This document shows, piece by piece, positions 1-64,000 of a stretch of 64,000 nucleotides of DNA (position 1 is its first letter; every line of letters begins with the position of its first letter). The notes beneath the pieces are model-generated. The model was given only the letters and a program-made list of their open reading frames with translations. It was not told where the DNA came from and searched no databases. The position numbers were made by a program, and so were the translations under genes. Source of the stretch: Deferribacteres bacterium (lineage in GTDB: Bacteria > Zhuqueibacterota > Zhuqueibacteria > Zhuqueibacterales > Geothermadaptataceae); NCBI GenBank assembly GCA_020633655.1, contig JACKDF010000005.1, positions 321,424 to 385,423 on the forward strand, in the 5' to 3' direction.

Positions 1-1467
1 AATCGCAGCAAGGCGGGCGACGAGTGCGTTGAATTGTTCGGCTTCTTCTTTCAGTTCTTCGCAGACGTTTTTCAGTTCATCTCTGGCAATCGTGTCTTTC
101 ACTTTGCCGGCCGCAAATCCGGTGAGTAAACCAAAGCCCTTGATGGGATTCCGGAGCGCTTTGCCAACATTTTTCAGATATTCGCCGGGGCCCTGAATGC
201 CGGAGAGGGCAACAAACATGCGCAGAATTTCATTTGTGCCTTCAAATATCCGGTGAATTCGTGCATCCCGAAGATAACGCTCGTAGGGATAGTCAGCGGA
301 GTAACCCAGTCCACCTGCAATTTGAACAACTTCATCCGAAGCATCCCAGACGACTTCTGAACCGTAAATTTTGCAAATTGCAGATTCCAGAGAAACATCG
401 ATGCCGCCTTTATCATGCAAACCCGTTGTTAGATAAACGATGCTTTCAAGGGCATAGGTTTCGGAGGCAATTTTAGCAATTTTCTGTTTGATGAGCTGAA
501 ATCGGTCAAGCGTCTTTTGAAATTGCTCCCGGGATTTAGCATGATCCATCGCCTGTCTCAGCAACTCTTTCATTCCACCGATGCAACCTGCAGCTAAACC
601 CAGGCGACCTGTGTTCAGCGTTTCCATAGCGACGAGAAACCCTTTGCCGATGGGGCCAAGCATATTTTCCACGGGTACGACAACATTATCGAAATTTAAA
701 CTTGCAGTGTTGGAGCCGCGAATACCAAGTTTATGTTCTTTTTTTCCACGAGATACACCTTCGCTGTCAAGTTCGACAATAAATGCGGTGATTTTCTCTT
801 TTTCTTCTCCGTTTTGCTGCACGGTGGTTTTTGCAAACACAGTGGCAATTTGGGCTACCCCACCGTTTGTGATCCAAATTTTTTCGCCGTTGAGAATAAA
901 TGCAGTTTTGTTTTTATTGAGAACAGCTTTGGTTTTTATACCCGCAGCGTCCGAGCCTGCGCCCGGTTCGGTCAAAGCAAAAGCCGCAACATATTCACCG
1001 GAAGCTAATTTGGGGAGGTATTTCGCTTTTTGTTTTTCGGTGCCAAAAAGGACGATACCGTTGGTTCCAATACTTGCATGGGCGCCGAACATAACGGCGA
1101 TTCCCGTATCATAACGGCAAATTTCCTCGAACACACGACAATAGGATGTCTTGCTTACACCGGCTCCCTCATATTCATCGGAAATTGGGAGTCCGAACAT
1201 GCCAATTTCCTTCATTCCATCCATGACTTCATCGGGAATTTGTGCAATTTTGTCGATTTCGACGGGATCGACGCTGTTTTCAGCAAACTCGTTCCAGGCT
1301 TGTAAAATCATTTTCAGGTTTTCTTTCTCATCTTCATCCTGCTGCGGATAGGGGAATAGAATTTCCTGTTGTATTTCTCCCATAAACAAGGATTTCATAA
1401 AGCTGAGTGTTTTGTCGTCTTTCATAATGCCCTCGACTTTTATTTTGACCTTTTTAGTAAATTCCAT
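1..1467 (-). CDS. acyl-CoA dehydrogenase, long (VLCAD/ACAD9-like) form; 3' end runs off the window start
   Basis: Absent from the ORF track because it is open to the window edge. My minus-strand translation from the ATG at 1467-1465 gives MEFTKKVKIKVEGIM...AFALTEPGAGSDAAG...GEKIWITNGG...YERYLRDARIHRIFEGTNEILR. It then continues through a C-terminal extension to position 1, still in frame. Confidence 0.9.
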   Translation of the reverse strand, partial: MEFTKKVKIKVEGIMKDDKTLSFMKSLFMGEIQQEILFPYPQQDEDEKENLKMILQAWNEFAENSVDPVEIDKIAQIPDEVMDGMKEIGMFGLPISDEYEGAGVSKTSYCRVFEEICRYDTGIAVMFGAHASIGTNGIVLFGTEKQKAKYLPKLASGEYVAAFALTEPGAGSDAAGIKTKAVLNKNKTAFILNGEKIWITNGGVAQIATVFAKTTVQQNGEEKEKITAFIVELDSEGVSRGKKEHKLGIRGSNTASLNFDNVVVPVENMLGPIGKGFLVAMETLNTGRLGLAAGCIGGMKELLRQAMDHAKSREQFQKTLDRFQLIKQKIAKIASETYALESIVYLTTGLHDKGGIDVSLESAICKIYGSEVVWDASDEVVQIAGGLGYSADYPYERYLRDARIHRIFEGTNEILRMFVALSGIQGPGEYLKNVGKALRNPIKGFGLLTGFAAGKVKDTIARDELKNVCEELKEEAEQFNALVARLAAI

Positions 1468-1576
1468 GGATTGTTGGGGGTGCGCCGCGGATTAAGTATT
1501 CCAGCTTATTTTCGGTGAAATTTTATTTCATTCTGGTGGCTTACAAGCGATTTTGTTTTCATGTGAATTCTATTCA

Positions 1577-1614
1577 TAAAAAAGCCCCACAAATTGTTGC
1601 GGGGCTTTTTTTTT
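1577..1614 (-). terminator. Rho-independent terminator-like hairpin between the hydratase/dehydrogenase gene and the acyl-CoA dehydrogenase gene
   Basis: AGCCCCAC / GCGGGGCT stem (1583-1606) flanked by an A-run on one side and a T-run on the other, so a U-tract follows the stem on either strand. It starts 2 nt after the stop at 1616. Confidence 0.6.
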
Positions 1615-1615
1615 A

Positions 1616-3973
1616 TCAGGAATAGAAACGTGATTCTTTTTGCGCCATGTCACGGATAAGTTGCGCGGGTTCAAATCGTGGTCCGCATTTTTCTTTATAA
1701 TACTCTAGGCGTTCCAGCACTTTAGTTGCTCCAATGCTGTCTGCGTAGGTGAGCAAACCGCCATGGAAAGGCGGAAATCCGGTTCCGAAAATCATACCAA
1801 TATCCACATCACGAGCCGTTTTTACGATACCATCTTCCAGACAACGTGCGGCTTCGTTGATCATCATATAAACGCATCGTTCTTTGATTTCCTGTGCGGG
1901 TATTTCTTCCGCCTCATTGCGCAAAGCACTCAAAACCTTATAGGTTTCCGGGTCAACTTCTTTTTTCTTTGCATTGTATTTATAGAAACCTGCCCCGGAT
2001 TTTTTACCGAAGCGTCCGGCTTCAAACATTTTCGCTACAACTGCGGAGGCTGGCATCCGATCGCCATAGGCTTCCTGTAATATCCCGGCAACTTTATGTG
2101 TTACATCGATTCCGACTTCATCATAAAGTTCCAGCGGTCCCATTGGCATGCCGAATTCCAGGATAGCTTTGTCGATGGAATCTATTTTTTGTCCTTCTTC
2201 GAGCAGCATTGCAGCTTCGTTCATATAAGGAGCGAGAATTCTGTTCACGAGAAATCCTGGGCTGTCTTTGACCACTATCGCTGTTTTGCCGATGGCTTTG
2301 GAAAATTCTACCAGGCTGACAATGGTTTCATCGCTGCTTTTTTCTCCGCGAATGACTTCGACCAAAGGCATGCGGTGAACAGGATTAAAAAAGTGGAGTC
2401 CGGCAACCTTTTCCGGTCTCGTAGTCGCAGCTGCCATCTCCGTTACCGGCAGTGACGAAGTATTTGAAGCAAGGATGGCGCCTGGTGGGACTGTTTTGTC
2501 GAGTTCAGAAAACACCGATTTTTTGATGTCCAGCTTTTCAATGATTGCCTCAATTACCAAATCAACTTTATTGAAGCCTGAATAATCTGTAGTCCCTGAA
2601 ATGAGCCCCATTTTCTCGTTCATTTCTCTAGGTTTCATGCGTCGTTTTTTGACCATTCCAAAAAATACGGAGGAAGCCTGCTCCATACCTTTGGCAATTG
2701 CGTTAAGATTGATGTCCTTCATGCGAACAGGGTGACCTTTGTGTGCGAGAAGTTGTGCGATTCCGCCGCCCATTACACCGGCACCCAGAACACCAACACG
2801 ATCGAATTTGAGTGCATCACCTTTGAAATCGGGAGCACCATTGTCTTTTTTCAGATCTTCCGTGAGTTGAAAAACTTTTACCAGGTTTTTACAAACCGGT
2901 GTTACGACAAGTTCACCCAGAAATTGTGCTTCAATATTCAATCCTTCAGAAAGGGAAGTGCTCATGCCCTTCTGCACTGCTTCCAATGCGCGCAATGGGG
3001 CAGGGTAGTGGCCTTTTGAGGTCTTCAGTGTCATTTTCCTCGCTTGATCGAAGAGTACTTTGCGGCCAAGGGGATTTTTTTCCAAAAGGTAGGATTGCAT
3101 GTTATTTTTCCGGTTGCGGCGTTTTTCAATGCGTGCTTTGCCTGCCGGGGTCATGACTTCTTCTGCAAATTTATATACCGCTGTCATGATTTCCCCATCG
3201 GGTATTTCAGCGGGAATGACCTGATCGATGATGCCGTCACGGTAAGCTTTTTGTGCATCCACCCGGCGTCCGGTGAGAATGTAATCCAGTGCTTTTTGGA
3301 TGCCGATTAACCGGGGCAGGCGTTGCGTTCCACCCCAACCTGGTAGAATTCCCAGCATGACTTCTGGAAGGCCGATTTTGACATGGGATTTGTCCACAGC
3401 GATGCGATAGTCGGCTGCAAGCGATAATTCGGTACCTCCACCCATGCATGTCCCATTGATAAAAGCAAATTTTGGCATGGGTAAATAGCTGAATTTTCCA
3501 AAAATCCGGTGGCCTTCTTTGCCGATTTTCTCACCTTCGGCAGGATCGGTTATATTTTGAATTCCGGAAATATCAGCGCCAGCAATGAAATTCGTCTTTT
3601 TACCGCTCGTTAAAATAAGGGCGCGCATACTTGTGTTGTCCACTAATTTATCACACACCGATTCCAGCTCAAGCAGTACCTCTTCATTGAAAATGTTTAC
3701 TGATTTTCCTGCCATATCAAAGACCAGCAAACCGATGCCGTCTTTTTCTGTCAGTTCAAAATGACTAGCTTTTGCGGTTTCTTTTTTTGCAACTTGTTTT
3801 TCTTCTAACATGGGTGGCATTGCCTCCGTCGGTCTTGCAACCTTGCTTTCCGATTTCGCTGCTGTTTTTGGGGCTTTGCTCGGTTTTGTCACTTTTTTCG
3901 CAGTGTCGGTTTTTTTCTTTTCCTCAACCTCGGATTTTACTACATCCTTGGTTTTCTTTTTATCTTCAGCCAT
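1616..3973 (-). CDS. fused enoyl-CoA hydratase / 3-hydroxyacyl-CoA dehydrogenase (FadJ/FadB-like) with a Lys-rich N-terminal extension
   Basis: ORF 1616..4000. Crotonase region (FINGTCMGGGTELSLAADYRIA) followed by an NAD-binding HAD region (VGVLGAGVMGGGIAQ). I prefer the ATG at 3973, which has a GAGGA 5 nt upstream, over the TTG at 4000. Confidence 0.9.
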   Translation of the reverse strand: MAEDKKKTKDVVKSEVEEKKKTDTAKKVTKPSKAPKTAAKSESKVARPTEAMPPMLEEKQVAKKETAKASHFELTEKDGIGLLVFDMAGKSVNIFNEEVLLELESVCDKLVDNTSMRALILTSGKKTNFIAGADISGIQNITDPAEGEKIGKEGHRIFGKFSYLPMPKFAFINGTCMGGGTELSLAADYRIAVDKSHVKIGLPEVMLGILPGWGGTQRLPRLIGIQKALDYILTGRRVDAQKAYRDGIIDQVIPAEIPDGEIMTAVYKFAEEVMTPAGKARIEKRRNRKNNMQSYLLEKNPLGRKVLFDQARKMTLKTSKGHYPAPLRALEAVQKGMSTSLSEGLNIEAQFLGELVVTPVCKNLVKVFQLTEDLKKDNGAPDFKGDALKFDRVGVLGAGVMGGGIAQLLAHKGHPVRMKDINLNAIAKGMEQASSVFFGMVKKRRMKPREMNEKMGLISGTTDYSGFNKVDLVIEAIIEKLDIKKSVFSELDKTVPPGAILASNTSSLPVTEMAAATTRPEKVAGLHFFNPVHRMPLVEVIRGEKSSDETIVSLVEFSKAIGKTAIVVKDSPGFLVNRILAPYMNEAAMLLEEGQKIDSIDKAILEFGMPMGPLELYDEVGIDVTHKVAGILQEAYGDRMPASAVVAKMFEAGRFGKKSGAGFYKYNAKKKEVDPETYKVLSALRNEAEEIPAQEIKERCVYMMINEAARCLEDGIVKTARDVDIGMIFGTGFPPFHGGLLTYADSIGATKVLERLEYYKEKCGPRFEPAQLIRDMAQKESRFYS

Positions 3974-4064
3974 TTTATCCTCAAAATTTATCTGTAACAA
4001 TAATTTTTTTTATCCACTCAGGCTCTTTTTCTGAGGGAATTCCTGTCTTACCGGTGAAAGCGCC

Positions 4065-5351
4065 TTACTTTCGTTCAACCACCATTGCAGCACCCTGACC
4101 GCCGCCAACACATAATGTTGCCAGGCCAAGATTCAGGTCGCGGCGTTGCATTTCCTTCAGGAGAGTAAGTACCAGTCGCGCGCCGGAGCTGCCAACGGGA
4201 TGTCCCAGGGCAATTGCTCCACCATTCACGTTTAAAATTTCACGATTGATCTCGCCCGTAGCTTTTTCCAAACCAAGGCGTTCTTTAGCAACTTTATTGT
4301 CTTTAAAAGCGATTTCATTTGCGATAACCTGTGCTGCAAAGGCTTCATTGAGTTCAATGAGCTGGATGTCAGAGAATTGAACACCAGCATTGTGCAGTGC
4401 TTTCGGTGCTGCGAGGGCCGGCCCAATCCCCATGCGTTTTGGATCAACTCCTGCAACCGCATAGCTGCGGATGTAGCCCAACGGCTCGTAACCTAATTCC
4501 TTTGCCTTCTCGGCACTCATGACGAGCAAGCAGGCTGCGCCATCGGTTATCTGGCTGCTGTTTCCCGCAGTTATGGAGCCGTACATTTTGTCAAAAAATG
4601 GTTTTAATTTCGCAAGGGATTCTTTCGATTGATCTTTGCGTATACCATTATCCTCATGGACAGGCATTTTGTATTTGGGCGGTGGATAAACGGGCAGCAT
4701 TTCTTCGCGCAATTTACCCAAATCTGTTGCCTGGGTTGCGCGTTGGTGACTGAGTAGTGCAAGTTCATCCTGCGCTTCACGGGAAATGGAATATTCTTTT
4801 GCGAGTACCTCCGCTGTTTCTCCCATGTTTAAATTGCAAATGGGGTCAGTCAGGCCGAGTTGCAGTCCGATGATTGGTTTGAAATGTTTAGCGCGTAACT
4901 GAGAAAATGCCGCCAATTTTTGCCCAGCAGAGCGAGCTTTCATGGCAGCACCCATAACATTTGCATAACTTTTAGGGTACAGCAACGGAATATTACTCAT
5001 GGATTCGGCACCACCAGCCAGGATGATATCTTCTTCGCCTGCTTTAATTTTTAAGGCGGCGAGGGCGAGAGCTTCCATGCCGGAAGCACAGTTGCGACCA
5101 ACAGAAAAAGCCGGCGTTTTCATGGGCAATTTAGCCATCAGTGCAATAACACGAGCAATGTTTGCTGCTTCAGGTGGTTGAGCAATGTTACCAAAAATGA
5201 CCTCATCGATCAGCTCCGGGTCTATCCCGGTACGTGTTACAAGCTCGGACAAAACAAGACGCCCCAATTCCTGAGCGGGCAAATCATTAAATAAGGTTCC
5301 TGCTTTGATAAAGGGGGTTCTTAATCCATCGACAATGACTACATCTCGCAT
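4065..5351 (-). CDS. fadA: acetyl-CoA C-acyltransferase (3-ketoacyl-CoA thiolase)
   Basis: 428 aa. Thiolase signatures: RNCASGMEAL (active-site Cys), NEAFAAQV, GGAIALGHPVGSSGARL, CVGGGQGAA. Confidence 0.93.
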   Translation of the reverse strand: MRDVVIVDGLRTPFIKAGTLFNDLPAQELGRLVLSELVTRTGIDPELIDEVIFGNIAQPPEAANIARVIALMAKLPMKTPAFSVGRNCASGMEALALAALKIKAGEEDIILAGGAESMSNIPLLYPKSYANVMGAAMKARSAGQKLAAFSQLRAKHFKPIIGLQLGLTDPICNLNMGETAEVLAKEYSISREAQDELALLSHQRATQATDLGKLREEMLPVYPPPKYKMPVHEDNGIRKDQSKESLAKLKPFFDKMYGSITAGNSSQITDGAACLLVMSAEKAKELGYEPLGYIRSYAVAGVDPKRMGIGPALAAPKALHNAGVQFSDIQLIELNEAFAAQVIANEIAFKDNKVAKERLGLEKATGEINREILNVNGGAIALGHPVGSSGARLVLTLLKEMQRRDLNLGLATLCVGGGQGAAMVVERK

Positions 5352-5367
5352 AGGAAAAGTCCTTTAC

Positions 5368-5988
5368 TCACTTTAGGTTATTGTTTTTTATTTTCATACC
5401 GGAAAGAAAGATTTCGGCAATTTGATTTGCACTCTCCTCAAGATCAAATTTTTTGTTTTTTGCAAGGATAAGTACAGTCGAAAATTCATCCAGGGCACCA
5501 AAAAGAACACGTTTTGCAATACTCAATTGTATGTCTTTGCGAAATATGTTTTTTTCCTGGCCTTCTTCAAGAATCTCATTGATCAGGTTCAAATAATCCG
5601 CGATACTCGTACCAGCATACTCCTTGATAAATTTATTGCTTTGTCGCAATTCGAGCTGCACCATTGCCGCGATATCTGGTTGGGTTTCTACCATCTCTAA
5701 ATGCAGATGCGCAAATTTCTGTAATTTTTTAACAGGGGAGTCTAGGAGCAGAAGTTTTTCGCGGAAATCCTGAATGATACGACCGACGCTTTCTTCAAAA
5801 ACGGTGATGAGAATCTCATCTTTATTTTTGAAATAGAGATAGATTGTTCCATCGGCTACACCAGCGGCTCTAGCGATTTGTGAGATTTTTGCATGATAAA
5901 AGCCATTGGAAGCAAAAATTCTGGCAGCTGCTTGAAGAATGCGATCACGTTTTTCGGCACGGCGTTCAGCTACAGTTGTATTTTTCAT
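5368..5988 (-). CDS. TetR/AcrR-family transcriptional regulator, first gene of the beta-oxidation operon
   Basis: 206 aa. N-terminal HTH typical of TetR (RILQAAARIFASNGFYHAKISQIARAAGVADGTIYLYFKNKDEIL). It lies 16 nt upstream of the thiolase gene. Confidence 0.88.
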   Translation of the reverse strand: MKNTTVAERRAEKRDRILQAAARIFASNGFYHAKISQIARAAGVADGTIYLYFKNKDEILITVFEESVGRIIQDFREKLLLLDSPVKKLQKFAHLHLEMVETQPDIAAMVQLELRQSNKFIKEYAGTSIADYLNLINEILEEGQEKNIFRKDIQLSIAKRVLFGALDEFSTVLILAKNKKFDLEESANQIAEIFLSGMKIKNNNLK

Positions 5989-6010
5989 TGTTTCTCAAGC
6001 TCTTGTAAAG

Positions 6011-6034
6011 AAATGAATGATTGTTCATTCATTT
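6011..6034. promoter_or_regulatory. candidate TetR operator (perfect 10-bp inverted repeat with a 4-bp spacer)
   Basis: AAATGAATGA ttgt TCATTCATTT, 22 nt upstream of the TetR start codon, in the divergent tetR / fadL-like intergenic region. Confidence 0.5.
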
Positions 6035-6452
6035 AATATAGGATAGAAATTGTAAAGATCAAGAGGGGAATATTTAAAAGTTTTTAATGTAAGTTGCGGG
6101 TTCTGTTGGTTTATGATAATTTTTAATGTTTTTTATTAGAAAGTGTTTTTATCTGAGCTTTTCTCTAATGAATATGTCGACGAAAACATTTCATGACTAT
6201 TTTTATTTGTTGACAATTAACAGTTTTTACAGTACGTTAAAGGTCGCGAATTTAAACGAATTTTTTTGCTGTTGCTGCGTGTTTCATGACAACAAAAAAT
6301 GTAGTTATTTTTATCTTTCCATTTCATTAAAAACAAAACCAAAATATTAAATAAAAATGTGAAATTGGTGGTTTGCACAATTTATGAATATGATCCCACC
6401 ATTGGCAAACTGCCCGTAGTTTATTCATCACTCACTAAAATCGGAGGGTTTT

Positions 6453-7751
6453 ATGAAAAACAATCTAAAACGGTTGTTTATTGGGTCAATGCTCGCTGCT
6501 GGATTATTGACGTATAATAATTCAGTCCAGGCTGGCGGATTTAACCTCTATGAATTCGGTGGACGGGCCTCTGCGCTTGCAGGCGCAATCGTTGCTCAAT
6601 CCGCTGATGCTTCAACAGTTTTTTACAATCCTGCAGGTGTCGCTTTCCTTGACAACAGCCAATTCTATGGTGGAGTCACATTGATTTTCCCCACAGCAAA
6701 CTTTGTTGGTGTATCTCCAATGTTTGATAATACAGTCCATGATGCTGTACAAAATATATTTACCCCGGTTGGAATTTACTATGCTCATAAATTAAATGAT
6801 AAAGTGGGATTTGGTATTGGACTAACCAACCCTTTTGGGTTGGGATTGGAATGGGAAGATGATTTTCCGGGTAGAGCGATTTCTCGGAATGCACTCGTTG
6901 AATCCTATTATATTTCCCCGGTTGTAGCGTACAAAGTAACCCCGAATTTCAGTATAGGTGTTGGGGCTGATTTAGTCATTGCTAAAATTGATTTAATTCG
7001 CAATATAAACGTTTTTGACAGTGAAGGTTCTCCCGGTTATGACGTTGGTGAAGTTGAGTTGAGTGGCAGTTCTGATCTTTCCTATGGGTTTAGTTTTTCG
7101 GCGCAATATCAAGCTGAAAAATGGTCTGTTGGTTTTATGTACCGCAATGGTATAACAAATGAATTTAAAGATGGCGATGCAGCTTTCGCTTTCCATGACG
7201 ATCTTACCGTACCGCAAGCGGCGGCTGTTGCCGGTGCTTTGTTACAAGATCAGCATGTAAGTACAACCCTCGATTTCCCCGGATTCTTCTCTGTAGGTGC
7301 CAGCTATCAGGCAATGGAAAAATTGCGGGTTGAAATGGATTACATGTGGTTCCAGTGGTCCGTTTTTGATCAGCTTCAACTCGATTTCGAAAATGAGAGC
7401 ACACCGGACCAAACAATTCCTTTTGATTATGAGGATTCCTGGCAATTGCGTTTGGGTGGTGAATACGCGCTCAATGAGAAGTTAGACTTGCGTGCAGGTT
7501 ATATCTTCGATAAAACACCACAGCCAATTGAATCAGTAAGCCCACTGCTTCCCGATGATGACCGTCATGATATTAGCGTTGGTATAGGTTACAAAACTGG
7601 CCGTTATGTCATCGATGCTGGATACATGTTCGTTAATATTGGTGAACGCAGTACGGTTGAAAATGGTGTTGGTATGAACCATAATGGATTTAACGGAACA
7701 TACAACTCCCGTGCTGATCTGTTCTGGGCAAGCTTTGGTGTGAACTTCTAA
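6453..7751 (+). CDS. outer-membrane long-chain fatty acid / hydrophobic compound transporter (FadL/TodX/OMPP1 family)
   Basis: 432 aa. Signal peptide, N-terminal GGFNLYEFGGRASALAGA...VFYNPAG motif, alternating beta-strand pattern, C-terminal Phe. Confidence 0.85.
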   Translation: MKNNLKRLFIGSMLAAGLLTYNNSVQAGGFNLYEFGGRASALAGAIVAQSADASTVFYNPAGVAFLDNSQFYGGVTLIFPTANFVGVSPMFDNTVHDAVQNIFTPVGIYYAHKLNDKVGFGIGLTNPFGLGLEWEDDFPGRAISRNALVESYYISPVVAYKVTPNFSIGVGADLVIAKIDLIRNINVFDSEGSPGYDVGEVELSGSSDLSYGFSFSAQYQAEKWSVGFMYRNGITNEFKDGDAAFAFHDDLTVPQAAAVAGALLQDQHVSTTLDFPGFFSVGASYQAMEKLRVEMDYMWFQWSVFDQLQLDFENESTPDQTIPFDYEDSWQLRLGGEYALNEKLDLRAGYIFDKTPQPIESVSPLLPDDDRHDISVGIGYKTGRYVIDAGYMFVNIGERSTVENGVGMNHNGFNGTYNSRADLFWASFGVNF

Positions 7752-7783
7752 TTCAATTGAATTCAAGAGAAACGGAGATAAAT

Positions 7784-9235
7784 ATGAAGAGAACTTTAAT
7801 CATCGCTCTTATGTTTGCGAGCGTTATTCTATACTCCGGCTGTGACTTATCAGCACCAGATCAGCCGGAACTCAATGCAACCCTCGGTCAGGTCGTTGCA
7901 CAGGGTAAATTCGTTGCTGTTGGTAATAGTTTAACCGCAGGATTCCAGTCCTCCGGTATGGTTGAAACCGCTCAGGTTAACAGTTATCCAGCTCTTATTG
8001 CGCGTCAGTTGGGCAAACAATCATTCCAGCAACCGCTCATCGCGGAGCCGGGAATTGGGAGTACCTCGGGAATGACGCCACTGCAACTTGTTAACGGAGA
8101 TATTACTGCACAGCCGCTCACAGTAAATCCATTAACCTTACTGAAAAATGCGACACTTGCACGTCCATACGACAACCTTGGTGTGCCAGGCGCAACCTTG
8201 CATGATGTTTTCAATGCAACAGGTGCTGCTACCTCCGCAAGTGGTTCAAACCTGTTCTTTGATATGATATTGCGTAATCCAAATTTAGGAAACACAACAC
8301 AAATCGAGCAAGCAATATTGTTAAATCCTTCCCTGATGATTCTATGGATCGGTAACAACGATGCACTTGGTGCCGCTCTTGCAGGTGGGAATATAAACTT
8401 GCTCACTCCAACGGCAAATTTTACAGCGGACTACACCAGTGTTTTAACGAAAATTCGTACAAGCACACATGCCGCGTTGATTTTAGCAAATATTCCATAC
8501 GTAACCGATATTCCCTTTGTAAATGCATTGGATGGTGTTATCAATGCCGGTATGGGTGTTCCTGTCATCTCTACAGTTGCTGATGTCAATGGCGATGGTG
8601 TCAACGAAGTTGTGAATGTTGATTTTAATCCACTCCCTAACGCTGAACTCTACGTTCCTTTGGTAACGGAAGAAACCGGTGTTGCACATTTGACGATCCC
8701 CGCCCTTTCCATGTATCAGGCAGGCGTCGGTGTACCTGATTCCGCGGCTTTGGTCGCAATGGGATTTCCATCTTTAAATGCTAGTGCAATGGTTGCAGCA
8801 ATGAAAGCAAATGGATTGGTTCCCACAGGTCAACCATTACCAGGTTCGGTTACCATTACAGCGAGCGAAGCTACCACAATTAAAACTCGTGTTGATGAAT
8901 TCAATGGTGTCATTGCAAGCCTGGCACAAACATTTCAGGCGCCGGTTGCCGATATGAATGCTGCCTTAAGCGTTTTGAATGCATCGGGTATTGATGGTAT
9001 GAGTGGAAAATTTGTTCTGCTCGATCCAGTACACACTGCATTTAGTCTAGATGGTGTTCACCCGAATGATGCCGGATATGCAATTGTTGCGAATCAGTTC
9101 ATTACGGTGATCAACGGTGCCCTCGGACTACAGGTTCCGCAAGTAAATGTTTCGGATTATGCTGGTCAGTACGTTGGTAAGCCAGTAGCAAAAATAGCTT
9201 TAGAGGCTGCTGAACAAGTGAAAGCTATTTTTTAA
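7784..9235 (+). CDS. SGNH/GDSL-type hydrolase lipoprotein
   Basis: The ORF track starts at a TTG at 7757. The ATG at 7784 is preceded by GGAG and gives MKRTLIIALMFASVILYSGC (lipobox). Block I is GNSLTAGFQS and block V is DGVHPNDAGY. Confidence 0.8.
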   Translation: MKRTLIIALMFASVILYSGCDLSAPDQPELNATLGQVVAQGKFVAVGNSLTAGFQSSGMVETAQVNSYPALIARQLGKQSFQQPLIAEPGIGSTSGMTPLQLVNGDITAQPLTVNPLTLLKNATLARPYDNLGVPGATLHDVFNATGAATSASGSNLFFDMILRNPNLGNTTQIEQAILLNPSLMILWIGNNDALGAALAGGNINLLTPTANFTADYTSVLTKIRTSTHAALILANIPYVTDIPFVNALDGVINAGMGVPVISTVADVNGDGVNEVVNVDFNPLPNAELYVPLVTEETGVAHLTIPALSMYQAGVGVPDSAALVAMGFPSLNASAMVAAMKANGLVPTGQPLPGSVTITASEATTIKTRVDEFNGVIASLAQTFQAPVADMNAALSVLNASGIDGMSGKFVLLDPVHTAFSLDGVHPNDAGYAIVANQFITVINGALGLQVPQVNVSDYAGQYVGKPVAKIALEAAEQVKAIF

Positions 9236-9253
9236 TTTTAATTAGAAATTTTT

Positions 9254-9291
9254 AAAAAAAGGTTGGTTTCGCCTGGCGAGCCAACCTTTTT
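9254..9291. terminator. bidirectional terminator hairpin between convergent genes
   Basis: A-run, then AGGTTGG...CCAACCT stem with an inner TCGCC/GGCGA stem, then a T-run. It sits between the SGNH gene (+) and the TraB/GumN gene (-). Confidence 0.7.
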
Positions 9292-10194
9292 TTATAGTTT
9301 TTTAGTTTTGATTCCCCGTGCCTTTAATAACTGAACGACACTATCGTTCCCCGTCAGATGCCCTGCCCCAACGACAATAAAATATTTTTTACCTTCTGAC
9401 AGCAAATCTTCAATTTTCGGAACCCAGGTTTTATTCCGTTCCACCAGGAGTCGATCATACAGTTGCGGAAATCCGTTAAATCCTTTCGAAAGTAATTGCT
9501 GTAACTCGTTGTTCTTGCCTTTCTCCCATGCATGGAGCATTTTCGTCATGTCTTCTTCAGCATCTTTTGAATCCTCAAGCGTTTTTTCTAAAAAAGCAAC
9601 TTGCAAATCCATGGGTAAATCGTTGAACAGATTCATTTGAAAATCAATGGATTCAAGGCCGATAAGGGGCATGTTGCGTTCCTGCGCTTTTTCGGCAAAG
9701 TGATAATCCAGTCCCAATGTTGCGTCCATTCCCATTTTTGTTGCTTCCAGGGCAGTAATCGTCATGGCGATAAACCATGGTTTACTCCGTGGGAAAAACT
9801 GGATACTTACACCCAGACCGGATAAATAATCAGAAGCTTTCTTGTATATTTCAGGCGAGACGACGTCCTTAAATAATTGCTCATTTGCAAGCTGACTGAT
9901 CTGCATCATTCGTGCTGCAGTCTGGGGCAGTTTTAAACTGTCCATATCCGCTTCCAATACAAGATCGCTACATTCATCAAAGGCTTTGTAGATTTTTTCT
10001 GGCAATGGATAATTCTCTTTTTTCAGAAAATGAACAGATCCGAGAAGATAACTATGATTGCCGTTTTTTGAAATTTTCCACAGGGTTTGTGCCTGAGCAC
10101 CGTTTGGAGTTTGAAGTAGGAAAAAGAATGCGAGGACGAGAGGGAATAGTGCGTTGTATACTGAAGATTTGAAATTGTCAAACATTGATTTCAT
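9292..10194 (-). CDS. TraB/GumN family protein (secreted or periplasmic)
   Basis: 300 aa. Signal peptide, LWKISKNGNHSYLLGSVHFL near the N-terminus, YFIVVGAGHLTG near the C-terminus. Confidence 0.8.
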   Translation of the reverse strand: MKSMFDNFKSSVYNALFPLVLAFFFLLQTPNGAQAQTLWKISKNGNHSYLLGSVHFLKKENYPLPEKIYKAFDECSDLVLEADMDSLKLPQTAARMMQISQLANEQLFKDVVSPEIYKKASDYLSGLGVSIQFFPRSKPWFIAMTITALEATKMGMDATLGLDYHFAEKAQERNMPLIGLESIDFQMNLFNDLPMDLQVAFLEKTLEDSKDAEEDMTKMLHAWEKGKNNELQQLLSKGFNGFPQLYDRLLVERNKTWVPKIEDLLSEGKKYFIVVGAGHLTGNDSVVQLLKARGIKTKKL

Positions 10195-10271
10195 CCTTGA
10201 ATTGGTATTTCAAACCGCAAAACACACGAATTAGAGTTCATCCGTGGAAGTCGTCATTGGAATGCATTTAT

Positions 10272-10314
10272 CCGGAATCCACTATTGGGTGAGGCTGACG
10301 AAAATGGATTCCGG
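10272..10314. repeat. intergenic 9-bp-stem hairpin (CCGGAATCC ... GGATTCCGG) followed by a GGAATGACG motif
   Basis: Seen directly, downstream of acs. See the finding for this region. Confidence 0.5.
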
Positions 10315-10452
10315 CTAAAAACGTGCTGGAATGACGAAAAAAATGGCATTTCCACATGGATATGAATTACACGAAATTTGTGATACATTCATATCACTTT
10401 CCCCTAAATCATCTTTTCGGTGTTTAGTGTATTTCGCGGTTATGCATATAGG

Positions 10453-12390
10453 TTATAATTTATTTTCTACCAAATTTTCAACAACAGTAGGATCAGCCAG
10501 TGTTGATGTATCGCCAACATTTTCCAAATCACCGGAGGCGATTTTTCGCAAAATACGCCGCATAATTTTACCTGATCGTGTTTTCGGCAGGGCAGGGGTG
10601 TATTGAATTTTATCCGGTTTTGCATGCGGACCGATGTGTTTACTTACTGCAGCTAAAATGGCTGCGGTCATTTCTCCATCCGGTTCGATGCCACTCATTG
10701 GGGTAACAAAAGCATAGATCGCCTCGCCTTTAATATCATGCGGGAAACCTACGACAGCGGCTTCAGCAACTCCCTCAGCCTGTCCAATAGCACCCTCAAC
10801 TTCAGCAGTTCCAATACGGTGACCGGAGACATTGAGCACGTCATCAACGCGTCCGGTTATCCAGTAGTAACCGTCTTCGTCACGCTTTGCACCGTCGCCG
10901 GTGAAATAATAACCCGGGAAGCGCAAGAAATAAGTTTGAATGAAACGCTCATGATCGCCGTATACGGTGCGCATAATCGACGGCCAGGCTTTTTTTATTG
11001 CCAGATAGCCAGCCCCAGCCCCTTCGATTTCGTTACCGCTTTCATCCAACAAGACTGGTTCGATACCAAAAAATGGCAAGGTCGCGGAACCCGGCTTCGT
11101 GGTGGTTGCACCCGGAAGCGGTGTAATGAGAACGCCACCTGTCTCTGTTTGCCACCAGGTGTCAACGATTGGACAATTTTCTTTCCCAATAACGGTGTGG
11201 TACCACATCCATTCCGGTTCTTTGATGGGTTCGCCTACGGTACCTAAAAGGCGAATAGAAGACAGATCGTGTGCGTTTGGCCATTTGTCACCTTCTTTCA
11301 TCAACGCACGAATTGCTGTGGGCGCGGTATAAAACTGGTTGACTTTGTGTTTTTCGACGATTTGCCAGAAACGGCCATAATCCGGATAATTCGGGACGCC
11401 TTCATACATCATTGTGATGGCACGGTTTGCCATTGGGCCATAAACGATATACGAGTGGCCGGTAATCCAGCCGATGTCTGCAGTACACCAGTAAATGTCC
11501 CCTTGCTGGTAGTCAAAAATGAGTTCGTGGGTCATAGCGGTATAAAGCAGATATCCGCCAGTCGTGTGTAAAACACCTTTAGGTTTTCCCGTCGAACCGG
11601 ATGTGTAGAGAATGAAAAGCGGATCTTCTGCATCCATTTCCTCTGCATCGCAGAACGGTTCAGCGTTGGCCATGAGTTCATCCCAGTAATGATCGCGGCC
11701 AGGCTGCATTTCCACATCATGGCCGGTGCGACGAACGACAACGACATGTTCGATGGATGGGCATTCGGAAACAGCGTTGTCCGCATTGATTTTCATGGGA
11801 ATATCGTGTTTTGTGCCACGAACACCGCTATCCTGGGTGATAAGAATTTTGCAGGCGGAGTCGTTAATACGGTCGCGCAGGGATTCAGCGCTGAATGCAC
11901 CAAAGACGATGGAATGCACAGCGCCAATACGAGCACAGGCGAGCATAGCAACCGGCAGTTGTGAAATCATTTGCATATACATACAGACCCGATCCCCTTT
12001 TTTAATTCCCAAAGATTTGAGAACATTGGCAAATTTTTGCACTTCTCCTAGAAGTTCATTGTAGCTGAAAGCTGCCGATTCATCAGGATCATTGCCTTCC
12101 CAAATAAGTGCAGTATCCTTGCCATGTCCATCATTTACGTGGCGGTCGAGACAATTGTAGCTGACGTTAAGTTTCCCACCCTTAAACCAGGCAATCTCTC
12201 CTTTAACAAAATCGTATTCGCGTACAGTCTCCCACTTTTTAAACCAGTGTAATCGCTCTGCTTCTTTGGCCCAAAAGCCCTCGGGATCTGCTATGGATTC
12301 ATTGTAACGTTTCGTGTACGCGTCAAGAGAACGGACGTGTGCCTTTTCTGATGTTTTGTTGGATGGGGGGAATTTTTTTACGTCAGCCAT
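10453..12390 (-). CDS. acs: acetyl-CoA synthetase (AMP-forming)
   Basis: 645 aa. YTSGSTGKPKG AMP-binding motif, WWQTETGG, and a typical Acs N-terminus and C-terminus (PKTRSGKIMRRILRKIA). Confidence 0.97.
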   Translation of the reverse strand: MADVKKFPPSNKTSEKAHVRSLDAYTKRYNESIADPEGFWAKEAERLHWFKKWETVREYDFVKGEIAWFKGGKLNVSYNCLDRHVNDGHGKDTALIWEGNDPDESAAFSYNELLGEVQKFANVLKSLGIKKGDRVCMYMQMISQLPVAMLACARIGAVHSIVFGAFSAESLRDRINDSACKILITQDSGVRGTKHDIPMKINADNAVSECPSIEHVVVVRRTGHDVEMQPGRDHYWDELMANAEPFCDAEEMDAEDPLFILYTSGSTGKPKGVLHTTGGYLLYTAMTHELIFDYQQGDIYWCTADIGWITGHSYIVYGPMANRAITMMYEGVPNYPDYGRFWQIVEKHKVNQFYTAPTAIRALMKEGDKWPNAHDLSSIRLLGTVGEPIKEPEWMWYHTVIGKENCPIVDTWWQTETGGVLITPLPGATTTKPGSATLPFFGIEPVLLDESGNEIEGAGAGYLAIKKAWPSIMRTVYGDHERFIQTYFLRFPGYYFTGDGAKRDEDGYYWITGRVDDVLNVSGHRIGTAEVEGAIGQAEGVAEAAVVGFPHDIKGEAIYAFVTPMSGIEPDGEMTAAILAAVSKHIGPHAKPDKIQYTPALPKTRSGKIMRRILRKIASGDLENVGDTSTLADPTVVENLVENKL

Positions 12391-12634
12391 TTGTAAGCCT
12401 CCAAAAAAGTATATTTCTTGAAATTAAACCGCTTCATTCATGCAATCGTATTTGAGATAAAAAGCAGATTTACTGGTCATCATCCGTGTGCAATTTGCAT
12501 GAAAAAAGCTGGCCTGGATGATTTTTGAAAGGAAGTTTATGCAATTCGTTATGATGAATTCATTGGATTTATACATTCTTGCCTGGTTATGCGGAGAAAA
12601 ATATAATGGGAATTGAAGAGAAATACAAAAATTA

Positions 12635-13639
12635 TTAATTTTTTGATGTGTTAAGGGCCACTATTCGTTGTCCGGTATATTGATCAACAGGTGCTGTTCC
12701 AAGTAAGTTGTCGATCTCGGTCATAGTTGACTCGGAAAGTTGTATCCCTGCAGCTTTCACGTTTTCTTCAATTTGTTCCGGCCGTGATGCCCCGATGATC
12801 GCACTTGTTACCGCCGCTGACTGGAGCGTCCACGCAAGGGCTAACTGTGTCAGAGTGAGCTCGAGGTCATTGGCAAGGCGCTTCAAGTCATCAACTTTGG
12901 ATAAGGTTTCAGGCGTGAGACGTTTATGCATGAAGTGGTTAATTGCCTGATTGGCAGCACGACTGTCTTCGGGAATCTGTCCTCCGCTGTATTTCCCGGT
13001 CAAAATTCCTTGTGAAAGTGGCGAAAATACAACGATCCCCAAACCATTGTTGTAACAGGTTTGCATTACTTCAATTTCGAGGCTTCTATTGAGCATATTG
13101 TAAATAGGTTGGTTGCTGACCGGTTGATAGCACCCCAATTGCCGGGCGATACCAACTGCTTCCTGGATTTGGGCTGATGACCATTGGCTCACACCCCAAT
13201 AGAGAATTTTTCCTTGCTGCACCAGATCACTCATGGCACGTACAGTTTCCTCGAGAGGCGTTTGCTCATCATATCTATGGCATTGGTATAAATCGAGATA
13301 GTCGGTGCGTAATCTTTTTAAAGAGGCATGCACTGATTCGAAAATATGCTTTCGTGATAAGCCCTTATCGTTTGGGTTGTCGGACATGGGAAAGTAGCAC
13401 TTTGAAGCGAGAACGATTTTTGACCGCTCATGATCGTGTAATGTTTCCCCAAGAAAAAGTTCAGCTTCACCATTGTTATAGGCATCCGCCGTATCGTAGA
13501 AATTTATTCCCAAATCATGGGCGGTTTTAATACAAGCCTTTGCCAGAGTCATCTCGGTAGTATTGCCATAAGTCAACCAACTGCCAAGGCTTATTTCACT
13601 GATTTGTAACCCGGTTTTTCCAAGATTTCTGTAAAGCAT
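12635..13639 (-). CDS. aldo/keto reductase (Kv-beta-like subgroup)
   Basis: ORF 12635..13651 begins at a GTG. The ATG at 13639 (MLYRNLGKTGLQISEISLGSW) has a GGAG about 10 nt upstream. YWGVSQWS motif is present. Confidence 0.88.
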   Translation of the reverse strand: MLYRNLGKTGLQISEISLGSWLTYGNTTEMTLAKACIKTAHDLGINFYDTADAYNNGEAELFLGETLHDHERSKIVLASKCYFPMSDNPNDKGLSRKHIFESVHASLKRLRTDYLDLYQCHRYDEQTPLEETVRAMSDLVQQGKILYWGVSQWSSAQIQEAVGIARQLGCYQPVSNQPIYNMLNRSLEIEVMQTCYNNGLGIVVFSPLSQGILTGKYSGGQIPEDSRAANQAINHFMHKRLTPETLSKVDDLKRLANDLELTLTQLALAWTLQSAAVTSAIIGASRPEQIEENVKAAGIQLSESTMTEIDNLLGTAPVDQYTGQRIVALNTSKN

Positions 13640-13653
13640 TTTGTCGAACACTC

Positions 13654-13866
13654 CTAACTTTTTTTCTTTTCTTCCAATCTTTTATCCAGCATATAATCGG
13701 CTAAAATAAACGCTTCCTCTGCTGTCCATTCATTTGGCTTGTGCCCGTTTGCCAGCAGGCCTTGCAACGCGTGGGCAGCAAAATAATCCCTTAAAGTCAT
13801 CCCTTTGTATTCGGTTTTCTCACCTTTCAGCGGAAATGCCGGGCCGGCGATGTTTGTTTTCTTCAC
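13654..13866 (-). CDS. hypothetical 70-aa protein, probably translationally coupled to the AKR gene
   Basis: GTG start. The stop lies 2 nt before the ORF-track start of the AKR gene. Contains TLRDYFAAHALQGLLAN. No family recognised. Confidence 0.4.
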   Translation of the reverse strand: MKKTNIAGPAFPLKGEKTEYKGMTLRDYFAAHALQGLLANGHKPNEWTAEEAFILADYMLDKRLEEKKKS

Positions 13867-14470
13867 ACTTTACTCCTGAATTGAAAAAATAACTCTGAAT
13901 TTAGTCGTTAAAAATATAGATTTTTGACTGAATAAAATCAACTGGTTAAATTCCGGTTCGCTTTTTGAGTTCAATTTTATCGTGAGATTATCATATGAAA
14001 CGTCTTCGCAGATTAATACTGTATGACTAAATTCGAGATATTAATAATTTATTTCAAAATTCTTAATTTGGCTTAATTATTTATTCTAATTATAATGATT
14101 GTCTAAATAAATTTTGAAAGTTTAATTTATTTTGACCAATTAAGATGCGTTACGCATCAAAAATAAAATATAATTTTTCTTTTTTTATAAAACCTATTAA
14201 AAAAACTTGATTGTGCGCGCCAAAAGCATGATACTCCGCAAGCTGGATTTCCCAATTTAATCATGCGTTTTAATTGGGTTTTAAAAAATTGTTTTTAGAT
14301 GGTCAAATAAAAGCATACTTTCCTGAATCACTTAAATCCCTGTAAAATCATTCTCTATAATTGGTAAAAAGAATTTAACTGTAGTGCTCCAGGTCAAATC
14401 CTTTAGCACTTGTAAAATAAAGCGAAGCGCTGATAGGAACACTCATCCTAAAGCTTTCTTTAGCTAAAAC

Positions 14471-16942
14471 ATGTTAGAATTTGACAAAGCCCCGCATATT
14501 GGAATGGGTATGGACCAACGAAATTCAGACAAATTGATTTGCTTTCATTGCGGCGAAGTATGCGATAATGACGACATTCGCATTGAGGACAAAATTTTTT
14601 GCTGCCAGGGATGTCGGATCGTCTATGAAATAATTGCTGAAAGCGGTCTCGATAGTTATTATGACATCGAAAATAAACCCGGGATAAAAGGACTTGAAGA
14701 CGTCCCCCAAAACAAGTTCGCCTACCTGGATGATGCTCAGATTACTGATAAATTACTCGATTTTCAGGATGAAAATACAGGCACTGTTACTTTTTCAATT
14801 CCACAAATCCATTGCAGTGCATGCATCTGGCTTCTCGAAAATTTGCATAAATTCCATCCGGCTATTCGTTCCTCCAAAGTCAATTTCTTAAAGAAGGAAG
14901 CCTTCATCGTATTTTCCCGTGATCAGTTGAGCTTGCGTCGGTTAGTCGAAATGCTGGCCTCCATTGGTTATGCCCCGGATATCAACCTGCAGTCAATCGA
15001 ACAAAAAAATACACCGAGTGCTTCTCGCAAACTGTGGCTAAAGTTGGGGGTTGCAGGCTTTGCATTCGGCAATGTCATGCTGCTTAGTTTTCCTGAATAT
15101 CTCGCTGGGGAAGGGGAGATTGAACCTTATTTCCTGCAGTTTTTTTCATATTTGAATATCCTGCTTTCACTTCCTGTGCTTTTGTATTCCGCATCAGATT
15201 ATTTTCGCTCCGCCTGGGTGGGATTGCGGAAAAATATGATCAATATGGATGTTCCCATTTCTTTGGGAATGCTCGTGCTGCTGGGCCGCAGTTATTGGGA
15301 AATTTTCACAGATACCGGCACAGGTTATCTCGATTCCTTTACTGGATTGGTCTTTTTTCTTCTCATTGGTAAGCTTTTCCAACAAAAAACCTATGATTCA
15401 CTCAGTTTCGAACGTGACTATAAAAGTTATTTTCCCATTTCAACGACATTGATCAAAGACGGTGGAGAAGAAGCTATTTCAATTTCCAAGCTTAAAGTGG
15501 GAGATAGAATTATCGTTCGAAACCGGGAACTGATCCCGGCAGACGCCACTTTGCTGTCACCCTCGGCGCAAATCGATTATAGTTTTGTAACCGGGGAATC
15601 TCGACTTGTGACGAAGAAAAGCAGTGATTTTATTTATGCCGGGGGAAGGCTTGCAGGTATGGCTGCGGAATTTGAAATAAATGAGGAAGTTTCACAGAGC
15701 TATCTGACCCGTTTATGGAACCACGATTCATTTACAGAGCACGCAAGAAGCACGGTTTCAACGATTTCAGACACAGTCTCCAGGTATTTTACATATATCG
15801 TTTTCAGCATCGCCTTGATTGCTGGTCTGTTCTGGTTGCCGCGCGATATGGTCGTAGCGTGGGATGCCTTTACCGCGGTGTTGATCATAGCATGTCCTTG
15901 TGCCCTTGCGCTTTCAATTCCATTTACACTGGGTAATGCCTTGCGTTTGCTTGGCCGAAGTTCCTTTATCGCGAAAAATATCGAGACTATTGAAAATCTT
16001 GCTGGAATCGATATGATTATTTTTGATAAAACTGGAACCTTAACCATGCAGAGCAGCGATGCGGTTATTTTTCACAGTTTTACAGATGAATCGCTTACGC
16101 AGAAAGAAATGAGGCAGATTAAAACTTTAGCCCGGCAATCAACGCATCCGCTGAGTTACCGTATTTACCAGAACACAGTAGGAAACGTATCCGATAAACT
16201 TGTTTCTTACGAAGAAGTTGAAGGCGCAGGCATTTCCGGAGAAATTGAGGGCAAAAAATATCAATTAGGCTCAAAGCAATGGTTGATTTCAAAGATCGGG
16301 TCGTTTGCAAACGGTCTGGACAGCAGTGTGGGCAGTTCGACTTATGTTGCAATCGATGGAAAAATTCGTGGTCGATTTGAATTCAAAAATACTTTTCGTC
16401 CTGGTCTGGAAAAGACGATTTCTGAATTAGAACACAACTATACGATTGCTTTGCTTTCCGGTGACAGCGACCACGAACGCGAGCAATTACAGGAATTATT
16501 CGGCACAGACAAAGAGCTCCGTTTCGAGCAAAGCCCGGCAGATAAACTTGAATACATTCTCGAAAAGCAGCGCCAGGGAAAAAATGTATTAATGATCGGT
16601 GATGGCCTGAACGACGCTGGTGCTTTAAAACAAAGTGATGTCGGCGTTGCTATTTCAGACGATATTTCCGCTTTTAGTCCAGCCTGTGATGCAATTTTAG
16701 TAGGAAATCGGTTGCACAATTTCTCCAGGTTTTTAAATTTCAGCCAATCGTGTATTAAAATTGTTTATCTAAGTTTTATACTCTCTTTTATCTATAATAT
16801 AGTTGGATTTTTCTTCGCAGTACAAGGCTTGCTATCGCCTCTGTTTGCGGCGATTCTTATGCCATTGAGCTCGATAACCGTTGTTTCCTTTGCGACATTG
16901 GCAACAACCATGCAAGCAAGGCGGAAGGGAATTATCGGATGA
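14471..16942 (+). CDS. ccoI: heavy-metal (Cu) translocating P1B-type ATPase, CcoI/FixI type
   Basis: 823 aa. N-terminal Cys-rich domain (CFHCGEVCDNDDIRIEDKIFCCQGC), CPC (IIACPCALALS), DKTGTLT, GDGLNDAGAL. The exact start codon is uncertain. Confidence 0.92.
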   Translation: MLEFDKAPHIGMGMDQRNSDKLICFHCGEVCDNDDIRIEDKIFCCQGCRIVYEIIAESGLDSYYDIENKPGIKGLEDVPQNKFAYLDDAQITDKLLDFQDENTGTVTFSIPQIHCSACIWLLENLHKFHPAIRSSKVNFLKKEAFIVFSRDQLSLRRLVEMLASIGYAPDINLQSIEQKNTPSASRKLWLKLGVAGFAFGNVMLLSFPEYLAGEGEIEPYFLQFFSYLNILLSLPVLLYSASDYFRSAWVGLRKNMINMDVPISLGMLVLLGRSYWEIFTDTGTGYLDSFTGLVFFLLIGKLFQQKTYDSLSFERDYKSYFPISTTLIKDGGEEAISISKLKVGDRIIVRNRELIPADATLLSPSAQIDYSFVTGESRLVTKKSSDFIYAGGRLAGMAAEFEINEEVSQSYLTRLWNHDSFTEHARSTVSTISDTVSRYFTYIVFSIALIAGLFWLPRDMVVAWDAFTAVLIIACPCALALSIPFTLGNALRLLGRSSFIAKNIETIENLAGIDMIIFDKTGTLTMQSSDAVIFHSFTDESLTQKEMRQIKTLARQSTHPLSYRIYQNTVGNVSDKLVSYEEVEGAGISGEIEGKKYQLGSKQWLISKIGSFANGLDSSVGSSTYVAIDGKIRGRFEFKNTFRPGLEKTISELEHNYTIALLSGDSDHEREQLQELFGTDKELRFEQSPADKLEYILEKQRQGKNVLMIGDGLNDAGALKQSDVGVAISDDISAFSPACDAILVGNRLHNFSRFLNFSQSCIKIVYLSFILSFIYNIVGFFFAVQGLLSPLFAAILMPLSSITVVSFATLATTMQARRKGIIG

Positions 16943-17106
16943 CAATAATATTTTTACTTATTTCAATTAGTCTTCTGTTAGCATTAGGGTTTTTGGTTGC
17001 TTTTATCTGGGCAGTGAAAAGCGGCCAATTTGATGACGCATACACACCCTCTGTAAGAATGCTAATGGATGATGTCACTCACAAACCTAAAAGGATGGAG
17101 AAGTAG
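16939..17106 (+). CDS. ccoS: cbb3 oxidase maturation protein CcoS/FixS (55 aa, not in the ORF track)
   Basis: My translation: MTIIFLLISISLLLALGFLVAFIWAVKSGQFDDAYTPSVRMLMDDVTHKPKRMEK. One TM helix plus the W-x-VKSGQFDD signature. Its ATG overlaps the ccoI stop (ATGA). Confidence 0.85.
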   Translation: MTIIFLLISISLLLALGFLVAFIWAVKSGQFDDAYTPSVRMLMDDVTHKPKRMEK

Positions 17107-17109
17107 TGT

Positions 17110-19581
17110 ATGCCTGTTGAACAATTCTATTACGACAATCGCATAACGCGAAATTTTGCGATTGCAACAATGCTCTGGGGCGTTGTAGGCATGCTTGTGG
17201 GTATAATTGTCGCGCTGCAAATATACCTGCCGGAGTTAAATCTTGGCATTGCCTATACAACCTTTGGCCGCCTGCGCCCGCTTCATACGAATGCGGTTAT
17301 TTTTGCTTTTGCCGGAAATGCTATTTTTATGGGCATCTATTACAGTTTGCAAAGACTGTGTAAAGCCCGTATGTGGAGCGATTTTCTCAGTAAATTTCAT
17401 TTCTGGGGCTGGCAATTAATTATCGTTTCTGCTGCATTAACTTTGGTTTCAGGAATCACAACCTCTAAAGAATATGCAGAGCTTGAATGGCCAATCGATA
17501 TCGCAATTGCAGTGGTTTGGGTTGCCTTTGCAGTGAACATGTTTGGAACCATTATCAAACGTCGTGAGCGTCACATGTACGTTGCTATCTGGTTCTACAT
17601 TGCAACGGTTGTTACTGTTGCTGTGCTGCACATTTTCAACTCCCTTGAATTGCCCGTTTCCTTTCTGAAAAGTTATTCAGTTTATGCCGGTGTTCAGGAT
17701 GCTCTTGTTCAATGGTGGTATGGTCACAATGCTGTGGCTTTCTTTTTAACAACACCATTTTTAGGCTTAATGTATTACTATCTGCCCAAAGCCGCAAATC
17801 GCCCGGTATTTTCCTACCGTCTGTCAATTGTCCATTTCTGGGCGTTGATTTTCATTTACATTTGGGCTGGACCCCACCACTTGCTGTATACCTCATTGCC
17901 AGATTGGGCTCAAACATTAGGTATGGTATTCAGCTTAATGCTCATTTCACCCTCATGGGGTGGTATGCTTAACGGATTATTGACCTTGCGTGGTGCATGG
18001 GATCGTGTACGTGAAGATCCAATACTTAAGTTCATGGTTGTTTCCGTAACGGCATACGGGATGTCAACATTTGAAGGACCGATGCTTTCTATTAAAAGTG
18101 TGAATGCCCTGTCGCATTATACGGACTGGACAGTTGCCCACGTTCATGTTGGTACCCTTGGCTGGAACGGATTTCTCACGTTTGGCGTTGCCTATTGGTT
18201 ATTTCCACGAATCTACAAAACCAAACTGCATTCTGTTTCACTGGCAAACCTGCACTTCTGGATAGGAACGCTCGGTATCTTGTTCTGGGTTATCCCGATG
18301 TACTGGGCCGGTATTACACAAGGTTTGATGTGGAAGCAGTTCACCAGTGATGGCCTCTTGCAATATCCGAACTTCCTTGAAACCGTATTGCAAATCGTTC
18401 CAATGTATATTATTCGTTCCATCGGTGGAACCATCTATTTTGTGGGTGTTTTGATCGGTGTTTACAATTTATATAAAACAGCGAAGAGTGGAAGTCTGGT
18501 AGCTGATGAAGCTGCAGAAGCACCAGCACTGGAGCGCGAAGAAGGCGCTCATGGCCATATTTACTGGCACCGTTGGATTGAAAGTCGTCCAATGCGTTTT
18601 CTGGTGGTAACATTGATCGCAATTCTTATTGGTGGCATGGTAGAGATTATTCCTTTCCTGACCGACAAGAGTCAGATTCCGACCATCGCGACAGTTAAAC
18701 CCTATACACCACTTGAGCTTGAAGGGCGTGACCTCTACATCCGTGAAGGCTGTAACAATTGCCACTCGCAAATGGTGCGTCCATTCCGCTCTGAAACAGA
18801 ACGTTATGGTGAATATTCAAAAATTGGTGAGTTCGTTTATGATCACCCATTCCTGTGGGGATCAAAACGTACTGGCCCAGATTTGCAACGGGTCGGTAAA
18901 AAGTACCCCGATGGCTGGCATTTCAACCATATGCGCGATCCTCGTTCGATGTCTCCCGGTTCTTTGATGCCACCGTATCCATGGTTGATCAGCAATACGC
19001 TGGATGCAAGCAACATCAAAGGCAAGATTAGCGCAATGCGTACACTTGGTGTACCTTATGAGGAAGGTTACGAGGATAAAGCTGAAGCCGATATGAAGGC
19101 ACAAGCAGAAACTATCGTAGCCAATTTAAAAGCCTCAACAGTTGAGACGAGTGCAGACAAAGAAATAGTTGCCTTGATCGCTTTTTTACAGCGTCTTGGC
19201 ACGGATATCAAAGTAGGCAAAGAAGTTGAGACCACAGATATTAGCTCCTTACCAGTTCCGGATGTCACCGCCCTCACGGACGATGCAAGCATCGAAAGTG
19301 GTAAAGCGATCTGGCAGAAAAACTGCGTCGTCTGCCACGGCGATCAGGGACAAGGTCTCATTGGTCCAAACATGACCGATAAATACTGGATTCATGGAAA
19401 TGGGAGTATTGGTACAATCCTGAATGTTATTCGTGAAGGTGTGCCTGCGAAAGGGATGATTTCATGGAAATCAACCTTAACAGAGAAAGAAATGCTTCAG
19501 GTAGGCAGCTTTATCCTGGCAAAATTGCAGGGAACAAATCCGCCAAATCCAAAAGCACCTGAAGGTAATCTGGTCGAATAA
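17110..19581 (+). CDS. ccoNO: cbb3-type cytochrome c oxidase, fused CcoN-CcoO with an extra C-terminal mono-haem cytochrome c domain
   Basis: 823 aa. A multi-TM CcoN part (HVHVGTLGWNGF) comes first. The CcoO part follows, with a TM helix plus YIREGCNNCHSQMVRPF. The last ~110 aa carry a second CxxCH (NCVVCHGDQG) and are paralogous to the CcoP haem domain. Confidence 0.93.
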   Translation: MPVEQFYYDNRITRNFAIATMLWGVVGMLVGIIVALQIYLPELNLGIAYTTFGRLRPLHTNAVIFAFAGNAIFMGIYYSLQRLCKARMWSDFLSKFHFWGWQLIIVSAALTLVSGITTSKEYAELEWPIDIAIAVVWVAFAVNMFGTIIKRRERHMYVAIWFYIATVVTVAVLHIFNSLELPVSFLKSYSVYAGVQDALVQWWYGHNAVAFFLTTPFLGLMYYYLPKAANRPVFSYRLSIVHFWALIFIYIWAGPHHLLYTSLPDWAQTLGMVFSLMLISPSWGGMLNGLLTLRGAWDRVREDPILKFMVVSVTAYGMSTFEGPMLSIKSVNALSHYTDWTVAHVHVGTLGWNGFLTFGVAYWLFPRIYKTKLHSVSLANLHFWIGTLGILFWVIPMYWAGITQGLMWKQFTSDGLLQYPNFLETVLQIVPMYIIRSIGGTIYFVGVLIGVYNLYKTAKSGSLVADEAAEAPALEREEGAHGHIYWHRWIESRPMRFLVVTLIAILIGGMVEIIPFLTDKSQIPTIATVKPYTPLELEGRDLYIREGCNNCHSQMVRPFRSETERYGEYSKIGEFVYDHPFLWGSKRTGPDLQRVGKKYPDGWHFNHMRDPRSMSPGSLMPPYPWLISNTLDASNIKGKISAMRTLGVPYEEGYEDKAEADMKAQAETIVANLKASTVETSADKEIVALIAFLQRLGTDIKVGKEVETTDISSLPVPDVTALTDDASIESGKAIWQKNCVVCHGDQGQGLIGPNMTDKYWIHGNGSIGTILNVIREGVPAKGMISWKSTLTEKEMLQVGSFILAKLQGTNPPNPKAPEGNLVE

Positions 19582-19633
19582 CAGGTTCAACAGATAGTAA
19601 GCTGTTCAGGTGGCTAAAGTCTGAACAGCTTAA

Positions 19634-19831
19634 ATGGAGTTTACTATGTTTAAAGAGGCATTAACACATTTGCACGGGAATGATCTGGTACCAATTATTT
19701 TTCTTTGCGTCTTTATCGTATTTTTTGTCCTGATGATAAGCTGGGTCATGAAAATCGATAAAAAAACAATCAAGGAATATGCAAAGATGCCATTGGACAA
19801 TCCAGATGCCCTTTCCACTAAAGGAGAATAA
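19634..19831 (+). CDS. ccoQ: CcoQ/FixQ-like small membrane subunit
   Basis: 65 aa with a single TM helix and a C-terminal ...YAKMPLDN, positioned between ccoNO and ccoP. The start may be the ATG at 19646. Confidence 0.65.
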   Translation: MEFTMFKEALTHLHGNDLVPIIFLCVFIVFFVLMISWVMKIDKKTIKEYAKMPLDNPDALSTKGE

Positions 19832-19835
19832 ATAT

Positions 19836-20510
19836 ATGGCTCAACAATATGATGATAAACTGTTGGATCACAATTATGACGGGATTCAGGAGTTGGATAA
19901 TAACCTGCCACCATGGTGGCTTAATTTGTTCTATTTCACGATTATTTTTGCTGTAGTTTACGTTTTGTACTATCACGTTTTCAGTATGGGCTTTTTGCAG
20001 GAAGATCTTTATAAAAAAGAAATGGATCCAAATTACGAAAAACCGGCTGAAACAGCGATGGTGATTCCGGGTTACACTAATCCGTATTACACGGGTAAAG
20101 CCGAGCAAACACCTAAATCGTTGTTTGCAAGTACGCTGATGGCCGCACCAGCCCCGACACAACAACTGACTGCACCAACACAGACAGAGTTGACTCCGTT
20201 GACGGATGCCGCTTCTCTTGGCAGTGGCAAACAGATTTGGGCAACGAATTGTATTGCGTGTCATGGTGCGAATGGTGAAGGTCTTATTGGTCCCAATATG
20301 ACCGATGATTACTGGATTAACGGCAAAGGCGATATTGCCAGCATCGTTGAAGTGATTACCAATGGCCGTCCTGTAAAAGGCATGATCCCCTGGAATGCAA
20401 CGTTGTCGCAACAGCAAATACTTGAAGTAGGAAGTTATGTATTAACCCTGCAAGGAACAAATCCACCGAATGCCAAAGCACCAGAAGGCACAAAGGTAGG
20501 AATGGAGTAA
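19836..20510 (+). CDS. ccoP: cbb3 oxidase subunit CcoP, mono-haem form
   Basis: The ORF track starts at 19779. The ATG at 19836, preceded by AAGGAG, gives MAQQYDDKLLDHNYDGIQELDNNLPPWW (FixP N-terminal motif). There is a single CxxCH (NCIACHGANG). Confidence 0.88.
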   Translation: MAQQYDDKLLDHNYDGIQELDNNLPPWWLNLFYFTIIFAVVYVLYYHVFSMGFLQEDLYKKEMDPNYEKPAETAMVIPGYTNPYYTGKAEQTPKSLFASTLMAAPAPTQQLTAPTQTELTPLTDAASLGSGKQIWATNCIACHGANGEGLIGPNMTDDYWINGKGDIASIVEVITNGRPVKGMIPWNATLSQQQILEVGSYVLTLQGTNPPNAKAPEGTKVGME

Positions 20511-20516
20511 AATGAA

Positions 20517-21941
20517 ATGAGTGATGATAAAATGACAGTGAATGCGGATTACAAACGTGATGAGAGTTTTCGCGATACGATCGGAACAGTTGATCAGGCC
20601 GGTAAAAGAATCTGGATTACACCGAAGAAACCAAAGGGAAAGTTCTACAATGCACGAACTATTGTTTCCCTGTTTTTGCTGGCATTGCTTTATTCAGGAC
20701 CATTTATCCGCATAGGTGGGCAACCGCTGTTGTTGGTGAATATTTTCGAACGTAAGTTTGTAATATTCGGTGCTGCTTTTTGGCCGCAGGATTTTCATCT
20801 TTTCGCATTGATGCTGCTCAGTTTTATCATCTTCATTGTCACTTTTACCGCAGTTTTCGGGCGGGTCTGGTGTGGTTGGGCCTGTCCGCAAACAGTCTTC
20901 ATGGAGATGGTGTTCCGGAAAATCGAATATTGGATTGAAGGCGATGCTGCAAAACAAAGAAAATTAAATGCAGCACCCTGGACACCATCCAAAATTTTTA
21001 AAAAAGGTTTCAAGCAAGCAATTTTCTTTCTTATCGCGTTCTCTATCGGCAATACATTCATGGCATACATTGTTGGAAGTGAACAATGGTGGCAGATTGT
21101 CAATCAGTCCCCGGCGGAACATTTTTCGGGCTTTACTGCCGTGATGGTATTCAGTTTTATATTTTACTTTGTCTTTGCTTATTTTCGTGAACAGGCGTGT
21201 GTTATTGTGTGCCCCTACGGGCGCTATCAATCTGTACTTCTCGATAAGAGCTCAATTGTTATTTCCTATGATTTTACTCGAGGGGAGCCTCGTGGGAAAA
21301 AATCCCGAAATAACCCTGATGCAGAATTAGGTGATTGTATCGATTGCCACCAATGCGTCGATGTGTGTCCGACCGGTATCGATATTCGAAACGGTACACA
21401 GTTGGAGTGCGTTAACTGTACCGCGTGTATCGATGCCTGTGATGACGTCATGACCAAGGTGAAACGACCCACTGGGTTGATCCGTTTCGCCTCCTATAAT
21501 GGGATTAAAACAGGCGATAAGCGCATTTTTACCCCACGTGTGATTGGTTATACAGCCGTTTTAATGCTGATTATCCTGATTTTTACCGGTGTGCTTCTCA
21601 CCCGTAAAGATGTGGAAACAACCGTGCTTCGAACGCCTGGTATTTTATACAACGAGACCGCTGATGGTGGCTTCAGCAATGTTTATAATTTTAAAATCGT
21701 GAACAAAACCTTTAATGAAATTCCTATTCATTTCACAATAAAAGACATGAAAGCCAGAATTCGCCTGAATCAAGGTGATCTTATCGTGCCGAAAAACGAG
21801 CTCTATTCATCGACCATGGTCATCGAGCTGCCTCGAAGTGAATTGCATGCAGGTCGAAACAAAATTACTATTCAAGTGTGGCGAGGTGAAGAACTCATCG
21901 AAGATGTGGATACAACCTTTCAGGCACCGGACAAACTATAA
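20517..21941 (+). CDS. ccoG: cytochrome c oxidase accessory protein CcoG/FixG (4Fe-4S ferredoxin-type membrane protein)
   Basis: 474 aa with TM helices. CGWACPQ, CIDCHQCVDVCP and CVNCTACIDAC cluster motifs. Confidence 0.92.
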   Translation: MSDDKMTVNADYKRDESFRDTIGTVDQAGKRIWITPKKPKGKFYNARTIVSLFLLALLYSGPFIRIGGQPLLLVNIFERKFVIFGAAFWPQDFHLFALMLLSFIIFIVTFTAVFGRVWCGWACPQTVFMEMVFRKIEYWIEGDAAKQRKLNAAPWTPSKIFKKGFKQAIFFLIAFSIGNTFMAYIVGSEQWWQIVNQSPAEHFSGFTAVMVFSFIFYFVFAYFREQACVIVCPYGRYQSVLLDKSSIVISYDFTRGEPRGKKSRNNPDAELGDCIDCHQCVDVCPTGIDIRNGTQLECVNCTACIDACDDVMTKVKRPTGLIRFASYNGIKTGDKRIFTPRVIGYTAVLMLIILIFTGVLLTRKDVETTVLRTPGILYNETADGGFSNVYNFKIVNKTFNEIPIHFTIKDMKARIRLNQGDLIVPKNELYSSTMVIELPRSELHAGRNKITIQVWRGEELIEDVDTTFQAPDKL

Positions 21942-21944
21942 AAA

Positions 21945-22415
21945 ATGGAATCAAAGAAAAAAACAAAGTGGCCACTTTATCTGACGCTGGTAATAGCTGT
22001 TTACATGTTATCAATGATATCATGGGCTATTTTCTCCTTTACGCAAAAAGTTGACCTAGTGGAAAAGGATTATTACCAGAAAGGAGTGGCCTACTCCGAG
22101 CAAATTGACAGGATTAAAAGTTCACAAAATTTGCCGGAACAGCCTACCGTTCAAATTGATAAAGAGCGGGATTTGCTTGTCTTGAGTTTTCCTGCTTCTT
22201 TTGACCGGAACAAGGTAAAAGGTCTGATTATGTTCTATAGACCTTCCGATTCGAGTTTGGACTGGACAACACCATTAATGTTTGATGCAAATCACCAGCA
22301 GGTCTTTCCCGCAAGCAAACTGGTGGATGGCTTTTGGAAGATTAAATTGAACTGGTCGGATGGCATCAGAGAATTTTACCATGAACAGAGTTTAACGGTG
22401 GCGAGGGAAAAATAA
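21945..22415 (+). CDS. FixH/CcoH family protein
   Basis: 156 aa. N-terminal TM helix followed by KDYYQKGVAYSEQIDR, in the canonical position after ccoG. Confidence 0.75.
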   Translation: MESKKKTKWPLYLTLVIAVYMLSMISWAIFSFTQKVDLVEKDYYQKGVAYSEQIDRIKSSQNLPEQPTVQIDKERDLLVLSFPASFDRNKVKGLIMFYRPSDSSLDWTTPLMFDANHQQVFPASKLVDGFWKIKLNWSDGIREFYHEQSLTVAREK

Positions 22416-23116
22416 TGTTTATTATGACAGCGCTTGTTTTGGGATTAGTAGGTGGTTTTCATTGTGTCGGTATGTGCGGACCGCTGGTACTGGCTTTGCC
22501 CGGCACCGGAGAAAACTCCCTTCCAGCCTGGACTCGCAAGTTATTTTATAATTTTGGTCGGGCTTTCACATACGCCTTAATGGGATTTGTTATGGGCATC
22601 ATCGGCCAGGCCATTTCTCTCGCCGGATTCCAGAGGGCGCTGTCAATTATACTTGGTGTGACTATCCTTATTATTGTCTTCATTCCCAGTCGCTATACAA
22701 ATTCGATGACCAGTTTTTTCACAACTTCCAAAATTTGGAAAAAAACATTTGGACGCTTGCTGCAAAAACAAACAATTCCGTCTTTTTTCATAATAGGTGT
22801 TCTCAATGGATTTTTACCGTGTGGTCTTGTGTATACCGCACTTGCTGGTGCCGTTGCAACGGGATCTATTGTGAATAGCACGATCTTCATGATCGTTTTC
22901 GGACTTGGTACAGCGCCAATGCTGCTTCTCACTTCCTTGCTCGGCGGGCTACTCTCCGTTCGCTGGAAATCTCTTTTCAACCGTCTCATTCCTATCGCTG
23001 CAACAGCCCTTGCGGTTATCCTCATTTTACGCGGATTGTCTCTGGGAATTCCGTTTTTGAGTCCTGTTTTACAAGACAGCTTTGAAACGGTCAATAAAAC
23101 AATGCACATGCACTAA
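22415..23116 (+). CDS. DsbD_2 / TauE-SafE-like membrane protein commonly found at the end of cco clusters
   Basis: 233 aa, polytopic, with a GGFHCVGMCGPL motif. Its start overlaps the previous stop. Confidence 0.7.
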   Translation: MFIMTALVLGLVGGFHCVGMCGPLVLALPGTGENSLPAWTRKLFYNFGRAFTYALMGFVMGIIGQAISLAGFQRALSIILGVTILIIVFIPSRYTNSMTSFFTTSKIWKKTFGRLLQKQTIPSFFIIGVLNGFLPCGLVYTALAGAVATGSIVNSTIFMIVFGLGTAPMLLLTSLLGGLLSVRWKSLFNRLIPIAATALAVILILRGLSLGIPFLSPVLQDSFETVNKTMHMH

Positions 23117-23292
23117 TTCCGCATTTTTCCTTTCATATACAATCGAAGTTTTTAAATTACTGGGTTCGCGGGAGCGTAATAATTCGGGTATCACTGCCCT
23201 GTACTCCCATTGTATTAACCCGGTTGCCTGACCAAATTGCATTAAAATGAATGAAAACGGCTGTTTGCTCCGTTGCGGGATGAGATGAGAAT

Positions 23293-24066
23293 ATGGTTGT
23301 ATACCTGACACAAGCACTTGGACGCAATGTTTTACAATTCCTCGAACGGGCAGGTGGGACGTTTATTCTACTTGCACAAATAATTTTTGAATCGCGGACA
23401 GCCTGGCGTGACCGACGAATAATCATTGAACAGATGCATGCCGTTGGCGTGATGTCTCTGCCCCTGGTTTCTGTCACATCGCTGTTTACCGGTGCGGTTT
23501 CCGCATGGCAGGCTGCTTATCAGTTTGAAGGAATGGTTTCCCTGACCTACCTTGGTGGTGCCACTGCCATAGCAATCTTCATGGAGCTCGGACCGGTGCT
23601 CACGGCTCTTGTTCTCGCTGGCCGTGTTGGCGCTTCAATCGCAGCTGAGCTGGGGACGATGAAAGTGACCGAACAAATCGATGCATTGGAATGTCTGGCC
23701 ATCAGTCCGGCACGTTATCTCGCCATGCCTCGATTTTGGGGCGTGACCATTATGCTTCCAATACTCACTGTCTACGCGAATATTATCGCTCTCTTTGGCG
23801 CCTATGTCGTTGCATACACATTACTCGAAGTAAGCGGTACTATGTTTTTTGATAGCGTGCAAACATTTTTCGAATTGCGCAATGTTTTGGGTGGTTTGAC
23901 AAAATCAGTTGCCTTTGGTGCAACCATATCGCTTGTCGGTTGCTATGTTGGTTTTCAAACCCACGGCGGTGCCGAAGGCGTTGGACGTTCAACCATTGAT
24001 GCTTTTGTGCTTTCCGCAATTCTTATTTTAATAAATGATTATATTTTGGCTTTGCTGATTTTTTGA
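23293..24066 (+). CDS. mlaE: MlaE-family ABC transporter permease
   Basis: 257 aa. Typical MlaE/Ttg2B pattern (QMHAVGVMSLPLVSVTSLFTGAV...ALECLAISP). Confidence 0.88.
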   Translation: MVVYLTQALGRNVLQFLERAGGTFILLAQIIFESRTAWRDRRIIIEQMHAVGVMSLPLVSVTSLFTGAVSAWQAAYQFEGMVSLTYLGGATAIAIFMELGPVLTALVLAGRVGASIAAELGTMKVTEQIDALECLAISPARYLAMPRFWGVTIMLPILTVYANIIALFGAYVVAYTLLEVSGTMFFDSVQTFFELRNVLGGLTKSVAFGATISLVGCYVGFQTHGGAEGVGRSTIDAFVLSAILILINDYILALLIF

Positions 24067-24092
24067 TAAGTAAAAGTGTGCCGTGATTACGC

Positions 24093-24143
24093 GGCTTTAT
24101 TCATAGACACCAGGATTGGGCAAGAGGATATCCCTGCCCATCC
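24093..24143. repeat. partial copy of the hairpin repeat family (see 25029 and 51011)
   Basis: 24095-24120 ctttattcatagacaccaggattggg closely matches the reverse complement of 51175-51201 (ctttattcatgaacaccatgattgggg). It is followed by the local hairpin GGATTGGGCA/TGCCCATCC. Confidence 0.55.
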
Positions 24144-24261
24144 TTTACTTTGGGCGTTGCAGGAATAGCGCAGATTAATACACAAACAAAAGAAGAATTT
24201 TTAAAATAACTCAGATGTCTTTGCGAAGTGCACCGTACTTTCACCGCTACACGATAATCCG

Positions 24262-24999
24262 ATGATCCAGATTCAAAACGTTTATAAATCTTTCGAAGAC
24301 CAGCCCGTTTTAAGGGGAGTTACCCTCGATATAAAAAGAGGGAGCAGCCACATCATTATCGGACGAAGTGGTTGTGGTAAATCGGTTCTGCTTAAGCACA
24401 TTGTTGGTTTGATGCGACCTGATTCAGGTGATATATTAATTGATGGCCATTCAATCGTCAACATGCGGCGGCGGGACTTGTACAAAACCCGGATTAAAAT
24501 CGGCATGCTTTTCCAGGGCGCTGCGCTGTTTGACTCGATGAACGTTGCCGAGAATGTCAGTCTTGGCGTTCGCGAGCACAGACTTTTTCCCGCGAATGAA
24601 ATCGATGATCGCGTCGCTGCCAAACTGGAATTGGTTAACTTGCCAGGTATTGAAAAAAAATTGCCTTCTGAATTATCCGGTGGCATGAAAAAACGTGTCG
24701 GTCTCGCTCGCGCTTTGATGATGGAACCGGAATACATGCTTTACGATGAACCAACAACAGGCCTCGATCCGGTGACAGCGGATGCAATTAACGATTTAAT
24801 AAACAGTGTGCGTGATAAATTGGGGGTTACTTCAATAGTTGTTACCCACGACATGGCCAGTGCTTACAAGGTTGGCGATTCGATTTCTATGCTGCATGAG
24901 GGGAATGTTATCTTTTCAGGCACACCCGAATCTATTCGCACCCATGAGGACCCTATTGTGCAAAATTTTATTACTGGAAGTAAAGTTGTAATGCACTAA
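24262..24999 (+). CDS. mlaF: MlaF-type ABC transporter ATP-binding protein
   Basis: 245 aa. Walker A GRSGCGKS, signature LSGGMKKRVGLARAL, Walker B MLYDEPTTGLD. Confidence 0.9.
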   Translation: MIQIQNVYKSFEDQPVLRGVTLDIKRGSSHIIIGRSGCGKSVLLKHIVGLMRPDSGDILIDGHSIVNMRRRDLYKTRIKIGMLFQGAALFDSMNVAENVSLGVREHRLFPANEIDDRVAAKLELVNLPGIEKKLPSELSGGMKKRVGLARALMMEPEYMLYDEPTTGLDPVTADAINDLINSVRDKLGVTSIVVTHDMASAYKVGDSISMLHEGNVIFSGTPESIRTHEDPIVQNFITGSKVVMH

Positions 25000-25028
25000 T
25001 TCTCTCGATACCCTGTTTTACGAGTGAA

Positions 25029-25209
25029 CTAGCCTGCTTTATTCGTAAATCCAAGATTGGGGGCTGTGTCAAAACATGAATTAACGGCCGTAACTCGACA
25101 TTTATGTCGTAAGTTTAAGCTTAAAAATGAGCGACATGAATGTCGAGTTACATGTTTTGACTCAGCCCCCATCGCTAACTTTGAGCATTGTATGAATAAA
25201 GCAGGCTAG
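25029..25209. repeat. MITE-like long imperfect hairpin element, full copy A
   Basis: The termini CTAGCCTGCTTTATTC (25029-) and GAATAAAGCAGGCTAG (-25209) are exact inverted repeats. The subterminal GGGGGCTGTGTCAAAACATG (25059-25078) pairs with CATGTTTTGACTCAGCCCCC (25151-25170). There is also an inner GTAACTCGACAT/ATGTCGAGTTAC stem. Confidence 0.75.
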
Positions 25210-25240
25210 ATGACGCAAATTTTTATTAAAATAATCCTGG

Positions 25241-26617
25241 ATGGAGCAGGTTATTAATCGCAAAAAAGAAAAGACCCAATTTGTTTGCCAAAGCTGTGGT
25301 TATGTTGCCATAAAATGGCTTGGCCGTTGTACCGAATGTGGCGCTTGGAATAGTTTTGTCGAAGAATCGGTGGTTGTACAGAAAAGCCACCGGTCCGCAC
25401 AGACTCGTGAAAAATCACAAGCCGTTCCGCTGCATAATATTACATCCCATGAAGATGAGCGAATCCTGTTCCAAAGTGCTGAATTAAATCGTGTTTTGGG
25501 GAATGGCCTTGTTAGGGGCTCCCTGGTGCTGATCGGAGGGGATCCGGGAATCGGTAAATCCACATTGCTGTTGCAGGAAGCAGCGGCCGCGGGAAAACCG
25601 GATTTTCAGGTTTTGTATATTTCCGGGGAAGAATCGAACCAACAAACCAAACTGCGAGCAACCCGCCTTGGACTCGATTCGCAACACCTTTTATTGTTGG
25701 CAGAAACCAATCTTGAAGTCATTTTGCATGCCATTGAAGAATCGAAGCCGCAGCTGGTCATCGTCGATTCCGTACAGACCATTTACCAGCCGGAAATGGA
25801 AAGTGCACCGGGAAGCATTTCACAAGTACGCGAATGTGCACTGCGATTTCTGGAGCTGGCAAAGAGTAAAAATGTCCCGGTGATTCTTGTTGGCCATGTT
25901 ACGAAGGAAGGTTATCTCGCCGGGCCAAAAGTCCTGGAGCATATGGTAGATACACTGTTGCAATTTGAAGGCGACCGGCAACAGTTCTTTCGCATTTTAC
26001 GCGCCGCGAAGAATCGATTCGGTTCAACCCGGGAAATTGGTATTTTTGAAATGCATGAGACGGGCATGATCGATGTTTCCAATCCCTCGGAAATATTCCT
26101 TAGCCAGCGCAGTAGCGAGGCCTCAGGATCTGCGGTTGTTTGTGCGATCGAAGGTACACGGCCAATTCTGGTAGAAGTACAGGCTTTGGTTACGAGCACA
26201 AATTACGGTACGCCGCAGCGCACTGCCACTGGTTTCGATAGCAAGCGTCTTGCCTTGCTTTTAGCCGTGCTGGAAAAACGTATCGGTTTGCGTTTGGGCA
26301 TGTACGACGTGTTTCTCAACGTAGCTGGCGGTGTGCGTTTGGATGAACCGGCTGTCGATCTTGGCATTGTTGTCGCAATCGCTTCTTCCATGAAAAATGC
26401 AACGGTTCCACAGGACATGATTTTTATTGGTGAAGTTGGGCTAACAGGGGAAGTACGTTTTGTCCCTCAACTGGAACAACGAATAAATGAAGCAGCAAAG
26501 TTAGGTTTTAAAAAAGCGGTCGTACCAAATCTTGGTGGGAAAAAAATCACTACCCCGAAAAATTTTGAGCTTATCGAAACAATTCGACTCGATGATTTGT
26601 TTGACCAGATATTCTAG
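25241..26617 (+). CDS. radA: DNA repair protein RadA/Sms
   Basis: 458 aa. N-terminal zinc ribbon (CQSCGY...CTECGAWN), Walker A GGDPGIGKSTL, KNRFG motif, Lon-like C-terminal domain. Confidence 0.96.
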   Translation: MEQVINRKKEKTQFVCQSCGYVAIKWLGRCTECGAWNSFVEESVVVQKSHRSAQTREKSQAVPLHNITSHEDERILFQSAELNRVLGNGLVRGSLVLIGGDPGIGKSTLLLQEAAAAGKPDFQVLYISGEESNQQTKLRATRLGLDSQHLLLLAETNLEVILHAIEESKPQLVIVDSVQTIYQPEMESAPGSISQVRECALRFLELAKSKNVPVILVGHVTKEGYLAGPKVLEHMVDTLLQFEGDRQQFFRILRAAKNRFGSTREIGIFEMHETGMIDVSNPSEIFLSQRSSEASGSAVVCAIEGTRPILVEVQALVTSTNYGTPQRTATGFDSKRLALLLAVLEKRIGLRLGMYDVFLNVAGGVRLDEPAVDLGIVVAIASSMKNATVPQDMIFIGEVGLTGEVRFVPQLEQRINEAAKLGFKKAVVPNLGGKKITTPKNFELIETIRLDDLFDQIF

Positions 26618-26644
26618 ACTTTATTCACTTTATATGGAAATATT

Positions 26645-27790
26645 TTGAGTTCTCAATTCAACTTCCAACTCAAACACACAGACCAAAATTCCAAAGCACG
26701 CCGGGGTAAAATAAGTACAGCTCATGGTGATATTGAAACGCCGGTTTTTATGCCGGTGGGCACGCAAGCCTCCGTCAAATCCCTGAGCCCCCACGAACTT
26801 GTCGATGCCGGCAGCCAGATTATTCTCGGAAATACTTATCATCTTTACTTGCGGCCCGGAACCGAACTTTTGCGCCAGGCTGGCGGACTGCACAAGTTTG
26901 CTAACTGGGATAAACCGATGCTGACGGACAGCGGGGGGTACCAGGTATTCAGTCTCGCCGGACTTCGAAAAATCCACGAAGATGGCGTGCGCTTTCAATC
27001 CCACATCGATGGCAGTTACCACGATTTTACCCCGGAAAATGTCATGGAAATGCAGCGCCTCATCGGTGCAGATATCCTCATGGCCTTCGATGAATGCCCG
27101 CCTCATGATGCCGACGAAAATTACGTGGCACGTTCCAATGCGGTGACTGTCGAATGGGCCAGACGTTGCAAAGTTGCGTGGCTGGAAAATGAGCCGGAGT
27201 ATGGCTATTCACAGGCGTTGTTTGGTATTGTACAGGGTGGCACATTCGAAAAATTGCGGCGGCAAAGTGCTGAGCAACTGGTGGAACTTGAACTACCCGG
27301 TTATTCGATTGGCGGTCTTTCTGTTGGTGAACCCGCACCGGCGATGTATGCCATGACGGAAGTGGCAACAGAGGTATTGCCAATCGATAAGCCACGATAT
27401 CTCATGGGCGTGGGCAAACCGGAAAATCTCGTCGAAGCTGTCAATCTTGGTGTCGATATGTTTGATTGCGTCATGCCGACCCGCAATGGCCGCAAAGGGC
27501 AGGCGTTTACCTGGCAGGGAACCCTCAATTTGAAGAATGCGCAATTCAAGGATGATTTTCATCCCATCGATGAGAAGTGCCGTTGTTATGCTTGTCAGCA
27601 TTTCACCCGTGCTTATATTCGCCATTTATTGCAAGCCAACGAACTTTTCGTCATGCGTCTGGTCAGCTTACACAATATTCAATTTTACCACAATTTAATG
27701 GCCGGGATGCGGGAAGCAATTGAACAAAATCGTTTTGTCGCGTGGCGGAAGGAGTTTTATTCGCGTTACAGGTCGGGTGATAAGGAGTAA
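26645..27790 (+). CDS. tgt: tRNA-guanine transglycosylase (queuine tRNA-ribosyltransferase)
   Basis: 381 aa from a TTG start. HGDIETPVFMPVGTQASVK, DSGGYQVFSL, GGLSVGE, and the zinc site CxCxxC...H (CRCYACQHFTRAYIRHL). Confidence 0.95.
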   Translation: MSSQFNFQLKHTDQNSKARRGKISTAHGDIETPVFMPVGTQASVKSLSPHELVDAGSQIILGNTYHLYLRPGTELLRQAGGLHKFANWDKPMLTDSGGYQVFSLAGLRKIHEDGVRFQSHIDGSYHDFTPENVMEMQRLIGADILMAFDECPPHDADENYVARSNAVTVEWARRCKVAWLENEPEYGYSQALFGIVQGGTFEKLRRQSAEQLVELELPGYSIGGLSVGEPAPAMYAMTEVATEVLPIDKPRYLMGVGKPENLVEAVNLGVDMFDCVMPTRNGRKGQAFTWQGTLNLKNAQFKDDFHPIDEKCRCYACQHFTRAYIRHLLQANELFVMRLVSLHNIQFYHNLMAGMREAIEQNRFVAWRKEFYSRYRSGDKE

Positions 27791-27898
27791 AACCCGGATT
27801 ACTTACCGTTAAACTCCTTGTTTCTTTTTTTATTTTAAATTTTAAATTAATGAGCTGAGAAAAAAACAATATTCAAAAAAACAAAAACGGAGAAAGCA

Positions 27899-28213
27899 GT
27901 GGAACTTTTGAACACATTTCTTTTTATGGGCACGCAACCTGGACAGGGAGCGGCCAATCCAATAGGGACTTTTTTGCCAATCGTTCTGATATTTGGCGTC
28001 ATGTATTTCTTTATGATCCGCCCGCAGATGAAAAAACAAAAGGAGCATACAAATATGCTCGCAAGTCTTGAAAAAGGGGATAAAATCGTGACTTCCGGTG
28101 GAATCTTCGGCAAAATTGTCGGTGTAAAAGAGAATGCCTTTACGATAGAAATTGGTAAAGACAATAAAATCGATATTTTGAAATCAGCTGTGTCACAAAA
28201 GTTGGAGAGTTAA
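27899..28213 (+). CDS. yajC: preprotein translocase subunit YajC
   Basis: 104 aa. TM helix followed by FFMIRPQMKKQKEH...LEKGDKIVTSGGIFGKI. GTG start with a GGAG 7 nt upstream. Confidence 0.9.
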   Translation: MELLNTFLFMGTQPGQGAANPIGTFLPIVLIFGVMYFFMIRPQMKKQKEHTNMLASLEKGDKIVTSGGIFGKIVGVKENAFTIEIGKDNKIDILKSAVSQKLES

Positions 28214-28762
28214 ATGGCCCTTTTGCCCATTCGAAAATATGGCGATCCGGTTCTTCGTGCGAAAGCCAAACCGGTAGAAATATTTGACGAATCATTAGCG
28301 ACTCTTGCAGAGGATATGATCGAAACGATGCGTGATGCGGAAGGCATTGGGCTTGCGGCACCACAGATTGGTCAGTCCCTTTGTTTAATTGTCGTCGATA
28401 TGGCATTAATTGAGGAAGGGAAGGAAGCAGTCGCCTACGTTAATCCTGTCATTCAGGAACGGTACGGCGAAAAATACACCATTGAGGAAGGCTGCCTGAG
28501 CATTCCGGGAATCACGGAAAATGTCACACGTGAACAAAATATTCGCTTAACCTACCAGGATTTAGCCGGCAATGAACACGAAGAAGAATGCAGTGATACT
28601 TTGGCTCGTGTAATCATGCATGAAGTTGACCACTTGCTTGGTGTATTTTTTACAGATCATCTCGGCTCGATGCGGTTGCGTATGTTGAGCAAAAAACTCA
28701 ACGCTTTGCAATTCGAAGCGCAAAAAGAACTCATTGAATTTCGCAAATTGGGGCTTGCTTAG
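28214..28762 (+). CDS. def: peptide deformylase
   Basis: 182 aa. GIGLAAPQIG, EGCLSIPG and HEVDHLLG motifs. Confidence 0.96.
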   Translation: MALLPIRKYGDPVLRAKAKPVEIFDESLATLAEDMIETMRDAEGIGLAAPQIGQSLCLIVVDMALIEEGKEAVAYVNPVIQERYGEKYTIEEGCLSIPGITENVTREQNIRLTYQDLAGNEHEEECSDTLARVIMHEVDHLLGVFFTDHLGSMRLRMLSKKLNALQFEAQKELIEFRKLGLA

Positions 28763-29701
28763 ATGGCGCGTATCGTATTCATGGGTACGCCGGATTTTGC
28801 TGTTGCCAGTGCCCAGACATTATTTGAAGCTGGGCATGAAATTGTTGCAGTCGTCACTGTGCCCGATAAAAAAGCTGGCAGGGGAAATAATTTACATGAA
28901 TCAGCCATGAAGGTTTGGGCAAAGGAACACAAAATTCCGGTTCATCAACCAATTGACTTGAGCGCAGAATCATTCATCGAACAATTGAAAGCATGCCAGG
29001 CTGATTTATTCATCGTTGTTGCCTTTCGAATTCTGCCGCGTCCGGTTTTTACGATTCCCCCACGAGGAACAATTAATTTGCATGGTTCTCTGTTGCCTGC
29101 TTATCGTGGAGCTGCACCGATTAACTGGGCAATTATAAATGGTGAATCCGTCACTGGCGTTACAACATTTTTAATCGATGCAAAAGTTGATACCGGTGAG
29201 ATGTTGCTGCAGGAAAAAATCCCCATCGGGGAAAATGAAAACTTCGGTGAGCTCTATGATCGCATGAAAGTCATTGGTGCCAGGCTTTTGCTAACGACCG
29301 TTGAAAAATGGATGCAAAAGGAAATCGAATCGGAGAGACAGGATGGGGACGTCACGAAAGCGCCGAAAATTACCCAGGAAACTTGCGAAATTATCTGGTA
29401 TAAAAGCGCAAAACAAATCCAAAATCTTGTTCGCGGTCTGGCTCCCATTCCAACAGCATTTACCTGGTACAAACAAAAACGTCTAAAAATTTATCAGTGC
29501 GAAGTACTCGATGGCCGTGCTGAAAAAGCGCCGGGAACCATTATCACCGCGGATGCGAAAAATGGTGTGCTGGCCGTTGCCACAAGGGCTGGCCTGCTGC
29601 ATCTCACCGAAGTTCAGCTGGAGGGGAAAAAACGTTTACCTGTGGCTGATTTTCTCCGAGGCAATCAAATTAAACCAGGGGAAAGGTTTGGCGCTGCATA
29701 A
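28763..29701 (+). CDS. fmt: methionyl-tRNA formyltransferase
   Basis: 312 aa. RIVFMGTPDFAV, NLHGSLLPAYRGAAPINWAI. Confidence 0.95.
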   Translation: MARIVFMGTPDFAVASAQTLFEAGHEIVAVVTVPDKKAGRGNNLHESAMKVWAKEHKIPVHQPIDLSAESFIEQLKACQADLFIVVAFRILPRPVFTIPPRGTINLHGSLLPAYRGAAPINWAIINGESVTGVTTFLIDAKVDTGEMLLQEKIPIGENENFGELYDRMKVIGARLLLTTVEKWMQKEIESERQDGDVTKAPKITQETCEIIWYKSAKQIQNLVRGLAPIPTAFTWYKQKRLKIYQCEVLDGRAEKAPGTIITADAKNGVLAVATRAGLLHLTEVQLEGKKRLPVADFLRGNQIKPGERFGAA

Positions 29702-31004
29702 AAACAACACGCGTTTGCTCGCAGTGGAACTCCTGAGCACGAATGAAATCGAAGGGGATTATATAAATCATCTCATTGAAAAATCGCGTGGTTTTCAACA
29801 ACTTTCTCCACTGGATCGGGCCCTGTGTCTGGAAATCGTTTATGGCGTGTTGCGTAACAAACGCCATCTCGATGCTGTTATAAAAAATTATATTACAAGG
29901 GGCTATGCATCTTTTTCGAGCCAATTGAAAAATATACTGCGCACGGCCTTTTATCAGCTTTTATTTTTAGAAAAAATCCCTGATTATGCTGTACTTTCTG
30001 AATCAGTGGAAATCGCGAAGCGCACTGTTTCTTTGCGCTACGCCCGGCTGGTCAATGGGGTATTACGCAATTTTCAGCGAAATCCTTATCGTCTGGAAAA
30101 GCCAAAGGATGATAATTTATCCGCTTTAGCCGAGTACTACAGTCATCCCGAATGGCTGGTGAAACAATTTGCCCGGCAGTTTGGCAAAAATGAACTACAG
30201 GCTTTTTTGATTGCAAACAACCAAACCCAATCCGTCTATGTCCGACGCCTGAAGGACATGAAAATGACCGATGCCTTTTCCGAATTTCTTGAACCTGTAG
30301 CAGATTTCCCTCGCTATTTTGAAGTAAAATCGCACTCGGCATTGCAGAATATACCCGGATGGAAAGACGGCGCTTTTTGTGTGCAGGATCCCGGTTCCGG
30401 TATGGCAATTGAATTACTGGCACCACAAGCCGGGGAGACAATTGTCGATTTGTGCGCGGCACCCGGAGGAAAAACAATGGCGATTTCCGCTTTGGTTGGT
30501 GAGAAGGGACATGTGGTGGCTGTTGAATCGGTGAAAAAACGTTTGAATATCCTTGAAGAAAATACAGCCAAAACTGGATTTGAAAATGTGAAATCTATTC
30601 TGGCAGACGCACGCGAGTTTAAGACACAACCAGCCGATGCAGTTCTCATCGATGCGCCATGCAGTGGTTTAGGGGTTATGGCCCGGCGAGCCGATCTGCG
30701 ATGGCAAAGAAAACCCTACGATTTAAAACCATTAGTTCAACTTCAAAAAGAGATACTTGCCAATGCGGCGACCCTTGTGAAACCTGGCGGACGCCTGGTT
30801 TATTCAACTTGTACTATTGATAAATCGGAGAACGAGGAAGTCATAGCAGATTTTTTAGAAAAAAATTCGCATTTTACTATCGAAAAAGCCACTGAATTCA
30901 TCGATAAAAAGTATGTAACCAACAATGGCTTTGTTCGTACATGGCCGCACAAACATGCGATCGATGGGAGCTTTTCAGCACGTTTGCGAAGAAATAATAA
31001 TTAA
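29688..31004 (+). CDS. rsmB: 16S rRNA (cytosine967-C5)-methyltransferase RsmB
   Basis: NusB-like N-terminal domain plus a methyltransferase domain (DLCAAPGGKT, DAPCSGLGV, YSTCT). The ORF-track start at 29511 lies inside fmt. I place the start at the in-frame TTG at 29688, after GGGGAAAGG, giving a ~14-nt overlap with fmt. Start-codon confidence is moderate. Confidence 0.88.
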   Translation: MALHKNNTRLLAVELLSTNEIEGDYINHLIEKSRGFQQLSPLDRALCLEIVYGVLRNKRHLDAVIKNYITRGYASFSSQLKNILRTAFYQLLFLEKIPDYAVLSESVEIAKRTVSLRYARLVNGVLRNFQRNPYRLEKPKDDNLSALAEYYSHPEWLVKQFARQFGKNELQAFLIANNQTQSVYVRRLKDMKMTDAFSEFLEPVADFPRYFEVKSHSALQNIPGWKDGAFCVQDPGSGMAIELLAPQAGETIVDLCAAPGGKTMAISALVGEKGHVVAVESVKKRLNILEENTAKTGFENVKSILADAREFKTQPADAVLIDAPCSGLGVMARRADLRWQRKPYDLKPLVQLQKEILANAATLVKPGGRLVYSTCTIDKSENEEVIADFLEKNSHFTIEKATEFIDKKYVTNNGFVRTWPHKHAIDGSFSARLRRNNN

Positions 31005-31014
31005 CATGGAATAA

Positions 31015-31773
31015 GTGATGAATATCATTCTGGACAAAATAAAATCTCTCTGGTATTACAAATTTATCCGTGTCACAGTATACCTTTTTGCCGCGATGGT
31101 TGTCTTTGGATTTCTCATGGATCTCATCGTCATGCCCATTTATACGAAACATGGTGAAGCAATTCCATTGCCGGATGTAACGAAAATTCGGTATGAAGAT
31201 GCAAAGCGTGCGCTGGCGGCAGAAGGATTTGTTATCGTCAAAAGCGAAGAGCGATACGACTCACGTTTTCCAATGGGTTATGTCATCAAGCAAGTACCCG
31301 AGCCGGGAGCGACGGTGAAATCAGGCCGCCGAGTTAGCGTTATTCTCAGCAAAGGAGAACGCCGCTTTGAAATGCCGAAGATCGTTGGCATCTCTGACCG
31401 GGACAGCAAACTGGTGCTCTCGCGTTTTGGACTTCGACTTGGTAAAAAGAACTATGAATATTCCAGTTATTATCCCAAAGGTGTGGTGACACGGCAATCC
31501 ATCACTCCCGGTGTGGAAGTGCCGATGAACACATTTATCGATTTGACCATCAGTCTGGGTTCTGTTCCGAGTGTCTTCATCGTGCCCTCGGTGGAAGGGC
31601 GAACACTGGACGATGCGCGGGATATCATTGAGCAGGCAGGTTTGCAGATCGGCTCAATTCGCTACCAGCCAATGAATGCGTTGTTGCCGGAAACGGTGAT
31701 AAAGCAATCGCTGCAAAGTGGCACCGAAGTACCCAAGGATACGATGATCAATCTTGTCGTATCGAGTTTGTAG
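31015..31773 (+). CDS. membrane-anchored PASTA-domain protein (three PASTA repeats, no kinase or PBP domain)
   Basis: 252 aa. N-terminal TM helix followed by three ~65-aa repeats with the PASTA pattern (P.v.G....A...L...Gf.v......s....g.V..Q.P..G..v..g..v.l..S.G). Confidence 0.8.
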   Translation: MMNIILDKIKSLWYYKFIRVTVYLFAAMVVFGFLMDLIVMPIYTKHGEAIPLPDVTKIRYEDAKRALAAEGFVIVKSEERYDSRFPMGYVIKQVPEPGATVKSGRRVSVILSKGERRFEMPKIVGISDRDSKLVLSRFGLRLGKKNYEYSSYYPKGVVTRQSITPGVEVPMNTFIDLTISLGSVPSVFIVPSVEGRTLDDARDIIEQAGLQIGSIRYQPMNALLPETVIKQSLQSGTEVPKDTMINLVVSSL

Positions 31774-31779
31774 TAGAAC

Positions 31780-31808
31780 TTGACAACCGGTCAATTAATC
31801 TTTATATT
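31780..31808 (+). promoter_or_regulatory. sigma-70-type promoter candidate (TTGACA - 17 nt - TATATT)
   Basis: ttgaca at 31780-31785, a 17-nt spacer, then tatatt at 31803-31808. It is ~50 nt upstream of the ATG at 31859. Confidence 0.5.
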
Positions 31809-31858
31809 CAAATTCAAATTTACGGCATTTCCCCGATTTATACAGGTCGAGGTGACTC

Positions 31859-32329
31859 ATGAAATTTACCAAAGCAGACATCGAGAATATAGCAGAAGCA
31901 CTTAATGCGACATACAAAGATATGGGCACCAATTATCGTCTCACCATTACTGGTGAAGAGGACAGACGAATTAGCCTCGAAATTTACCCGCACACCAAAA
32001 TCGGGAGTCATGAAGGCAGCCTGCTCATCGTTTATACCTCAAGTGCCTTTCTGCAATTGCAATTTTGTACCGGCTATGTCATCAGTAAAATGCTGGGGGA
32101 AGTCACCTTTGTCGCGCAACACATGGGGCGGATTAGCGGACTCATAGTCGAAGCGGGCGCTGGATGCTCCCTTTACTCAAACGTAGATGAATCTGTGCTT
32201 TCCGGTGATTTCACACGTCTCGGTCCGGAAGTGATGATGTCGAGTATCGCTCTTTCCTTATCAGAGCATCTGCTCGGAAGCGGTGATGAGCGCCTTGACG
32301 CCGATGCACTTGTTGATGGAGATGACTGA
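31859..32329 (+). CDS. hypothetical protein (156 aa, acidic C-terminus)
   Basis: Clean ORF with an ATG start, in the same orientation as and 21 nt upstream of xerD. No motif recognised. Confidence 0.55.
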   Translation: MKFTKADIENIAEALNATYKDMGTNYRLTITGEEDRRISLEIYPHTKIGSHEGSLLIVYTSSAFLQLQFCTGYVISKMLGEVTFVAQHMGRISGLIVEAGAGCSLYSNVDESVLSGDFTRLGPEVMMSSIALSLSEHLLGSGDERLDADALVDGDD

Positions 32330-32350
32330 CGGGTATCACCGCAGCTTTTT

Positions 32351-33298
32351 ATGAAAATGTCGCAACGACAAGATTTCCTGTCTGAACTCATCGATGAGTT
32401 TTTAGCTTTCCTTGCTGCTGAAAAAAATCTGGCGCAAAATACAATTGAAGCCTACGGCCTCGATCTTGCCCACTACCACACCTGGCTCAGCGAAAAAAAA
32501 GTTCCTTCCCTCAACGCAATCGAAACGAAAGACATACGCGAATTTTTATCTGCCCTCGACGAATTAGAGCTTGCTGAAGCAACGGTTGCGCGCAAATGCG
32601 CAGCGATTCGCATGTTCCATCGCTACGTACACGCTGAAAACTATTGTGCCTCTGATCCCGCTCAATTAATTTCCTATAAACGCCGCAAAAGTTATTTGCC
32701 GGATGTACTGGAAATACACGAAATTGAAGCTGTTTTTGATTGTGTCGTCCCGGATACTGCTTTGGGATTACGCGACATGGCCCTTCTGGAATTTTTATAT
32801 GGAACCGGATGCAGAATATCCGAGGCACTGAATTTTGAACGCAGTGATTACTTTGCTGAAGAGAGTTTTGTGCAATTGACTGGCAAAGGCCGCAAAACAC
32901 GGCTTGTGCCGATAGGGGAGGTGGCTGTTCAGGCTATGCAGGATTATCTGCGCTACGGCCGTCCCGAATTGGCAAATCCTTTTATTTCACAGGATGTCGT
33001 TTTCCTCAATAATCGCGGACGAAAACTTTCCCGCATGGGGGCATGGAAAATTATACGAAAATATCTGGAAGCCGCCAAAATTGAAAAACATGCGTCCCCG
33101 CATACTTTCCGCCACAGCTTCGCAACCCATTTGCTCGAAGGAGGCGCTGATTTACGCGCTGTCCAGGAGATGCTTGGGCACGCCAGTATTTCCACGACTC
33201 AGATTTACACCCATATAGATCGCAGTTTTTTGCACACAGTCATACGTGATTTCCATCCGTTGGAGCAGCGCGGCAGGATGAAATCCAAATCGAAATAA
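32351..33298 (+). CDS. xerD: tyrosine site-specific recombinase XerD/XerC
   Basis: 315 aa. N-terminal SAM-like domain (FLAFLAAEKNLAQNTIEAYGLDL). Catalytic region ...GCRISEAL...HTFRHSFATHLLEGGADLRAVQEMLGHASISTTQIYTHI. Confidence 0.88.
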   Translation: MKMSQRQDFLSELIDEFLAFLAAEKNLAQNTIEAYGLDLAHYHTWLSEKKVPSLNAIETKDIREFLSALDELELAEATVARKCAAIRMFHRYVHAENYCASDPAQLISYKRRKSYLPDVLEIHEIEAVFDCVVPDTALGLRDMALLEFLYGTGCRISEALNFERSDYFAEESFVQLTGKGRKTRLVPIGEVAVQAMQDYLRYGRPELANPFISQDVVFLNNRGRKLSRMGAWKIIRKYLEAAKIEKHASPHTFRHSFATHLLEGGADLRAVQEMLGHASISTTQIYTHIDRSFLHTVIRDFHPLEQRGRMKSKSK

Positions 33299-33307
33299 GG
33301 AGTGAGT

Positions 33308-34072
33308 ATGATACTCGCAATGGATGTCGGTAACACCAATATAACTTTAGGATTATACGAAAACGGCCAGCTGACCCAGAGCTGGCGCCTTTCGAGCCAG
33401 GTGGCCCGCACGGAAGATGAAATATGGGTGTTTATGAACATGCTCGGGCGAGGTGCCAATATTGATCTCAGCGAAGTGCATGGCATAGCCCTGGGCTCCG
33501 TTGTCCCCTCGGTGACTGTGTCATTGTTACGTCTGATCAACAAACACCTGAAGGTCAAAGTTGTGGAAGTCTCATCGGATATTGAGTTGGGCATAACCAT
33601 AAAGAACGTTGATCCCCACACGGTTGGTGCGGACCGTATTTGCAATGCCGTGGCGGGCTTTGAAAAATATGGCGGCCCTCTCGTCATTGTGGATTTTGGG
33701 ACGGCAACCACCTTTGATATCGTTTCGGATTTGGGCGAATACCTTGGGGGAATTATCGCTCCCGGCGTGGAAAGCACTGCAAAGAGCCTGCACCATCTCG
33801 CTGCCAAACTGCCTATGGTTGATTTAAAATTTCCCGAAAACATAGTCGGTCGCTCCACGGAAAGCAGCATGCAGTCGGGTTTGATGTTTGGTGGCGCGGA
33901 AATGGTCGAAGGCCTTTTGCGCCGATTGCGTGGTGAAATGGGAGAAAATATCCGGGTTATCGCAACGGGCGGTTTGGCGCCGGTCTTGTTGCCGGAGTTG
34001 CCTTCAGTAGAAAAGGTCGAACCAACTTTGACGCTCAGGGGTTTGTATGAGATTTATTTGAAAAACAGGTGA
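33308..34072 (+). CDS. coaX: type III pantothenate kinase
   Basis: MILAMDVGNTNITLGLY, ADRI (GADRICNA), IVDFGTATTFD. The ATG at 33308 lies 5 nt after AAGGAG; the ORF track starts at the GTG at 33302. Confidence 0.93.
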   Translation: MILAMDVGNTNITLGLYENGQLTQSWRLSSQVARTEDEIWVFMNMLGRGANIDLSEVHGIALGSVVPSVTVSLLRLINKHLKVKVVEVSSDIELGITIKNVDPHTVGADRICNAVAGFEKYGGPLVIVDFGTATTFDIVSDLGEYLGGIIAPGVESTAKSLHHLAAKLPMVDLKFPENIVGRSTESSMQSGLMFGGAEMVEGLLRRLRGEMGENIRVIATGGLAPVLLPELPSVEKVEPTLTLRGLYEIYLKNR

Positions 34073-34118
34073 GCTTTTTAGCAAAGCGTAAGCAGCAGGG
34101 TAGGTTTATGAGTCAGCC

Positions 34119-34772
34119 TTAAACCGTATTATTTACATTAGTAATAAACTCGTGCAACTTGTTTTTGTCCAGTTCATTATTCGATCGCACACCCGAGCAG
34201 ACATCGACGCCAAAAGGTTTTACAGCATTAATCGCCATAGCAACATTGTCCGGTTTTAAACCTCCAGCGAGGAACACAGGAATATCAACGAGGGTAACTA
34301 TTTCTCTACTCAGATTCCAGTCATGTGTTCTTCCCGTGCCACCAAGCTCCTTGATTTCAAGCGCCTGGTTGCCAGAATCTAGAAGTAGTGCATCGACGTA
34401 ATTTGCACTTTCTTTCGCTTCCTTTATGGATTCTTCCCCCACCACATGAATGACTTGTATAAGTGATACTCCCGGCAGGTTTTTTCTTAGAATGCGATAG
34501 TGATCCGTGCTAATACGGTCACATATTTGAATTGTGTTGACACCGCATTTTCTCTGTTGTGCTATTATGCCCTGCACATCTGTCCGTGAAGTGAGAAGAA
34601 ATGTTCCTATGGGTGGTGGTACCCTTGATACGATTTGGGCTATTAAGGATTCAGATATGACGCCCGGGCCGCTTGGCATACTCGAAACGAAACCCAAAGC
34701 GGAAGCACCATACTTTATGGCCGTCGATGCTTCTTCATGGGAACTTATACAGCATATTTTTACTCGTAGCAT
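34119..34772 (-). CDS. trpF: phosphoribosylanthranilate isomerase (orphan trpF, no other trp genes nearby)
   Basis: 217 aa. MLRVKICCISSHEEA..., IQICD/VIHV blocks, LLDSG...GGTGRTHDW, FLAGGLKPDNV, GVDVCSGV. Confidence 0.85.
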   Translation of the reverse strand: MLRVKICCISSHEEASTAIKYGASALGFVSSMPSGPGVISESLIAQIVSRVPPPIGTFLLTSRTDVQGIIAQQRKCGVNTIQICDRISTDHYRILRKNLPGVSLIQVIHVVGEESIKEAKESANYVDALLLDSGNQALEIKELGGTGRTHDWNLSREIVTLVDIPVFLAGGLKPDNVAMAINAVKPFGVDVCSGVRSNNELDKNKLHEFITNVNNTV

Positions 34773-34807
34773 ATTTTTATTGCCTGACGTATCCTTGACT
34801 GGCGCCT

Positions 34808-35050
34808 TTAAGCGTCCGGTACAAGAGGCTTTTTATGTTTGTTCTTTTCGATTATTGTGTCATATGCATTTTTCAGGTCTCGATAGTGCCACTGATCAAA
34901 AATATGGGCTCGCTGGAGTAAAATAGGTGCAAATAATATTGAAGTTAATCCAATAAAAAGCCAATTAAACTTGTGGTCATTTTTTATATACAGAGCATTT
35001 GTAATAAATGAAGTGCCGACTATTAGGCATGATAATGCAAGATTAGCCAC
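34808..35050 (-). CDS. hypothetical small membrane protein (80 aa, two predicted TM helices)
   Basis: GTG start; hydrophobic segments LALSCLIVGTSFI and WLFIGLTSILFAPILL. No family recognised. Confidence 0.4.
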   Translation of the reverse strand: MANLALSCLIVGTSFITNALYIKNDHKFNWLFIGLTSILFAPILLQRAHIFDQWHYRDLKNAYDTIIEKNKHKKPLVPDA

Positions 35051-35076
35051 TGCCTTTCCCTGATTTATTGCCTATT

Positions 35077-35137
35077 AACATTAATCTGCCCATAGTTTTT
35101 TCTTTCCGGTGATGTGTAATATGGGCCAATTAATGTT
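35077..35137 (-). repeat. attC-like imperfect palindrome S1
   Basis: AACATTAATCTGCCCATA (35077-35094) pairs with TATGGGCCAATTAATGTT (35120-35137), with a 25-nt loop. On the minus strand it ends GTTAATA. Confidence 0.45.
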
Positions 35138-35268
35138 TTATCATTTTCATTAAAAGTCAAACGTGTTGTACAGCGATGAATGGTTAAATTCGGGTCTGCT
35201 ACTTTCCGATGATCATTTATAAATTCTAAAATCAATAAAGGGCTATCTGGTTCATTTACAATTATTTT

Positions 35269-36288
35269 TTATTGTCCTTTGCCCTTGTCTTTCTTTTTTA
35301 ATTTCTTCACTTCTTTATCAAAATCAGAAATGAATTTTTCATCCTGAATAATGCGGAATTTTTCATATTCCTTTTCAGCGGTTTCTTTGGCAACGGCGGC
35401 AGAAACTTGGCCGGGGTTGTTCAACACATCGTATTGATTAAACTGCAGAAAGGCATCCAAACGTTCTGCCCATTCCTGCATTTTTATTGGGATTTGCCGT
35501 TCTGCCTGTAATTCTGCAAAATCCAAATACATGGTAACAATACGGTTAAGATTGCGGATTTCTTTTTCATTAAGATAATTCTTGGCAACGGTAACATCAG
35601 ATTTTAAGACTTTACCTTTAGGTGCGTTTTTCCAGGTTGTCAATCCCATGTGGTCCTTAGCGGAATCTGCTCGCTGGGCAATTATTTCAGCTGCTGTGTT
35701 TCCGGTGATGGCCCAGTGCAATTTATTCTGGACTGTTTTGTAGAAAAGTTCGGTTACTGTAGACTGCGGATCGTAATCAATGCTACATTGGGCATAAATA
35801 TCCGTAATCTTCTGGTAGAAGCGGCGTTCACTGGCACGAATTTCCCGGATGCGTTCCAGCAATTCATCAAAGTAATCTTTGCCAAACAATGTGCCGCCCT
35901 GTTTTAGGCGCTCATCATCCAAAGCAAAACCTTTGGTGATAAATTCCCGCAATACGCGGGTTGCCCAGATACGGAACTGCGTTGCCCGGGAAGTATTTAC
36001 CCGATAGCCGACTGAAATAATAGCGTCCAGATTATAATATTCGAGATTGCGGGAGACCTGGCGCTCACCTTCGGTTTGAACTGTCAAGATTTCTTTGACA
36101 GTTGCTTTTTTGCCTAACTCATTTTCTTTGAAGATATTTTGCAGGTGGTAACTGATATTTTGTTTGGTTGCCCCGAACAGTTCAGCCATTTTATTGATTG
36201 TTAACCAAACTGTCTCTTCCCGTACAAGGACTTCTACCTTAACATTACCCTGCGGTGTTGTATATAAAATGATCTCAGAATTTTTCAT
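35269..36288 (-). CDS. rhuM: RhuM family (virulence-associated, Fic/DOC-neighbourhood) protein
   Basis: 339 aa. Characteristic N-terminus ...VKVEVLVREETVWLTINKMAELFGATKQNISYHLQNIFKENEL...YNLDAIISVGYRVNTSRATQFRIWATRVLREF. Confidence 0.88.
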   Translation of the reverse strand: MKNSEIILYTTPQGNVKVEVLVREETVWLTINKMAELFGATKQNISYHLQNIFKENELGKKATVKEILTVQTEGERQVSRNLEYYNLDAIISVGYRVNTSRATQFRIWATRVLREFITKGFALDDERLKQGGTLFGKDYFDELLERIREIRASERRFYQKITDIYAQCSIDYDPQSTVTELFYKTVQNKLHWAITGNTAAEIIAQRADSAKDHMGLTTWKNAPKGKVLKSDVTVAKNYLNEKEIRNLNRIVTMYLDFAELQAERQIPIKMQEWAERLDAFLQFNQYDVLNNPGQVSAAVAKETAEKEYEKFRIIQDEKFISDFDKEVKKLKKKDKGKGQ

Positions 36289-36545
36289 GTTTCACTTTCA
36301 ATTTCATAATTCTCATACGCTTCTTTTGACAACGGAAAAGCCGGATCAATCACCAGAACTTCGTCGTAGTTGAGTTGGTAGAGTTTGTAAACCAGAAAAT
36401 CAATTTTAGATTTTAGTTTTTTAAATTCTTTCTCACTGATTTCTGGTTGAAGTAGTTGATTTACAATTTTAGTAAACACATTTTGTTTGTCACTGGATGC
36501 TGTTTTAATTGGGATTTTTTTCCAATCATCAGGATAAAAATCCAA
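36285..36545 (-). pseudogene. 3'-terminal fragment of a restriction-modification (type IIG/TaqI-like or BREX-type) methyltransferase gene
   Basis: The C-terminal ~85 aa of ORF 36285..36761 (DFYPDDWKKIPIKTASSDKQNVFTKIVNQLL...KSKIDFLVYKLYQLNYDEVLVID) match the conserved tail of such enzymes. The upstream half of that ORF is just the antisense of the intron 5' end. Its stop overlaps the rhuM start (ATGA). Confidence 0.5.
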
Positions 36546-36743
36546 GTGTGTGCCCGGCATGGCACGTGTGTATTTTGAATATCGAAATATACGCAGATTA
36601 TCCAGAGGGTGCAAGTCCCTTATGGGCAAGTTGGCGAAGCCCATTAGCAAGCCGCAAGGGTGTTCCGGGTGACCGGAAATCTGAAGGAAGCGATACTGCA
36701 AGAATCTGTGCGGAGGAATACAAACTGCATATGAGGCATAGCA

Positions 36744-38018
36744 TTGTGGGTAAGTAACCACTTCTTTACAAAGCCCGTAGCCAACAAACTTTGCTATGTA
36801 GATGCAGCAGGAGTCGACGGCAGATCAGTTAACAATCTGTCTTCCTATTTGAAAACGCACTGGAGTTCGATCAAAGAAAGGGTGGAGTCTGGCCGCTATG
36901 AACCTGATGCGATATTGGGTGTGGAAATTCCCAAGAGCAATGGGAAAACCCGGCTTTTGGGTGTTCCAACAGTTGTTGACCGCTTGCTGCAGCAGGCATT
37001 ACATCAACAACTGAGCCCGATATTCGAAAAGGATTTTCAGGAACATAGCTATGGTTTTCGTCCGAACCGCAATGCACATCAGGCGATTAAACAGGCGCAC
37101 AAGAACATCAATGACGGCTATCAGGATATCGTCGATATCGATTTGAAGAGCTTCTTTGATGAAGTGAGCCATGAATTGCTGATGACATTGATATACCGAA
37201 GAGTGAAGTGCCCACTGACCTTGAAACTGATTCGGAAATTTCTTCGAGCACCTATTCAAAAGAATGGGAAACTGGAGAAACGACGCAAAGGCGTGCCACA
37301 GGGTAGCCCACTGAGTCCTTTACTGTCCAATATCATTCTGAATGAATTGGATAAGGAATTGACGAAGCGTGGCCACCGGTATGTGAGATACGCCGACGAT
37401 TTCAGTGTGTACCTCAAGAGCAAGACGGCAGCGAGACGTGTTGGAAATAGTATTTACTTGTTCCTACGCGATGAACTCCGTTTGCCGATTAATCGCGAGA
37501 AAAGTGGAATCCGTCGTCCGAGTAAGTTTTACATGCTTGGTTATGGTTTTGTGCCGGTATTTTGCAAAGGCTCAAAGGGACAGTACCAACTGGTTGCGGA
37601 CATCTTTGCCTTGAAAAGGTTAAAAGAGAAGATCAAATGGATCACCCGCAAGACGACCCCGATGACCTTTGATGAACGGATAGCAAAACTGAACCAGGTA
37701 ATGAAAGGTTGGATGCACTATTTCAAGTACGCAAATATGCATGCAAAACTGCGAGTCATTGATGTCTGGATACGCCGTCGTTTGCGTGGTTGTATCTGGC
37801 ATGATTGGAAGAAACCGAACCGCAAGATGAAGAATCTGATGCGTTTGGGAATTCCGAAAGGGATGGCTTATGCATGGAGCAGAACGCGTATGGGAAGATG
37901 GGCTGTGGCTTGTAGTCCGATATTGAGTACAACGATCACGATTGGTCGTTTGGAAAGTCGTGGCTATGTGTCGCTGGAATCATACTATCTGAAAGTTCGG
38001 AAGACTGTAGGTTCGTGA
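36744..38018 (+). CDS. group II intron reverse transcriptase/maturase (no endonuclease domain)
   Basis: 424 aa. AAGVDG, RLLGVPTVVDRLLQQA, YGFRPNRNAHQA, the YADD box (VRYADDFSVY), and maturase domain X (MKGWMHYFKYANM...RRRLRGCIW). The N-terminal ~20 aa are atypical and the start is a TTG. Confidence 0.9.
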   Translation: MWVSNHFFTKPVANKLCYVDAAGVDGRSVNNLSSYLKTHWSSIKERVESGRYEPDAILGVEIPKSNGKTRLLGVPTVVDRLLQQALHQQLSPIFEKDFQEHSYGFRPNRNAHQAIKQAHKNINDGYQDIVDIDLKSFFDEVSHELLMTLIYRRVKCPLTLKLIRKFLRAPIQKNGKLEKRRKGVPQGSPLSPLLSNIILNELDKELTKRGHRYVRYADDFSVYLKSKTAARRVGNSIYLFLRDELRLPINREKSGIRRPSKFYMLGYGFVPVFCKGSKGQYQLVADIFALKRLKEKIKWITRKTTPMTFDERIAKLNQVMKGWMHYFKYANMHAKLRVIDVWIRRRLRGCIWHDWKKPNRKMKNLMRLGIPKGMAYAWSRTRMGRWAVACSPILSTTITIGRLESRGYVSLESYYLKVRKTVGS

Positions 38019-38051
38019 ACCGCCGTGTACGTGATCCGTACGCACGGTGGT
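38018..38051 (+). ncRNA. group II intron domain V
   Basis: AACCGCCGUGUACG-UGAUC-CGUAC-GC-ACGGUGGU: 34 nt, two helices with a 2-nt bulge on the 3' strand. It starts at the RT stop codon. Confidence 0.75.
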
Positions 38052-38238
38052 GTGAGAGGCGCACTCCGGTCTAACGGGGCCGGAGCCGCCTACTCGATTA
38101 GCATGTATTTCGTTTCTTTTTATTTATTCTTTAAAAATATTTATAAATCTCCAATTTGCTTCCGCATGAATGCGTAACAAGTCTATTACCTTGAAATACA
38201 GCGATTTTTCTCGTTTTTGATGCCGCTGTTTACCAAAC

Positions 38239-40845
38239 TTAACTTTTGTAAACCATTGCATGTTCATCGGGATTGAACCCTTTTGGGAATTTGGTATCAC
38301 CATCAAAATAAGCACCCTTAAGCTTAGTTCTGTTTAAATTCGTTCTACTGAGGTTTGTTGCTCTGAGATCAGCTCCGCTGAGGTTTGCGTTTTTAAGCCT
38401 GACCCTATCAAGTTTTGCATTTCGAAGATTTGTGTTAGTAAGAAAGGCTCCACTGAGATTAGCTTCACTTAAGTTTATTCCACTGAGGTCCATCCCGCTG
38501 AGATTCACTCCGTTGAGTTTACTTTTGCTAAGATTTACTCTATTAAGGTTTGCTCCCCTAAACTTGGCCATATAAAAATCACTACCGCTGAGATTTGCTC
38601 CACTAAAGTCAATCTCACTCAAATCAGCTCCTTTAAGGATAACTCCACTCAGATTGGCTCCTTGATAATCAACTCCACTGAGATTAATTTTCATTAAGTC
38701 AGTTCGCTTTAGATTTGATTTTTTATTATTTATTCCATTAAATTTCATTCCCTTGAGATTAGCTTGCTTTAGATTTGATGCTTTATTATTTATTCCATCA
38801 GGTATAATTTTTCTTATATCAGTTTGTTTTTTTTTATCTTTTATTATACTATTATCGGTAAAAATAATTTCATTTAAATTGACTCCATTATGATCGATCT
38901 CTTTAATGTCTATTCCGTGAAAATTAGTTTGAAAAAGAATGCTGCCTTTCAGGTTGATTCCTTGGATATTAGCATCCTGTAAATCAGCATTACTGAGATT
39001 AGCCATACTGAAATTTGCTCCATTGAGGATAGCTTTACAAAGTTTAGCTCCTTTGAGATTTGAATAACTGAGTTCAGCATTTGTTAAAATAGAACTAGTA
39101 AGATTTGCCCCAGCAAGACTGGTATTATTGAGATTAGCACTTTTGAGATCAGCATTGCTAAGATTAGTTCCTTCCAGATTTGCTCCTTTAAGATCAGCAT
39201 TACTTAAGCAGATACCTTCAAGATCAGCACCACTGAGATAAGCTTCATTAAGTATACTATCGCTTAGGTTGGCATTACAAAGAATTACTTCACTAAGAGT
39301 TGCATTATTTAATTTGGCTCTACGAAGATCTGCTTTTCCTAGGTTAGCTTCACTGATGACAGCACCTTTTAGATCTGCATCCCTAAGATTTGCTTCAGTG
39401 AGTACAGCTTCCATGAGATTAACATTATTTAAATTAGCACCCATCAGGTTTGCTCTAACTAGTTTAAGTCCACTTAGATTGCAATCACTGAAATTCAATC
39501 CAGTAAGGTCTGCTTCGCTGAGATCTATTTCTTGACTATAATGTAACTTAACTAATTCAGCGACAAATTTTTTTATTTGATCTGTCCAATCAAGAAAAAC
39601 GCGATCTTTTACTGGTAATTTAACAAAGTAATTTATGAAAAGGAATTCAAGGATTGATCTATGGGAAAACTTGTAATTCCCATAACCATCTCTATTTAAG
39701 AGGGATCGAGAACTGAGTTCAAGTTCATTTAGATCAATTTTATGAGTTAAAGCGAAAGGTACTAGCTCATGTCGTGGAATTTGACCATTATTTTCCTTTT
39801 GATAGCGATATAGGTGATTTGCAAGTGCTTCAGAAAATCGTCGGAGTGCGACTTTATCACTTATGCGTTCACGGTTGATCCAATGTATAATAATTTCTTC
39901 ATAGATATCATAACTATTTTTATATTCTTTATTAGGATCCATAAAACTCGACATATATTTTAACAACATTGGACGCAAAGCAAGGCTTGGTGCAGCTGAA
40001 ATGATTTGCCAAGCTTTTCTTCGCAGTTTATAATTTAAAATAGAGTATTTTTTCTTGATAAATTTTTGTACCTGCTCATCATTAAATGGAAGCAAGTATT
40101 GAATTGTAAACATTCTGTATCCATCACTTTGATCGGCATTGATGTTTGGTATTGAAGTTTTTCGTTTTATTGCTGCTGAATTAGGAAAAAATTGTGTACG
40201 GCTACTGATTAAAACTCTATTGAAACCTTCTGTTATATCTACCAACTGATTATAACGTGTATTAATACTCTCTATTGCAAATGGGTCTTCATCAAAAGCA
40301 TCGAGAAAAAGAATTGTATTTTTTTTATTCTCTATGTTTTTGATACATTGATCTACATTTTTTGCGTTAAGTCTGAGTACAATAATTTGTTTTTTGCTAA
40401 ATTTCTTATGTCGATAATTACGCATAAGTATATTAATCAAGGCAGCCGTTTTCCCGGTACCAGAATCTCCTAGTAAATACATATGTCGATTCTTTGCCCC
40501 TTCAGACAGAAATTCATCTATTTTTGTAAATAGTTTTTCATGTTTTTTCTCTCCATAGATTTTCTTAAGGTCCTCAGTATAAGATGGGTCACTCGGTGAA
40601 CAATACGGTTCAATATAAATATCAGTATAGCTTTTAATAGTTTCTTCATCAAAAAACTCAAACGTTATTTCATTGTTAATAATTTTTAACGCTTTATTGT
40701 CTTTCCATTTAGTTTTTAACTCTAAAATAGTTTTTATAATTATCAGTATAGTACTGATTCCCCCTATTATTTTTAAAATGGTAAATTGTTTTATATCGAA
40801 TATGTTTGTTAGAAGACTAATTATATCCTGGTTGTGAAAAAACAT
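38239..40845 (-). CDS. STAND NTPase: N-terminal TM helix, NACHT-type P-loop module, long C-terminal pentapeptide-repeat array
   Basis: 868 aa. TM helix at ~aa 22-42. Walker A LLGDSGTGKTAAL, Walker B ILFLDAFDE, then VLISSRTQFF and LLPFNDEQVQKFI (NACHT order). From ~aa 445 there are about 80 A(D/N)LxG-type pentapeptide units, interrupted once by a Lys-rich linker. Confidence 0.85.
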   Translation of the reverse strand: MFFHNQDIISLLTNIFDIKQFTILKIIGGISTILIIIKTILELKTKWKDNKALKIINNEITFEFFDEETIKSYTDIYIEPYCSPSDPSYTEDLKKIYGEKKHEKLFTKIDEFLSEGAKNRHMYLLGDSGTGKTAALINILMRNYRHKKFSKKQIIVLRLNAKNVDQCIKNIENKKNTILFLDAFDEDPFAIESINTRYNQLVDITEGFNRVLISSRTQFFPNSAAIKRKTSIPNINADQSDGYRMFTIQYLLPFNDEQVQKFIKKKYSILNYKLRRKAWQIISAAPSLALRPMLLKYMSSFMDPNKEYKNSYDIYEEIIIHWINRERISDKVALRRFSEALANHLYRYQKENNGQIPRHELVPFALTHKIDLNELELSSRSLLNRDGYGNYKFSHRSILEFLFINYFVKLPVKDRVFLDWTDQIKKFVAELVKLHYSQEIDLSEADLTGLNFSDCNLSGLKLVRANLMGANLNNVNLMEAVLTEANLRDADLKGAVISEANLGKADLRRAKLNNATLSEVILCNANLSDSILNEAYLSGADLEGICLSNADLKGANLEGTNLSNADLKSANLNNTSLAGANLTSSILTNAELSYSNLKGAKLCKAILNGANFSMANLSNADLQDANIQGINLKGSILFQTNFHGIDIKEIDHNGVNLNEIIFTDNSIIKDKKKQTDIRKIIPDGINNKASNLKQANLKGMKFNGINNKKSNLKRTDLMKINLSGVDYQGANLSGVILKGADLSEIDFSGANLSGSDFYMAKFRGANLNRVNLSKSKLNGVNLSGMDLSGINLSEANLSGAFLTNTNLRNAKLDRVRLKNANLSGADLRATNLSRTNLNRTKLKGAYFDGDTKFPKGFNPDEHAMVYKS

Positions 40846-40920
40846 TTTACTATTTTGATCCTATTTTTAGTAATTCTCATTTTGATCAAATTACCTACCA
40901 CCCCACCTGAGACTGATGCT

Positions 40921-40983
40921 AACGTTGAAGTCAGCGGCATGTGGAGCTTGCGGAAGCCCCACATGCCTCTGGACTGACAGGTT
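40921..40983 (-). repeat. attC-like imperfect palindrome S2
   Basis: AAC-GTTGAAGTCAGCGGCATGTGG (40921-40944) pairs with CCACATGCCTCTGGACTGACAG-GTT (40959-40983), with an inner GCTT-gcgg-AAGC hairpin. It starts 5 nt after the stop of the 93-aa ORF. On the minus strand it opens ATATAAC and closes GTTAGCA. Confidence 0.5.
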
Positions 40984-40987
40984 ATAT

Positions 40988-41269
40988 TTATTGCCATTCG
41001 GTGAAATTCAAATAACCTAGATACATAAAAAATAATGTACAAGCAGGGTATGCCAACATTTTTATCTTGTTATTTATCTTACCTAATTCAGGATGAGGTC
41101 TCATACCCAGCCAACATGATACAAAACACAGCACTAAGCCAAACAACAAACAGACACTATCAATGACCATGTTGCTTGAGTAGTAAACTGGAACTAGCAG
41201 CAAGAATCCTGCGTAAATAACAAAATCCGCTGGCTTTATACCCAACCATTCTTTAGTCGATTCTTTCAT
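40988..41269 (-). CDS. hypothetical small membrane protein (~93 aa, three hydrophobic segments)
   Basis: The ORF track gives 40988..41308 from a GTG. The ATG at 41269 (MKESTKEWLGIKPADFVIYAGFLLLVPV...) is more plausible. No family recognised. Confidence 0.45.
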   Translation of the reverse strand: MKESTKEWLGIKPADFVIYAGFLLLVPVYYSSNMVIDSVCLLFGLVLCFVSCWLGMRPHPELGKINNKIKMLAYPACTLFFMYLGYLNFTEWQ

Positions 41270-41284
41270 GTTATTCCCATAAAA

Positions 41285-41423
41285 ATATAACGTTAACGTG
41301 ATGCTCACCTGCTGGCGGGCTTAACAGCACAAAACATAAATAAATTATCAAAACTTCAAATACTGCACTGATCGTGCTGAAATTGCCGCCCTGCCCGCCA
41401 GTCAGGTGCAGCAATAGTTAGGT
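41285..41423 (-). repeat. attC-like imperfect palindrome S3
   Basis: CTCACCTGCTGGCGGGC (41304-41320) pairs with GCCCGCCAGTCAGGTG (41393-41408), with a 72-nt AT-rich loop. On the minus strand it opens ACCTAAC (41423-41417) and closes GTTAACGTTATAT (41297-41285). Confidence 0.5.
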
Positions 41424-41450
41424 GAAGTCAGTAGTACTTTTTAAAAAAAT

Positions 41451-44024
41451 TTAAAGAAATATAATTTCCTTGGGTACCCCATTTTCAAATTCTATCATCA
41501 ACCTCTTATCAAAATGATTATTAGTAAAAGTTACATGAAAATCTATATACTTTTTCAGTCCATCGCCAAATGCAACATTTCCAGTTTGTTGAAAGATATG
41601 ATCCATTTTAGAACTAATGTCCTGTATACTATCTAACTTTGCTTGCGTTTTATTTTGCTCAGCAATCATAATTGACTGAACTGATATTTCACATATTTTA
41701 CAAACTTGATCAGGTTGAATATCTGTATTCTCAATAGAAGTGAATCCCAGCATTTCATTTTTATTTAATAATTTCAAATTAGTTAAGACTGAGCCTGATG
41801 TATTCTTAATACTAATTATAAATTTTCCTGCTAAAACATCAAAATTTCCAATTTTTTCGATAACACATTTTAATTGATTAACTTTATTAATTTCAGGAAT
41901 ACTCTTAGTTTTAATAAAATTATTTTTTATTTCGTAACTATTGGTATTGAGCGACAATACCAAATCGTCATATTTTGAATAAAATTCATTTACTATTTCT
42001 TGTTTTGAGAGTTTGTTTTTACGTTCTTTTACAAAGCTCGATAACAAGCTTTCTTCTTTAGTAAATGTTGAATCAGATAACTTCTCAAATGAATCTAGAA
42101 TTTCAGGTGCTAATTTTTCTACAAGGATAATAGTTTCAGTCGTATCTTGTAGATAATCTGGCATATTCGCAGTAAGACAAAATAGTAAAATATTTGTCCA
42201 TGCCAATTCGGTGTCATTAGTCATTAAGTAGTTAAGACATAGTGTCCTATAGACTGATGCGAAAAGAGGTTTAAGACCAATAGCCTTTTTAGCAAATTCT
42301 ATAGATTTGTTATGTATTGATTTAATATAATAAAGCTGTGAGAGTTTAATATAGGGATACGGATTATTTGGAGCAAGTTCTAATGCCGCATTATAATAAT
42401 TAAGAGCCTGTTCGATATTATCTTTACGTTCATAAACTCTCCCAAGTTGAAAAAAAATCACAGGATCTGAAGGAGCTATTTCTTTCGCTTCCATAAGGAT
42501 TTCTATACAATTATCAAAATTTGCACTAAAAAGATATGCATCTGATAATCGATAGTAACCTAACATTTCTTCAGGTTCTTTTCGTATATACTGACGAAAA
42601 TAGTGTATTGCTCCCTCATAGTCACCTTCTTTCATATAACTTGTACCTAAAAACAAAGATACTCCAGCATTTGTAGATTTTATTATATCTTCATTTTTTT
42701 TTATTATTTGCAGAATTTCATCTGGTGTAATATTTTTATTTTCAAGGAATTGATCCCATGCGCTTGAAGGAGCTCTTAATATTTGTTCAGCCAGACTATC
42801 ATTAAAAGAGTTTATATAAACAACATTATCTCTATGATCTTGAGATATATAAAAAAGCTCAAAATTATTTGTTTCGCTGATTCTCTCAACTTCATCTTCA
42901 AAAAATCCTATTGTAAATTTAAAATTGAAGTATCCAGAATATTTTGAGTTGAAATCAACTAGTATATTTTGACCATCTTTAGATTCTATTACTATATATT
43001 TATTTCCTAAAACAGAACTTATTTTCTTTTTTGGATCAAGATTAACATGAAAAATTTCCCTATCAAACACACCTTTGGCTAATGATCCTACTACAATTCT
43101 TCTTGGAAGCTTTTCATAATTATTTAAAATTAACTCAATTTTGTCAATAGAAATCTGTTTTTCACTTTTATTAAAGAAAAAGAATTTTATTGGATCTCTG
43201 AATCTATCCTCTGAATAACCTTCTAAAGGAAGTAACCGAACTTTCTTTAATATTCCTTTTTCGATACAGTATGCATATTTATATGGGGGAGTAAAATGAT
43301 AAGCCGTTTTAATTGAAAGAGATTTGGATATAAGGGGTTGTTCAAAGACATTTATTATAATATCTTTACTTGAAAATATTTTTGATGATTTGTCAGTGAA
43401 ATGAAGAGAAATATTGCTAGCTCCAACATTTTTCCCCTTAATAATCATACTAATTTTATGCGTGCTATTTTTGTTTAGTTTTACTAGCTGTTCTAAATTT
43501 AATAATTCTATTGATACTATTTGATGATTCATTGTTATAGAATGTAGTTTTATATTTTCAATATCGCGCGTTCCTGTATTTCTCAACATTATATCCAAAT
43601 TTAATTCTTCATGAACTTGAATCTTATATTGGGATTTGTTTTCAATATGAAAAACATCTAATTTTGAATCACTACTAGTAGTGCTGTTGTTTGTCATTCT
43701 ATCAATATTTAAACTATCTAATTGAATTTCGTCTCTATCCTGAATTTTGCTCTCAGAGTTACTATTTACATTGACTATCTCCAGTTCTTTTTCTCCAAAA
43801 TATTGATAGTATATTTCTGTTGCCTTATCAATATTTGTAAGAAGTCCTATTATAGTGGTAAAAAAAGCAATGATCACACTTAATTTTGCTATTAACCATT
43901 TTCTTGGATTTCTGTGTTGCCAACATTTTGAATATGAACTAGTTGATTTAAGTTTTCTATTACATTTCTTTCCTGATTTAAGTATATGTTCACATTGCTT
44001 GTAAGATAATATAGTTTTTTCCAT
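41451..44024 (-). CDS. hypothetical 857-aa protein: Cys/His-rich N-terminus, one TM helix, beta-rich region, TPR repeats, unknown C-terminal domain
   Basis: The N-terminus reads CEHILKSGKKCNRKLKSTSSYSKCWQH, and the TM helix is WLIAKLSVIIAFFTTIIGLL. TPR-like repeats span ~aa 465-610 (GDYEGAIHYFRQYI..., ALNYYNAALELAPNNPYPY...). The gene is very AT-rich. Confidence 0.7.
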   Translation of the reverse strand: MEKTILSYKQCEHILKSGKKCNRKLKSTSSYSKCWQHRNPRKWLIAKLSVIIAFFTTIIGLLTNIDKATEIYYQYFGEKELEIVNVNSNSESKIQDRDEIQLDSLNIDRMTNNSTTSSDSKLDVFHIENKSQYKIQVHEELNLDIMLRNTGTRDIENIKLHSITMNHQIVSIELLNLEQLVKLNKNSTHKISMIIKGKNVGASNISLHFTDKSSKIFSSKDIIINVFEQPLISKSLSIKTAYHFTPPYKYAYCIEKGILKKVRLLPLEGYSEDRFRDPIKFFFFNKSEKQISIDKIELILNNYEKLPRRIVVGSLAKGVFDREIFHVNLDPKKKISSVLGNKYIVIESKDGQNILVDFNSKYSGYFNFKFTIGFFEDEVERISETNNFELFYISQDHRDNVVYINSFNDSLAEQILRAPSSAWDQFLENKNITPDEILQIIKKNEDIIKSTNAGVSLFLGTSYMKEGDYEGAIHYFRQYIRKEPEEMLGYYRLSDAYLFSANFDNCIEILMEAKEIAPSDPVIFFQLGRVYERKDNIEQALNYYNAALELAPNNPYPYIKLSQLYYIKSIHNKSIEFAKKAIGLKPLFASVYRTLCLNYLMTNDTELAWTNILLFCLTANMPDYLQDTTETIILVEKLAPEILDSFEKLSDSTFTKEESLLSSFVKERKNKLSKQEIVNEFYSKYDDLVLSLNTNSYEIKNNFIKTKSIPEINKVNQLKCVIEKIGNFDVLAGKFIISIKNTSGSVLTNLKLLNKNEMLGFTSIENTDIQPDQVCKICEISVQSIMIAEQNKTQAKLDSIQDISSKMDHIFQQTGNVAFGDGLKKYIDFHVTFTNNHFDKRLMIEFENGVPKEIIFL

Positions 44025-44086
44025 TTTTATCCTCTTATGATATTGTTAATTCATAAAATCTAAAAATGTAATATTCATAATCAAAC

Positions 44087-44167
44087 ACCTAACTTGTTTC
44101 TCACCGACTGGGAGAGGAAAGTTATAGCTTGTAAAAACTTGTCGGTGAGGAAAATGACTTGTTTTTT
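44087..44167 (-). repeat. attC-like imperfect palindrome S4
   Basis: TTTCTCACCGAC (44097-44108) pairs with GTCGGTGAGGAA (44141-44152), with a 32-nt loop. On the minus strand it opens AAAAAAC (44167-44161) and closes GTTAGGT (44093-44087). Confidence 0.5.
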
Positions 44168-44264
44168 AGATTATTACCATAAAAATAGAAATTTACATCC
44201 AATTGTTCAACAAAATATATGTTCATCTCCATGCAGGATATCAAAGGCAAAATTTCCATACTTT

Positions 44265-46052
44265 TTATTTTCCCCGCCGGAACGCTAACCATGCCAGGAC
44301 CAGAAAACCACTGGTTGACAAACCGATGGCAAGGATTGTAAGGAAACTGATTTCCCGGGAAATTATGAGCTTGTAGGGATCATCCCGGTCATACCAACAC
44401 GGTACAATAGCTCCCAGTTTGTTTTCTCTAAAGAATTGAAAGGATGCTGCTGCACTCGATATAACGTCGCCCTCTGGTGTTGCGTACCGTGCGGCTATTA
44501 TCGGCATTTGGTGGATCGTGGTTGTGGAACGACTTGTACGGCTTCCGCTCGTCGTTACGGATTTTAAGTAAAAACGACGGTCGAGAATCACTGCTTCCGA
44601 CTTGTCATAATTGGTATAAAGATGCACAGTTTCCATTATCAGTGTGTATGTTATAAGGGCGAAAAGCAACGAGAAAATACCCGCATTCAATCGACCGGCA
44701 ACCCTGGTGAAAGGATGTTTTCTACCCAGAAAATGCCAGGAACCGGCCCAAATCATAATTAGTAAGGGGAAGCTGAAAATCAAAAACAAACTAGCGACGG
44801 TTCCATCGACATATTCTGATTCCGATAATGGCTGACTCAGGTTTAAAAACAGGTCTTCTTCCTCGGAATAGGTTAACACGTTCCGAGCCCGCACATCAAC
44901 AGATAAATCGCCGGTGTCCCAGGCATCCCGAACAAAGATTCGCATGGTGAGAAAACCACTACTGCGTGCAGGCAGTGCTAACAACGGCCAATCAATTTTT
45001 TGGTCCAGTTGTGCCTGATAGGGATTAATAATTTTGCCATTATGCGATGTGCCAACAAACAAAGCTTCCGAATTCAAGGTGGCTTCAACTCTTACAACCC
45101 GTTTTGTGTCTGTATCGTTGGTTAAGCGGATTTTAAGTTCAGCCAGGTCACCGTGCTTCAACGGATCCGGATTTACACTAATTTTTGCAGGCGTTAATGA
45201 ACTTGTACTGTCCAGCTCTATCTGGTCTAACCAGTCCTGTCGCGCATGGCTCAGAAAATTCAGATTCTCGTTGCGATGAATGCTGCCATGGGCATAGTTA
45301 ACAAGCAGCTTGTCGACTTCCGAACTGTTACCCAGCCAATCCGCGACCGTTCGGCCGAAATCATCGACCGCGTTCACCTCGGCGCCATTTTCTGCTAATA
45401 TTTTTACCAGCTTTGGATTTGCTTCATAAACGTACATAAGCGGCGTTCTGCCGTTGTCATCCCGGGCATTTGGATCAGCACCATTGGAGAGCAGGACACT
45501 GGCTATCTCCTCGTTGTGCGTTCGCATCAATAATGTGGTTCCACCTTCCCCACGGGTATCCGGATTCAGCCCCGATTCAAGCAAAGGCTGCAGCATTTCC
45601 GGGGTTTTGGCATCATCAATTAGAGGGCGTCCAAAAGAATCCCGCGGTTCCGGATCACCTAAACCGACCCAGGCCAATTTGCGCACCAATGGCAGGTTGT
45701 CATTGTACATGGCCCGGTCAAGAAGCCGGGCCCGTTCTTCAAGAATTGGCCAGCCAAGGGGTGTTTTTAAAAGCAGGCTATCCGGCCATGCGGGAACGAG
45801 AGTTAATGCGCCTAAAATCAGGAGAGCTAAACTTCCAAGAATTGATACCGCATTTATTGGATGCGTCAGAAATGATTTTAATAACTTTTTCAGACCGAAA
45901 TAAATCAGGATTCCACCTATAAAACTCAGGAAAATAACACCCGCCAGGGGGACCAATCCGTAGAGAAGCCAGACATGCCCTACGGTTATTATCAGATAGA
46001 AAACCGTACCTGTCCAGCCTGGTTTGTCACGTTGCGCCTTGTTCTTTTTCAT
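44265..46052 (-). CDS. polytopic membrane protein with ankyrin repeats and a C-terminal DUF3592-like module
   Basis: The ORF track starts at a TTG at 46121. The ATG at 46052, preceded by AAAGGAGA, gives MKKNKAQRDKPGW... There are N-terminal TM helices and ANK repeats (GGTTLLMRTHNEEIASVLLSNGADPNARDDNGRTPLMY...LAENGAEVNAVDDFGRT). The C-terminal region is a beta-rich segment bracketed by TM helices. The DUF3592 assignment is tentative. Confidence 0.75.
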   Translation of the reverse strand: MKKNKAQRDKPGWTGTVFYLIITVGHVWLLYGLVPLAGVIFLSFIGGILIYFGLKKLLKSFLTHPINAVSILGSLALLILGALTLVPAWPDSLLLKTPLGWPILEERARLLDRAMYNDNLPLVRKLAWVGLGDPEPRDSFGRPLIDDAKTPEMLQPLLESGLNPDTRGEGGTTLLMRTHNEEIASVLLSNGADPNARDDNGRTPLMYVYEANPKLVKILAENGAEVNAVDDFGRTVADWLGNSSEVDKLLVNYAHGSIHRNENLNFLSHARQDWLDQIELDSTSSLTPAKISVNPDPLKHGDLAELKIRLTNDTDTKRVVRVEATLNSEALFVGTSHNGKIINPYQAQLDQKIDWPLLALPARSSGFLTMRIFVRDAWDTGDLSVDVRARNVLTYSEEEDLFLNLSQPLSESEYVDGTVASLFLIFSFPLLIMIWAGSWHFLGRKHPFTRVAGRLNAGIFSLLFALITYTLIMETVHLYTNYDKSEAVILDRRFYLKSVTTSGSRTSRSTTTIHQMPIIAARYATPEGDVISSAAASFQFFRENKLGAIVPCWYDRDDPYKLIISREISFLTILAIGLSTSGFLVLAWLAFRRGK

Positions 46053-46418
46053 TTTAATTATTTCGTCTCCTTTTAAGTGCTCTAAAAATCTGATATGCGG
46101 ACATACGGAAGTAACAGCCAATAGAAGTCATCCCATGATTCGATAAAAACCATCACACCGAGTTGAATGCGGTCAAAACAAAATGACTACAGGCTAGTAA
46201 TCACAGGACAAAACATTGCTATATGACCTTCTTTACCAGGTTCACTTCAGGACTGTGTACTTAATAAACCGGTTGTAGAAGTTATCTCATCCTGTCTAGG
46301 AATGCAAGGATCATTTGGGGCTTTGCCGGAAATAAGACAATATGAATACGCAAGTTACTACTACTTCTTTGGCAAATTCGAGTTTTGCCTAAAAAATAGG
46401 TAAGAGGAAAACAACCCT

Positions 46419-46660
46419 TGACGAGGCCGTCGAAAAACATGCAAATTCGGACCCTGAGCTTGTCGAAGGGCCCGAATTCGAGCGTGGAACCGGGTATTTT
46501 GACACGTCGACTTTACTCAGTGCAGGCAGGCTCAATGTCCGGTTTGTCCCTTTTTCAACAGTTTCGAAAGGATTGCGATTTTACAGAAACTCTTTTACTC
46601 TGGACTCACCAAACCTGAATTATTCTCACGCGCAGAGTCGCGGAGCCCGCTGAGAAAAGC
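46419..46660. repeat. cluster of GC-rich hairpin repeat sequences inside a 0.8-kb noncoding spacer
   Basis: Hairpin AATTCGGACCC...GGGCCCGAATT (46444-46478) containing CCCTGAGCTTGTCGAAGGG; then CTCAGTGCAGGCAGGCTC (46517-46534); then TCTCACGCGCAGAGTCGCGGAGCCCGCTGAGA (46624-46655). Confidence 0.5.
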
Positions 46661-46893
46661 TTTGATGAATTACAAAATATGGCTCTGTATCCTTTTCGAT
46701 TCGACGTTTATCTTTTCGAACTTATTCTTATTCTTGCATGAATAACAGCGGAAAAATCAGTGGTCAGTTTGTGGAAGATGGCAGACAATCTTGAAGGATT
46801 TATCCGTTGAATTAATCGAGAGAATATCCTATCATAAGCAGTCTTTTTCACAGTTCTACAATAAAAAATTTTCCTTCGGCTGGGAGAGTCTGA

Positions 46894-47829
46894 ATGGCGG
46901 TTTCAAAACAACGGCGACTTTTTACGATTTATGCACAAGGTGATCTGGCAGCAGCACAGAAATTGAAACAGCAATTCGCCGAAGTGCAGATCAAGTTGGG
47001 AATCGATCTCGACCGGCGGGTGGACAGCCACGCGTTTTCAGCAGACAAATGTACGGCCTTGCGAAACAGCGATGCGGCCCTTGTTCTCTGGTCGCAATAT
47101 GCAGCCGAGTCGCTTTGGGTGGAAGTTGAAATCCGTGGTGCAGAGGATTTGCACAAACCAGTGATATTGCTGCACCTCGAAGATTTTCCCCTGAATGTGA
47201 ATATGCATCCTGATCTCATCGTAAGTCCTGAGCCTGTTGAAAAGGTGCGAAAACGCATCGTTCACTTTTTAAACCGGCAAAAGGCACGACATCAAACACA
47301 TTCGTTAACACATGACCAATCGAATAATCCTTTCGCCTTGCGGAGTTCCGCTGTAAAACGGTTTAATCCGCTTTCTTTGGAGCATATGGCCCAGAAGCTT
47401 GGTTTCTTTGAAAAAACATTGAATCCCGATGGTTACGGAGTGCGGCATCAGTACGAAAGCGTGGAAGACGGGCGTCTTCTACACGACTATGCAACCGGAT
47501 TGATGTGGCAGGTTGCGGGCTCCGCCCATGAGATAAATTACGAAGTGGCCGCGGGCTATGTGGACGATTTGAACCGCGAGCGCTACAGTGGCTTTCGCGA
47601 GTGGCGCCTGCCTACGGTGGAGGAAGCCCTGTCTTTGCTCGAACCAACGCACTATGAACATGGTCTCTACCTCGATCCACTTTTTGGTGCGTTGCAAAAA
47701 TCCATCTGGACATGCGATGCATTCTCCGGGGAACATTGGACATTGAATTTCAGTGTCGCGCAATGCTTTTTACAGGGCTCTGGCACTGAGCACTTTGTAC
47801 GCGCGGTGCGAACACTCGAAACGCTTTAG
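46894..47829 (+). CDS. TIR-like domain fused to an Lcl_C/DUF1566 (lectin-like) domain
   Basis: 311 aa. The N-terminal ~105 aa fit the TIR_2 pattern (LFTIYAQGD...AAQKLKQQF...SDAALVLWSQYAAESLWVEVEI...KPVILLHLE). The C-terminal part has the DUF1566 hallmarks TGLMWQ ... FREWRLPTVEEALSLL. Confidence 0.65.
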   Translation: MAVSKQRRLFTIYAQGDLAAAQKLKQQFAEVQIKLGIDLDRRVDSHAFSADKCTALRNSDAALVLWSQYAAESLWVEVEIRGAEDLHKPVILLHLEDFPLNVNMHPDLIVSPEPVEKVRKRIVHFLNRQKARHQTHSLTHDQSNNPFALRSSAVKRFNPLSLEHMAQKLGFFEKTLNPDGYGVRHQYESVEDGRLLHDYATGLMWQVAGSAHEINYEVAAGYVDDLNRERYSGFREWRLPTVEEALSLLEPTHYEHGLYLDPLFGALQKSIWTCDAFSGEHWTLNFSVAQCFLQGSGTEHFVRAVRTLETL

Positions 47830-47945
47830 TTGCAAAACAAAACTCCTTGTTTAATCCATGAAATACACGCTCAATGCGATAAAATCAAAGCGCATTGAAC
47901 GTATTTCATTGTTCGAAAAAATAATAACCTGGCAAAATAATTTCT

Positions 47946-50861
47946 ATGATTAATACATCCTCTTTACCTGATTTCTTCAACGCCCTCAAAAAAAGAACCT
48001 CGGGCGACGTGCGTAACGACCGGTTTAGTATCGTGCTCTACAGCACTGACGCCAGCAATTATTCCGTGCCACCCATTGGTGTTTTCATTCCCAGAACAAG
48101 TGATGATGTACAAGCTGCAGTTGAAGTGGCTGCAGAATTTAAAATCCCCGTATTGCCACGCGGTGCTGGCACATCTCTGGCGGGGCAGACGGTGAACGAA
48201 GCACTGGTCATCGATATGACGCACCATCTTGATCGGATTGTGGAGATAAATCCCGAAGAAAAAACCGCACGCGTTCAGCCTGGTGTGGTGGTGGATGAAC
48301 TCAATGCAGCACTTAAAACCAGTGGATTAAAATTTGGACCGGATCCGGCCAGTGCCAATCGTGCAACTATGGGTGGCAGCGTCAGCAACAACGCCACAGG
48401 CAGCCATTCGATTCTTTACGGCATGAGTGCTGACCACGTACTCGCCATGCATGTCGTGCTCAGCGACGGTTCGAAAGCAGAATTTTCGCCACTGAATCAC
48501 GATCAAATTGCTTTTAAGAAGAATCTTTCTACCAGGGAAGGGACGATTTATCGCGGCATTTCCAAAATTGTCGATGAAAAAGCTGAGGTGATTCGCGAAA
48601 ACACGCCCAGGCACTGGCGCCGCGCAGGTGGCTATAATCTCGATCGCTTTGTGGATGGACCGAACTTCTATAAACCACGGGCAACAGATTTCAATCTTGC
48701 CAATCTCCTCTGTGGTGCCGAAGGTTCGCTGGCTGTGATGACCGAATTGACCTGTGGCCTGGTATCGATTCCACCCAAAGCTGCGTTGGCTATTCTTCAT
48801 TTTCAAACTCACCGGTCAGCTCTGTTGGCGACGGAAGTAGTGCTTCAAACTCAACCGGATGCAGTTGAGCTTTTCGATAGCTGGTGCCTGCAATTGACGA
48901 AAAATGCACCGCAGTATGCCAAACTTTTGCGCACCTTTGCTTTGGAGTCTTCAAAGTGTTTGCTCATTGTTGAAGTTTCTGGTGCCAGTGATAGTGAATT
49001 GCGGGCGAAATTGGATAATTTAAAGAAGCATATTCGTAGCAATAAAATTGAATGCGAATTCACCGAGGCCATTGATGCTCAACAACAGCAAAACGTCTGG
49101 GCTGTACGCAAAGCAGGGTTAGGATTGCTCGCCAGTCGTCGTGGAGAAAAGAAACCGGTTGCTTTCATCGAAGATGCTGCCGTGCCTGTCCCGGAGTTGC
49201 CGGATTATGTGCAGGCAATTGAGACTTTCTGCGAGCAGGGCGGGGTGGAAGTCGCCTACTACGCACATGCCAGTGCAGGATGCCTGCATATCCGGCCTTT
49301 CCTCAATTTGAAATCTGAACAAGACATCACTTTCATGAAAGAATTGGCTGTGTTTTCTGCGCAACAGGTGCAAAAGTCCGGTGGCATTTTAGCCAGTGAG
49401 CATGGTGATGGCCGCAGTCGCAGTTGGCTTAACAAATCGTTTTTTGGCGATGAATTGTACCAGCTTTTTTGTGACGCCAAAGCTGCATTCGATCCGGATA
49501 ATTTGATGAATCCCGGCAGTGTTGTGGGTGCGGCTGACATGGATAGGCATCTGCGTTACGGTACTGCTTACAAAACAAGCGAAATTGCAACATTTTACAA
49601 CTTTGAAGACGAGAATGGCTTCGCTGCAGCCGTGGAAATGTGCAATGGTGCTGCGGTATGCAAAAAGAAGAACACCGGTGGGATGTGCCCCAGTTACATG
49701 GTGACAAAAGATGAAAAACACAGCACGCGTGGAAGGGCGAATGCGCTGCGCGCGGCGCTCTCCGGACACTTCCCTCACGATCTGCTGTTCAGTAAAGAAA
49801 TGGCAGACATTCTTGATTTGTGCGTCGAATGTAAAGCCTGCAAATCGGAATGCCCGTCGAGTGTCGATATGGCGAGATTAAAATTTGAATTCCTTGCGCA
49901 ATACAACAAACGCTATGGCGTCTCTTTACGTTCGCGATTGTTTGGCGAATTTGGTCTCCTCAGCCGATTAAGCTCCGGTTTTCCAGCTCGCATTGTCAAT
50001 CCGTTACTCGATATGAAATTCTTGCGGATTTTGATGGAGCAATTTATAGGCATAACAGCCAAAAGGAAGCTCGCACCTTTCGCATACCAAAGTTTTTCGG
50101 ACTATTTCCATAAGCGTACGATCCTATCCAAACCTGATGCTGCGAAAGTCGTACTGTTTAACGATACGTTCAATAATTATTCGCAACCGGAAGTTTTAAT
50201 CGCGGCACTGGAGGTCCTGGAAGCGGCTGGATTTCAGGTGCTGCTTTCGGAACATGGAGATTGTGGCAGGGCGATGATTTCCAAAGGACTCTTCGACCGG
50301 GCGAAAAAAATGGCGCAAACGACTGTGGACCGTCTGATTGGCTTCGCTGAACAGGGTTTGCCAATAGTTGGTGTTGAACCGAGTTGTCTTTTGACATTAC
50401 AGGATGAGTACCGGACGATTCTGCCCGGAGATAAACGTGTCGACGTGATTGCAGAAAATTCTTTTTTATTGGAAGAATTTGTTGTACGCTTTGCTGATAC
50501 GGCAATATTACAGACGAAATTACGGCCTTCTGAGGAGCATGTGCTATTACATGGGCACTGCCATCAAAAAGCATTGGCAGGCACAGACGCGACACATCAA
50601 TTTTTGAACTTGATTCCGGGAGTAAAATGTGAGGAGATCGATTCAGCGTGCTGTGGTATGGCAGGCTCTTTTGGCTACGAAAAGGAGCATTACGACATTT
50701 CAATTGCCATGGGGGAGAGACGGTTGTTTCCGTCGATACGTAAAGCGAAGGAAACAACATTCATCGCTGTTCCCGGTTTTAGTTGCCGGCAACAGGTTAA
50801 GCACGGAACAGCAAAGGTAGCCTTGCATCCGGCGCAGATTTTAGCAGCACACTTGAAATAG
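47946..50861 (+). CDS. FAD-binding (GlcD-like) oxidase fused to 4Fe-4S and CCG (GlpC/HdrD-like) domains, YdiJ-type
   Basis: 971 aa. FAD_binding_4 N-terminal domain (PRGAGTSLAGQ). The central region has CPSYMVTKDEKHSTRGR and CVECKACKSECP. The C-terminal part has two Cys-rich CCG repeats (CHGHCHQKA, CCGMAGSFGY). Confidence 0.85.
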   Translation: MINTSSLPDFFNALKKRTSGDVRNDRFSIVLYSTDASNYSVPPIGVFIPRTSDDVQAAVEVAAEFKIPVLPRGAGTSLAGQTVNEALVIDMTHHLDRIVEINPEEKTARVQPGVVVDELNAALKTSGLKFGPDPASANRATMGGSVSNNATGSHSILYGMSADHVLAMHVVLSDGSKAEFSPLNHDQIAFKKNLSTREGTIYRGISKIVDEKAEVIRENTPRHWRRAGGYNLDRFVDGPNFYKPRATDFNLANLLCGAEGSLAVMTELTCGLVSIPPKAALAILHFQTHRSALLATEVVLQTQPDAVELFDSWCLQLTKNAPQYAKLLRTFALESSKCLLIVEVSGASDSELRAKLDNLKKHIRSNKIECEFTEAIDAQQQQNVWAVRKAGLGLLASRRGEKKPVAFIEDAAVPVPELPDYVQAIETFCEQGGVEVAYYAHASAGCLHIRPFLNLKSEQDITFMKELAVFSAQQVQKSGGILASEHGDGRSRSWLNKSFFGDELYQLFCDAKAAFDPDNLMNPGSVVGAADMDRHLRYGTAYKTSEIATFYNFEDENGFAAAVEMCNGAAVCKKKNTGGMCPSYMVTKDEKHSTRGRANALRAALSGHFPHDLLFSKEMADILDLCVECKACKSECPSSVDMARLKFEFLAQYNKRYGVSLRSRLFGEFGLLSRLSSGFPARIVNPLLDMKFLRILMEQFIGITAKRKLAPFAYQSFSDYFHKRTILSKPDAAKVVLFNDTFNNYSQPEVLIAALEVLEAAGFQVLLSEHGDCGRAMISKGLFDRAKKMAQTTVDRLIGFAEQGLPIVGVEPSCLLTLQDEYRTILPGDKRVDVIAENSFLLEEFVVRFADTAILQTKLRPSEEHVLLHGHCHQKALAGTDATHQFLNLIPGVKCEEIDSACCGMAGSFGYEKEHYDISIAMGERRLFPSIRKAKETTFIAVPGFSCRQQVKHGTAKVALHPAQILAAHLK

Positions 50862-51010
50862 TAAGTTTAATTTACTGAGGCGCAGAGTAAGAATAATTTT
50901 CGTTTTATTCTTACGAAATCCGGATTTTGTCTCACGTTGTGTTTTTCCATAAATCTTGCTTTTCTCCTCTTCTTTTTTTACTATTGGCGTTTGCAAAAAT
51001 TGCCAATTGT

Positions 51011-51208
51011 TAACCTGTTTTATCGATGCAATAAGCAAAGTAAACGTGGGCCTGTGTCAAAACATAAATAGAACGAAGGTTTCCCGCCACGGGGTACGTG
51101 CTTTACACTCAGCGAGGACGCTTTCACTCTAGTAAAATAGCTGTTTGGGTCAAAAATAATGTGTTTTGACTTAGCCCCAATCATGGTGTTCATGAATAAA
51201 GCAGGTTA
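51011..51208. repeat. MITE-like long imperfect hairpin element, full copy B
   Basis: The termini are TAACCTGTTTTAT... and ...ATGAATAAAGCAGGTTA. The subterminal GGGCCTGTGTCAAAACAT (51048-51065) pairs with GTGTTTTGACTTAGCCCC (51161-51178). The terminal and subterminal motifs match copy A at 25029-25209, but the core differs. Confidence 0.7.
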
Positions 51209-51256
51209 AAAGATTTCAATCGTATTTTTATCCATCTCTTCACAGGTAAAATATCA

Positions 51257-52435
51257 ATGAACTTCAACTCATTTATTATCCATTACGCAGAGGTCGCCCT
51301 TAAACGTGGCAACCGTCCATTTTTCGAGAAAACGCTGGTAAAAAATATAAAACAGGCAACACAAGGTTGCGGGCCCATTGAAATCGACCGCCGTTGGGGC
51401 CGCATTCTTATGATGGTCACCGAGAAGACTGATATCGAAGGGGTTATTGCTGCATTGAAAACCGTCTTCGGCATTGCCTATTTTGCCCCGGGAAGAATCG
51501 TTGATCAGGATATTGACAGAATTTCGGAAGCTGCATTAGAGTCCATTGAAGGACAAAGTTTTTCCTCTTTCAAAATCCAAACGCGCCGTGCAAACAAGGC
51601 ATTTCCCATGGATTCTGTTCAAATCAATATTCATGTCGGAAATCAGGTTTGGGATCGCACCAAAGCCAAGGTCGATTTAACCAATCCCGAGTTTACTGTT
51701 CACATCGAAATATTTGATGATGTGGCTCTCGTTTACGGCAAGCGCTACGAAGGACAGGGGGGACTACCGGTGGGGGTAAGCTCCCGAGCGGTGTTGCTGC
51801 TTTCTTCGGGCATCGATTCCCCGGTGGCAGGCTTCCGCATGATGAAACGTGGTGTAAGGCTGTTTTTTGTGCATTTTCATAGCGCACCATACACCAGTAC
51901 CGCCTCAAAGAAAAATGCCGAAAAGCTTGTTGAAATTCTTACCAGGTACCAGTTCAACAGCACGTTATACACCGTGCCTTTTTTGGAAATTCAGCAGCAT
52001 ATTACCAGTGTCGTTCCGGGGCCATATCGGGTGATCATGTACCGCCGCGCTATGCTTGCTTTGGCTGAAAAAATTGCACGAAAAAACCGTTGTGATGCCC
52101 TTGTCACTGGTGAAAATGTTGGGCAGGTAGCCTCACAAACGCTGCCCAATATTCAAGCGATAAGCGATCCAATTTCTCTGCCGATATTCAGACCGCTGTG
52201 CTCCTTTGATAAAAAAGAAATAATTGCCGAAGCCCGGGTGATCGGGACGTTTGAAACCTCCATTGAACCATATGAAGATTGCTGCACTTTGTTTGTACCA
52301 GAAAATCCGGAGACGAAAGCAAAACTGCATATCGTACATGAGTATGAAGCAAAGCTGGAACTGGAAAAATACATGCAGCAGGCGCTGGAAGGTGCTGAAA
52401 CGATCAATTTTAAATTTGAGAACAGGAATCAATGA
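51257..52435 (+). CDS. thiI: tRNA 4-thiouridine(8) synthase ThiI (no rhodanese domain)
   Basis: 392 aa. N-terminal ferredoxin-like plus THUMP region (HYAEVALKRGNRPFFE), PP-loop LLLSSGIDSPVA. Confidence 0.9.
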   Translation: MNFNSFIIHYAEVALKRGNRPFFEKTLVKNIKQATQGCGPIEIDRRWGRILMMVTEKTDIEGVIAALKTVFGIAYFAPGRIVDQDIDRISEAALESIEGQSFSSFKIQTRRANKAFPMDSVQINIHVGNQVWDRTKAKVDLTNPEFTVHIEIFDDVALVYGKRYEGQGGLPVGVSSRAVLLLSSGIDSPVAGFRMMKRGVRLFFVHFHSAPYTSTASKKNAEKLVEILTRYQFNSTLYTVPFLEIQQHITSVVPGPYRVIMYRRAMLALAEKIARKNRCDALVTGENVGQVASQTLPNIQAISDPISLPIFRPLCSFDKKEIIAEARVIGTFETSIEPYEDCCTLFVPENPETKAKLHIVHEYEAKLELEKYMQQALEGAETINFKFENRNQ

Positions 52436-53286
52436 CATTAAAAAAAGCTGTTTTTCAAGCTGGTGATCCGGTTATCTTTTTCGATAAAAAAGAGCGCAGT
52501 TATTACGCTATTCTAGAAGCAGAAAAAATTCAGAATATCCGTGGTGATTTTATCCCCCATGATGAAGTTATTGGACGTGAAGACGGTGTTACTCTCTTTT
52601 CTCAACGTAATAAACCTGTACATGTTTTTCGCGCTACGTTGAGCGAACAAGTTTTATATATGCCAAGAGGTGCACAGGTCGTTTACCCGAAAGAAATCGC
52701 CTTAATAACAACCTATGCCGATATTTTCCCCGGTGCTAAAGTTGTCGAGGCAGGACTGGGTTCCGGCGCCTTGACTTCGGGGTTGTTGCGTGCGGTGGGT
52801 GAAAAAGGTACAGTTGTGAGTTATGAAATTCGCGATGATTTTATCAATAACGCGAGCAAAAATCTCAAGAACTTTTTTGGTGGCATGCCGGACAATCATA
52901 TTATTAGACAAATGGATGTGTATGAGCAATTTGAAGATGCTGATGCCGATCGTCTTGTACTGGATTTGCCGGAACCCTGGCGTGCAATAGAAAATGTAAC
53001 CCCACATTTGCGTTCTGGCGCTTTGATTTGTTGTTACATACCAACCATATTGCAAGTAAAAACCTGCGTTGATGAACTCATACGGTCACGTTGTTACATC
53101 CAGATTCAAGTCATCGAAACACTCGAGCGTGAATGGAAAGTCGACAATGTGAGCGTACGACCGAGCCAGCGTATGGTTGGGCATACGGCATTTCTTGTCT
53201 TTGCCAGGCGGGTTGAGTTTGGTGTCCAACCAGTGCAGCCTGCAAAAAGCGCCCGAGTTGAGGCGGAACGTGCTTTGAAGCAATAA
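52432..53286 (+). CDS. trmI: tRNA (adenine-N1)-methyltransferase TrmI/Gcd14 family
   Basis: 284 aa. PRGAQVVYPKEIALI..., the SAM motif VVEAGLGSGALT, and DLPEPW. It overlaps the thiI stop by 4 nt. Confidence 0.88.
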   Translation: MTLKKAVFQAGDPVIFFDKKERSYYAILEAEKIQNIRGDFIPHDEVIGREDGVTLFSQRNKPVHVFRATLSEQVLYMPRGAQVVYPKEIALITTYADIFPGAKVVEAGLGSGALTSGLLRAVGEKGTVVSYEIRDDFINNASKNLKNFFGGMPDNHIIRQMDVYEQFEDADADRLVLDLPEPWRAIENVTPHLRSGALICCYIPTILQVKTCVDELIRSRCYIQIQVIETLEREWKVDNVSVRPSQRMVGHTAFLVFARRVEFGVQPVQPAKSARVEAERALKQ

Positions 53287-53666
53287 AAAATGAGAGCAGT
53301 AAAAGTGGAAAATTATGGGTGCTCAGTGCACGCATATTCTTCTTTATTCATCCACCTGCACTACGTTTTGTTATAAACCGACCTGACCCACAAATAGCTC
53401 CTTCTGATTTTTTGTTAGTGTAACTTCACAAAAGGTCTGCGAAAAAATGCCGAAAATTAGAACATCCTCAAGGTACAGCCGGCAGGTGGAATGGATTAGT
53501 TGTGATTAATATGGAGCCGGAGCCGGTGATGATTTCGAATATGAATGCGGTATGAAATTGATTTTCATATAGATGTGAGTGGTCTCAATCTGAATTTCTT
53601 CAACTGACTGTGATTTTGACTTCGAATACGACAATGGATTGCCCAGGCTGTATCTTGATACTTTTA

Positions 53667-54818
53667 TTAATACAAATCGTATGCTGCAAGCCGGCACTCC
53701 AATGGACCGTTATAAAGAATATGCTTTGCGCTTGTCTTCAACCCAACCGATTTTAATAATTCCAGGTTCCCCGTAAAGATAAATCCCTTGTTTCCACAGA
53801 AATTGCGTTTAAAAACATTGCCGATTTCACGGTACACTCCCTTTAATTCCTCAATTTCTCCCATTCGTTCTCCATAGGGCGGATTGCAGATGACGATCCC
53901 GTTTTCTCCACGCGAATGTAAATCAAACATATTACGCGGTGAAAAATTGATCGACGCGCGCATTCCTGCACGACGCGCATTCTCTTTTGCAAAGCCAATA
54001 ATTTGTGATGAAATATCACTTCCAAAAACGGGAGCGTCTGTATTTGCCTTTACGCTGTCTTGTGCTTCGGCAACAAGCTTTCGCCAAAGTTTTTCGTCAA
54101 AACCCGGCCATTGTTGAAAGCCAAAATCGGATCGCAATAAACCAGGAGCGAAATTTCGCCCTATCATCGCTGCTTCTATGGGTAAAGTGCCCGAGCCGCA
54201 CATGCCATCTATAAATGGCTGAGATCCATCGTAACCCGTCAGGAGTACAATGCCGGCCGCGAGCGCCTCTTTTAAAGGCGCGTCTCCTGTTTGCTGACGG
54301 TAACCTCGCTGATGCAAGCTTGTCCCTGACATATCAAGACTGACAGTGCATTGATTGTTGTTAAGATGTACATTCACAAGTACATCCGGTGAATAACGAT
54401 CGACGTTGGGGCGTCGTTCATATTTATTCATAAAGCGGTCAACAATCGCGTCTTTGGATTTCAGAGCGGTGTATTTTGAATGAGTGAGGAAACTGTCCCG
54501 GGCGTTGGCAGAAACGGCAAGGGTATGATCGATGGAAAGGTATTGTTCCCAGGGAATGGCGATGATGTGGTCATAGAGTTCTTGTTCGGAGGATACATTA
54601 AAATCAACTAATCGCAGCAATACCCTCGTGGCACTTCGCAACCATAGGTTCGCCTTGTATCCAATCTTTAAATCACCGGTGAAACCTACACCGCTGCTTT
54701 CTGTTGCAATAGCTTTCGCGTTGAGTAATTTGAGTTCATTAGCAAGAACGGATTCAAGTCCGCTAGGACAGGTGGCAAAATAGGTGTTTAATTCAGTCAT
54801 CTTTTTATGTGTTTGCAC
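53667..54818 (-). CDS. THUMP-domain class I SAM-dependent RNA (guanine-N2) methyltransferase, RlmL/YpsC-like
   Basis: 383 aa. THUMP N-terminal half, GMCGSGTLPIEAA, and the NPPYGERMG catalytic motif. The start is either the GTG at 54818 or the ATG at 54800. Confidence 0.85.
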   Translation of the reverse strand: MQTHKKMTELNTYFATCPSGLESVLANELKLLNAKAIATESSGVGFTGDLKIGYKANLWLRSATRVLLRLVDFNVSSEQELYDHIIAIPWEQYLSIDHTLAVSANARDSFLTHSKYTALKSKDAIVDRFMNKYERRPNVDRYSPDVLVNVHLNNNQCTVSLDMSGTSLHQRGYRQQTGDAPLKEALAAGIVLLTGYDGSQPFIDGMCGSGTLPIEAAMIGRNFAPGLLRSDFGFQQWPGFDEKLWRKLVAEAQDSVKANTDAPVFGSDISSQIIGFAKENARRAGMRASINFSPRNMFDLHSRGENGIVICNPPYGERMGEIEELKGVYREIGNVFKRNFCGNKGFIFTGNLELLKSVGLKTSAKHILYNGPLECRLAAYDLY

Positions 54819-54918
54819 GTAGTAAATGTATTCTTTCAGTGTTTACAAGGTGAATAAAATGAGTGAATTTTCCAATTTAAAGACTGTCTTCCACCTTCAA
54901 GCAAGGATTTTATACTAA

Positions 54919-55848
54919 TCAAAGCGCTTCAATTTCTCGCATGAGGTCCTCATCGATGGTCACCGTACCCGCCGAGGCATTTTCGTTTGCCTGTTTCTCG
55001 TTGCGGGCACCGACAAGGGCAAAAGTGTTTGGCGCCTTGTGAATAATCCAGGCGAGGGCAAGCTGCGCCGTTGTCATTCCAAATCTTGAAGCGATTTGTG
55101 AGAGGCCTTTCACAAGAGCCATGTTTTGTGAGAATTGTGGTTCTTTGAAAAAAGTGCTTTTGCGTCGCCAATCGTCTGCTGCTAAATTTTCTAGTCGAAA
55201 TTTTCCGGTAAGTAGGCCATTTTGCAGGGGACTATAAGCAAGTACACCAGCATTATTTTTCATACACCAGGGCAACAATTCTTCCTCAATTCCACGATCG
55301 AGAAGACTGTAAGGAGGCTGCAGACTGTCCACTGGTGATAGTTTTATGCATTTGTTTAGATTGGCAACATCGTAATTGCATACACCAATGTAGCGCACCT
55401 TTCCTTCTTTACGTAATTTAATCAGCTCTCCCCAGGATTCGTTCACAGAGGTATTGTCATCCATCCAATGGTGCTGATAGAGATCGATATAATCTGTTTG
55501 TAGTCGCGTTAAGCTATCCTCGACTTCGCGTCGAATGCTTTCGGCACCTAAATGCCTGCGGACTTTTTTGTGATTATCCCAAACCAGGCCACATTTGGTT
55601 GCTATAAAAACATCCTTTCGGATTTCCTTGATGGCCTTTCCAACGATTTTTTCCGAATGACCGAATCCATAAACAGGAGCAGTATCAAGCCAATTTATTC
55701 CACTATCAAAAGATGCGCGTATTGCTTTTATTGAATCGTGGTCGTCTTGTGGTCCCCAACCCCATTGCCAAGGTCCACCAATTGCCCATGTCCCCAGTCC
55801 AAGAACTGAAAGTTCAGGCCCCTCGAGACATAGTTTTCTAAATTGCAT
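54919..55848 (-). CDS. aldo/keto reductase
   Basis: 309 aa. LGLGTWAIGG, DTAPVYGFGHSE, IDLYQHHW, NYDVANL. Confidence 0.88.
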   Translation of the reverse strand: MQFRKLCLEGPELSVLGLGTWAIGGPWQWGWGPQDDHDSIKAIRASFDSGINWLDTAPVYGFGHSEKIVGKAIKEIRKDVFIATKCGLVWDNHKKVRRHLGAESIRREVEDSLTRLQTDYIDLYQHHWMDDNTSVNESWGELIKLRKEGKVRYIGVCNYDVANLNKCIKLSPVDSLQPPYSLLDRGIEEELLPWCMKNNAGVLAYSPLQNGLLTGKFRLENLAADDWRRKSTFFKEPQFSQNMALVKGLSQIASRFGMTTAQLALAWIIHKAPNTFALVGARNEKQANENASAGTVTIDEDLMREIEAL

Positions 55849-55869
55849 GGTGCTTTCCCTGCATTAAAA

Positions 55870-56820
55870 TTAAATACCAACCGTTTCTGCTATGAAGCCG
55901 CCGATAGTCGTTAATTCATCATTATTTAGTTGAATATCTGCTGCGGCGATGAGGCTTTCCACTTGTTTCATGTTTTTTGCGGTAATGAGTACAGAGGTTA
56001 TTTCTTTAAAACTGAGTATCCAGGCCACAGTTAGTTGAGATATGGTGATGCCTCTTTCCCTGGCCAATGGTTCAATTTGTTTGTTCAAAACCAGAGACGC
56101 TGAAGGATCTTCGTTGTGGGTGAACATGGATCGAATAAGATCATGGTTGTATTTTGATTTTTCTATACCCAGCTTCACCAGGATATAATACAAAAGGACA
56201 GGACTGTAAGCAAGAACACTTATTTCATTTTCTGCACAAAAAGGGAGGGATTCTTCCTGTATATCACGGTAGGAGAGGCTGTAGGGAAGCTGCATGGTTT
56301 GTAAAGTTGTCAGGGAAAGTGTAGACCGTATTTGTGCTACATCGAGGTTGGCGGCGCCTATATGCCGGATTTTTCCTTCTTGTTTCAGTTTATGCAGTTC
56401 AGACCATATGTCTTCCACCTGGTGATCTGATGGTGGGAGAAAATATGGTTGATATAAATCGATATAGTCGGTTTCAAGTCGCCGGAGAGAGTTTTCCAGT
56501 TCGGAACGTATGGCCTCTGGAGAAAACGACAATTGCAGCTTGTCGGGATTTTGCCAATCAATACCGAATTTACTGGAAATAATTAATTTGTCTCTGGAAA
56601 CATGCGAAATACCCCGGGCTAATAAATTTTCTGCGTGTCCGAAACCGTATAGGGAAGACGTATCGAACCAATTGATACCGGATTCAATTGCGACGTGAAT
56701 TGTTTTCAACATAGCGATATCATCCTGGATTCGCCACGGCTCCTTCATCAGCATAAACCACATGCTGTAGCCTAGTGAGGTGATTTCCAGGCCTTCATTT
56801 CCTGCACGACGCTTCTGCAC
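55870..56820 (-). CDS. aldo/keto reductase (divergent paralogue, GTG start)
   Basis: 316 aa. DTSSLYGFGHAE, IDLYQPYF, GAANLDVAQI. It sits in tandem with the previous AKR. Confidence 0.8.
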   Translation of the reverse strand: MQKRRAGNEGLEITSLGYSMWFMLMKEPWRIQDDIAMLKTIHVAIESGINWFDTSSLYGFGHAENLLARGISHVSRDKLIISSKFGIDWQNPDKLQLSFSPEAIRSELENSLRRLETDYIDLYQPYFLPPSDHQVEDIWSELHKLKQEGKIRHIGAANLDVAQIRSTLSLTTLQTMQLPYSLSYRDIQEESLPFCAENEISVLAYSPVLLYYILVKLGIEKSKYNHDLIRSMFTHNEDPSASLVLNKQIEPLARERGITISQLTVAWILSFKEITSVLITAKNMKQVESLIAAADIQLNNDELTTIGGFIAETVGI

Positions 56821-56878
56821 ATTTCCTCCTGGTGAGCAATCTTTACCTAAAAATTATTTTTACAAGGTTGGAATTCAT

Positions 56879-58426
56879 CTAAAATTTCAGCTCAGCTATC
56901 CCATCCCGCTCGTATATTTTACTCAATTGCCTTAATTTTTCGCTGAGTTCAGGAGTGATGTCATCCTCTTTGTATCGCCACTCCCAATTTTCATTTGGTC
57001 GTCCCGGATAATTCATTCTACTTTTGCTTCCTAATCCGAGCACATCCTGCATGGGGATAAGTGCAGTATTTGCAACAGAAGCGAATGCATAGCGGATAAA
57101 ATCCCAATTTATCTGAGTGCCATCCGAGTTGAAATATTCGCAGGCCTGTTTACGGGCAGTTGCAACCTCTTCAACAGAACGTGTTGAATAGCCTCCATTT
57201 TCATTTTTATACCAGCCTATCGAAGTATCATTATCATGCGTGCCGGTATACACTACACAATTACGCGGGTGATTGTGTGGGAGAAAGGAGCGCGCATCAT
57301 CATTGTTATCAAACGCAAATTGCAGAATGCGAAATCCCGGGAAGCCAAATTCATCTCTCAATGCTTTAACTTCATCGGTAATAACACCAAGGTCTTCCGC
57401 AAGAATGGGTAATCTTCCCAACTGCTGTTCCAGACTCCGGAAAAAGCCAGATCCCGGACCTTTTACCCACCGGCCGTGAATAGCCGTATCAGCCGCGGCC
57501 GGAACCTCCCAGTAGGATTCGAACCCCCTGAAATGATCAATGCGAATAATATCCACCGTTTCAAAGGCAGTGCGAAAGCGTTTTACCCACCACTCATAAT
57601 TTTGTTCAGCAAGTATTTCCCACCTATAGAGGGGATTTCCCCAGAGTTGTCCGGTTTCGCTGAAATAATCCGGTGGTACTCCTGCAACGACGGTTGGCCA
57701 ACCCCCTTCATCAAGATGAAAAAGATGTGGATTTGACCAAACATCAGCGCTATCATGAGCCAGGAAAATAGGTATATCACCAATGAGTTTTATATTTCTT
57801 TCATTTGCGTACGCTTTCAATGCATGCCATTGTTGAAAGAAAAGAAATTGATTAAATCGGGCGGCATTAATCCGGGTAGCTAATTTTTCGCGCCAATCGG
57901 ATATTGCAAGCGGATCGCGCTTTACTAATTCAGGTGACCAGTATGTCCATAGCTGCAGGTCATGGGCCTCTTTTAGAGCAATAAACAAGGCATAGTCCTC
58001 TAGCCAAAACGCATTTTCATGGCAGAATCGCTCAAATGCCTCTTTGAGATGTTGTGCTTGTCCATTTCGGAAATTCTCATGTGCCCTATGTAATTTTTCT
58101 GCGTGAAAGGGCATAACATCCTGATATTTAATGCGATCGGTTGAGAATTCCAACGTCGTATGTAAGTCATCTTTTGTTAACAGCCCATGGGAAACCAAGT
58201 CATCAAGGCTGATGAGTAAAGGATTACCCGCGAACGCGGAAAGTGTTTGGTAAGGCGAGTTCCCGTAGCCTGTCGGATTAACAGGAAGAACCTGCCAAAG
58301 ACCAAGTTTTGCATTATGGAGAAATTCCACAAAATTTTGTGCACATTTCCCCAAATCTCCAATTCCATAGGGACCGGGAAGGGATGTGGGGTGTAGTAAG
58401 ATGCCTCCGGCACGTGTAAATTCCAT
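56879..58426 (-). CDS. malQ: 4-alpha-glucanotransferase (amylomaltase, GH77)
   Basis: MEFTRAGGILLHPTSLPGPYGIGDLG..., IRIDHFRGF, GDIPIF, EDLG, and TGTHDN. I prefer the ATG at 58426 over the TTG at 58438. Confidence 0.93.
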   Translation of the reverse strand: MEFTRAGGILLHPTSLPGPYGIGDLGKCAQNFVEFLHNAKLGLWQVLPVNPTGYGNSPYQTLSAFAGNPLLISLDDLVSHGLLTKDDLHTTLEFSTDRIKYQDVMPFHAEKLHRAHENFRNGQAQHLKEAFERFCHENAFWLEDYALFIALKEAHDLQLWTYWSPELVKRDPLAISDWREKLATRINAARFNQFLFFQQWHALKAYANERNIKLIGDIPIFLAHDSADVWSNPHLFHLDEGGWPTVVAGVPPDYFSETGQLWGNPLYRWEILAEQNYEWWVKRFRTAFETVDIIRIDHFRGFESYWEVPAAADTAIHGRWVKGPGSGFFRSLEQQLGRLPILAEDLGVITDEVKALRDEFGFPGFRILQFAFDNNDDARSFLPHNHPRNCVVYTGTHDNDTSIGWYKNENGGYSTRSVEEVATARKQACEYFNSDGTQINWDFIRYAFASVANTALIPMQDVLGLGSKSRMNYPGRPNENWEWRYKEDDITPELSEKLRQLSKIYERDGIAELKF

Positions 58427-59067
58427 ATATGATTCCAATCGTTTGTTGATACCCTTGCGATCGGTGGGACTTAAGTACGCTTGAAGAAAAGATTTTGCTG
58501 GATGATTCCAGTGTCTCTAAGCAGCGGAATTAGATTCCATGTATTTTTAACCTGTGGAATGCCTCAACCTACGTGATTGCAGGGAGCTGTTGTGTATTTG
58601 AATATTTGCCTGCCAGAAAGGAGTACAGACCTTTGATAGGATGCAGCTTGCATATGTTAACGCTGTGCACTCCGGTAGCAAAGCTGCAAATTTACGAAAA
58701 AACAGATTAAGAATATCTTAAAATCCCAATCGATTTACTTGCTATTGCCTTCTAAAAGAAAACTTAATAATTTTTTTGAATTCCATGAACTTGTGTCACA
58801 TTGCCATGGGGAAAAGTTAACCTACAAATCTAAAATTTTTTAAAACAACACCAAGAATAATAAACAAAGAGTAAGGAGATGTTTCGATTTATTACGAATA
58901 ACTCTATGGAGTTCACTATCAATCTGTAACTTCTCGATCGGCATTTGGAAAAATTGTAAAACGAAAAGGTTAATTGTGATACAAATGTGAGAATTTTTTA
59001 TTTTTACTTCACTCATTTATTCATAAGCATCATTGTATAACCCAATTCCCGAACTGGCGATCATATC

Positions 59068-59102
59068 AAAAAAAAAGCTCTGGTACCGATAATACCAGAG
59101 CT
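59068..59102 (-). terminator. Rho-independent terminator of rpsA
   Basis: A 10-bp perfect stem AGCTCTGGTA / TACCAGAGCT (59076-59085 / 59093-59102) with a 7-nt loop. On the minus strand it is followed by a 9-nt U-tract. It lies 27 nt after the stop. Confidence 0.85.
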
Positions 59103-59128
59103 CTTCATTTTAAAACCTATATTGCGAA

Positions 59129-60742
59129 TTATTGGTCGTCCGAATTGTTAAGCGCAGCTGCTAATAATTCACCAAATGCTGTAATGCCGCCATTTTGTTC
59201 GGAACCATTTTGTGGTTCAGCAGGCTTTTCTCTTTTCTTGCCATGCGGTTTTTTCTTGGATGGTTTTTTTGCTTCTGGAACGATGTGTTCTGGAATTTCG
59301 TTAGGCAAAAGTGAAATGCGCTGTCGTTTTTCATCAATAGCTGTTATTTTTACAGTGACTGCATCTTGGGCTTTGAATTCGGTGCTCATATCCTTATACC
59401 CAATTTTTTTCAATTCGGATAATGGCATTAATCCTGTTAACCCTGGCATTAATTCTACAAAAACGCCATATTGAGTTGATTCCTCAATGGTGCCTTCAAT
59501 GATACTGCCGACCTGAAATTTTTCGCTGATATTCTGCCAGGGATCATCGCTTGGCATCTCATGCAAAGTAAGCCCAACTCTCCTGTTTTTTATATCCAGA
59601 GAACGGATCCATCCTGTTAATGTTTTACCAATGGCATAGTCCGCATCGCCAAGTTTAGTGTTTGATTTGATTTGTGAGACGTGCAGGAGCCCATCAATTC
59701 CAGGTGCAAGCTGTACGAATAAGCCAAAATCGGCTTTTCGTACAACGGTTCCTTTGAAACTATTACCGATTACCAATTCCGCGCTGTATTTTTCCCATGG
59801 GTCCGGTGCAAGATCTTTCATGGAAAGTGATATGCGGTTTTTATCTTTATCCACTGACAAAATGGAAACTTTGACTTTTTCACCAATTTTTAGCATGTCC
59901 GAGGGATGTGTCGTGTAGTCATTACTTAATTCTGAAATATGGAGCAGGCCTTCGATTCCCCCAAGATCAATGAAAGCACCAAAACTTTGGAAACTTCGAA
60001 CAACACCGTCCCTGATCTCTCCGGCTTTAATTGTATCCCAAAAGGATTCTAACTTTTTACCAAGTTCTTTTTTTAGAATTTCTGCACGCGAAACAATGAA
60101 TTGTTTACCATTTTCAGCAAATTCCATTATTTTGAAATCACATACTTGCCCAATAAAAGGCGCTGTTTCTTTTATAAATGAAACATCGAGGTGACTAATT
60201 GGCAGAAATGCACGAACACCTGATACATCAACATCAAAGCCGCCTTTAATTTCACGGGTAATTTTTCCAGTAACGGAAATCCCGGCATCAAATGCATTTC
60301 TTAATTGTGAGTGGTTTTTATTGTTTTGCTCGAGTTTGATTGAGATTGTTAATGGATCCACCCCCACAACCATTCCCTCTATTTCATCCCCTTCTTTGTG
60401 GCCGTCAAGTTCTTTTGTGGCAAGTATTGCTTCAGCTTTTGCACCACAATCCACCAGGGCATTTTCTTCATTAATTGAAATTATTTTCCCTTTTAGCAAT
60501 TGTCCTTTTTCAGGGATAATATAATTCATGTTTTGATCTAATGCTACTGCTAATGCTGGATCCGGGGTTTCATCTTCTTCTAATTCAGATCCAGCCACTT
60601 CAGATTGCATCGTCAGTGTATCAATAACTTCAGGCTCCTTTGCCTTGGGTTTTTCTTTCTGATCAGGTGTTTGTATTGCACTTGATTCGTTTTGAATTTC
60701 GTTTGTTTCAGTCGTTTCGTGTTTTTTTTCGTCATTAGCCAT
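59129..60742 (-). CDS. rpsA: 30S ribosomal protein S1 with an acidic N-terminal and a basic C-terminal extension
   Basis: 537 aa. Repeated S1 (OB-fold) domains, for example GKIISINEENALVDCG, GVVRSFQSFGAFIDLGGIEGLLHISE, GTVVRKADFGLFVQLAPGIDGLLHVS, GTIEESTQYGVFVEL. Confidence 0.9.
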   Translation of the reverse strand: MANDEKKHETTETNEIQNESSAIQTPDQKEKPKAKEPEVIDTLTMQSEVAGSELEEDETPDPALAVALDQNMNYIIPEKGQLLKGKIISINEENALVDCGAKAEAILATKELDGHKEGDEIEGMVVGVDPLTISIKLEQNNKNHSQLRNAFDAGISVTGKITREIKGGFDVDVSGVRAFLPISHLDVSFIKETAPFIGQVCDFKIMEFAENGKQFIVSRAEILKKELGKKLESFWDTIKAGEIRDGVVRSFQSFGAFIDLGGIEGLLHISELSNDYTTHPSDMLKIGEKVKVSILSVDKDKNRISLSMKDLAPDPWEKYSAELVIGNSFKGTVVRKADFGLFVQLAPGIDGLLHVSQIKSNTKLGDADYAIGKTLTGWIRSLDIKNRRVGLTLHEMPSDDPWQNISEKFQVGSIIEGTIEESTQYGVFVELMPGLTGLMPLSELKKIGYKDMSTEFKAQDAVTVKITAIDEKRQRISLLPNEIPEHIVPEAKKPSKKKPHGKKREKPAEPQNGSEQNGGITAFGELLAAALNNSDDQ

Positions 60743-61373
60743 CAGGAGCCATCCTTTTAAAACATTTTTTCATAAAAGCAGAATTTTAATTATTCTAATA
60801 ATAGCCAAAAATTTAGTAATCACATTTTCAATTTTCAAGAATAATTTTTTCTTTCTTTTCTTTAACATGCTATTTTATTCACGGTTTAATGTATTACGGT
60901 GATTTTTGATTAGATATATTTTTTTTTGTTATGAAAAAATATAATATACAATATGTTATAACTTTAATTTTTATAAACAAAAATATGGATTAATTTTCGA
61001 ATACATTATTTTCATATATTGAATGATGTTGCTATTTGTATATTTGATTGATAGTATTTTTGAATAAGATGATTTAATGATCTATTATTCAGGAAAGGCA
61101 TAAATTGCACCCGCTTAATCAAAAACAGAATTCCATGAATAGTGTCGCTAAACCCAATTCAACCTCGTAAGTCCTGATTCAGGGAGCTAATTGCCTTGTT
61201 AGTGAATTATCCATCAGAATATTTCTGATCTAAAATTGTGAATATTGGCTTTTCCCTGGGTACGCCAATAAGGATGTGCTGACTGACAGGATTGCACATT
61301 CAAATCTCAAATATATGCATAATTTTTATACTTGCAATTTATTTGAACCTGTGCGTTCTGTCTTTTGGCTGGA

Positions 61374-61389
61374 TGGCATATCAATTGCA
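61374..61389 (+). promoter_or_regulatory. sigma-54 (-24/-12) type promoter candidate upstream of lon
   Basis: TGGCAT-atcaa-TTGCA has exactly the consensus spacing of TGGCAC-N5-TTGCW. It lies ~97 nt upstream of the lon ATG. Confidence 0.45.
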
Positions 61390-61485
61390 TTTGCGCTCTG
61401 ACCTATCATATGAATGCAAAAGTCTGAATATATGGGAGTTAATTTTGGCACACTTCCATCTCAAATACCCATTAAGGAATGACTC

Positions 61486-63879
61486 ATGAATAAATCTGAT
61501 TTTAATAAATTCGAAACTGAAGAAGAAGTAGAAACACAAATTCCAAAAGTTTTGGCTGTTCTTCCTCTTAGAAATACTATTATTTTTCCTCACCAGATTT
61601 TGCCATTGCAGGTAGGGAGAAGTAAATCGTTAAAGCTGGTTGAAGAAGCTGATGAAGAGAATTCGGAAATTATCGTTGTTGCCCAAAAAAATGCGCAAAT
61701 TGATGAACCCGAACCCAAAGATTTATATCGCTGGGGGACAATTGTTCAGGTAATGAAAGTCTTTCGTATGCCTGATGGAACCCAAAGTATGATGGTGCAG
61801 GGGATTAAGCGTGCCCGAATTCTTGACTATATCGAAAGCGAGCCTTACATGCGTGCCGCTGTCCAACCGGTTTCCGATCATGAAATTGAGGGTATGGATG
61901 TAGAAGCGATGATTGTGAATTTGCGCAATCTGTTTCAAAAGACTGCGGAGTTGGCGCCGTACCTTTCTCCGGAACATACGATGCTCGTCATGAATACCGA
62001 TAATCCGGGGCGTCTGGCTGATGTTATTGGCTGGAATCTCAATGTTTCAATCGAAGATAAACAAAAAATTCTCGAAACTGTTGATATCCGAAAGCGGCTT
62101 GAACATGCAACGCTGATGATTACAAAGGAGTTGCAAATACTCGAATTAGGAAGCAAAATACAAAATCAGGTTCAAGGCGAGATATCCAAAAACCAACGGG
62201 AGTATTACCTTCGTGAGCAATTAAAAGCGATTCGTCAGGAGTTGGGGGAAGATCAGGATGAACGTGTGCTTGAGAATAAGGAATTGGAGAAAAAGCTGAA
62301 GGAAGCGAACTTGCCGGAGGAAGCTTACAAAGTTGCTAAAAAGGAATTGGAACGTCTCACGCAGATTCCACCAGCAGCCGCAGAATACACAGTTTCGCGT
62401 ACCTATCTTGACTGGTTGCTTGCCCTGCCATGGAGTAAATCAACTTCAGATAATTTGGATATTAGCCGTGCGAAAACCGTGCTGGATGAAGATCATTATG
62501 GCCTTGAAAAAGTAAAAAAACGCATTCTTGAATATCTTGCAGTTCGCCAGCTAAAAAGCGATATGAAAGGACCAATTCTTTGTTTTGTTGGTCCGCCTGG
62601 AGTTGGCAAAACCTCCTTGGGAAAATCTATTGCACGGGCTCTGGGGCGAAAATTCTACCGGATGTCCCTGGGTGGCGTGCGTGACGAAGCGGAAATTCGT
62701 GGGCATCGTCGAACCTATATTGGTGCTTTACCGGGGCGTTTTATTCAAGGACTGAAAAAAGTCGAGAGTAATAATCCCGTTATCATGCTGGATGAAATTG
62801 ATAAAGTCGGGCAGGATTTTCGTGGTGATCCAAGTTCTGCTTTACTGGAAGTGCTCGATCCCGAACAAAACAACTCCTTTTCTGACCATTATCTTGATGT
62901 ACCTTTTGATCTCTCGAAGGTTTTATTTATTGCAACCGCGAATGTCTTTGATACGATTCAGCCAGCCCTGCGTGATCGGATGGAGATCATTGAAATACCG
63001 GGATACTCCTCTGAAGACAAGGTGAAAATAGCTCGGCAATACATCATTCCTAAACAATTGGATGGGCATGGTTTGACCGAAGAAAATGTTCAGTTTGCTG
63101 AGGACGCAATTCGTACATTACTCTCCGGTTATACTCGTGAAGCAGGGGTAAGGAATCTCGAACGGGAGATTGCAAATGTGCTTCGTGGAATTGCAAAAGA
63201 ATATGTTGAGGGCAACAAAGAATTGCGACACATCGGTGCAGAGGATATAAAAACATATCTCGGTGCTGAAAAGTTTTATTTTGATGTAAAAGACAGAGTT
63301 TCCAGGTCTGGCGTTTCAACAGGATTAGCCTGGACACCGACTGGTGGAGACATTCTGTTTATTGAAGCAACCAAAATGCCGGGTAAAGGGCATCTTATTC
63401 TCACGGGGCAACTCGGTGATGTTATGAAAGAATCCGCGCATGCCGCGCTTTCCTACATTCGTTCAAAGGCGCAAAGCTTTGAGCTGGAAAACGAAATTTT
63501 TGAGAAAAATGATATTCACGTACACGTACCAGCAGGGGCCATTCCTAAAGACGGACCAAGTGCTGGTGTTGCAATCTTTACGGCAATGTTTTCATTGCTG
63601 ACCGGGAAACTCGTCGCCAATGATGTTGCGATGACCGGCGAAGTAACATTGCGTGGCTTGGTGCTACCCGTTGGTGGTATCAAGGAGAAAGTATTAGCTG
63701 CAAAACGTGCAGGAATAAATAAGGTAATAATGCCGGAAAAAAACAAGAAAGACCTTGATGATGTACCGCGGGAGATTCGCGAAAGTATGGAATTTGTATT
63801 CTTAAGCGAAACAGATGAAGTAATTCAAAAGGCTTTGCTGACCGACAAACCGAAAAAGAGAATCCAAAAGAAAGGATAG
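61486..63879 (+). CDS. lon: ATP-dependent Lon protease (LonA)
   Basis: 797 aa. LON N-terminal domain, Walker A GPPGVGKTS, Walker B IMLDEIDK, and a protease domain with PKDGPSAGVA (catalytic Ser). Confidence 0.97.
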   Translation: MNKSDFNKFETEEEVETQIPKVLAVLPLRNTIIFPHQILPLQVGRSKSLKLVEEADEENSEIIVVAQKNAQIDEPEPKDLYRWGTIVQVMKVFRMPDGTQSMMVQGIKRARILDYIESEPYMRAAVQPVSDHEIEGMDVEAMIVNLRNLFQKTAELAPYLSPEHTMLVMNTDNPGRLADVIGWNLNVSIEDKQKILETVDIRKRLEHATLMITKELQILELGSKIQNQVQGEISKNQREYYLREQLKAIRQELGEDQDERVLENKELEKKLKEANLPEEAYKVAKKELERLTQIPPAAAEYTVSRTYLDWLLALPWSKSTSDNLDISRAKTVLDEDHYGLEKVKKRILEYLAVRQLKSDMKGPILCFVGPPGVGKTSLGKSIARALGRKFYRMSLGGVRDEAEIRGHRRTYIGALPGRFIQGLKKVESNNPVIMLDEIDKVGQDFRGDPSSALLEVLDPEQNNSFSDHYLDVPFDLSKVLFIATANVFDTIQPALRDRMEIIEIPGYSSEDKVKIARQYIIPKQLDGHGLTEENVQFAEDAIRTLLSGYTREAGVRNLEREIANVLRGIAKEYVEGNKELRHIGAEDIKTYLGAEKFYFDVKDRVSRSGVSTGLAWTPTGGDILFIEATKMPGKGHLILTGQLGDVMKESAHAALSYIRSKAQSFELENEIFEKNDIHVHVPAGAIPKDGPSAGVAIFTAMFSLLTGKLVANDVAMTGEVTLRGLVLPVGGIKEKVLAAKRAGINKVIMPEKNKKDLDDVPREIRESMEFVFLSETDEVIQKALLTDKPKKRIQKKG

Positions 63880-64000
63880 TTTTCGTACACAATTATGCTT
63901 CAATTTAAAATCACCATTGGAAAGTAATAAATTTTCAAAATTTCTTTTTCGAATGTTTGTATAAAGCAGTGGAGTTTCAGGTAAAATGAAAAAACGAATT

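Follow-up and report, generated by a model that had tools for sequence, protein, structure and literature searches.

The core genes trpF and ydiJ of an uncultured KSB1/Calditrichota-like bacterium (deposited as Deferribacteres bacterium, GCA_020633655.1) are separated by about 13 kb (34773-47945) in the 64-kb stretch of DNA analysed here, to which we refer as the window. The question raised by this locus is whether the intervening genes arrived in a single insertion, constitute a functional system imported as a unit, belong to the ancestral core of the lineage, or accumulated one by one.

Gene content of the region

An initial annotation had described a mosaic accessory island with eight items, from RhuM to a TIR-Lcl_C fusion, and comparison with Pfam, PADLOC, NCBIfam and Rfam recovered every one of them in its place. 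A Cap15_CD_rec fragment (35065-35235, minus strand) and a possible ORF with two TM helices (34808-35050, minus strand) were observed in addition. The region and its flanks comprise the following features:

34119..34772, minus strand: trpF (PRA isomerase; PF00697, 82.9 bits), left core flank
34808..35050, minus strand: uncertain gene, 80-aa ORF encoding two hydrophobic helices
35065..35235, minus strand: remnant of a CBASS Cap15-type effector (PF18153 Cap15_CD_rec, 36.6 bits, cut-off 31.2)
35269..36288, minus strand: RhuM-family protein, PADLOC PDC-S05 (PF13310 Virulence_RhuM, 391 bits)
36285..36546, minus strand: remnant of a type IIG restriction-modification enzyme, C-terminal 87 aa (PADLOC REase_MTase_IIG)
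36546..38098, plus strand: group II intron (Rfam D1D4-3 and D5/D6; IEP TIGR04416)
38239..40845, minus strand: membrane-anchored NACHT-like STAND NTPase with pentapeptide repeats (Pentapeptide, 284 bits)
40988..41308, minus strand: small membrane protein, 93 aa from ATG 41269 or 106 aa from GTG 41308
41451..44024, minus strand: TM-TPR protein, 857 aa, near-orphan (TPR family matches only)
44265..46121, minus strand: polytopic ankyrin-repeat membrane protein (Ank_2/Ank_4, Pfam)
46894..47829, plus strand: cytoplasmic TIR + Lcl_C/DUF1566 (C-type-lectin-fold) protein (Lcl_C, 58.4 bits)
47946..50861, plus strand: ydiJ-like FAD/Fe-S oxidoreductase, right core flank (Pfam, NCBIfam)

The proposed enrichment in defence-type domains is borne out, as immune-type domains and gene wreckage are confined to this region within the 64-kb window. 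The other sampled genes are housekeeping or metabolic, and 20 flanking proteins compared with PADLOC gave partial, generic-domain matches only.

Base composition

The low GC content noted earlier at about 38.1-44.2 kb is far beyond chance: it amounts to 0.310 across 38099-44264, compared to a mean of 0.435 (sd 0.016, minimum 0.395) in 155 equally long windows lying outside the region. The ankyrin and TIR genes (GC 0.469 and 0.502) are indeed richer in GC and, like ydiJ (0.482), host-like. According to GC3, for which 36 genes outside the region served as the reference (0.431 +/- 0.050), only two genes are compositionally foreign, namely the STAND gene (0.236) and the TPR gene (0.184, with the lowest GC in the window), both 4-5 sd under the genome value. 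RhuM (0.426) and the ankyrin gene (0.468) are host-like. Moreover, the low-GC stretch is not uniform: about 600 bp containing the small membrane gene (GC3 0.38) and the spacers beside it (GC 0.40-0.43) range from 0.36 to 0.43. Since a host-like gene lies between the two foreign ones, there is no single low-GC cassette. With at least three composition classes in the region, the suggestion of several independent acquisitions stands as far as a mosaic of several origins is concerned, but foreign composition is limited to two genes, while RhuM, ankyrin and TIR resemble the host.

The locus in related genomes

The nearest relatives with long contigs, L170 and L172, encode YdiJ proteins 65% and 63% identical to that of the window, respectively; the closest relative, CLD5 (88%), is represented by a 3.4-kb contig only. 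The order ydiJ-thiI-trmI is kept in both L170 and L172; however, the upstream side in these relatives is made up of OmpA/DNA_alkylation rather than trpF/coaX. Thus, the view that 13 kb interrupt housekeeping synteny is not borne out: trpF is not a neighbour of ydiJ in the long-contig relatives, and therefore a simple 13-kb insertion is not demonstrated. Judging from gene order, the region coincides with a synteny breakpoint rather than with a demonstrable insertion.

L172 (GCA_024275575.1) possesses an ortholog of the TIR-Lcl_C protein (312 aa, 45% identity over the full length), encoded on the same strand 23 nt before ydiJ and with host-like GC, and the gene is absent from the ydiJ locus of L170. 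The CLD5 contig begins with GAAACGCTGTAG, while the TIR-Lcl_C gene of the window ends with GAAACGCTTTAG, i.e. the start of the contig corresponds to the final three codons and stop of the window gene; judged from these 12 nucleotides, CLD5 probably also carries the ortholog upstream of ydiJ. None of the island genes to the left of TIR-Lcl_C, including the ankyrin gene, was found at the ydiJ loci of L170 and L172. From these comparisons TIR-Lcl_C is identified as a long-standing neighbour of ydiJ and not a recent insert.

Relatives with the same genes in the same place and of host-like composition had been named earlier as the observation that would make the region ancestral core rather than accessory. 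This is in part what we see for TIR-Lcl_C, but not for the remaining island genes, which L170 and L172 lack at this locus. An origin of the whole region as ancestral core of the lineage would agree with the retention of TIR-Lcl_C in L172 and probably CLD5, and with the host-like GC3 of the RhuM, ankyrin and TIR genes. Nonetheless, the two genes of strongly deviating GC3, three pseudogene remnants and the absence of TIR-Lcl_C itself from L170 make it quite improbable.

Signs of mobility

The same comparisons bear on the idea that all 13 kb arrived between trpF and ydiJ in one event, as a genomic island or integrative element. Core genes do lie on either side, a tyrosine recombinase gene (32351-33298) is located two genes to the left of the region, and a weak direct repeat (16 of 19 nt matching) occurs at both edges of the low-GC stretch, at 38107 and 44252. 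However, the recombinase is the housekeeping XerD (equivalog TIGR02225, 336 bits at a cut-off of 329.6), and no dedicated integrase was found besides it. The search for tRNA genes returned none, and neither of the outer ends (34.8 and 47.9 kb) shows a direct repeat, so that an integrase, a tRNA/att target and flanking direct repeats, which characterize integrative genomic islands, are all missing. The repeat at the inner edges was equalled by 2 of 300 shuffles; it is not a convincing flanking repeat, but because of it a single insertion retains a slight chance. Together with the composition classes, the TIR-Lcl_C gene in the same spot in a distant relative and the lack of trpF-ydiJ adjacency elsewhere, these results largely refute a single island, which we regard as very unlikely.

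A probably decaying defence patch next to trpF

Three features of the region are truncated: the Cap15 fragment, the type IIG enzyme and the group II intron. The Cap15 fragment (56 aa) covers positions 70-122 of the 122-position profile, i.e. the C-terminal 53 positions corresponding to the cyclic-dinucleotide receptor domain; the N-terminal part is gone, as just 33 nt remain to the stop codon of RhuM. With this partial Cap15_CD_rec and no cyclase among the island genes, there is no CBASS system here. On the side of trpF, whose product is also found on the MAG contig L082 and a 932-bp ENA contig, the 80-aa ORF has no family match; its last 32 codons adjoin trpF on the ENA contig L083 as well.

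The RhuM protein matches PDC-S05 over its full length (residues 2-335 on profile positions 8-339 of 342, 515.7 bits). In the PADLOC comparison suggested by the initial annotation it is the sole complete known defence gene of the region by profile match, whereas the others lack full-length matches. A member of PDC-S05 protected E. coli B from T7, T5 and T4, roughly 1000-fold (PMC12881386); by its full-length match to the family, the copy described here is a candidate for a similar role.

The type IIG remnant aligns to positions 1165-1244 of the 1247-position profile. None of the registers beyond the intron extends its reading frame, and instead of a complete enzyme (nuclease, methyltransferase and TRD) only the 87 C-terminal residues are present. 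The intron itself retains D1D4-3 (36663-36828, 94.5 bits), D5/D6 (38018-38098, 38.9 bits, just below the Rfam gathering score of 40) and an IEP ORF (36744-38018; TIGR04416, 372 bits). Its 5' end, GTGTGTGCCC, is common to introns from Persicobacter and Adhaeribacter plasmids, in which the upstream flanks are unrelated; the GTGTG at 36546, also present in the two plasmid relatives, fits the group II 5' consensus GUGYG. Both ends are intact, but 88 nt of the window (36824-36911) stand for 388 nt of the related intron L177 (1021-1408). This internal deletion of about 300 nt has cost the intron its D1D4-1 motif and ~24 codons from the start of the IEP, leaving neither a complete D1-D4 ribozyme nor a complete IEP ORF, and we conclude from the alignment that the intron is disabled.

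The NACHT-like protein and its neighbours

The STAND protein consists of one TM helix (23-41), an NTPase module and about 430 aa of C-terminal pentapeptide repeats. Its Walker A motif, GDSGTGKT at 127-134, fits GxxxxGK[ST], with G129, G131 and K132 invariant in 47 family members, as are D182, D185, E186 and D187 of the Walker B motif LDAFDED; the family motif KFxHRSxxEYL is also present. Profile matches are borderline: nSTAND3 (PF20720, cut-off 27.2) scored 25.7 bits with the full protein and 27.1 bits with the N-module, and reached E<0.01 in 33 of the 47 family members, as compared to 2 of 47 for the Pfam NACHT model (PF05729), which did not match the window protein. On the other hand, the AF2 model of residues 1-450 (pLDDT 86.9, pTM 0.82) shows the NBD, helical and winged-helix architecture of solved NACHT modules, and the top 29 Foldseek hits are NOD2, NLRP, NLRC4 and NAIP proteins. 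The best PDB folds are NOD2, NLRP3 and NLRC4; E-values go as low as 1.5e-10, while TM-scores are modest (0.33-0.45). The NACHT label is thus justified by structure and motifs, whereas PF05729 does not support it.

At least 1,694 homologs of the N-module were found, mostly in KSB1/Calditrichia MAGs. The C-terminal sensor is swapped within the family between DUF1566, FGE-sulfatase and pentapeptide repeats, and the two closest homologs (63-64% identity) bear DUF1566 instead of pentapeptide repeats. No conserved neighbour emerged from seven genomic contexts, which include tandem paralogs, IS21, the restriction genes Mrr and MmeI, and a retroelement. In a KSB1 relative the lectin-fold sensor is a verified target of a retroelement: a single template is paired with two variable repeats, and the mismatches between them coincide with template adenines.

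The small membrane protein matches no family model, including those of Pfam, PADLOC and NCBIfam; other samples contain homologs of 87-88% identity, encoded on contigs as long as 43.7 kb. The TM-TPR protein comprises, in order, a Cys/His-rich N-terminus, a TM helix (44-62), a beta-rich region, a TPR block (~455-610) and a C-terminal region; its AF2 model is unusable (pLDDT 37.9). Its one true homolog (39% identity) is encoded on a 2.9-kb contig, L168, of 28% GC. The ankyrin protein, the start of which the MAG annotation places at 46052 (595 aa), has five to six hydrophobic segments, ankyrin repeats at residues 173-261 and a weak match to DUF3592.

It is tempting to consider the NACHT-like, small membrane and TM-TPR genes (38.2-44.0 kb) as one new membrane-associated defence system, imported together. 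They share a strand, are separated by short spacers and all encode membrane-anchored proteins; GC3 is extreme to a similar degree in both large genes, and the above-mentioned repeat marks both edges of the stretch. However, neither partner accompanies any of the seven STAND homologs, the TPR homolog on L168 has no small membrane gene downstream, and the GC content of the small gene and its spacers resembles that of the host. The small protein moreover has close homologs in other samples, while the TPR protein is nearly an orphan. We therefore consider a three-gene system unlikely.

The TIR-Lcl_C protein

The TIR domain of the window protein alone scores 27.2 with TIR_2 (cut-off 28) and 23.1 with ThsB_TIR (cut-off 21.2), while all ten full-length relatives match both TIR_2 (best 1e-29) and Lcl_C. 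The family profile matches the TIR domains of AbTIR, PdTIR, Cat1, SPARTA and SARM1 (AbTIR and 7uxr at 4.5e-12). S73, V76 and E79 are invariant, the last of these in all 10 sequences compared, and E79 aligns with the glutamate of WTEYEL in 7uxr, in agreement with the W-x-x-x-E pattern of the catalytic glutamate. The earlier statement that none of the large proteins carries a recognizable enzymatic effector was therefore too strong: a glutamate is retained throughout at the catalytic position, and this together with the profile matches to bacterial TIR NADases points to a candidate enzymatic effector.

The last 170 aa share 33-38% identity with STAND-family sensor domains and end with FVRAVR, as in the DGR-targeted STAND relative. 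Neither a second copy of 47400-47850, which could serve as a DGR template, nor a DGR reverse transcriptase was found in the window, where the only RT is the group II intron maturase. Six population variants (>=90%) display scattered substitutions and no clustered variation. A ThsA-like partner (SIR2 or TM plus SLOG/Macro), as in Thoeris, was sought among the 10 island and 20 flanking proteins and gave no match.

Relationship to known systems

Defence islands and variable hotspots flanked by core genes have been mapped in E. coli and Pseudomonas. The present region resembles them in the clustering of immune-type genes, wreckage and a mobile intron between conserved core genes, and in its mosaic composition with no single mobility module. 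It differs in having only one complete catalogued defence gene (RhuM/PDC-S05) and an old TIR-DUF1566 gene of conserved position.

Two described groups come close to the window STAND protein: the bacterial NACHT proteins (bNACHT) with "antigen-receptor-type" C-termini, for which the Walker B signature D[GAS]hDE was defined (Kibby et al., 10.1101/2022.07.19.500537), and the nSTAND conflict systems (Kaur et al. 2020, PMC7159879). The window protein agrees with them in its DAFDE, which fits this signature, in the fold with a winged-helix extension, nearest to NOD2, NLRP3 and NLRC4, and in the variable C-terminal sensor (FGE-type, lectin-fold or repeat solenoid). In contrast to them, it lacks a Pfam NACHT match, has a borderline nSTAND3 match and, in place of a recognizable N-terminal effector domain, just a single TM helix; its family is concentrated in KSB1/Calditrichia MAGs. 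A link to the DGR-diversified STAND-CLec "putative antigen sensors" (Dore et al. 2024, PMC10907252) is provided by a 40%-identical family member that is a DGR target in a KSB1 MAG (with the layout CHAT-nSTAND1-Lcl_C, bAvd, template repeat, RT, TM-STAND-Lcl_C) and by the sensor domain shared with the window TIR protein; however, the window STAND protein has pentapeptide repeats in place of the lectin fold, and the locus has no template repeat or DGR reverse transcriptase. Finally, TIR-Lcl_C resembles the TIR NADase effectors (AbTIR, ThsB, SPARTA TIR-APAZ, Cat1) in fold at the family level and in the invariant glutamate, here within S-x-W-V-x-x-E, but its TIR is fused to a DUF1566 lectin-fold domain in a stand-alone protein of ~310 aa, conserved beside a metabolic operon and with no ThsA, Argonaute or CRISPR partner nearby.

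Domain content alone suggests putative defence roles for the STAND, TIR, ankyrin and TPR proteins, and none of the four matches a PADLOC or NCBIfam defence model over its full length. Alternatively, the intact large proteins could serve in signalling or surface interactions, in a lineage where repeat and eukaryote-like domains abound (ankyrin, TPR, pentapeptide, TIR, lectin fold). RhuM is alone in matching a defence model full-length, the contexts of the STAND family are mostly outside defence islands, DUF1566 is best known from surface proteins (PMC5758913), and the ankyrin matches to Legionella effector models come through the repeats only. However, conflict systems are typified by just such a tripartite NACHT architecture with repeatedly swapped sensors, and by retroelement diversification as seen in a relative (PMC7159879, PMC10907252), the TIR catalytic glutamate is kept, and the genes adjoin RhuM and defence-gene wreckage. 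A non-immune role is thus doubtful, albeit worth bearing in mind.

Evolutionary scenario

We consider it probable that the region is a slowly built stretch of flexible genome with multiple origins, located at a synteny breakpoint, rather than a single mobile element or a multi-gene system. In this scenario, the first layer would be the decaying defence patch beside trpF, with an intact RhuM flanked by the Cap15 stub, the type IIG stub and the disabled intron. The second would consist of the NACHT-like and TM-TPR genes, presumably recent imports from low-GC donors on either side of the host-like small membrane gene, and the third of the host-like ankyrin membrane protein. The fourth would be the older TIR-DUF1566 gene, which would have accompanied ydiJ-thiI-trmI since before the split from the relative with 63% YdiJ identity.

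We propose that the intact immune-type genes, RhuM among them, may act as independent single-gene sensor-effectors. The NACHT-like protein would be tethered to the inner membrane with its NTPase and sensor on the cytoplasmic side, and binding of a trigger by the DNA-mimicking pentapeptide solenoid would cause its oligomerisation; the only candidate output would be the clustered N-terminal TM helices. In TIR-DUF1566, ligand binding by the lectin-fold receptor may lead to TIR oligomerisation and NAD+ cleavage. The region is an ordinary variable immune-gene region and not a new system, and the half of it that is host-like in composition could be old.

Host and relatives

The proteins of the window have matches, on a 452-kb contig, in NCBI MAGs that go under the names "Deferribacteres bacterium" and "candidate division KSB1 bacterium" (MCA9735614-MCA9735768 and MCB9502342-MCB9502351), and the fragmented MAG GCA_020431365.1 contains the same sequence split over two contigs, with breaks at 36627 (inside the group II intron) and 38920 (inside the pentapeptide repeats). 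The closest other genome is CLD5, a "Calditrichaeota" MAG whose YdiJ is 88% identical and lies on a contig of 3.4 kb. Genome and metagenome scans with the YdiJ-like query returned this one close relative, all remaining matches being at most 54% identical, and a protein search with YdiJ yielded two further usable relatives, at 63-65% identity. The remainder of the 64-kb window comprises ordinary genes, including those for a FadB-like protein, acetyl-CoA synthetase, cbb3 oxidase, a P-type ATPase, RadA, Tgt, Def, Fmt, RsmB, XerD, CoaX, ribosomal protein S1, MalQ and Lon. The cbb3 oxidase is fused, a single ORF of 823 aa at 17110-19581(+) combining the COX1 (CcoN), FixO (CcoO) and cbb3-type cytochrome c (CcoP-like) domains.

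Composition and layering of the variable region

Between trpF and the ydiJ-like gene (47946-50861), the region 34773-47945 contains the following features:

34808-35050, possible ORF with two TM helices
35065-35235(-), Cap15 fragment
35269-36288(-), RhuM
36546-38098(+), group II intron with its encoded protein (IEP)
38239-40845(-), NACHT-like pentapeptide protein (STAND gene)
40988-41269(-), small membrane protein
41451-44024(-), TPR protein
44265-46121(-), ankyrin protein
46894-47829(+), TIR-Lcl_C (TIR-DUF1566) protein

Together these features make up an ordinary variable region of several layers, with immune-type genes; the mechanisms of its intact genes are proposed from domain architecture only. 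The initial annotation regarded it as a mosaic accessory island formed by several acquisitions, a reading that is partly right; a single 13-kb insertion, a recent origin of TIR-Lcl_C and the lack of an effector are not supported. All eight items that it listed are present; the Cap15 fragment and the possible 2-TM ORF were absent from its list. The heterogeneous composition noticed by eye is borne out by a GC content of 0.310 for 38099-44264, compared with 0.435 ± 0.016 (minimum 0.395) in windows of equal length elsewhere. GC3 is 0.236 in the STAND gene and 0.184 in the TPR gene versus 0.431 ± 0.050 in 36 outside genes, and is host-like in RhuM (0.426), the ankyrin gene (0.468) and TIR-Lcl_C (0.519).

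Within the low-GC stretch, 40846-41450, which holds the small membrane gene with a spacer on either side, stands apart at a GC content of 0.36-0.43 and a GC3 of 0.38. Since the stretch is split by this host-like gene, and since the single true homolog of the TPR protein lies on a 28%-GC contig, two separate imports flanking a resident gene fit better than one cassette. A structure of the TPR protein predicted from the two-sequence alignment was unusable (pLDDT 37.9), and therefore no fold search was made. An imperfect direct repeat of 19 nt (16/19 matching) occurs at both edges of the stretch, with one copy (38107-38125) 9 nt past the intron end and the other (44252-44270) overlapping the stop of the ankyrin gene. 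Only 2 of 300 mononucleotide shuffles produced a match as good, but the sequence is AT-rich and T-rich, and we regard the repeat as too weak for an att site.

The small membrane protein has homologs of 87-88% identity in ENA and JGI samples, one of them on a contig of 43.7 kb, and its gene has host-like GC3 although it is flanked by the two genes with the highest AT content in the window. Both spacers around it contain GC-rich inverted repeats (41290-41420 and 40930-40970), one being the pair CACCTGCTGGCGGGC ... GCCCGCCAGTCAGGTG, about 75 nt apart, and the other a hairpin, GGCATGTGG...CCACATGCC. A promoter and terminator scan gave counts near the shuffled expectation and was uninformative.

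Synteny around ydiJ

The order ydiJ-thiI-trmI is conserved in GCA_008501765.1 (YdiJ 65% identical) and GCA_024275575.1 (63%). The latter encodes, on the same strand and with host-like GC, a TIR-Lcl_C protein of 312 aa with 45% identity along the whole sequence, whose gene ends 23 nt before ydiJ; an ortholog at the same spot speaks against a recent origin of TIR-Lcl_C. In GCA_008501765.1 the gene upstream of ydiJ encodes OmpA in place of TIR-Lcl_C. The OmpA-ydiJ spacer of this genome (9506-10000 of the contig), which is the site of TIR-Lcl_C in the other relative, is filled by two or three units of ~110 nt with the palindrome CCTGACAGGATTTYGAATCCTGTCAGG. The CLD5 contig QQUM01000744.1 begins (positions 1-14) with GAAACGCTGTAG (ETL-stop), and the window TIR-Lcl_C gene ends with GAAACGCTTTAG (ETL-stop), an 11/12 match for which we estimate a chance expectation of roughly 1e-3 within ~250 positions. 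This agreement of the contig's first codons with the end of the window gene suggests that a TIR-Lcl_C ortholog lies just off the CLD5 contig end.

Given these loci, the right border of anything "inserted" lies to the left of 46.9 kb. To the left of the TIR gene position the relatives carry OmpA and DNA_alkylation genes and, in one case, an RND efflux operon; neither trpF nor coaX nor xerD was found within 10 kb at the ydiJ locus of GCA_008501765.1 and GCA_024275575.1. As the relatives carry other genes upstream, the 13-kb region sits, on comparison of these loci, at a synteny breakpoint. The same arrangement argues against a single 13-kb insertion, as do the failure to find repeats marking the outer ends of the region and the absence of a tRNA. 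The sole tyrosine recombinase nearby is a XerD equivalog.

Broken defence genes and the group II intron

The left part of the region is a decayed defence patch. RhuM itself shows a match to the PADLOC PDC-S05 models along its entire length (~516 bits), and one PDC-S05 gene protects E. coli B against T7, T5 and T4 (PMC12881386). It is surrounded by three broken features: the Cap15 fragment, a type IIG restriction-modification (RM) remnant and the intron. The Cap15 fragment, 33 nt from the RhuM stop codon, is an ORF of 56 aa whose match to the cyclic-dinucleotide receptor domain of Cap15 covers just the domain's final 53 positions; this CBASS effector stub lies between RhuM and the small 2-TM ORF. 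A stretch of 87 codons upstream of RhuM matches the very C-terminal end of type IIG RM enzymes (PADLOC); its frame breaks off at the intron and is not taken up again on the far side. Insertion of the intron into an intact RM gene was rejected, as no frame runs across it.

The 5' end of the intron is genuine, since GTGTGTGCCC at 36546 is the start of similarity to two Cytophagales plasmid introns that have unrelated sequence upstream; at the other end, D5/D6 runs to 38098. Cytophagales plasmids also carry the closest IEPs (61-67% identity). Compared with both plasmid relatives, about 300 nt are missing at window 36824-36911, where 88 nt stand in place of 388, among them the D1D4-1 motif and ~24 codons at the start of the IEP, and for this reason the intron is probably dead. 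The deletion junction lies between similar strings, GCAGGAGTCGA in the ribozyme and the other in the AGVDG-coding region of the IEP, and the ribozyme sequence is fused in frame to the IEP. A 5'-truncated intron, considered because only ~200 nt precede the IEP ORF, was withdrawn once the Persicobacter and Adhaeribacter plasmid introns revealed an intact 5' end and the internal deletion. An exact look-up of the IEP found no further copy on record.

The NACHT-like family and exchange of its sensor

Residues 1-436 of the STAND protein have at least 1,694 homologs, mostly in KSB1 and Calditrichia MAGs. The family motifs are Walker A GxGK[TS], a NACHT-type Walker B DAFDE, and KFxHRSxxEYL. The Pfam NACHT model does not match the protein, nSTAND3 is borderline, and a sequence search of solved structures with the family profile gave P-loop noise only. 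The AlphaFold model (pLDDT 86.9, pTM 0.82) is closest to NOD2, NLRP3, NLRC4 and NAIP (E 1.5e-10). A single TM helix (23-41) followed by a lysine-rich stretch suggests that the NTPase and sensor are cytoplasmic and tethered to the membrane.

In a sample of 47 members, 27 end in Lcl_C/DUF1566, nine in FGE-sulfatase and eight in pentapeptide repeats. The two closest homologs (63-64% identical) have DUF1566 after the same WTDQ junction, and the pentapeptide-bearing members are only ~37% identical; repeated and recent exchange of the sensor follows from these relationships.

No partner gene is common to seven homolog contexts, which include tandem paralogs, an IS21 element, a Schlafen-like gene, an Mrr/MmeI/integrase neighbourhood and a retroelement. 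Tandem paralogs are frequent, as in a Calditrichia MAG with two Lcl_C versions (contig L167, 6118-9908) and a JGI contig with a pair of FGE-sulfatase proteins (L174, 4505-10019). Scans of viral contigs returned no relatives of the STAND family or the TPR protein, and a PHROGs search gave repeat-level matches only.

The TIR-Lcl_C protein

The last 170 residues of TIR-Lcl_C are 33-38% identical to sensor domains of the STAND family. An all-against-library search found 5,794 relatives, mostly via the lectin domain, and at least nine cluster representatives are full-length (~310 aa). All ten aligned members match TIR_2 (best 1e-29) and Lcl_C. A two-sequence TIR profile found nothing among solved structures; a ten-sequence profile matches the TIR domains of AbTIR, PdTIR, Cat1, SPARTA and SARM1. 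S73, V76 and E79 are invariant in the family, and the retention of E79 at the catalytic position, with the profile matches to bacterial TIRs, is at odds with the earlier view that no enzymatic effector is present.

Variation is greatest between IWTxD and FVRAVR, as it is in the variable regions of retroelements. A diversity-generating retroelement acting on the window gene was rejected: the window contains no template repeat, and six variants (at least 90% identical) exhibit scattered substitutions only, with no clustered variation.

Retroelements and a possible sensor repertoire

The KSB1 MAG GCA_023150945.1 (JAKLJX010000005.1, 2632-9818) contains a complete, textbook diversity-generating retroelement, in the order CHAT-nSTAND1-Lcl_C, bAvd, a 106-nt repeat, RT, and a TM-STAND-Lcl_C family member. 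Both Lcl_C genes carry a further copy of the repeat at their 3' ends, with mismatches exclusively on adenines of the template (middle) copy:

5186-5291, variable repeat, first STAND-Lcl_C gene
6032-6137, template repeat, between bAvd and RT
9715-9820, variable repeat, second STAND-Lcl_C gene

DUF1566 is a known target class of such retroelements (PMC5758913), and a role as antigen sensors has been proposed for STAND-lectin targets (PMC10907252, PMC7159879). It is tempting, if rather doubtful, to regard the TM-anchored NACHT-like proteins and the ~310-aa TIR-DUF1566 proteins as two arms of a single "antigen-receptor" repertoire, modular and so far uncharacterised. They would share a lectin-fold sensor, diversified by a retroelement in some genomes, which would be joined either to a NACHT switch tethered to the membrane, with the TM helix as its only output, or directly to a TIR NADase, and which could readily be swapped for FGE or pentapeptide sensors.

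For genome annotation, this region illustrates that a "13-kb island" recognised by eye can consist of several layers of different age: here a foreign origin can be demonstrated for only ~5.5 kb, one gene has long been resident and three features are remnants. Current concepts are unchanged by the NACHT-like protein or the TIR-lectin fusion. For immunity research, the window provides a concrete example of a sensor swap in a large family concentrated in poorly studied phyla, as the sole difference between its STAND protein and the 63%-identical relatives is the presence of pentapeptide repeats in place of DUF1566, and it also holds a compact TIR-lectin fusion with the same sensor domain as that family. 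Were the repertoire reading true, the two arms would lie next to each other in the window, one of them a fresh import and the other old.

Follow-up and report, generated by a model that had tools for sequence, protein, structure and literature searches.

We find that the region from 38.1 to 44.1 kb of the window, the 64-kb stretch of DNA analysed here, is very probably (about 0.85) a short array of integron cassettes that lies on the minus strand and lacks an integrase of its own (CALIN). CALINs are defined as groups of two or more same-strand attC within 4 kb that have no intI nearby (PMC4889954), and because the sites S2 and S3 lie on one strand with no intI nearby, we assign the region to this class. 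The kind of element is thus already known; here its cassettes are unusually large and its last site contains a group II intron. The array belongs to an uncultured bacterium, KSB1/Calditrichota-like (FCB group).

A preliminary description of this DNA had proposed such an array on the basis of four palindromes, and the array itself is borne out by two attC, co-oriented cassettes and no IntI in the window. The coordinates of all four palindromes and every box quoted for them are correct in the sequence. As attC, two of the four stand, S2 and S3, which are supported by structure and covariance model and delimit three gene cassettes; S1, which is coding and unscored, and S4, at 5.6 bits or less, do not. 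Likewise, the described location in intergenic DNA, just 3' of minus-strand ORFs, is correct for S2, S3 and S4, and S1 falls inside a gene remnant.

35077-35137, no strand assigned: S1, near-perfect palindrome outside the element, in a CBASS 2TM/Cap15 effector remnant
40917-40987, minus: S2, attC of the 93-aa cassette (models R1 and R2, homology)
41285-41423, minus: S3, attC of the 857-aa cassette (R2 24.7 bits, E 5e-4, over 41291-41423)
44087-44167, minus: S4, attC-like hairpin (R2 at most 5.6 bits; fails the attC models)

Two attC sites identified by structure and covariance models

Real class 1 attC from plasmids follow, in 16 of 16 cases, the parse 7-5-3-1-6-(1)-stem...stem-6-3-5/6-7. When the whole window was scanned on both strands for 15 Watson-Crick pairs at canonical attC spacing, 13 or more pairs were found only at S2 (14/15), S3 (15/15) and, on the plus strand, S4 (13/15); random Markov windows are expected to yield 0.067 matches at 13, 0.017 at 14 and about 0 at 15. 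In the rule-based parse S2 reaches 12/13 pairs and S3 13/13 with both extrahelical bases; a looser form of this parse (12/13 pairs, G-U allowed) gives about 5 chance matches per window. The covariance-model check advised in the preliminary description was run with home-made, briefly calibrated models, so that the E-values are rough, and it matched S2 and S3. Model R1, built from class 1 attC only and searched against 128 kb, returns S2 (25.5 bits, E 1.8e-4) as its sole match below E=1 and misses S3. Model R2, built from 132 real sites, none of them taken from this window, gives S2 47.0 bits (E 7e-10), followed by S3, with the next best match in the window at E 4.9. S2 and S3 are the only significant matches in the 64 kb to covariance models built from real attC.

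Both sites have the canonical layout of R'' box, unpaired spacer of 4-5 nt, 3-bp L box, extrahelical base and 6-bp stem. S2 reads ATATAAC CTGTC AGT C CAGAGGCATGTGG (14-nt loop) CCACATGCCGCTG ACT TCAAC GTTAGCA, with its crossover position at 40923|40922; its extrahelical C gives the canonical G on the bottom strand, and in place of a second extrahelical base there is one A.G mismatch. In the 5' half of S3, the R'' box ACCTAAC (41423-41417) is followed by the UCS TATT, the L box GCT, an extrahelical G (C on the bottom strand, where G is usual) and the stem CACCTG, beyond which lie an extrahelical A (T on the bottom strand), a 9-bp stem and a variable region of about 72-82 nt; the 3' half is CAGGTG AGC ATCAC. 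The two candidate GTT boxes noticed earlier in S3, GTTAACG (41297-41291) and GTTATAT (41291-41285), are both present, and are explained by a perfect tandem duplication; without it, the sequence would be ...AGC ATCAC G|TTATAT, in which the spacer has the canonical 5 nt. In folding of both strands, also advised, the top strand is slightly more stable than the bottom strand in S2 (-19.3 vs -16.6 kcal/mol) and S3 (-26.5 vs -24.3 kcal/mol), a bias opposite to that of mobile-integron attC on average (PMC5027507).

S2 belongs to a family of attC found at 54 metagenome loci, in same-strand arrays of up to 10 sites. Within this family 16 of 20 pairs show compensatory changes, and 89.9% of cells are paired, compared with 25-41% when the pairing is slid. 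S2 is 77% identical to the canonical attC of one locus (L103), and other loci of the family encode a divergent integrase (L125; TIGR02249, 361.5 bits, cut-off 265) or a partial integron integrase (L150). Structure, covariance model and homology to attC beside integron integrases together support S2 as an attC.

Complementary boxes define three cassettes

The rule that the box opening a site complements the box closing its upstream neighbour, on which the preliminary description was built, holds at 3 of 3 successive junctions. The S4 box GTTAGGT pairs with ACCTAAC of S3, and the extended 9-nt pair AGTTAGGTG/CACCTAACT was confirmed; GTTATAT of S3 pairs with ATATAAC of S2. For GTTAGCA, which closes S2, the counterpart had been described as ATTAGCA (38097-38103), one mismatch from the prediction; once the intron is removed the box is an exact GTTAGCA. 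Of random pairs in this window, 0.5-0.7% show exact complementarity of GTTNNNN and NNNNAAC, and in genuine arrays the rule holds at 4/4 positions in 42 of 55 consecutive site pairs (76%).

41291-44092, minus: cassette A, 2802 bp (2796 bp if the duplication is discounted), TTAGGTG... to S3, boundaries from boxes
41288-41299, minus: perfect 6-bp tandem duplication ACGTTA x2 at the junction of S3 and the next cassette (direct sequence check)
40923-41290, minus: cassette B, 368 bp, TTATATTTTTATGG... to S2
38099-40922, minus: cassette C, at least 2824 bp, TTAGCA... to TGCTA, box restored on intron removal

The GC content of the cassettes is 0.28-0.39, compared with 0.43 for the whole window, and two are of about 2.8 kb, as large as had been remarked. 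The closest homologues of all three genes lie in cassette contexts. Cassette A (GC 0.284) encodes an 857-aa TM/TPR protein (41451-44024, minus) with a single homologue among 5.8e9 proteins (P0001, 39% identity), whose gene is followed by an S2-type attC (78 bits). The 93-aa putative membrane protein of cassette B (40988-41269, minus) has 36 homologues, one of which (P0005) occupies the first cassette next to a confirmed IntI (L159, 339 bits) and another of which (P0004) lies in an attC array (L158); both of these cassettes start G|TTATATTT and agree exactly with cassette B in 5' boundary and R'' box. The gene of cassette C (38239-40845, minus) encodes an 868-aa P-loop NTPase, STAND-like and with pentapeptide repeats (Pfam, NCBIfam); it is followed by a 135-nt spacer and TGCTA, the first 5 nt of the cassette's own R'' box (38103-38099). 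An attC-like site (L164, 2595-2642, 24.5 bits) comes after the gene for P0040, a homologue of this NTPase with 63% identity.

The cargo had been called defence-like. Neither the 868-aa nor the 857-aa protein matched a known defence system in PADLOC, and the clear defence-related genes, namely RhuM, a type IIG restriction-modification remnant and the Cap15 remnant, lie outside the cassettes; any defence role of the cargo is hypothetical. Of the presence/absence polymorphisms that a comparison had been suggested to reveal, none was seen in the three other assemblies of the locus, which are 100% identical (two) or 99.98% identical with a single 1-bp gap (one).

The upstream end of the array

Because S4 fails the models, the upstream end is undefined, and S4 is either a decayed attC or a secondary site. 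Its box G|TTAGGT (44093|44092) opens cassette A. A possible but rather unlikely account is that S4 is a chromosomal secondary site, or a chance hairpin, at which a foreign integrase inserted cassettes, so that the array starts at G|TTAGGT and never had attI or intI here. Secondary-site insertion is one published route to CALINs (PMC4889954), the low-GC block begins at S4, the upstream ankyrin gene has a host-like GC (0.46 over 44168-47900), and no attC or complementary GTTTTTT box was detected upstream of that gene. The 5' half of S4 has an 11-nt spacer, lacks the canonical extrahelical base and can be parsed only with spacers of 7 and 3 nt. Its 3' half, however, has exactly the canonical L'/spacer/R' spacing (GTCGGT GAG AAACAA GTTAGGT), which, together with a G bulged out of the 3' arm on the bottom strand, fits a decayed attC better than a random hairpin, and the complete attC that insertion at a secondary site would leave at the far end is absent.

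S1 was rejected as an intergenic attC. It forms residues 33-53 of the translated stretch that aligns, over residues 4-55, with a CBASS 2TM/Cap15-type effector (56-aa remnant, 35065-35235, minus; PADLOC PDLC00703, E 4e-12; Pfam PF18153 on the called 56-aa gene), and no attC model scores there.

A group IIC intron in the last site

36548-38098, plus: group IIC intron, GTGTGCCCGG... to ...CTACTCGAT (Rfam RF02001, 94.5 bits)
36546-36547, minus: last two R'' bases, AC (GT on the plus strand), completing R'' TGCTAAC after intron removal

The intron, whose start we correct from 36546 to 36548, encodes an RT/maturase (36744-38018; Pfam RVT_1, GIIM) and lies inside the R'' box of cassette C, opposite to the cassettes. 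Read on the plus (bottom) strand, the junction is AAGT|intron|TAGCA, and joining the exons to ...CCAAGT|TAGCATG yields the predicted box. Introns of group IIC that target attC have the published target TTGT/T in R'' (PMC7923331). The expectation that this one targets an attC is upheld by its orientation and its position at GT/T of R'', and not by its 5' flank, which is not an attC hairpin: beyond 36546 on the cassette strand there is no attC body, and the sequence is a C-terminal type IIG restriction-modification remnant (36285-36545) with its own hairpin (GGATTTTT...AAAAATCC). It is possible, if rather unlikely, that the intron homed to this hairpin, which is followed by CAAGT|, a generic IIC target (PMC7923331), and that cassette C never had an attC there. 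The restored box would then be a coincidence; because intron preference fixes GT/T, only the four bases AGCA are free, with a chance of about 0.4%, and the RT is 40% identical to that of one attC-lineage intron. Against coincidence, the box is exactly that predicted by the R' of S2, it lies at the first hairpin past the NTPase gene, exactly at the border of the low-GC block, and the 7-mer occurs just 5 times in 128 kb. Moreover, the junction mirrors that of a class 1 integron with the same intron layout (...CGAT|TAGGC in L095, ...CGAT|TAGCA here).

A reading of the four palindromes as common intergenic hairpins, whether REP-like elements, terminators or regulatory stems, with boxes complementary by chance, is highly improbable and for S2 and S3 already contradicted: S1 and S4 do lack model support, the looser parse does match by chance and there is no integrase in the window, yet with two independent attC models only S2 and S3 fall below E=1, S2 is homologous to array sites beside IntI, the cargo homologues are cassettes, three consecutive junctions are complementary and, as the preliminary description held, none of the four sites fits a terminator-like pattern.

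Proposed mechanism and relation to known systems

The CALIN consists of three promoterless cassettes in succession, the 857-aa TPR protein gene with S3, the 93-aa membrane protein gene with S2, and the 868-aa NTPase gene, with an attC reduced to R''. The plus strand of the window is the recombinogenic bottom strand, on which each single-stranded attC would fold into an imperfect hairpin of R box, unpaired spacer, L box with extrahelical base, and stem. An integron integrase supplied from elsewhere would bind this hairpin and cleave the AAC of the bottom strand between A and C, that is, at G|TT on the gene strand, so that each cassette could be freed or inserted as a circle; because of this cut, cassettes start with TTNNNN that pairs with their own R''. 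Later, at GT|T and in the orientation opposite to that of the cassettes, the group IIC intron would have entered the last attC within its R'' box. This attC no longer has a body, most likely because of recombination between intron copies. Whether or not the cassettes still move, neither IntI nor an IntI pseudogene is found in the 64-kb window, in agreement with the preliminary description, and the sole tyrosine recombinase there is XerD.

Like the CALINs reported in 2016 with IntegronFinder (PMC4889954), the array has two model-supported attC, 304 nt apart on one strand, just after co-oriented ORFs and with no intI nearby; it is small (most CALINs have <6 sites), and its cassettes are unrelated to resistance genes. 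It differs from them in its uncultured host, in two cassettes of about 2.8 kb where about 2 kb is the usual maximum, in attC that are mutually unrelated and in ends formed by a degenerate site and an intron-cut site.

The intron resembles group IIC-attC introns (S.ma.I2 and relatives; PMC3001079, PMC7923331) in being a IIC intron with RT/maturase that occupies an array's last cassette on the bottom strand, opposite to the cassettes; its insertion at GT/T of R'' parts the gene from its attC, and its junction matches that of the intron in the pWLK-NDM class 1 integron (L095). Unlike in these introns, the 5' exon is an unrelated gene remnant hairpin and IBS1 is AAGT instead of TTGT; its relation to the monophyletic attC intron lineage is gauged here by RT identity to one member.

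In its large single-gene cassettes for a TM/TPR protein and for a STAND-like NTPase whose C-terminal domains are swappable, the array recalls integron-borne anti-phage defence (bioRxiv 10.1101/2024.07.02.601686, 10.1101/2024.07.02.601719), and the locus also contains RhuM, restriction-modification, CBASS-effector and TIR genes. Unlike the published systems, which are described as streamlined and small, the cassettes here are large, and their proteins match no known defence model.

S2 is reminiscent of sedentary chromosomal integrons, such as the Vibrio cholerae repeats of the superintegron, as a member of a conserved attC family with variable outer R-box positions and compensatory stem changes, whose sites form long arrays on one strand next to a divergent IntI (L117, L150, L125). 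In contrast to such integrons, the window has only one site of this family. As no sequence relative of S3 occurs among the loci retrieved, the array looks to be of mixed origin, as in mobile integrons.

A cassette array without an integrase

We find that the 38-44 kb block is a genuine array of integron cassettes that lacks an integrase, in other words a CALIN, a cluster of attC sites with no integron integrase. It holds two intact attC sites (S2 and S3) and a third that a group IIC intron has probably cut down to its R'' box, and its upstream boundary, S4, is either a degenerate attC or not an attC. Its genes lie on the minus strand, with the plus strand as bottom strand, and its GC content is 0.27-0.36 against about 0.43-0.44 for the window.

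Features of the array
41451-44024, minus: TM/TPR protein, 857 aa (cassette A, with S3)
40988-41269, minus: 93-aa protein (cassette B, with S2)
38239-40845, minus: P-loop STAND-like NTPase with pentapeptide repeats, 868 aa (cassette C)
36548 (GTGTGCCCGG...) to 38098 (...CGAT), plus: group IIC intron (Rfam RF02001, 94.5 bits; Pfam RVT_1 and GIIM)

Two attC sites on one strand with no integrase nearby define a CALIN (PMC4889954). S2 and S3 share the minus strand and are separated by 304 nt, each at the 3' end of a co-oriented ORF. As the preliminary description had it, intI is missing: it is absent from the 20 kb upstream of S4 and from the whole window by TIGR02225 and TIGR02249 scores and by tblastn, so the element is not a complete integron, and no attI is recognisable in the window. 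The tblastn searches, with IntI1 and with the environmental IntI of metagenome locus L125, matched only a tyrosine recombinase of 315 aa (32351-33298), which is XerD (336 bits on TIGR02225, cut-off 329.6). Lying 2 kb from S1, this recombinase was considered as an IntI and rejected, having scored 130 bits on the NCBIfam integron-integrase model against a cut-off of 265.

The array adds a CALIN from an uncultured, little-sampled lineage to a kind of element that is already known. MAGs carrying the window proteins are labelled candidate division KSB1 or Deferribacteres by NCBI, and within the species set a Calditrichaeota MAG comes closest. The array is unusual in the size of its cassettes, in its intron-split terminal site and in the apparent exchange of attC bodies between homologous cassettes.

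Structure of the palindromes

All four palindromes and boundary boxes of the preliminary description are present, and none of the four looks like an intrinsic terminator, as it had held. Its view that they are attC-like stands for S2 and S3, on layout and covariance models, and is not supported for S1 and S4, on models and spacing. AAC and GTT triplets bracket S2, S3 and S4, and the outer box positions of S2 and S4 deviate from the R/Y consensus.

Palindromes and boxes
44087-44167: S4, R'' AAAAAAC, R' GTTAGGT
41285-41423: S3, R'' ACCTAAC, R' GTTATAT or GTTAACG
40917-40987: S2, R'' ATATAAC, R' GTTAGCA
35077-35137: S1, within a gene remnant

In the published definition of an attC site (PMC5027507), the boxes are R'' RYYYAAC and R' GTTRRRY; each arm has 5-6 unpaired nt as a spacer, the L box carries its extrahelical base at position 16, another extrahelical T comes 6 bp later, and the terminal structure is variable. 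Our reference set, taken from plasmid-borne class 1 integrons, comprises 16 different attC sites, which parse without exception (16/16) as 7-5-3-1-6-(1)-stem...stem-6-3-5/6-7. S3 reads ACCTAAC TATT GCT G CACCTG A CTGG...CCAG CAGGTG AGC ATCAC GTT...; its spacers measure 4 and 5 nt, its L box 3 bp and the stem between its two extrahelical bases 6 bp. The second of these bases is an A (T on the bottom strand), and 13/13 pairs form. Likewise, S2 reads ATATAAC CTGTC AGT C CAGAGG...CCGCTG ACT TCAAC GTTAGCA (12/13 pairs), with two 5-nt spacers and an extrahelical C whose bottom-strand counterpart is the canonical G; the second extrahelical base is missing. S4 departs from the canonical layout, its spacers being 7 and 3 nt or 11 and 6 nt, and in S1 the region that should be spacer is entirely paired.

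A loose rule-based detector (G-U pairs allowed, threshold 12/13) gave about 5 chance matches per window and was dropped in favour of a score of 15 Watson-Crick pairs at canonical spacing, applied to the whole window on both strands. At least 13 pairs are reached only by S3 (15), S2 (14) and S4 read on the opposite strand (13), where 0.067 matches at 13, 0.017 at 14 and about none at 15 are expected by chance in a random window. On folding, the top strands of S2 and S3 are slightly more stable than the bottom strands; this runs against the average of mobile-integron sites, and we count it as a misfit to the attC reading. Another intergenic palindrome, at 25079-25160, pairs at 12/15 on either strand, no more than chance would give (about 1.2 such cases per window), and goes unreported by both covariance models.

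The attC covariance models were built for this analysis and are not the attC_4 model of IntegronFinder. R1, trained on the 16 class 1 sites alone and run on the window with filters off, returns S2 as its single match below E=1 (25.5 bits, E 1.8e-4). It also recovered 132 sites in plasmid and metagenome loci, from which, with none from the window, R2 was built. R2 detects S2 at 47.0 bits (E 7e-10) and S3 at 24.7 bits (E 5e-4, 41291-41423), its next match having an E of 4.9. An attC covariance-model search, the kind of check proposed in the preliminary description, yields S2 and S3, with no other match below E=1; in these models S4 reaches at most 5.6 bits and S1 has no score.

In S4 the 3' half is canonical and a G bulges from the correct arm, but the 5' spacer runs to 11 nt; the palindrome may represent a decayed attC or else a site of secondary insertion. 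The ankyrin gene upstream of S4 was rejected as a further cassette, as upstream of it there is neither an attC nor a GTTTTTT box. Its protein (44265-46052, minus) has a DUF3592 membrane domain at its end, and in an unrelated genome a DUF3592 gene likewise borders a cassette array (L158, 9065-9763).

Complementary boxes at the cassette junctions

A box rule between neighbouring sites flagged the element from raw sequence and then held quantitatively. Integron cassettes usually lack a promoter, and the TTNNNN with which a cassette starts is complementary to its own R'' box. When the four outer R-box positions of each site are set against those of the preceding site in 55 consecutive pairs from real arrays, 42 pairs are complementary at 4/4 and 10 at 3/4. 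Random GTTNNNN/NNNNAAC pairs of the window are exact complements in 0.5-0.7% of cases. All three window junctions are complementary at 4/4, which bears out the proposal that complementary neighbours are an integron signature.

Between S4 and S3, GTTAGGT complements ACCTAAC, in a match reaching 9 nt. At the S3-S2 junction, two candidate GTT boxes had been reported in S3. They are the product of a perfect 6-bp tandem duplication (ACGTTA x2, 41288-41299) exactly at the attC crossover point, which is present in each of the four assemblies of the locus. If it is taken away, the end of S3 becomes ...AGC ATCAC GTTATAT, with the canonical 5-nt spacer. Homologous 93-aa cassettes in L159 and L158 open G|TTATATTT with R'' ATATAAC, identical to the window, and since they share this cassette start and R'', the second GTT (41291|41290) is the true junction. 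At the third junction, removal of the intron restores R'' TGCTAAC (GTTAGCA on the bottom strand), the exact box predicted by the R' of S2. The preliminary description had predicted this box for a missing site; the single mismatch that it saw, ATTAGCA, disappears once the intron is taken out.

Relatives of the cassettes and sites

The 857-aa protein has one homologue among 5.8 billion proteins (39% identity), and just after that gene comes an attC of fully canonical form, GGCTAAC CCGGC AGT C CAGCGG A ... CCGCTG ACT TTAGC GTTATTC, 77% identical to S2. The pattern common to the two sites occurs in 54 metagenome loci, with many matches at contig ends, and forms arrays on one strand of up to 10 sites (for example L117 and L150). 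Compensatory changes are found in 16/20 pairs of this family, and 89.9% of cells are paired; sliding the pairing lowers this to 25-41%. The family adjoins confirmed IntI genes, which indirectly favours the view that an integron integrase may recombine S2 as a folded bottom strand. In two of its loci an integron integrase gene lies in divergent orientation. That of L125 scores 361.5 bits on TIGR02249 (cut-off 265), and the first cassette there opens G|TTATGCCC and has an attC that opens GGGCATAAC; that of L150 is partial. S2 is in this way tied to a widespread environmental attC family with integrases of its own. For S3 and S4, only chance 13-14-mers were found among 55 metagenome loci.

Among 36 homologues of the 93-aa protein, the one in L159 is the first cassette next to a confirmed IntI (339 bits) and the one in L158 sits in an array with attC sites. 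These two cassettes and that of the window have in common the gene, the 5' boundary and an R'' that overlaps the stop codon, and carry three unrelated attC bodies (window 40917-40987, L159 6283-6352, L158 about 6283-6380). By sequence comparison, it is as if the bodies downstream of R'' had been exchanged among homologous cassettes. The NTPase module is that of a family of over 1600 proteins, whose C-terminal domains (Lcl_C, FGE-sulfatase, pentapeptide repeats) are interchangeable, and a homologue with 63% identity is followed by an attC-like site at 24.5 bits.

Single-gene cassettes of about 2.8 kb, with a STAND-type NTPase or a TM/TPR protein, can carry canonical attC sites. This is relevant to the size limit assumed for cassettes and to the role of integrons in storing conflict or defence genes.

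The group IIC intron and the distal end

Group IIC-attC introns insert at TTGT/T in R'', on the bottom strand and opposite to the cassettes, and often hit the last cassette (PMC3001079, PMC7923331). The window intron lies opposite to the cassettes, at GT/T, with joined exons CCAAGT|TAGCATG, but its IBS1 is AAGT and its 5' exon is not an attC hairpin. Its junction pattern recurs in the intron of the class 1 integron L095, and the two intron proteins are 40% identical in a single pairwise comparison. Past the intron there is no attC body: a reconstituted sequence beginning TGCTAAC parses at only 7-8/15 pairs, and the far side is a remnant of a restriction-modification gene with its own hairpin.

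What explains the missing attC body? Two intron copies may have recombined, which would have parted the NTPase gene from its attC. Alternatively, a generic hairpin may have been the homing target of the intron, the box then being a chance match; on that reading only AGCA, four bases, was free, with odds of a match of about 0.4%. Recombination would involve more than one copy. MAG contigs break at the intron, which suggests that it is multi-copy, and there are probably several copies in this genome; a metagenome scan with the intron 5' end found no further ones.

We regard as rather improbable a wider proposal, that the distal end is a caught intermediate of intron-mediated cassette remodelling and that R''-anchored exchange of attC bodies generally re-pairs genes with sites. 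One intron copy would lie in the R'' of the NTPase cassette attC and the other behind the hairpin of an unrelated gene; recombination between them would uncouple gene from attC, the reverse of the cassette-genesis model of Leon and Roy. The 93-aa cassettes with three unrelated bodies, together with the intron split, would point to such exchange. The split terminal site, and one cassette gene found with different attC bodies, offer concrete material for studying how cassettes arise and how genes come to be paired with attC sites.

The intron RT (36744-38018, plus) is some 25-30 N-terminal residues shorter than the L095 intron protein, and its RT0 region may be truncated. L095 itself is a class 1 integron on plasmid pWLK-NDM (NZ_CP038280.1, 2525-5800); it carries NUDIX and yjjG cassettes, the latter with a group IIC intron in its attC. 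That attC is restored (GAATTGT|TAGGC) only if the intron begins GTACG, not the annotated-looking GTGTA. The model detected no attC for the NUDIX cassette.

The preliminary description had also proposed a comparison of related genomes. Other assemblies are essentially identical at the locus and show no presence/absence difference, and exact look-ups of the window proteins returned only essentially identical copies, with no polymorphism. An empty site was sought in one genome per species carrying the flanking FAD oxidase; the sole close match (88%) is a 3.4-kb contig in which synteny is unreadable.

Cargo and neighbouring genes

No PADLOC model matches the cassette proteins, and the recognisable defence-related genes (RhuM/PDC-S05, a type IIG remnant, a Cap15 remnant and a TIR-Lcl_C protein) lie outside the cassettes. 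The defence-like cargo proposed earlier is for these reasons not a finding; it is a reasonable guess from context and domain architecture. A decayed defence patch adjoins the array at 34800-36547:

35065-35235, minus: C-terminal remnant (56 aa) of a Cap15/2TM CBASS effector
35269-36288, minus: RhuM/PDC-S05 gene, intact
36285-36545, minus: C-terminal remnant of a type IIG restriction-modification enzyme

S1, described as intergenic, is inside the first of these. On the other side of the array, a protein at 46894-47829 (plus) has a TIR_2 domain fused to Lcl_C, which is also the commonest C-terminal domain in the family of the 868-aa NTPase; this suggests domain shuffling between these conflict-type genes. 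Elsewhere in the window, two adjacent ORFs of 823 aa (14471-16942 and 17110-19581, plus) are probably tandem paralogues.

Follow-up and report, generated by a model that had tools for sequence, protein, structure and literature searches.

A 64,000-nt stretch of a candidate division KSB1 genome (the window) carries on its (+) strand what looks like a group II intron with too short a 5′ segment, and the question is whether this is a working retroelement, a naturally compact one, or the remains of one. Judged by its sequence, the segment 36548-38098 belongs to class C (IIC) of the group II introns, a known kind of element and not a new one. We consider it, with a probability of roughly 0.9, to be a dead copy, an ordinary decayed retroelement that bears an internal deletion and persists as an immobile fossil. 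Its parts and the flanking features are collected in Table 1.

The intron features go far beyond chance. The Rfam model RF02001 (group-II-D1D4-3) matches positions 36663-36828 with 94.5 bits (E=7e-18), and RF00029 (D5/D6) matches 38018-38098 with 38.9 bits (E=1e-5), just below its gathering score of 40. The end signals of a group II intron are present, namely GUGUG at 36548, a bulged A at 38092 and AU as the last nucleotides (38097-38098). So are the sequence features on which an earlier note on this DNA had relied: GTGTGTGCCCGGCATGG at 36546, AGGGTGCAAGTCCC at 36606-36619, TCTGAAGGAAGCG at 36680-36692 and the AAGVDG codons at 36804-36821. The ORF 36744-38018 (+) contains the Pfam domains RVT_1 (8e-42) and GIIM (8e-19) but neither HNH nor any other nuclease domain, which agrees with the proposal of an En-less RT/maturase; it occupies domain IV and is truncated at its N-terminus. 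Among solved structures the protein is closest to the GsI-IIC RT (6AR1, 2e-107), followed by 7UIM (7.5e-100); the latter entry is described no more closely than as a group II intron RT/maturase, and we take it to be the E. rectale IIC intron protein. The introns of E. rectale and O. iheyensis belong to class C. In a neighbour-joining tree the window's protein groups with IIC IEPs against RmInt1.

The RNA leads to the same class. The hallmarks of IIC introns are a D5 in which CGC replaces AGC and the distal stem is 2 bp shorter, and an 11-nt D1 bulge with a conserved AGGAA (PMC1702495). The D5 of the window, 31 nt in length (CCGCCGUG...CACGGUGG), has CGC at 38021-38023 and a short distal stem, its helix occupying 38020-38050 where about 38018-38051 had been proposed. 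The D1 bulge is represented by UCUGAAGGAAG at 36680-36690, with its AGGAA aligned to the RF02001 consensus. With the GsI-IIC RT as the best solved match, these two hallmarks bear out the original description of the element as class C-like.

The ends of the intron had to be moved. The start, first placed at 36546, is at 36548 (GUGUGCCCGG); the preceding GT is exon and is found before the intron at every independent site. The end lies at 38098 instead of 38093, all relatives sharing ...CCTACTCGAT followed by T. Rather than a D6 ending in TAC, the Rfam alignment shows UGAG-A-GG base-paired to CC-UA-CUCG with AU after it, from which the A at 38092 (the A of "TAC") emerges as the bulged branch-point A. 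The ATTAGCA that had been likened to an attC box straddles the 3′ splice site, and is made up of the last 2 intron nucleotides and the first 5 nucleotides of the 3′ exon.

Table 1. Features of the intron remnant and its flanks (positions in the window).
Feature	Position	Strand	Remarks
C-terminal 86 codons of Eco57I-type (type IIG) restriction-modification gene	36285..36547	-	cut at intron 5′ junction
5′-exon hairpin GGATTTTT / AAAAATCC, 16-nt loop	36512..36543	+	directly upstream of IBS1
IBS1 AAGT, last 4 nt of 5′ exon	36544..36547	+	complementary to ACUU 36760-36763 in D1 loop; putative assignment
Group IIC intron remnant	36548..38098	+	1551 nt; full-length relatives 1822-1847 nt; homology of relatives from GTGTGCCCGG to ...CTACTCGAT
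Retained 5′ domain I (intron nt 1-256)	36548..36803	+	RF02001; gap-free against relatives, 87-93% identity
Inside retained D1	AGGGTGCAAGTCCC 36606-36619, GUGA hairpin, IIC AGGAA bulge 36685-36689	+	RF02001 alignment
8-nt D1 hairpin loop with putative EBS1 ACUU (36760-36763)	36758..36765	+	RF02001 loop; single-site covariation with exon
Deletion junction TGCAGCAGG	36803..36811	+	microhomology common to D1 site and AAGVDG codons
RT/maturase coding remnant, 404 codons and stop	36804..38018	+	RVT_1, GIIM, YADD intact; 91-94% identical to P0001-P0006
Domain V, 31 nt, CGC triad 38021-38023	38020..38050	+	RF00029 alignment and direct sequence reading
Domain VI and last two intron nt, branch-point A 38092	38053..38098	+	RF00029; ...CCTACTCGAT conserved in all relatives
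First 3′-exon nt T (IBS3)	38099..38099	+	T at +1 in 14/14 3′ junctions of relatives
Exon sequences flanking the intron, joined	...AAAAATCCAAGT (5′ side) then TAGCATGTATTT... (3′ side)	+	intron removed

A complete six-domain ribozyme (D1-D6) is not contained in this segment, since nucleotides ~256-264 of D1 run straight into RT codon ~24. In nine fetched loci, which represent seven distinct full-length introns, the D1 site and the AAGVDG codons are 291-366 nt farther apart. In the DNA alignment the window and the locus L003 jump from D1 to AAGVDG, whereas L001, L002, L004, L005 and L009 retain the end of D1, D2, D3, D4 and the ATG. The full-length relatives score 120-123 bits with RF02001, against 94.5 for the window, in whose alignment the outer helix, deprived of its true 3′ strand, has non-canonical partners. 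A match to RF01998 lies immediately 3′ of D1 in two of three relatives (L002 and L017); the window has none, even at E<=10. The proteins of the relatives, ~424 aa in length, begin with MIxxVxSxxNMxxAYxQVLxNKGAAGIDG, and that of the window matches them only from AAGVDG on. The longer relatives and the late onset of the protein match uphold the suspicion, voiced in the earlier note, of an internal deletion that fused mid-domain I to the RT N-terminus. Covariance models revealed no complete set of domains I to IV within the short 5′ segment, and the only other copy with so short a segment is L003, which represents the same locus.

Metagenome assemblies break or merge at repeats, and two related contigs (L013 and L014) do end inside the intron, so one might ask whether assembly error produced the short 5′ segment or whether, failing that, it is the natural compact architecture of this intron lineage. 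Both are scarcely credible. L003 comes from an independent ENA assembly and has the identical junction and the identical right flank, and the missing segment is kept by the seven full-length relatives. Among the best 120 of 8000 homologous proteins the fused N-terminus occurs only in P0067, again from this locus. The junction sequence is likewise absent from viral contigs and from all other fetched loci.

The sites that were joined read GTAGATGCAGC(A/C)GG on the left and GG(N)GC(N)GC(N)GG on the right, and the window is fused at their common TGCAGC(A)GG (36803-36811). Every relative has an imperfect 15-nt direct repeat at the deletion sites, with 10-12 of 15 positions matching by manual count. 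About 290-370 bp were lost between the short direct repeats TGCAGC(A)GG, one of them in domain I (intron nt ~257) and the other at the AAGVDG codons of the RT, perhaps by DNA slippage or by template jumping of the RT. Comparison with the relatives shows what was lost: domain I is without its 3′ end, domain II and the J2/3 linker with domain III are missing, domain IV has lost its 5′ arm along with the ribosome-binding site and ATG, and the protein lacks its first ~23 conserved residues. The labels of the deleted stretch (D1 closing strand, D2, J2/3 and D3) follow from the fixed D1-D6 order, the RF01998 matches and the architecture of the O. iheyensis intron; an RNAalifold prediction on four full-length relatives missed the canonical D1 closing helix and so was not used.

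An intact copy would be transcribed, fold into six RNA domains and be spliced out with the aid of the RT/maturase. The resulting RNA-protein particle would then reverse-splice into DNA just past a hairpin, a 4-bp EBS1-IBS1 and a 1-bp EBS3-IBS3 pairing serving for recognition of the site, and the RNA would be copied into DNA. Deprived of the lost parts, the catalytic core presumably cannot form and the protein would be without its native start. From the domains that are missing, we surmise that the window copy neither splices nor moves and should have lost both abilities.

Some protein could still be made from the chimeric ORF, which starts at a TTG (36744) inside D1, has GAGG 7 nt upstream of this codon and stays open for 404 codons past the junction. 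YADD and all family-invariant residues are intact in the remnant. Is the N-terminally shortened RT then a working gene kept by selection, either domesticated in a defence island or acting as maturase for other intron copies? The neighbours are defence-like (RhuM, the restriction-modification remnant and a STAND-pentapeptide protein), and of the 26 codons that differ between the window and L003, 22 differ synonymously and 4 non-synonymously. Even so, we judge such a role very unlikely. The synonymous excess was set aside as a sign of selection, the differences being confined to one central block: there are none in 36627-37060, none in 37839-38220 and 28 between, where the two diverge by 3.6%. 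A mosaic of this kind is more readily explained by a chimeric assembly, or by conversion of the copy from working paralogues, than by selection on it. L003 has a frameshifting 20-nt insertion, and the native start is gone together with the conserved N-terminus. The copy is antisense to all its neighbours, as had been recognised from the beginning; RhuM, the restriction-modification fragment, the pentapeptide-STAND gene and the TPR gene are all on the (-) strand. Promoter-like matches in the region do not exceed chance (3 found versus 5.1 expected). The exact window protein has no identical entry on record. The ORF 36744-38018 is best annotated as a group II intron RT remnant and not as a working gene.

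The window copy appears to have been inserted after a small hairpin, antisense, in the 3′ end of a restriction-modification gene of the Eco57I type. The AU-rich 8-bp hairpin proposed for this site (36512-36519/36536-36543) is real, though modest: as DNA it folds with -7.4 kcal/mol (z=-2.44), a value that 4 of 200 shuffles reach; its distance from the splice site is 4 nt and not 2, and these 4 nt are IBS1. Similar hairpins adjoin IBS1 in L006, L020 and L023, and not in all relatives. The putative AAGU/ACUU pairing comprises 4 bp and one covarying position, the relatives having ACAU in the loop and ATGT or TTGT in the exon. The target sites of related copies conform to (T/A)(T/A)GT/T, the last slash marking the insertion point, with AAGT/T in the window and TTGT/T or ATGT/T in the relatives. 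The right flank begins with AGCAT; this pairs with ATGCT at 36497-36501, so that the 5′-exon hairpin continues past the junction as it does in L001 and L006. An extension as good as this was obtained with only 8 of 150 random 3′ exons.

The left flank had been described as a truncated restriction-modification gene, and it is: the fragment of 86 aa corresponds to the C-terminal ~80 residues of proteins of 600-1300 aa with Eco57I, MmeI_Mtase and TaqI_C domains. The homology begins at the first 1-3 residues of the fragment and ends at the intron junction. When the intron is removed in silico, the frame hits a stop after 9 unrelated codons of the right flank, so the truncation point of the gene coincides with the 3′ boundary of the intron. 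A 158-aa ORF at 36285-36761 (-) is the tail of this gene reading on into intron antisense sequence, and should be annotated as such.

With the homology stopping at the intron junction, a rearrangement tied to the intron is likely, though unproven. The idea in the earlier note that the flanks stem from two original sites is made plausible by this same stop, yet it is unproven, and the extension of the hairpin across the junction is a weak hint to the contrary. Homologous recombination with a second copy in the same orientation may have deleted the DNA between the two, including most of the restriction-modification gene, and left a single intron whose 5′ and 3′ flanks stem from different sites. 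This would come in addition to the internal deletion, not in place of it, and we give it nearly even odds. It accounts for a fragment that is the extreme C-terminus of an Eco57I-type protein and for the stop so soon past the intron, and no N-terminal part of the gene is present at 44-52 kb. Comparable losses are seen in L020-L026, where the intron is identical and occupies a single locus but is followed by 3′ flanks that lack ~440, ~455 and ~717 nt, the gap beginning at the intron end or within 1-2 nt of it. The contig ends of L013 and L014 lie 80 nt and ~50 nt inside the intron, respectively, which suggests further copies, and flank shuffling between intron copies has been described (PMC7947834) and proposed for IIC-attC introns (PMC7923331). 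Against it, the 64-kb window holds no other intron copy or fragment, and scans of genome and metagenome contigs, which gave few close relatives, yielded neither a second copy nor an empty site. The AGCAT/ATGCT pairing hints weakly that the flanks belong together, and the 5′ and 3′ parts of the intron share their nearest relatives. We also considered that a single unequal crossover between two copies could have given rise to the internal deletion and the mismatched flanks alike; the two intron parts rank the relatives in the same order, which does not discriminate.

The gene may instead have been truncated earlier by an unrelated rearrangement, for instance the arrival of a low-GC island at 38.1-44.1 kb, and the intron then retro-inserted at the breakpoint. 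The GC content does fall to 26-37% from 38.2 to 44.1 kb. The site also offers the hairpin together with IBS1 (AAGT) and IBS3 (T), and the fold of the joined exons is slightly more stable than expected by chance. This order of events calls for a coincidental landing within 0-9 codons of the older breakpoint, and we regard it as possible, with the odds somewhat against it.

Losses of sequence are not confined to this copy. In this small sample, three independent copies (window/L003, L006 and L012) have each lost a block reaching from domain I into the RT gene, with microhomologies of 4-9 nt. P0010/L027, whose protein starts with MHW, was a candidate for a fourth; its DNA has the full 5′ region and a nonsense codon after GIDNR, and it is a point-mutated pseudogene. 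The L020-L026 locus shows several different deletions that start from the intron 3′ end, like the flank of the window. It is conceivable, though we think it improbable, that such deletions are non-random and caused by the intron itself, through template jumping of the RT or through local re-insertion followed by recombination between copies. If true, this IIC family would actively truncate adjacent genes and shuffle flanks in a separate lineage within uncultured phyla, in parallel with the cassette-forming role proposed for IIC-attC introns. The leads for genome reshaping are the TTGT/T-type targets in a non-attC IIC clade and the repeated deletions in and beside the intron. These side observations leave the identity of the feature unchanged, and the main value of the analysis lies in annotation. 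The copy itself offers a clean, base-resolved case of group II intron death, in which a microhomology deletion took away the catalytic core and the protein start together.

The closest known systems are the bacterial IIC introns, such as B.h.I1 of Bacillus halodurans and GsI-IIC of Geobacillus. They share with the window an En-less RT/maturase of ~420 aa, the D5 CGC triad with a short distal stem, the AGGAA bulge of D1, a 5′-exon hairpin, a 4-bp IBS1-EBS1 pairing (putative in the window) and a 1-nt IBS3 (PMC1702495). The window copy differs from them in having lost 3′ D1, D2, D3, the 5′ arm of D4 and the protein N-terminus, and its upstream hairpin is a weak AT-rich stem in a coding region, not a terminator.

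IIC-attC introns (S.ma.I2, Kl.pn.I3 and their relatives, from integron cassette arrays) insert at TTGT/T in the attC bottom strand, opposite to cassette transcription, and copies of that lineage have been proposed to exchange flanks by recombination (PMC7923331). The (T/A)(T/A)GT/T of the window family fits this target, the orientation is opposite to that of the neighbouring genes, and the joined exons of L001 and L006 rebuild an imperfect palindrome CTAAC...GT/TAG, like an attC bottom strand. In contrast, the neighbour-joining tree (100 bootstraps; a small reference set that does not include S.ma.I2 or Ge.s.I1) places the IEP of the window in a clade of its own family (100% bootstrap), outside the separate integron-borne clade of L030, L035 and L036 (100%), at ~40% identity. 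There is no integrase at the window's site. No attC was recognised there by a home-made scan that also missed the attC of the true class 1 integrons L028 and L036, so that this negative carries no weight.

As a fossil, the window copy resembles the RmInt1 copy in S. meliloti AK83, which has an internal deletion of nt 1520-1844, and the FRE652 remnant; in these, too, intact ends enclose an internal deletion or truncation (PMC4181065). The window copy belongs to another intron class and another host, its deletion runs from D1 to the RT N-terminus, and the microhomology at its junction is defined.

The window contains a group II intron encoding a reverse transcriptase (RT)/maturase. This decayed element is an ordinary representative of a known class of retroelements. 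The earlier note had diagnosed it correctly overall, with errors limited to boundary details, and each motif that it listed is found at its position in the sequence. Rfam model RF02001 (group-II-D1D4-3) matches the 5′ part with 94.5 bits (E=7e-18), and RF00029 (the D5/D6 model) the 3′ part with 38.9 bits (E=1e-5), slightly below its gathering score of 40. The ORF possesses RVT_1 (8e-42) and GIIM (8e-19) domains; a domain search found no nuclease domain in it. The solved structures closest to the protein of a full-length relative (P0004) are the GsI-IIC RT 6AR1 (2e-107) and 7UIM (7.5e-100), an entry labelled only group II intron RT/maturase, which we take to be that of the E. rectale IIC intron. 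Class IIC is characterized by a D5 with CGC in the basal stem and a short distal stem, and by an AGGAA bulge (PMC1702495). The window element has this CGC, a short distal stem and the AGGAA bulge and is of class IIC.

Coordinates in the window of the intron, its parts and its surroundings
Feature	Position	Strand
Group II intron	36548-38098	+
RF02001 match	36663-36828	
AGGAA bulge	36685-36689	
RT/maturase ORF	36744-38018	
D1 hairpin loop with ACUU	36758-36765	
Deletion junction	36803-36811	
Block diverging from second assembly	37061-37838	
RF00029 match	38018-38098	
CGC of D5 basal stem	38021-38023	
Branch-point A	38092	
158-aa artefactual ORF	36285-36761	-
ATGCT of 5′-exon hairpin	36497-36501	
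Left-side contig L013, matching part	26285-36627	
Low-GC region	34800-44100	
56-aa Cap15_CD_rec-like ORF	within 34800-44100	-
RhuM	within 34800-44100	-
Restriction-modification remnant	within 34800-44100	-
868-aa pentapeptide-repeat protein, STAND-type NTPase N-terminus	within 34800-44100	-
857-aa TPR protein	within 34800-44100	-

At every independent site the homology begins two bases ahead of GTGTGCCCGG, with a constant GT, and in one relative (L018) GTGAGCCCGG directly follows TTGT. From this we infer that the intron starts with GUGUG at 36548, which would make AAGU the last four exon bases (IBS1). AAGU is complementary to ACUU in an 8-nt hairpin loop of D1; in relatives the loop reads ACAU and the exon AUGU (4 bp) or UUGU (3 bp). 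The unique loop base of the window is matched by a unique exon base, a single covariation which lends modest support to the putative AAGU-ACUU pairing. In the Rfam alignment of D6, UGAG-A-GG pairs with CC-UA-CUCG, and the final two bases, AU, stay outside the pairing. This sets the intron end at 38098 and makes the A seven nucleotides from it the bulged branch-point A. All relatives end in ...CCTACTCGAT, followed by T(A/G). The Rfam alignment and the ends of the relatives thus correct the boundaries first proposed, 36546-38093. The supposed “D6 ending TAC” contains the branch-point A, and an “attC-box” ATTAGCA read in the right flank was a misreading of the intron 3′ end.

An internal deletion from D1 into the RT N-terminus, suspected from the sequence alone, is borne out by protein alignment, DNA alignment and Rfam. 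The RT has more than 8000 homologues, typically 424 aa long. In all 15 proteins aligned with it, the N-terminus is the conserved MIxxVxSxxNMxxAYxQVLxNKGAAGIDG or a shortened form; the window frame matches only from AAGVDG on, its first 20 codons being unrelated. Alignment with DNA of relatives fetched from independent loci reveals base-by-base agreement from GTGTGCCCGG to GTAGATGCAGC (intron nt ~257), after which the window passes straight into the AAGVDG codons. Here L001, L002, L004, L005 and L009 contain the remainder of D1, two more structured segments, ATG and 23 codons, so that 291-366 nt, varying by relative, are absent from the window. The joined points share the microhomology TGCAGC, or TGCAGCAGG given an ancestor whose left site was like that of L001 and whose right site was like that of L004, so that every position in the tabulated interval would fit as the junction. 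By our own count, the sequences at the two deletion sites of each relative are imperfect direct repeats of 15 nt (10-12 of 15 matches). RF02001 scores 120-123 bits on full-length relatives, with a clean outer helix, versus 94.5 bits in the window, where non-canonical pairs occupy the positions expected for the 3′ strand. RF01998 matches L002 and L017 directly 3′ of domain I; in the window it finds nothing up to E<=10. Going by the invariant order of D1-D6, the deletion took away the strand closing D1 on its 3′ side, D2, J2/3, D3 and the 5′ arm of D4, together with the ribosome-binding site, the start codon and ~23 N-terminal residues of the protein; the finer labels partly follow what we take to be the O. 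iheyensis intron layout, and an RNAalifold prediction did not show the canonical fold.

Junction and right flank recur in an independent ENA assembly of this copy (L003, 1618 nt), whose product (P0067) has the same fused N-terminus; among the 120 best of the >8000 homologues, this N-terminus is confined to P0067. The two assemblies differ by 28 substitutions and, in L003, a 20-nt frameshifting insertion with GCAAAAC repeats on either side, all inside one block (3.6% divergence), with 0 differences in the 434 nt before it and the 382 nt after. Of the 26 changed codons, 22 are synonymous. Such a block between identical ones indicates either gene conversion, with working paralogues as donors, or an assembly chimera. 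It gives no such indication of selection on the shortened RT gene, the differences being confined to that block.

Related copies carry lesions as well. L006:2836-4241 (KSB1 MAG JAJDAG010000004.1) has an independent internal deletion with its junction near 3005-3010, where D1 ...GGAGGAACAC is joined straight to RT codons (E)HWPCIKHQ (microhomology GAACAC); ~430 nt are missing and RF02001 is down to 33 bits. A third independent deletion leaves an intron of just 734 nt (L012:337-1070), with D1 ...CAGCTAT joined to RT ...YLRSKTA (microhomology CTAT) and a 21-nt insertion in D1. L020-L026, from JGI metagenomes and with an identical intron-encoded protein (P0079), are one intron at one locus. Their 3′ flanks are shortened (~440 nt in L025, ~455 nt in L024, ~717 nt in L022) by deletions which begin at or <=1-2 nt from the intron 3′ end, leaving a TonB-dependent receptor gene truncated; D6 is altered in L024 and the 5′ side rearranged in L023. 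These internal and adjacent deletions are leads, not findings on the window's intron. The full-length relative nearest to the window's intron, with a protein 92-94% identical (L002:5324-5414, L015:5349-6563, L016:3977-5209), is cut near the RT gene end (protein ends ...RRGSL), with a Transposase_mut gene directly downstream; D5 and D6 are absent from these contigs. Another copy (L027:195-320, 89% protein identity) is a pseudogene through a TAA codon directly after GIDNR, and the protein called from it (P0010) restarts at an internal ATG.

The intron is preceded by an 8-bp AT-rich stem (-7.4 kcal/mol; 4/200 shuffles as good) terminating exactly at IBS1. Comparable hairpins adjoin IBS1 at 4 of 10 independent sites and are absent at the others. 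The stem noticed earlier is thus real and consistent with IIC targeting, for which it is weak evidence alone. GTCC(G) lies exactly 20 nt (21 in L004) upstream of the insertion at five independent sites (L002, L004, L006, L017 and L018), three of which share GCTT-N6-GTCCG; the arrangement is too regular for chance and could belong to a common target structure. The motif is absent from the window's site.

All neighbouring genes are on the minus strand, confirming that the intron is antisense to them. The left flank codes for the C-terminal 86 residues of an Eco57I-type restriction-modification protein, which match the very end of proteins of 600-1300 aa bearing Eco57I, MmeI_Mtase, N6_Mtase and TaqI_C domains. 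This homology starts within 1-3 residues of the intron junction and, with the intron removed in silico, the frame enters 9 unrelated codons of the right flank and then a stop. This places the cut in the gene at the 3′ boundary of the intron; the missing N-terminal part was not found at 44-52 kb. The minus-strand ORF of 158 aa is artefactual, with antisense read-through of the intron 5′ end preceding the 86 real codons; part of it is annotated as a hypothetical protein (P0121) in an NCBI MAG. The cut favours an intron-linked rearrangement, most simply recombination with a second intron copy that exchanged flanks, a process described or postulated in other group II introns. Against this, AGCAT, with which the right flank begins, pairs with ATGCT and lengthens the 5′-exon hairpin across the junction; only 8/150 random 3′ exons do as well. 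We give the exchange slightly less than even odds, and insertion of the intron at an older breakpoint somewhat lower odds. The proposal that the flanks come from two sites is thus favoured by the cut gene and opposed by this pairing. L013 (KSB1 MAG contig JAGQII010000379.1, GCA_020431365.1), 99.95% identical to the window over 26285-36627, ends 80 nt inside the intron, and L014, a Logan contig with the right-side pentapeptide gene, ~50 nt inside its 3′ end (window ~38048, by coordinate arithmetic). The host is therefore a KSB1 bacterium, and contigs broken in this way usually signal that the intron ends are repeated, in the genome or the community. Flanked by trpF and by an ankyrin-repeat membrane protein, the low-GC region (26-44% vs ~46-50% around) resembles a variable or defence island.

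IIC-attC introns are reported to have the target consensus TTGT/T and an orientation opposite to neighbouring genes. The target sites of the window's family, (T/A)(T/A)GT followed by T(A/G), correspond to TTGT/T, and the window's intron shares the antisense orientation. The joined exons of L001 and L006 rebuild palindromes bounded by CTAAC...GT/TAG, that of L006 being 47 nt long. A small neighbour-joining tree places the family, which has members on Adhaeribacter plasmids, in a clade of its own (100%), apart from the clade that the integron-borne L030, L035 and L036 make up; identity between the two is ~40%. The window's family thus appears to behave like the IIC-attC introns but is not assigned to that lineage.
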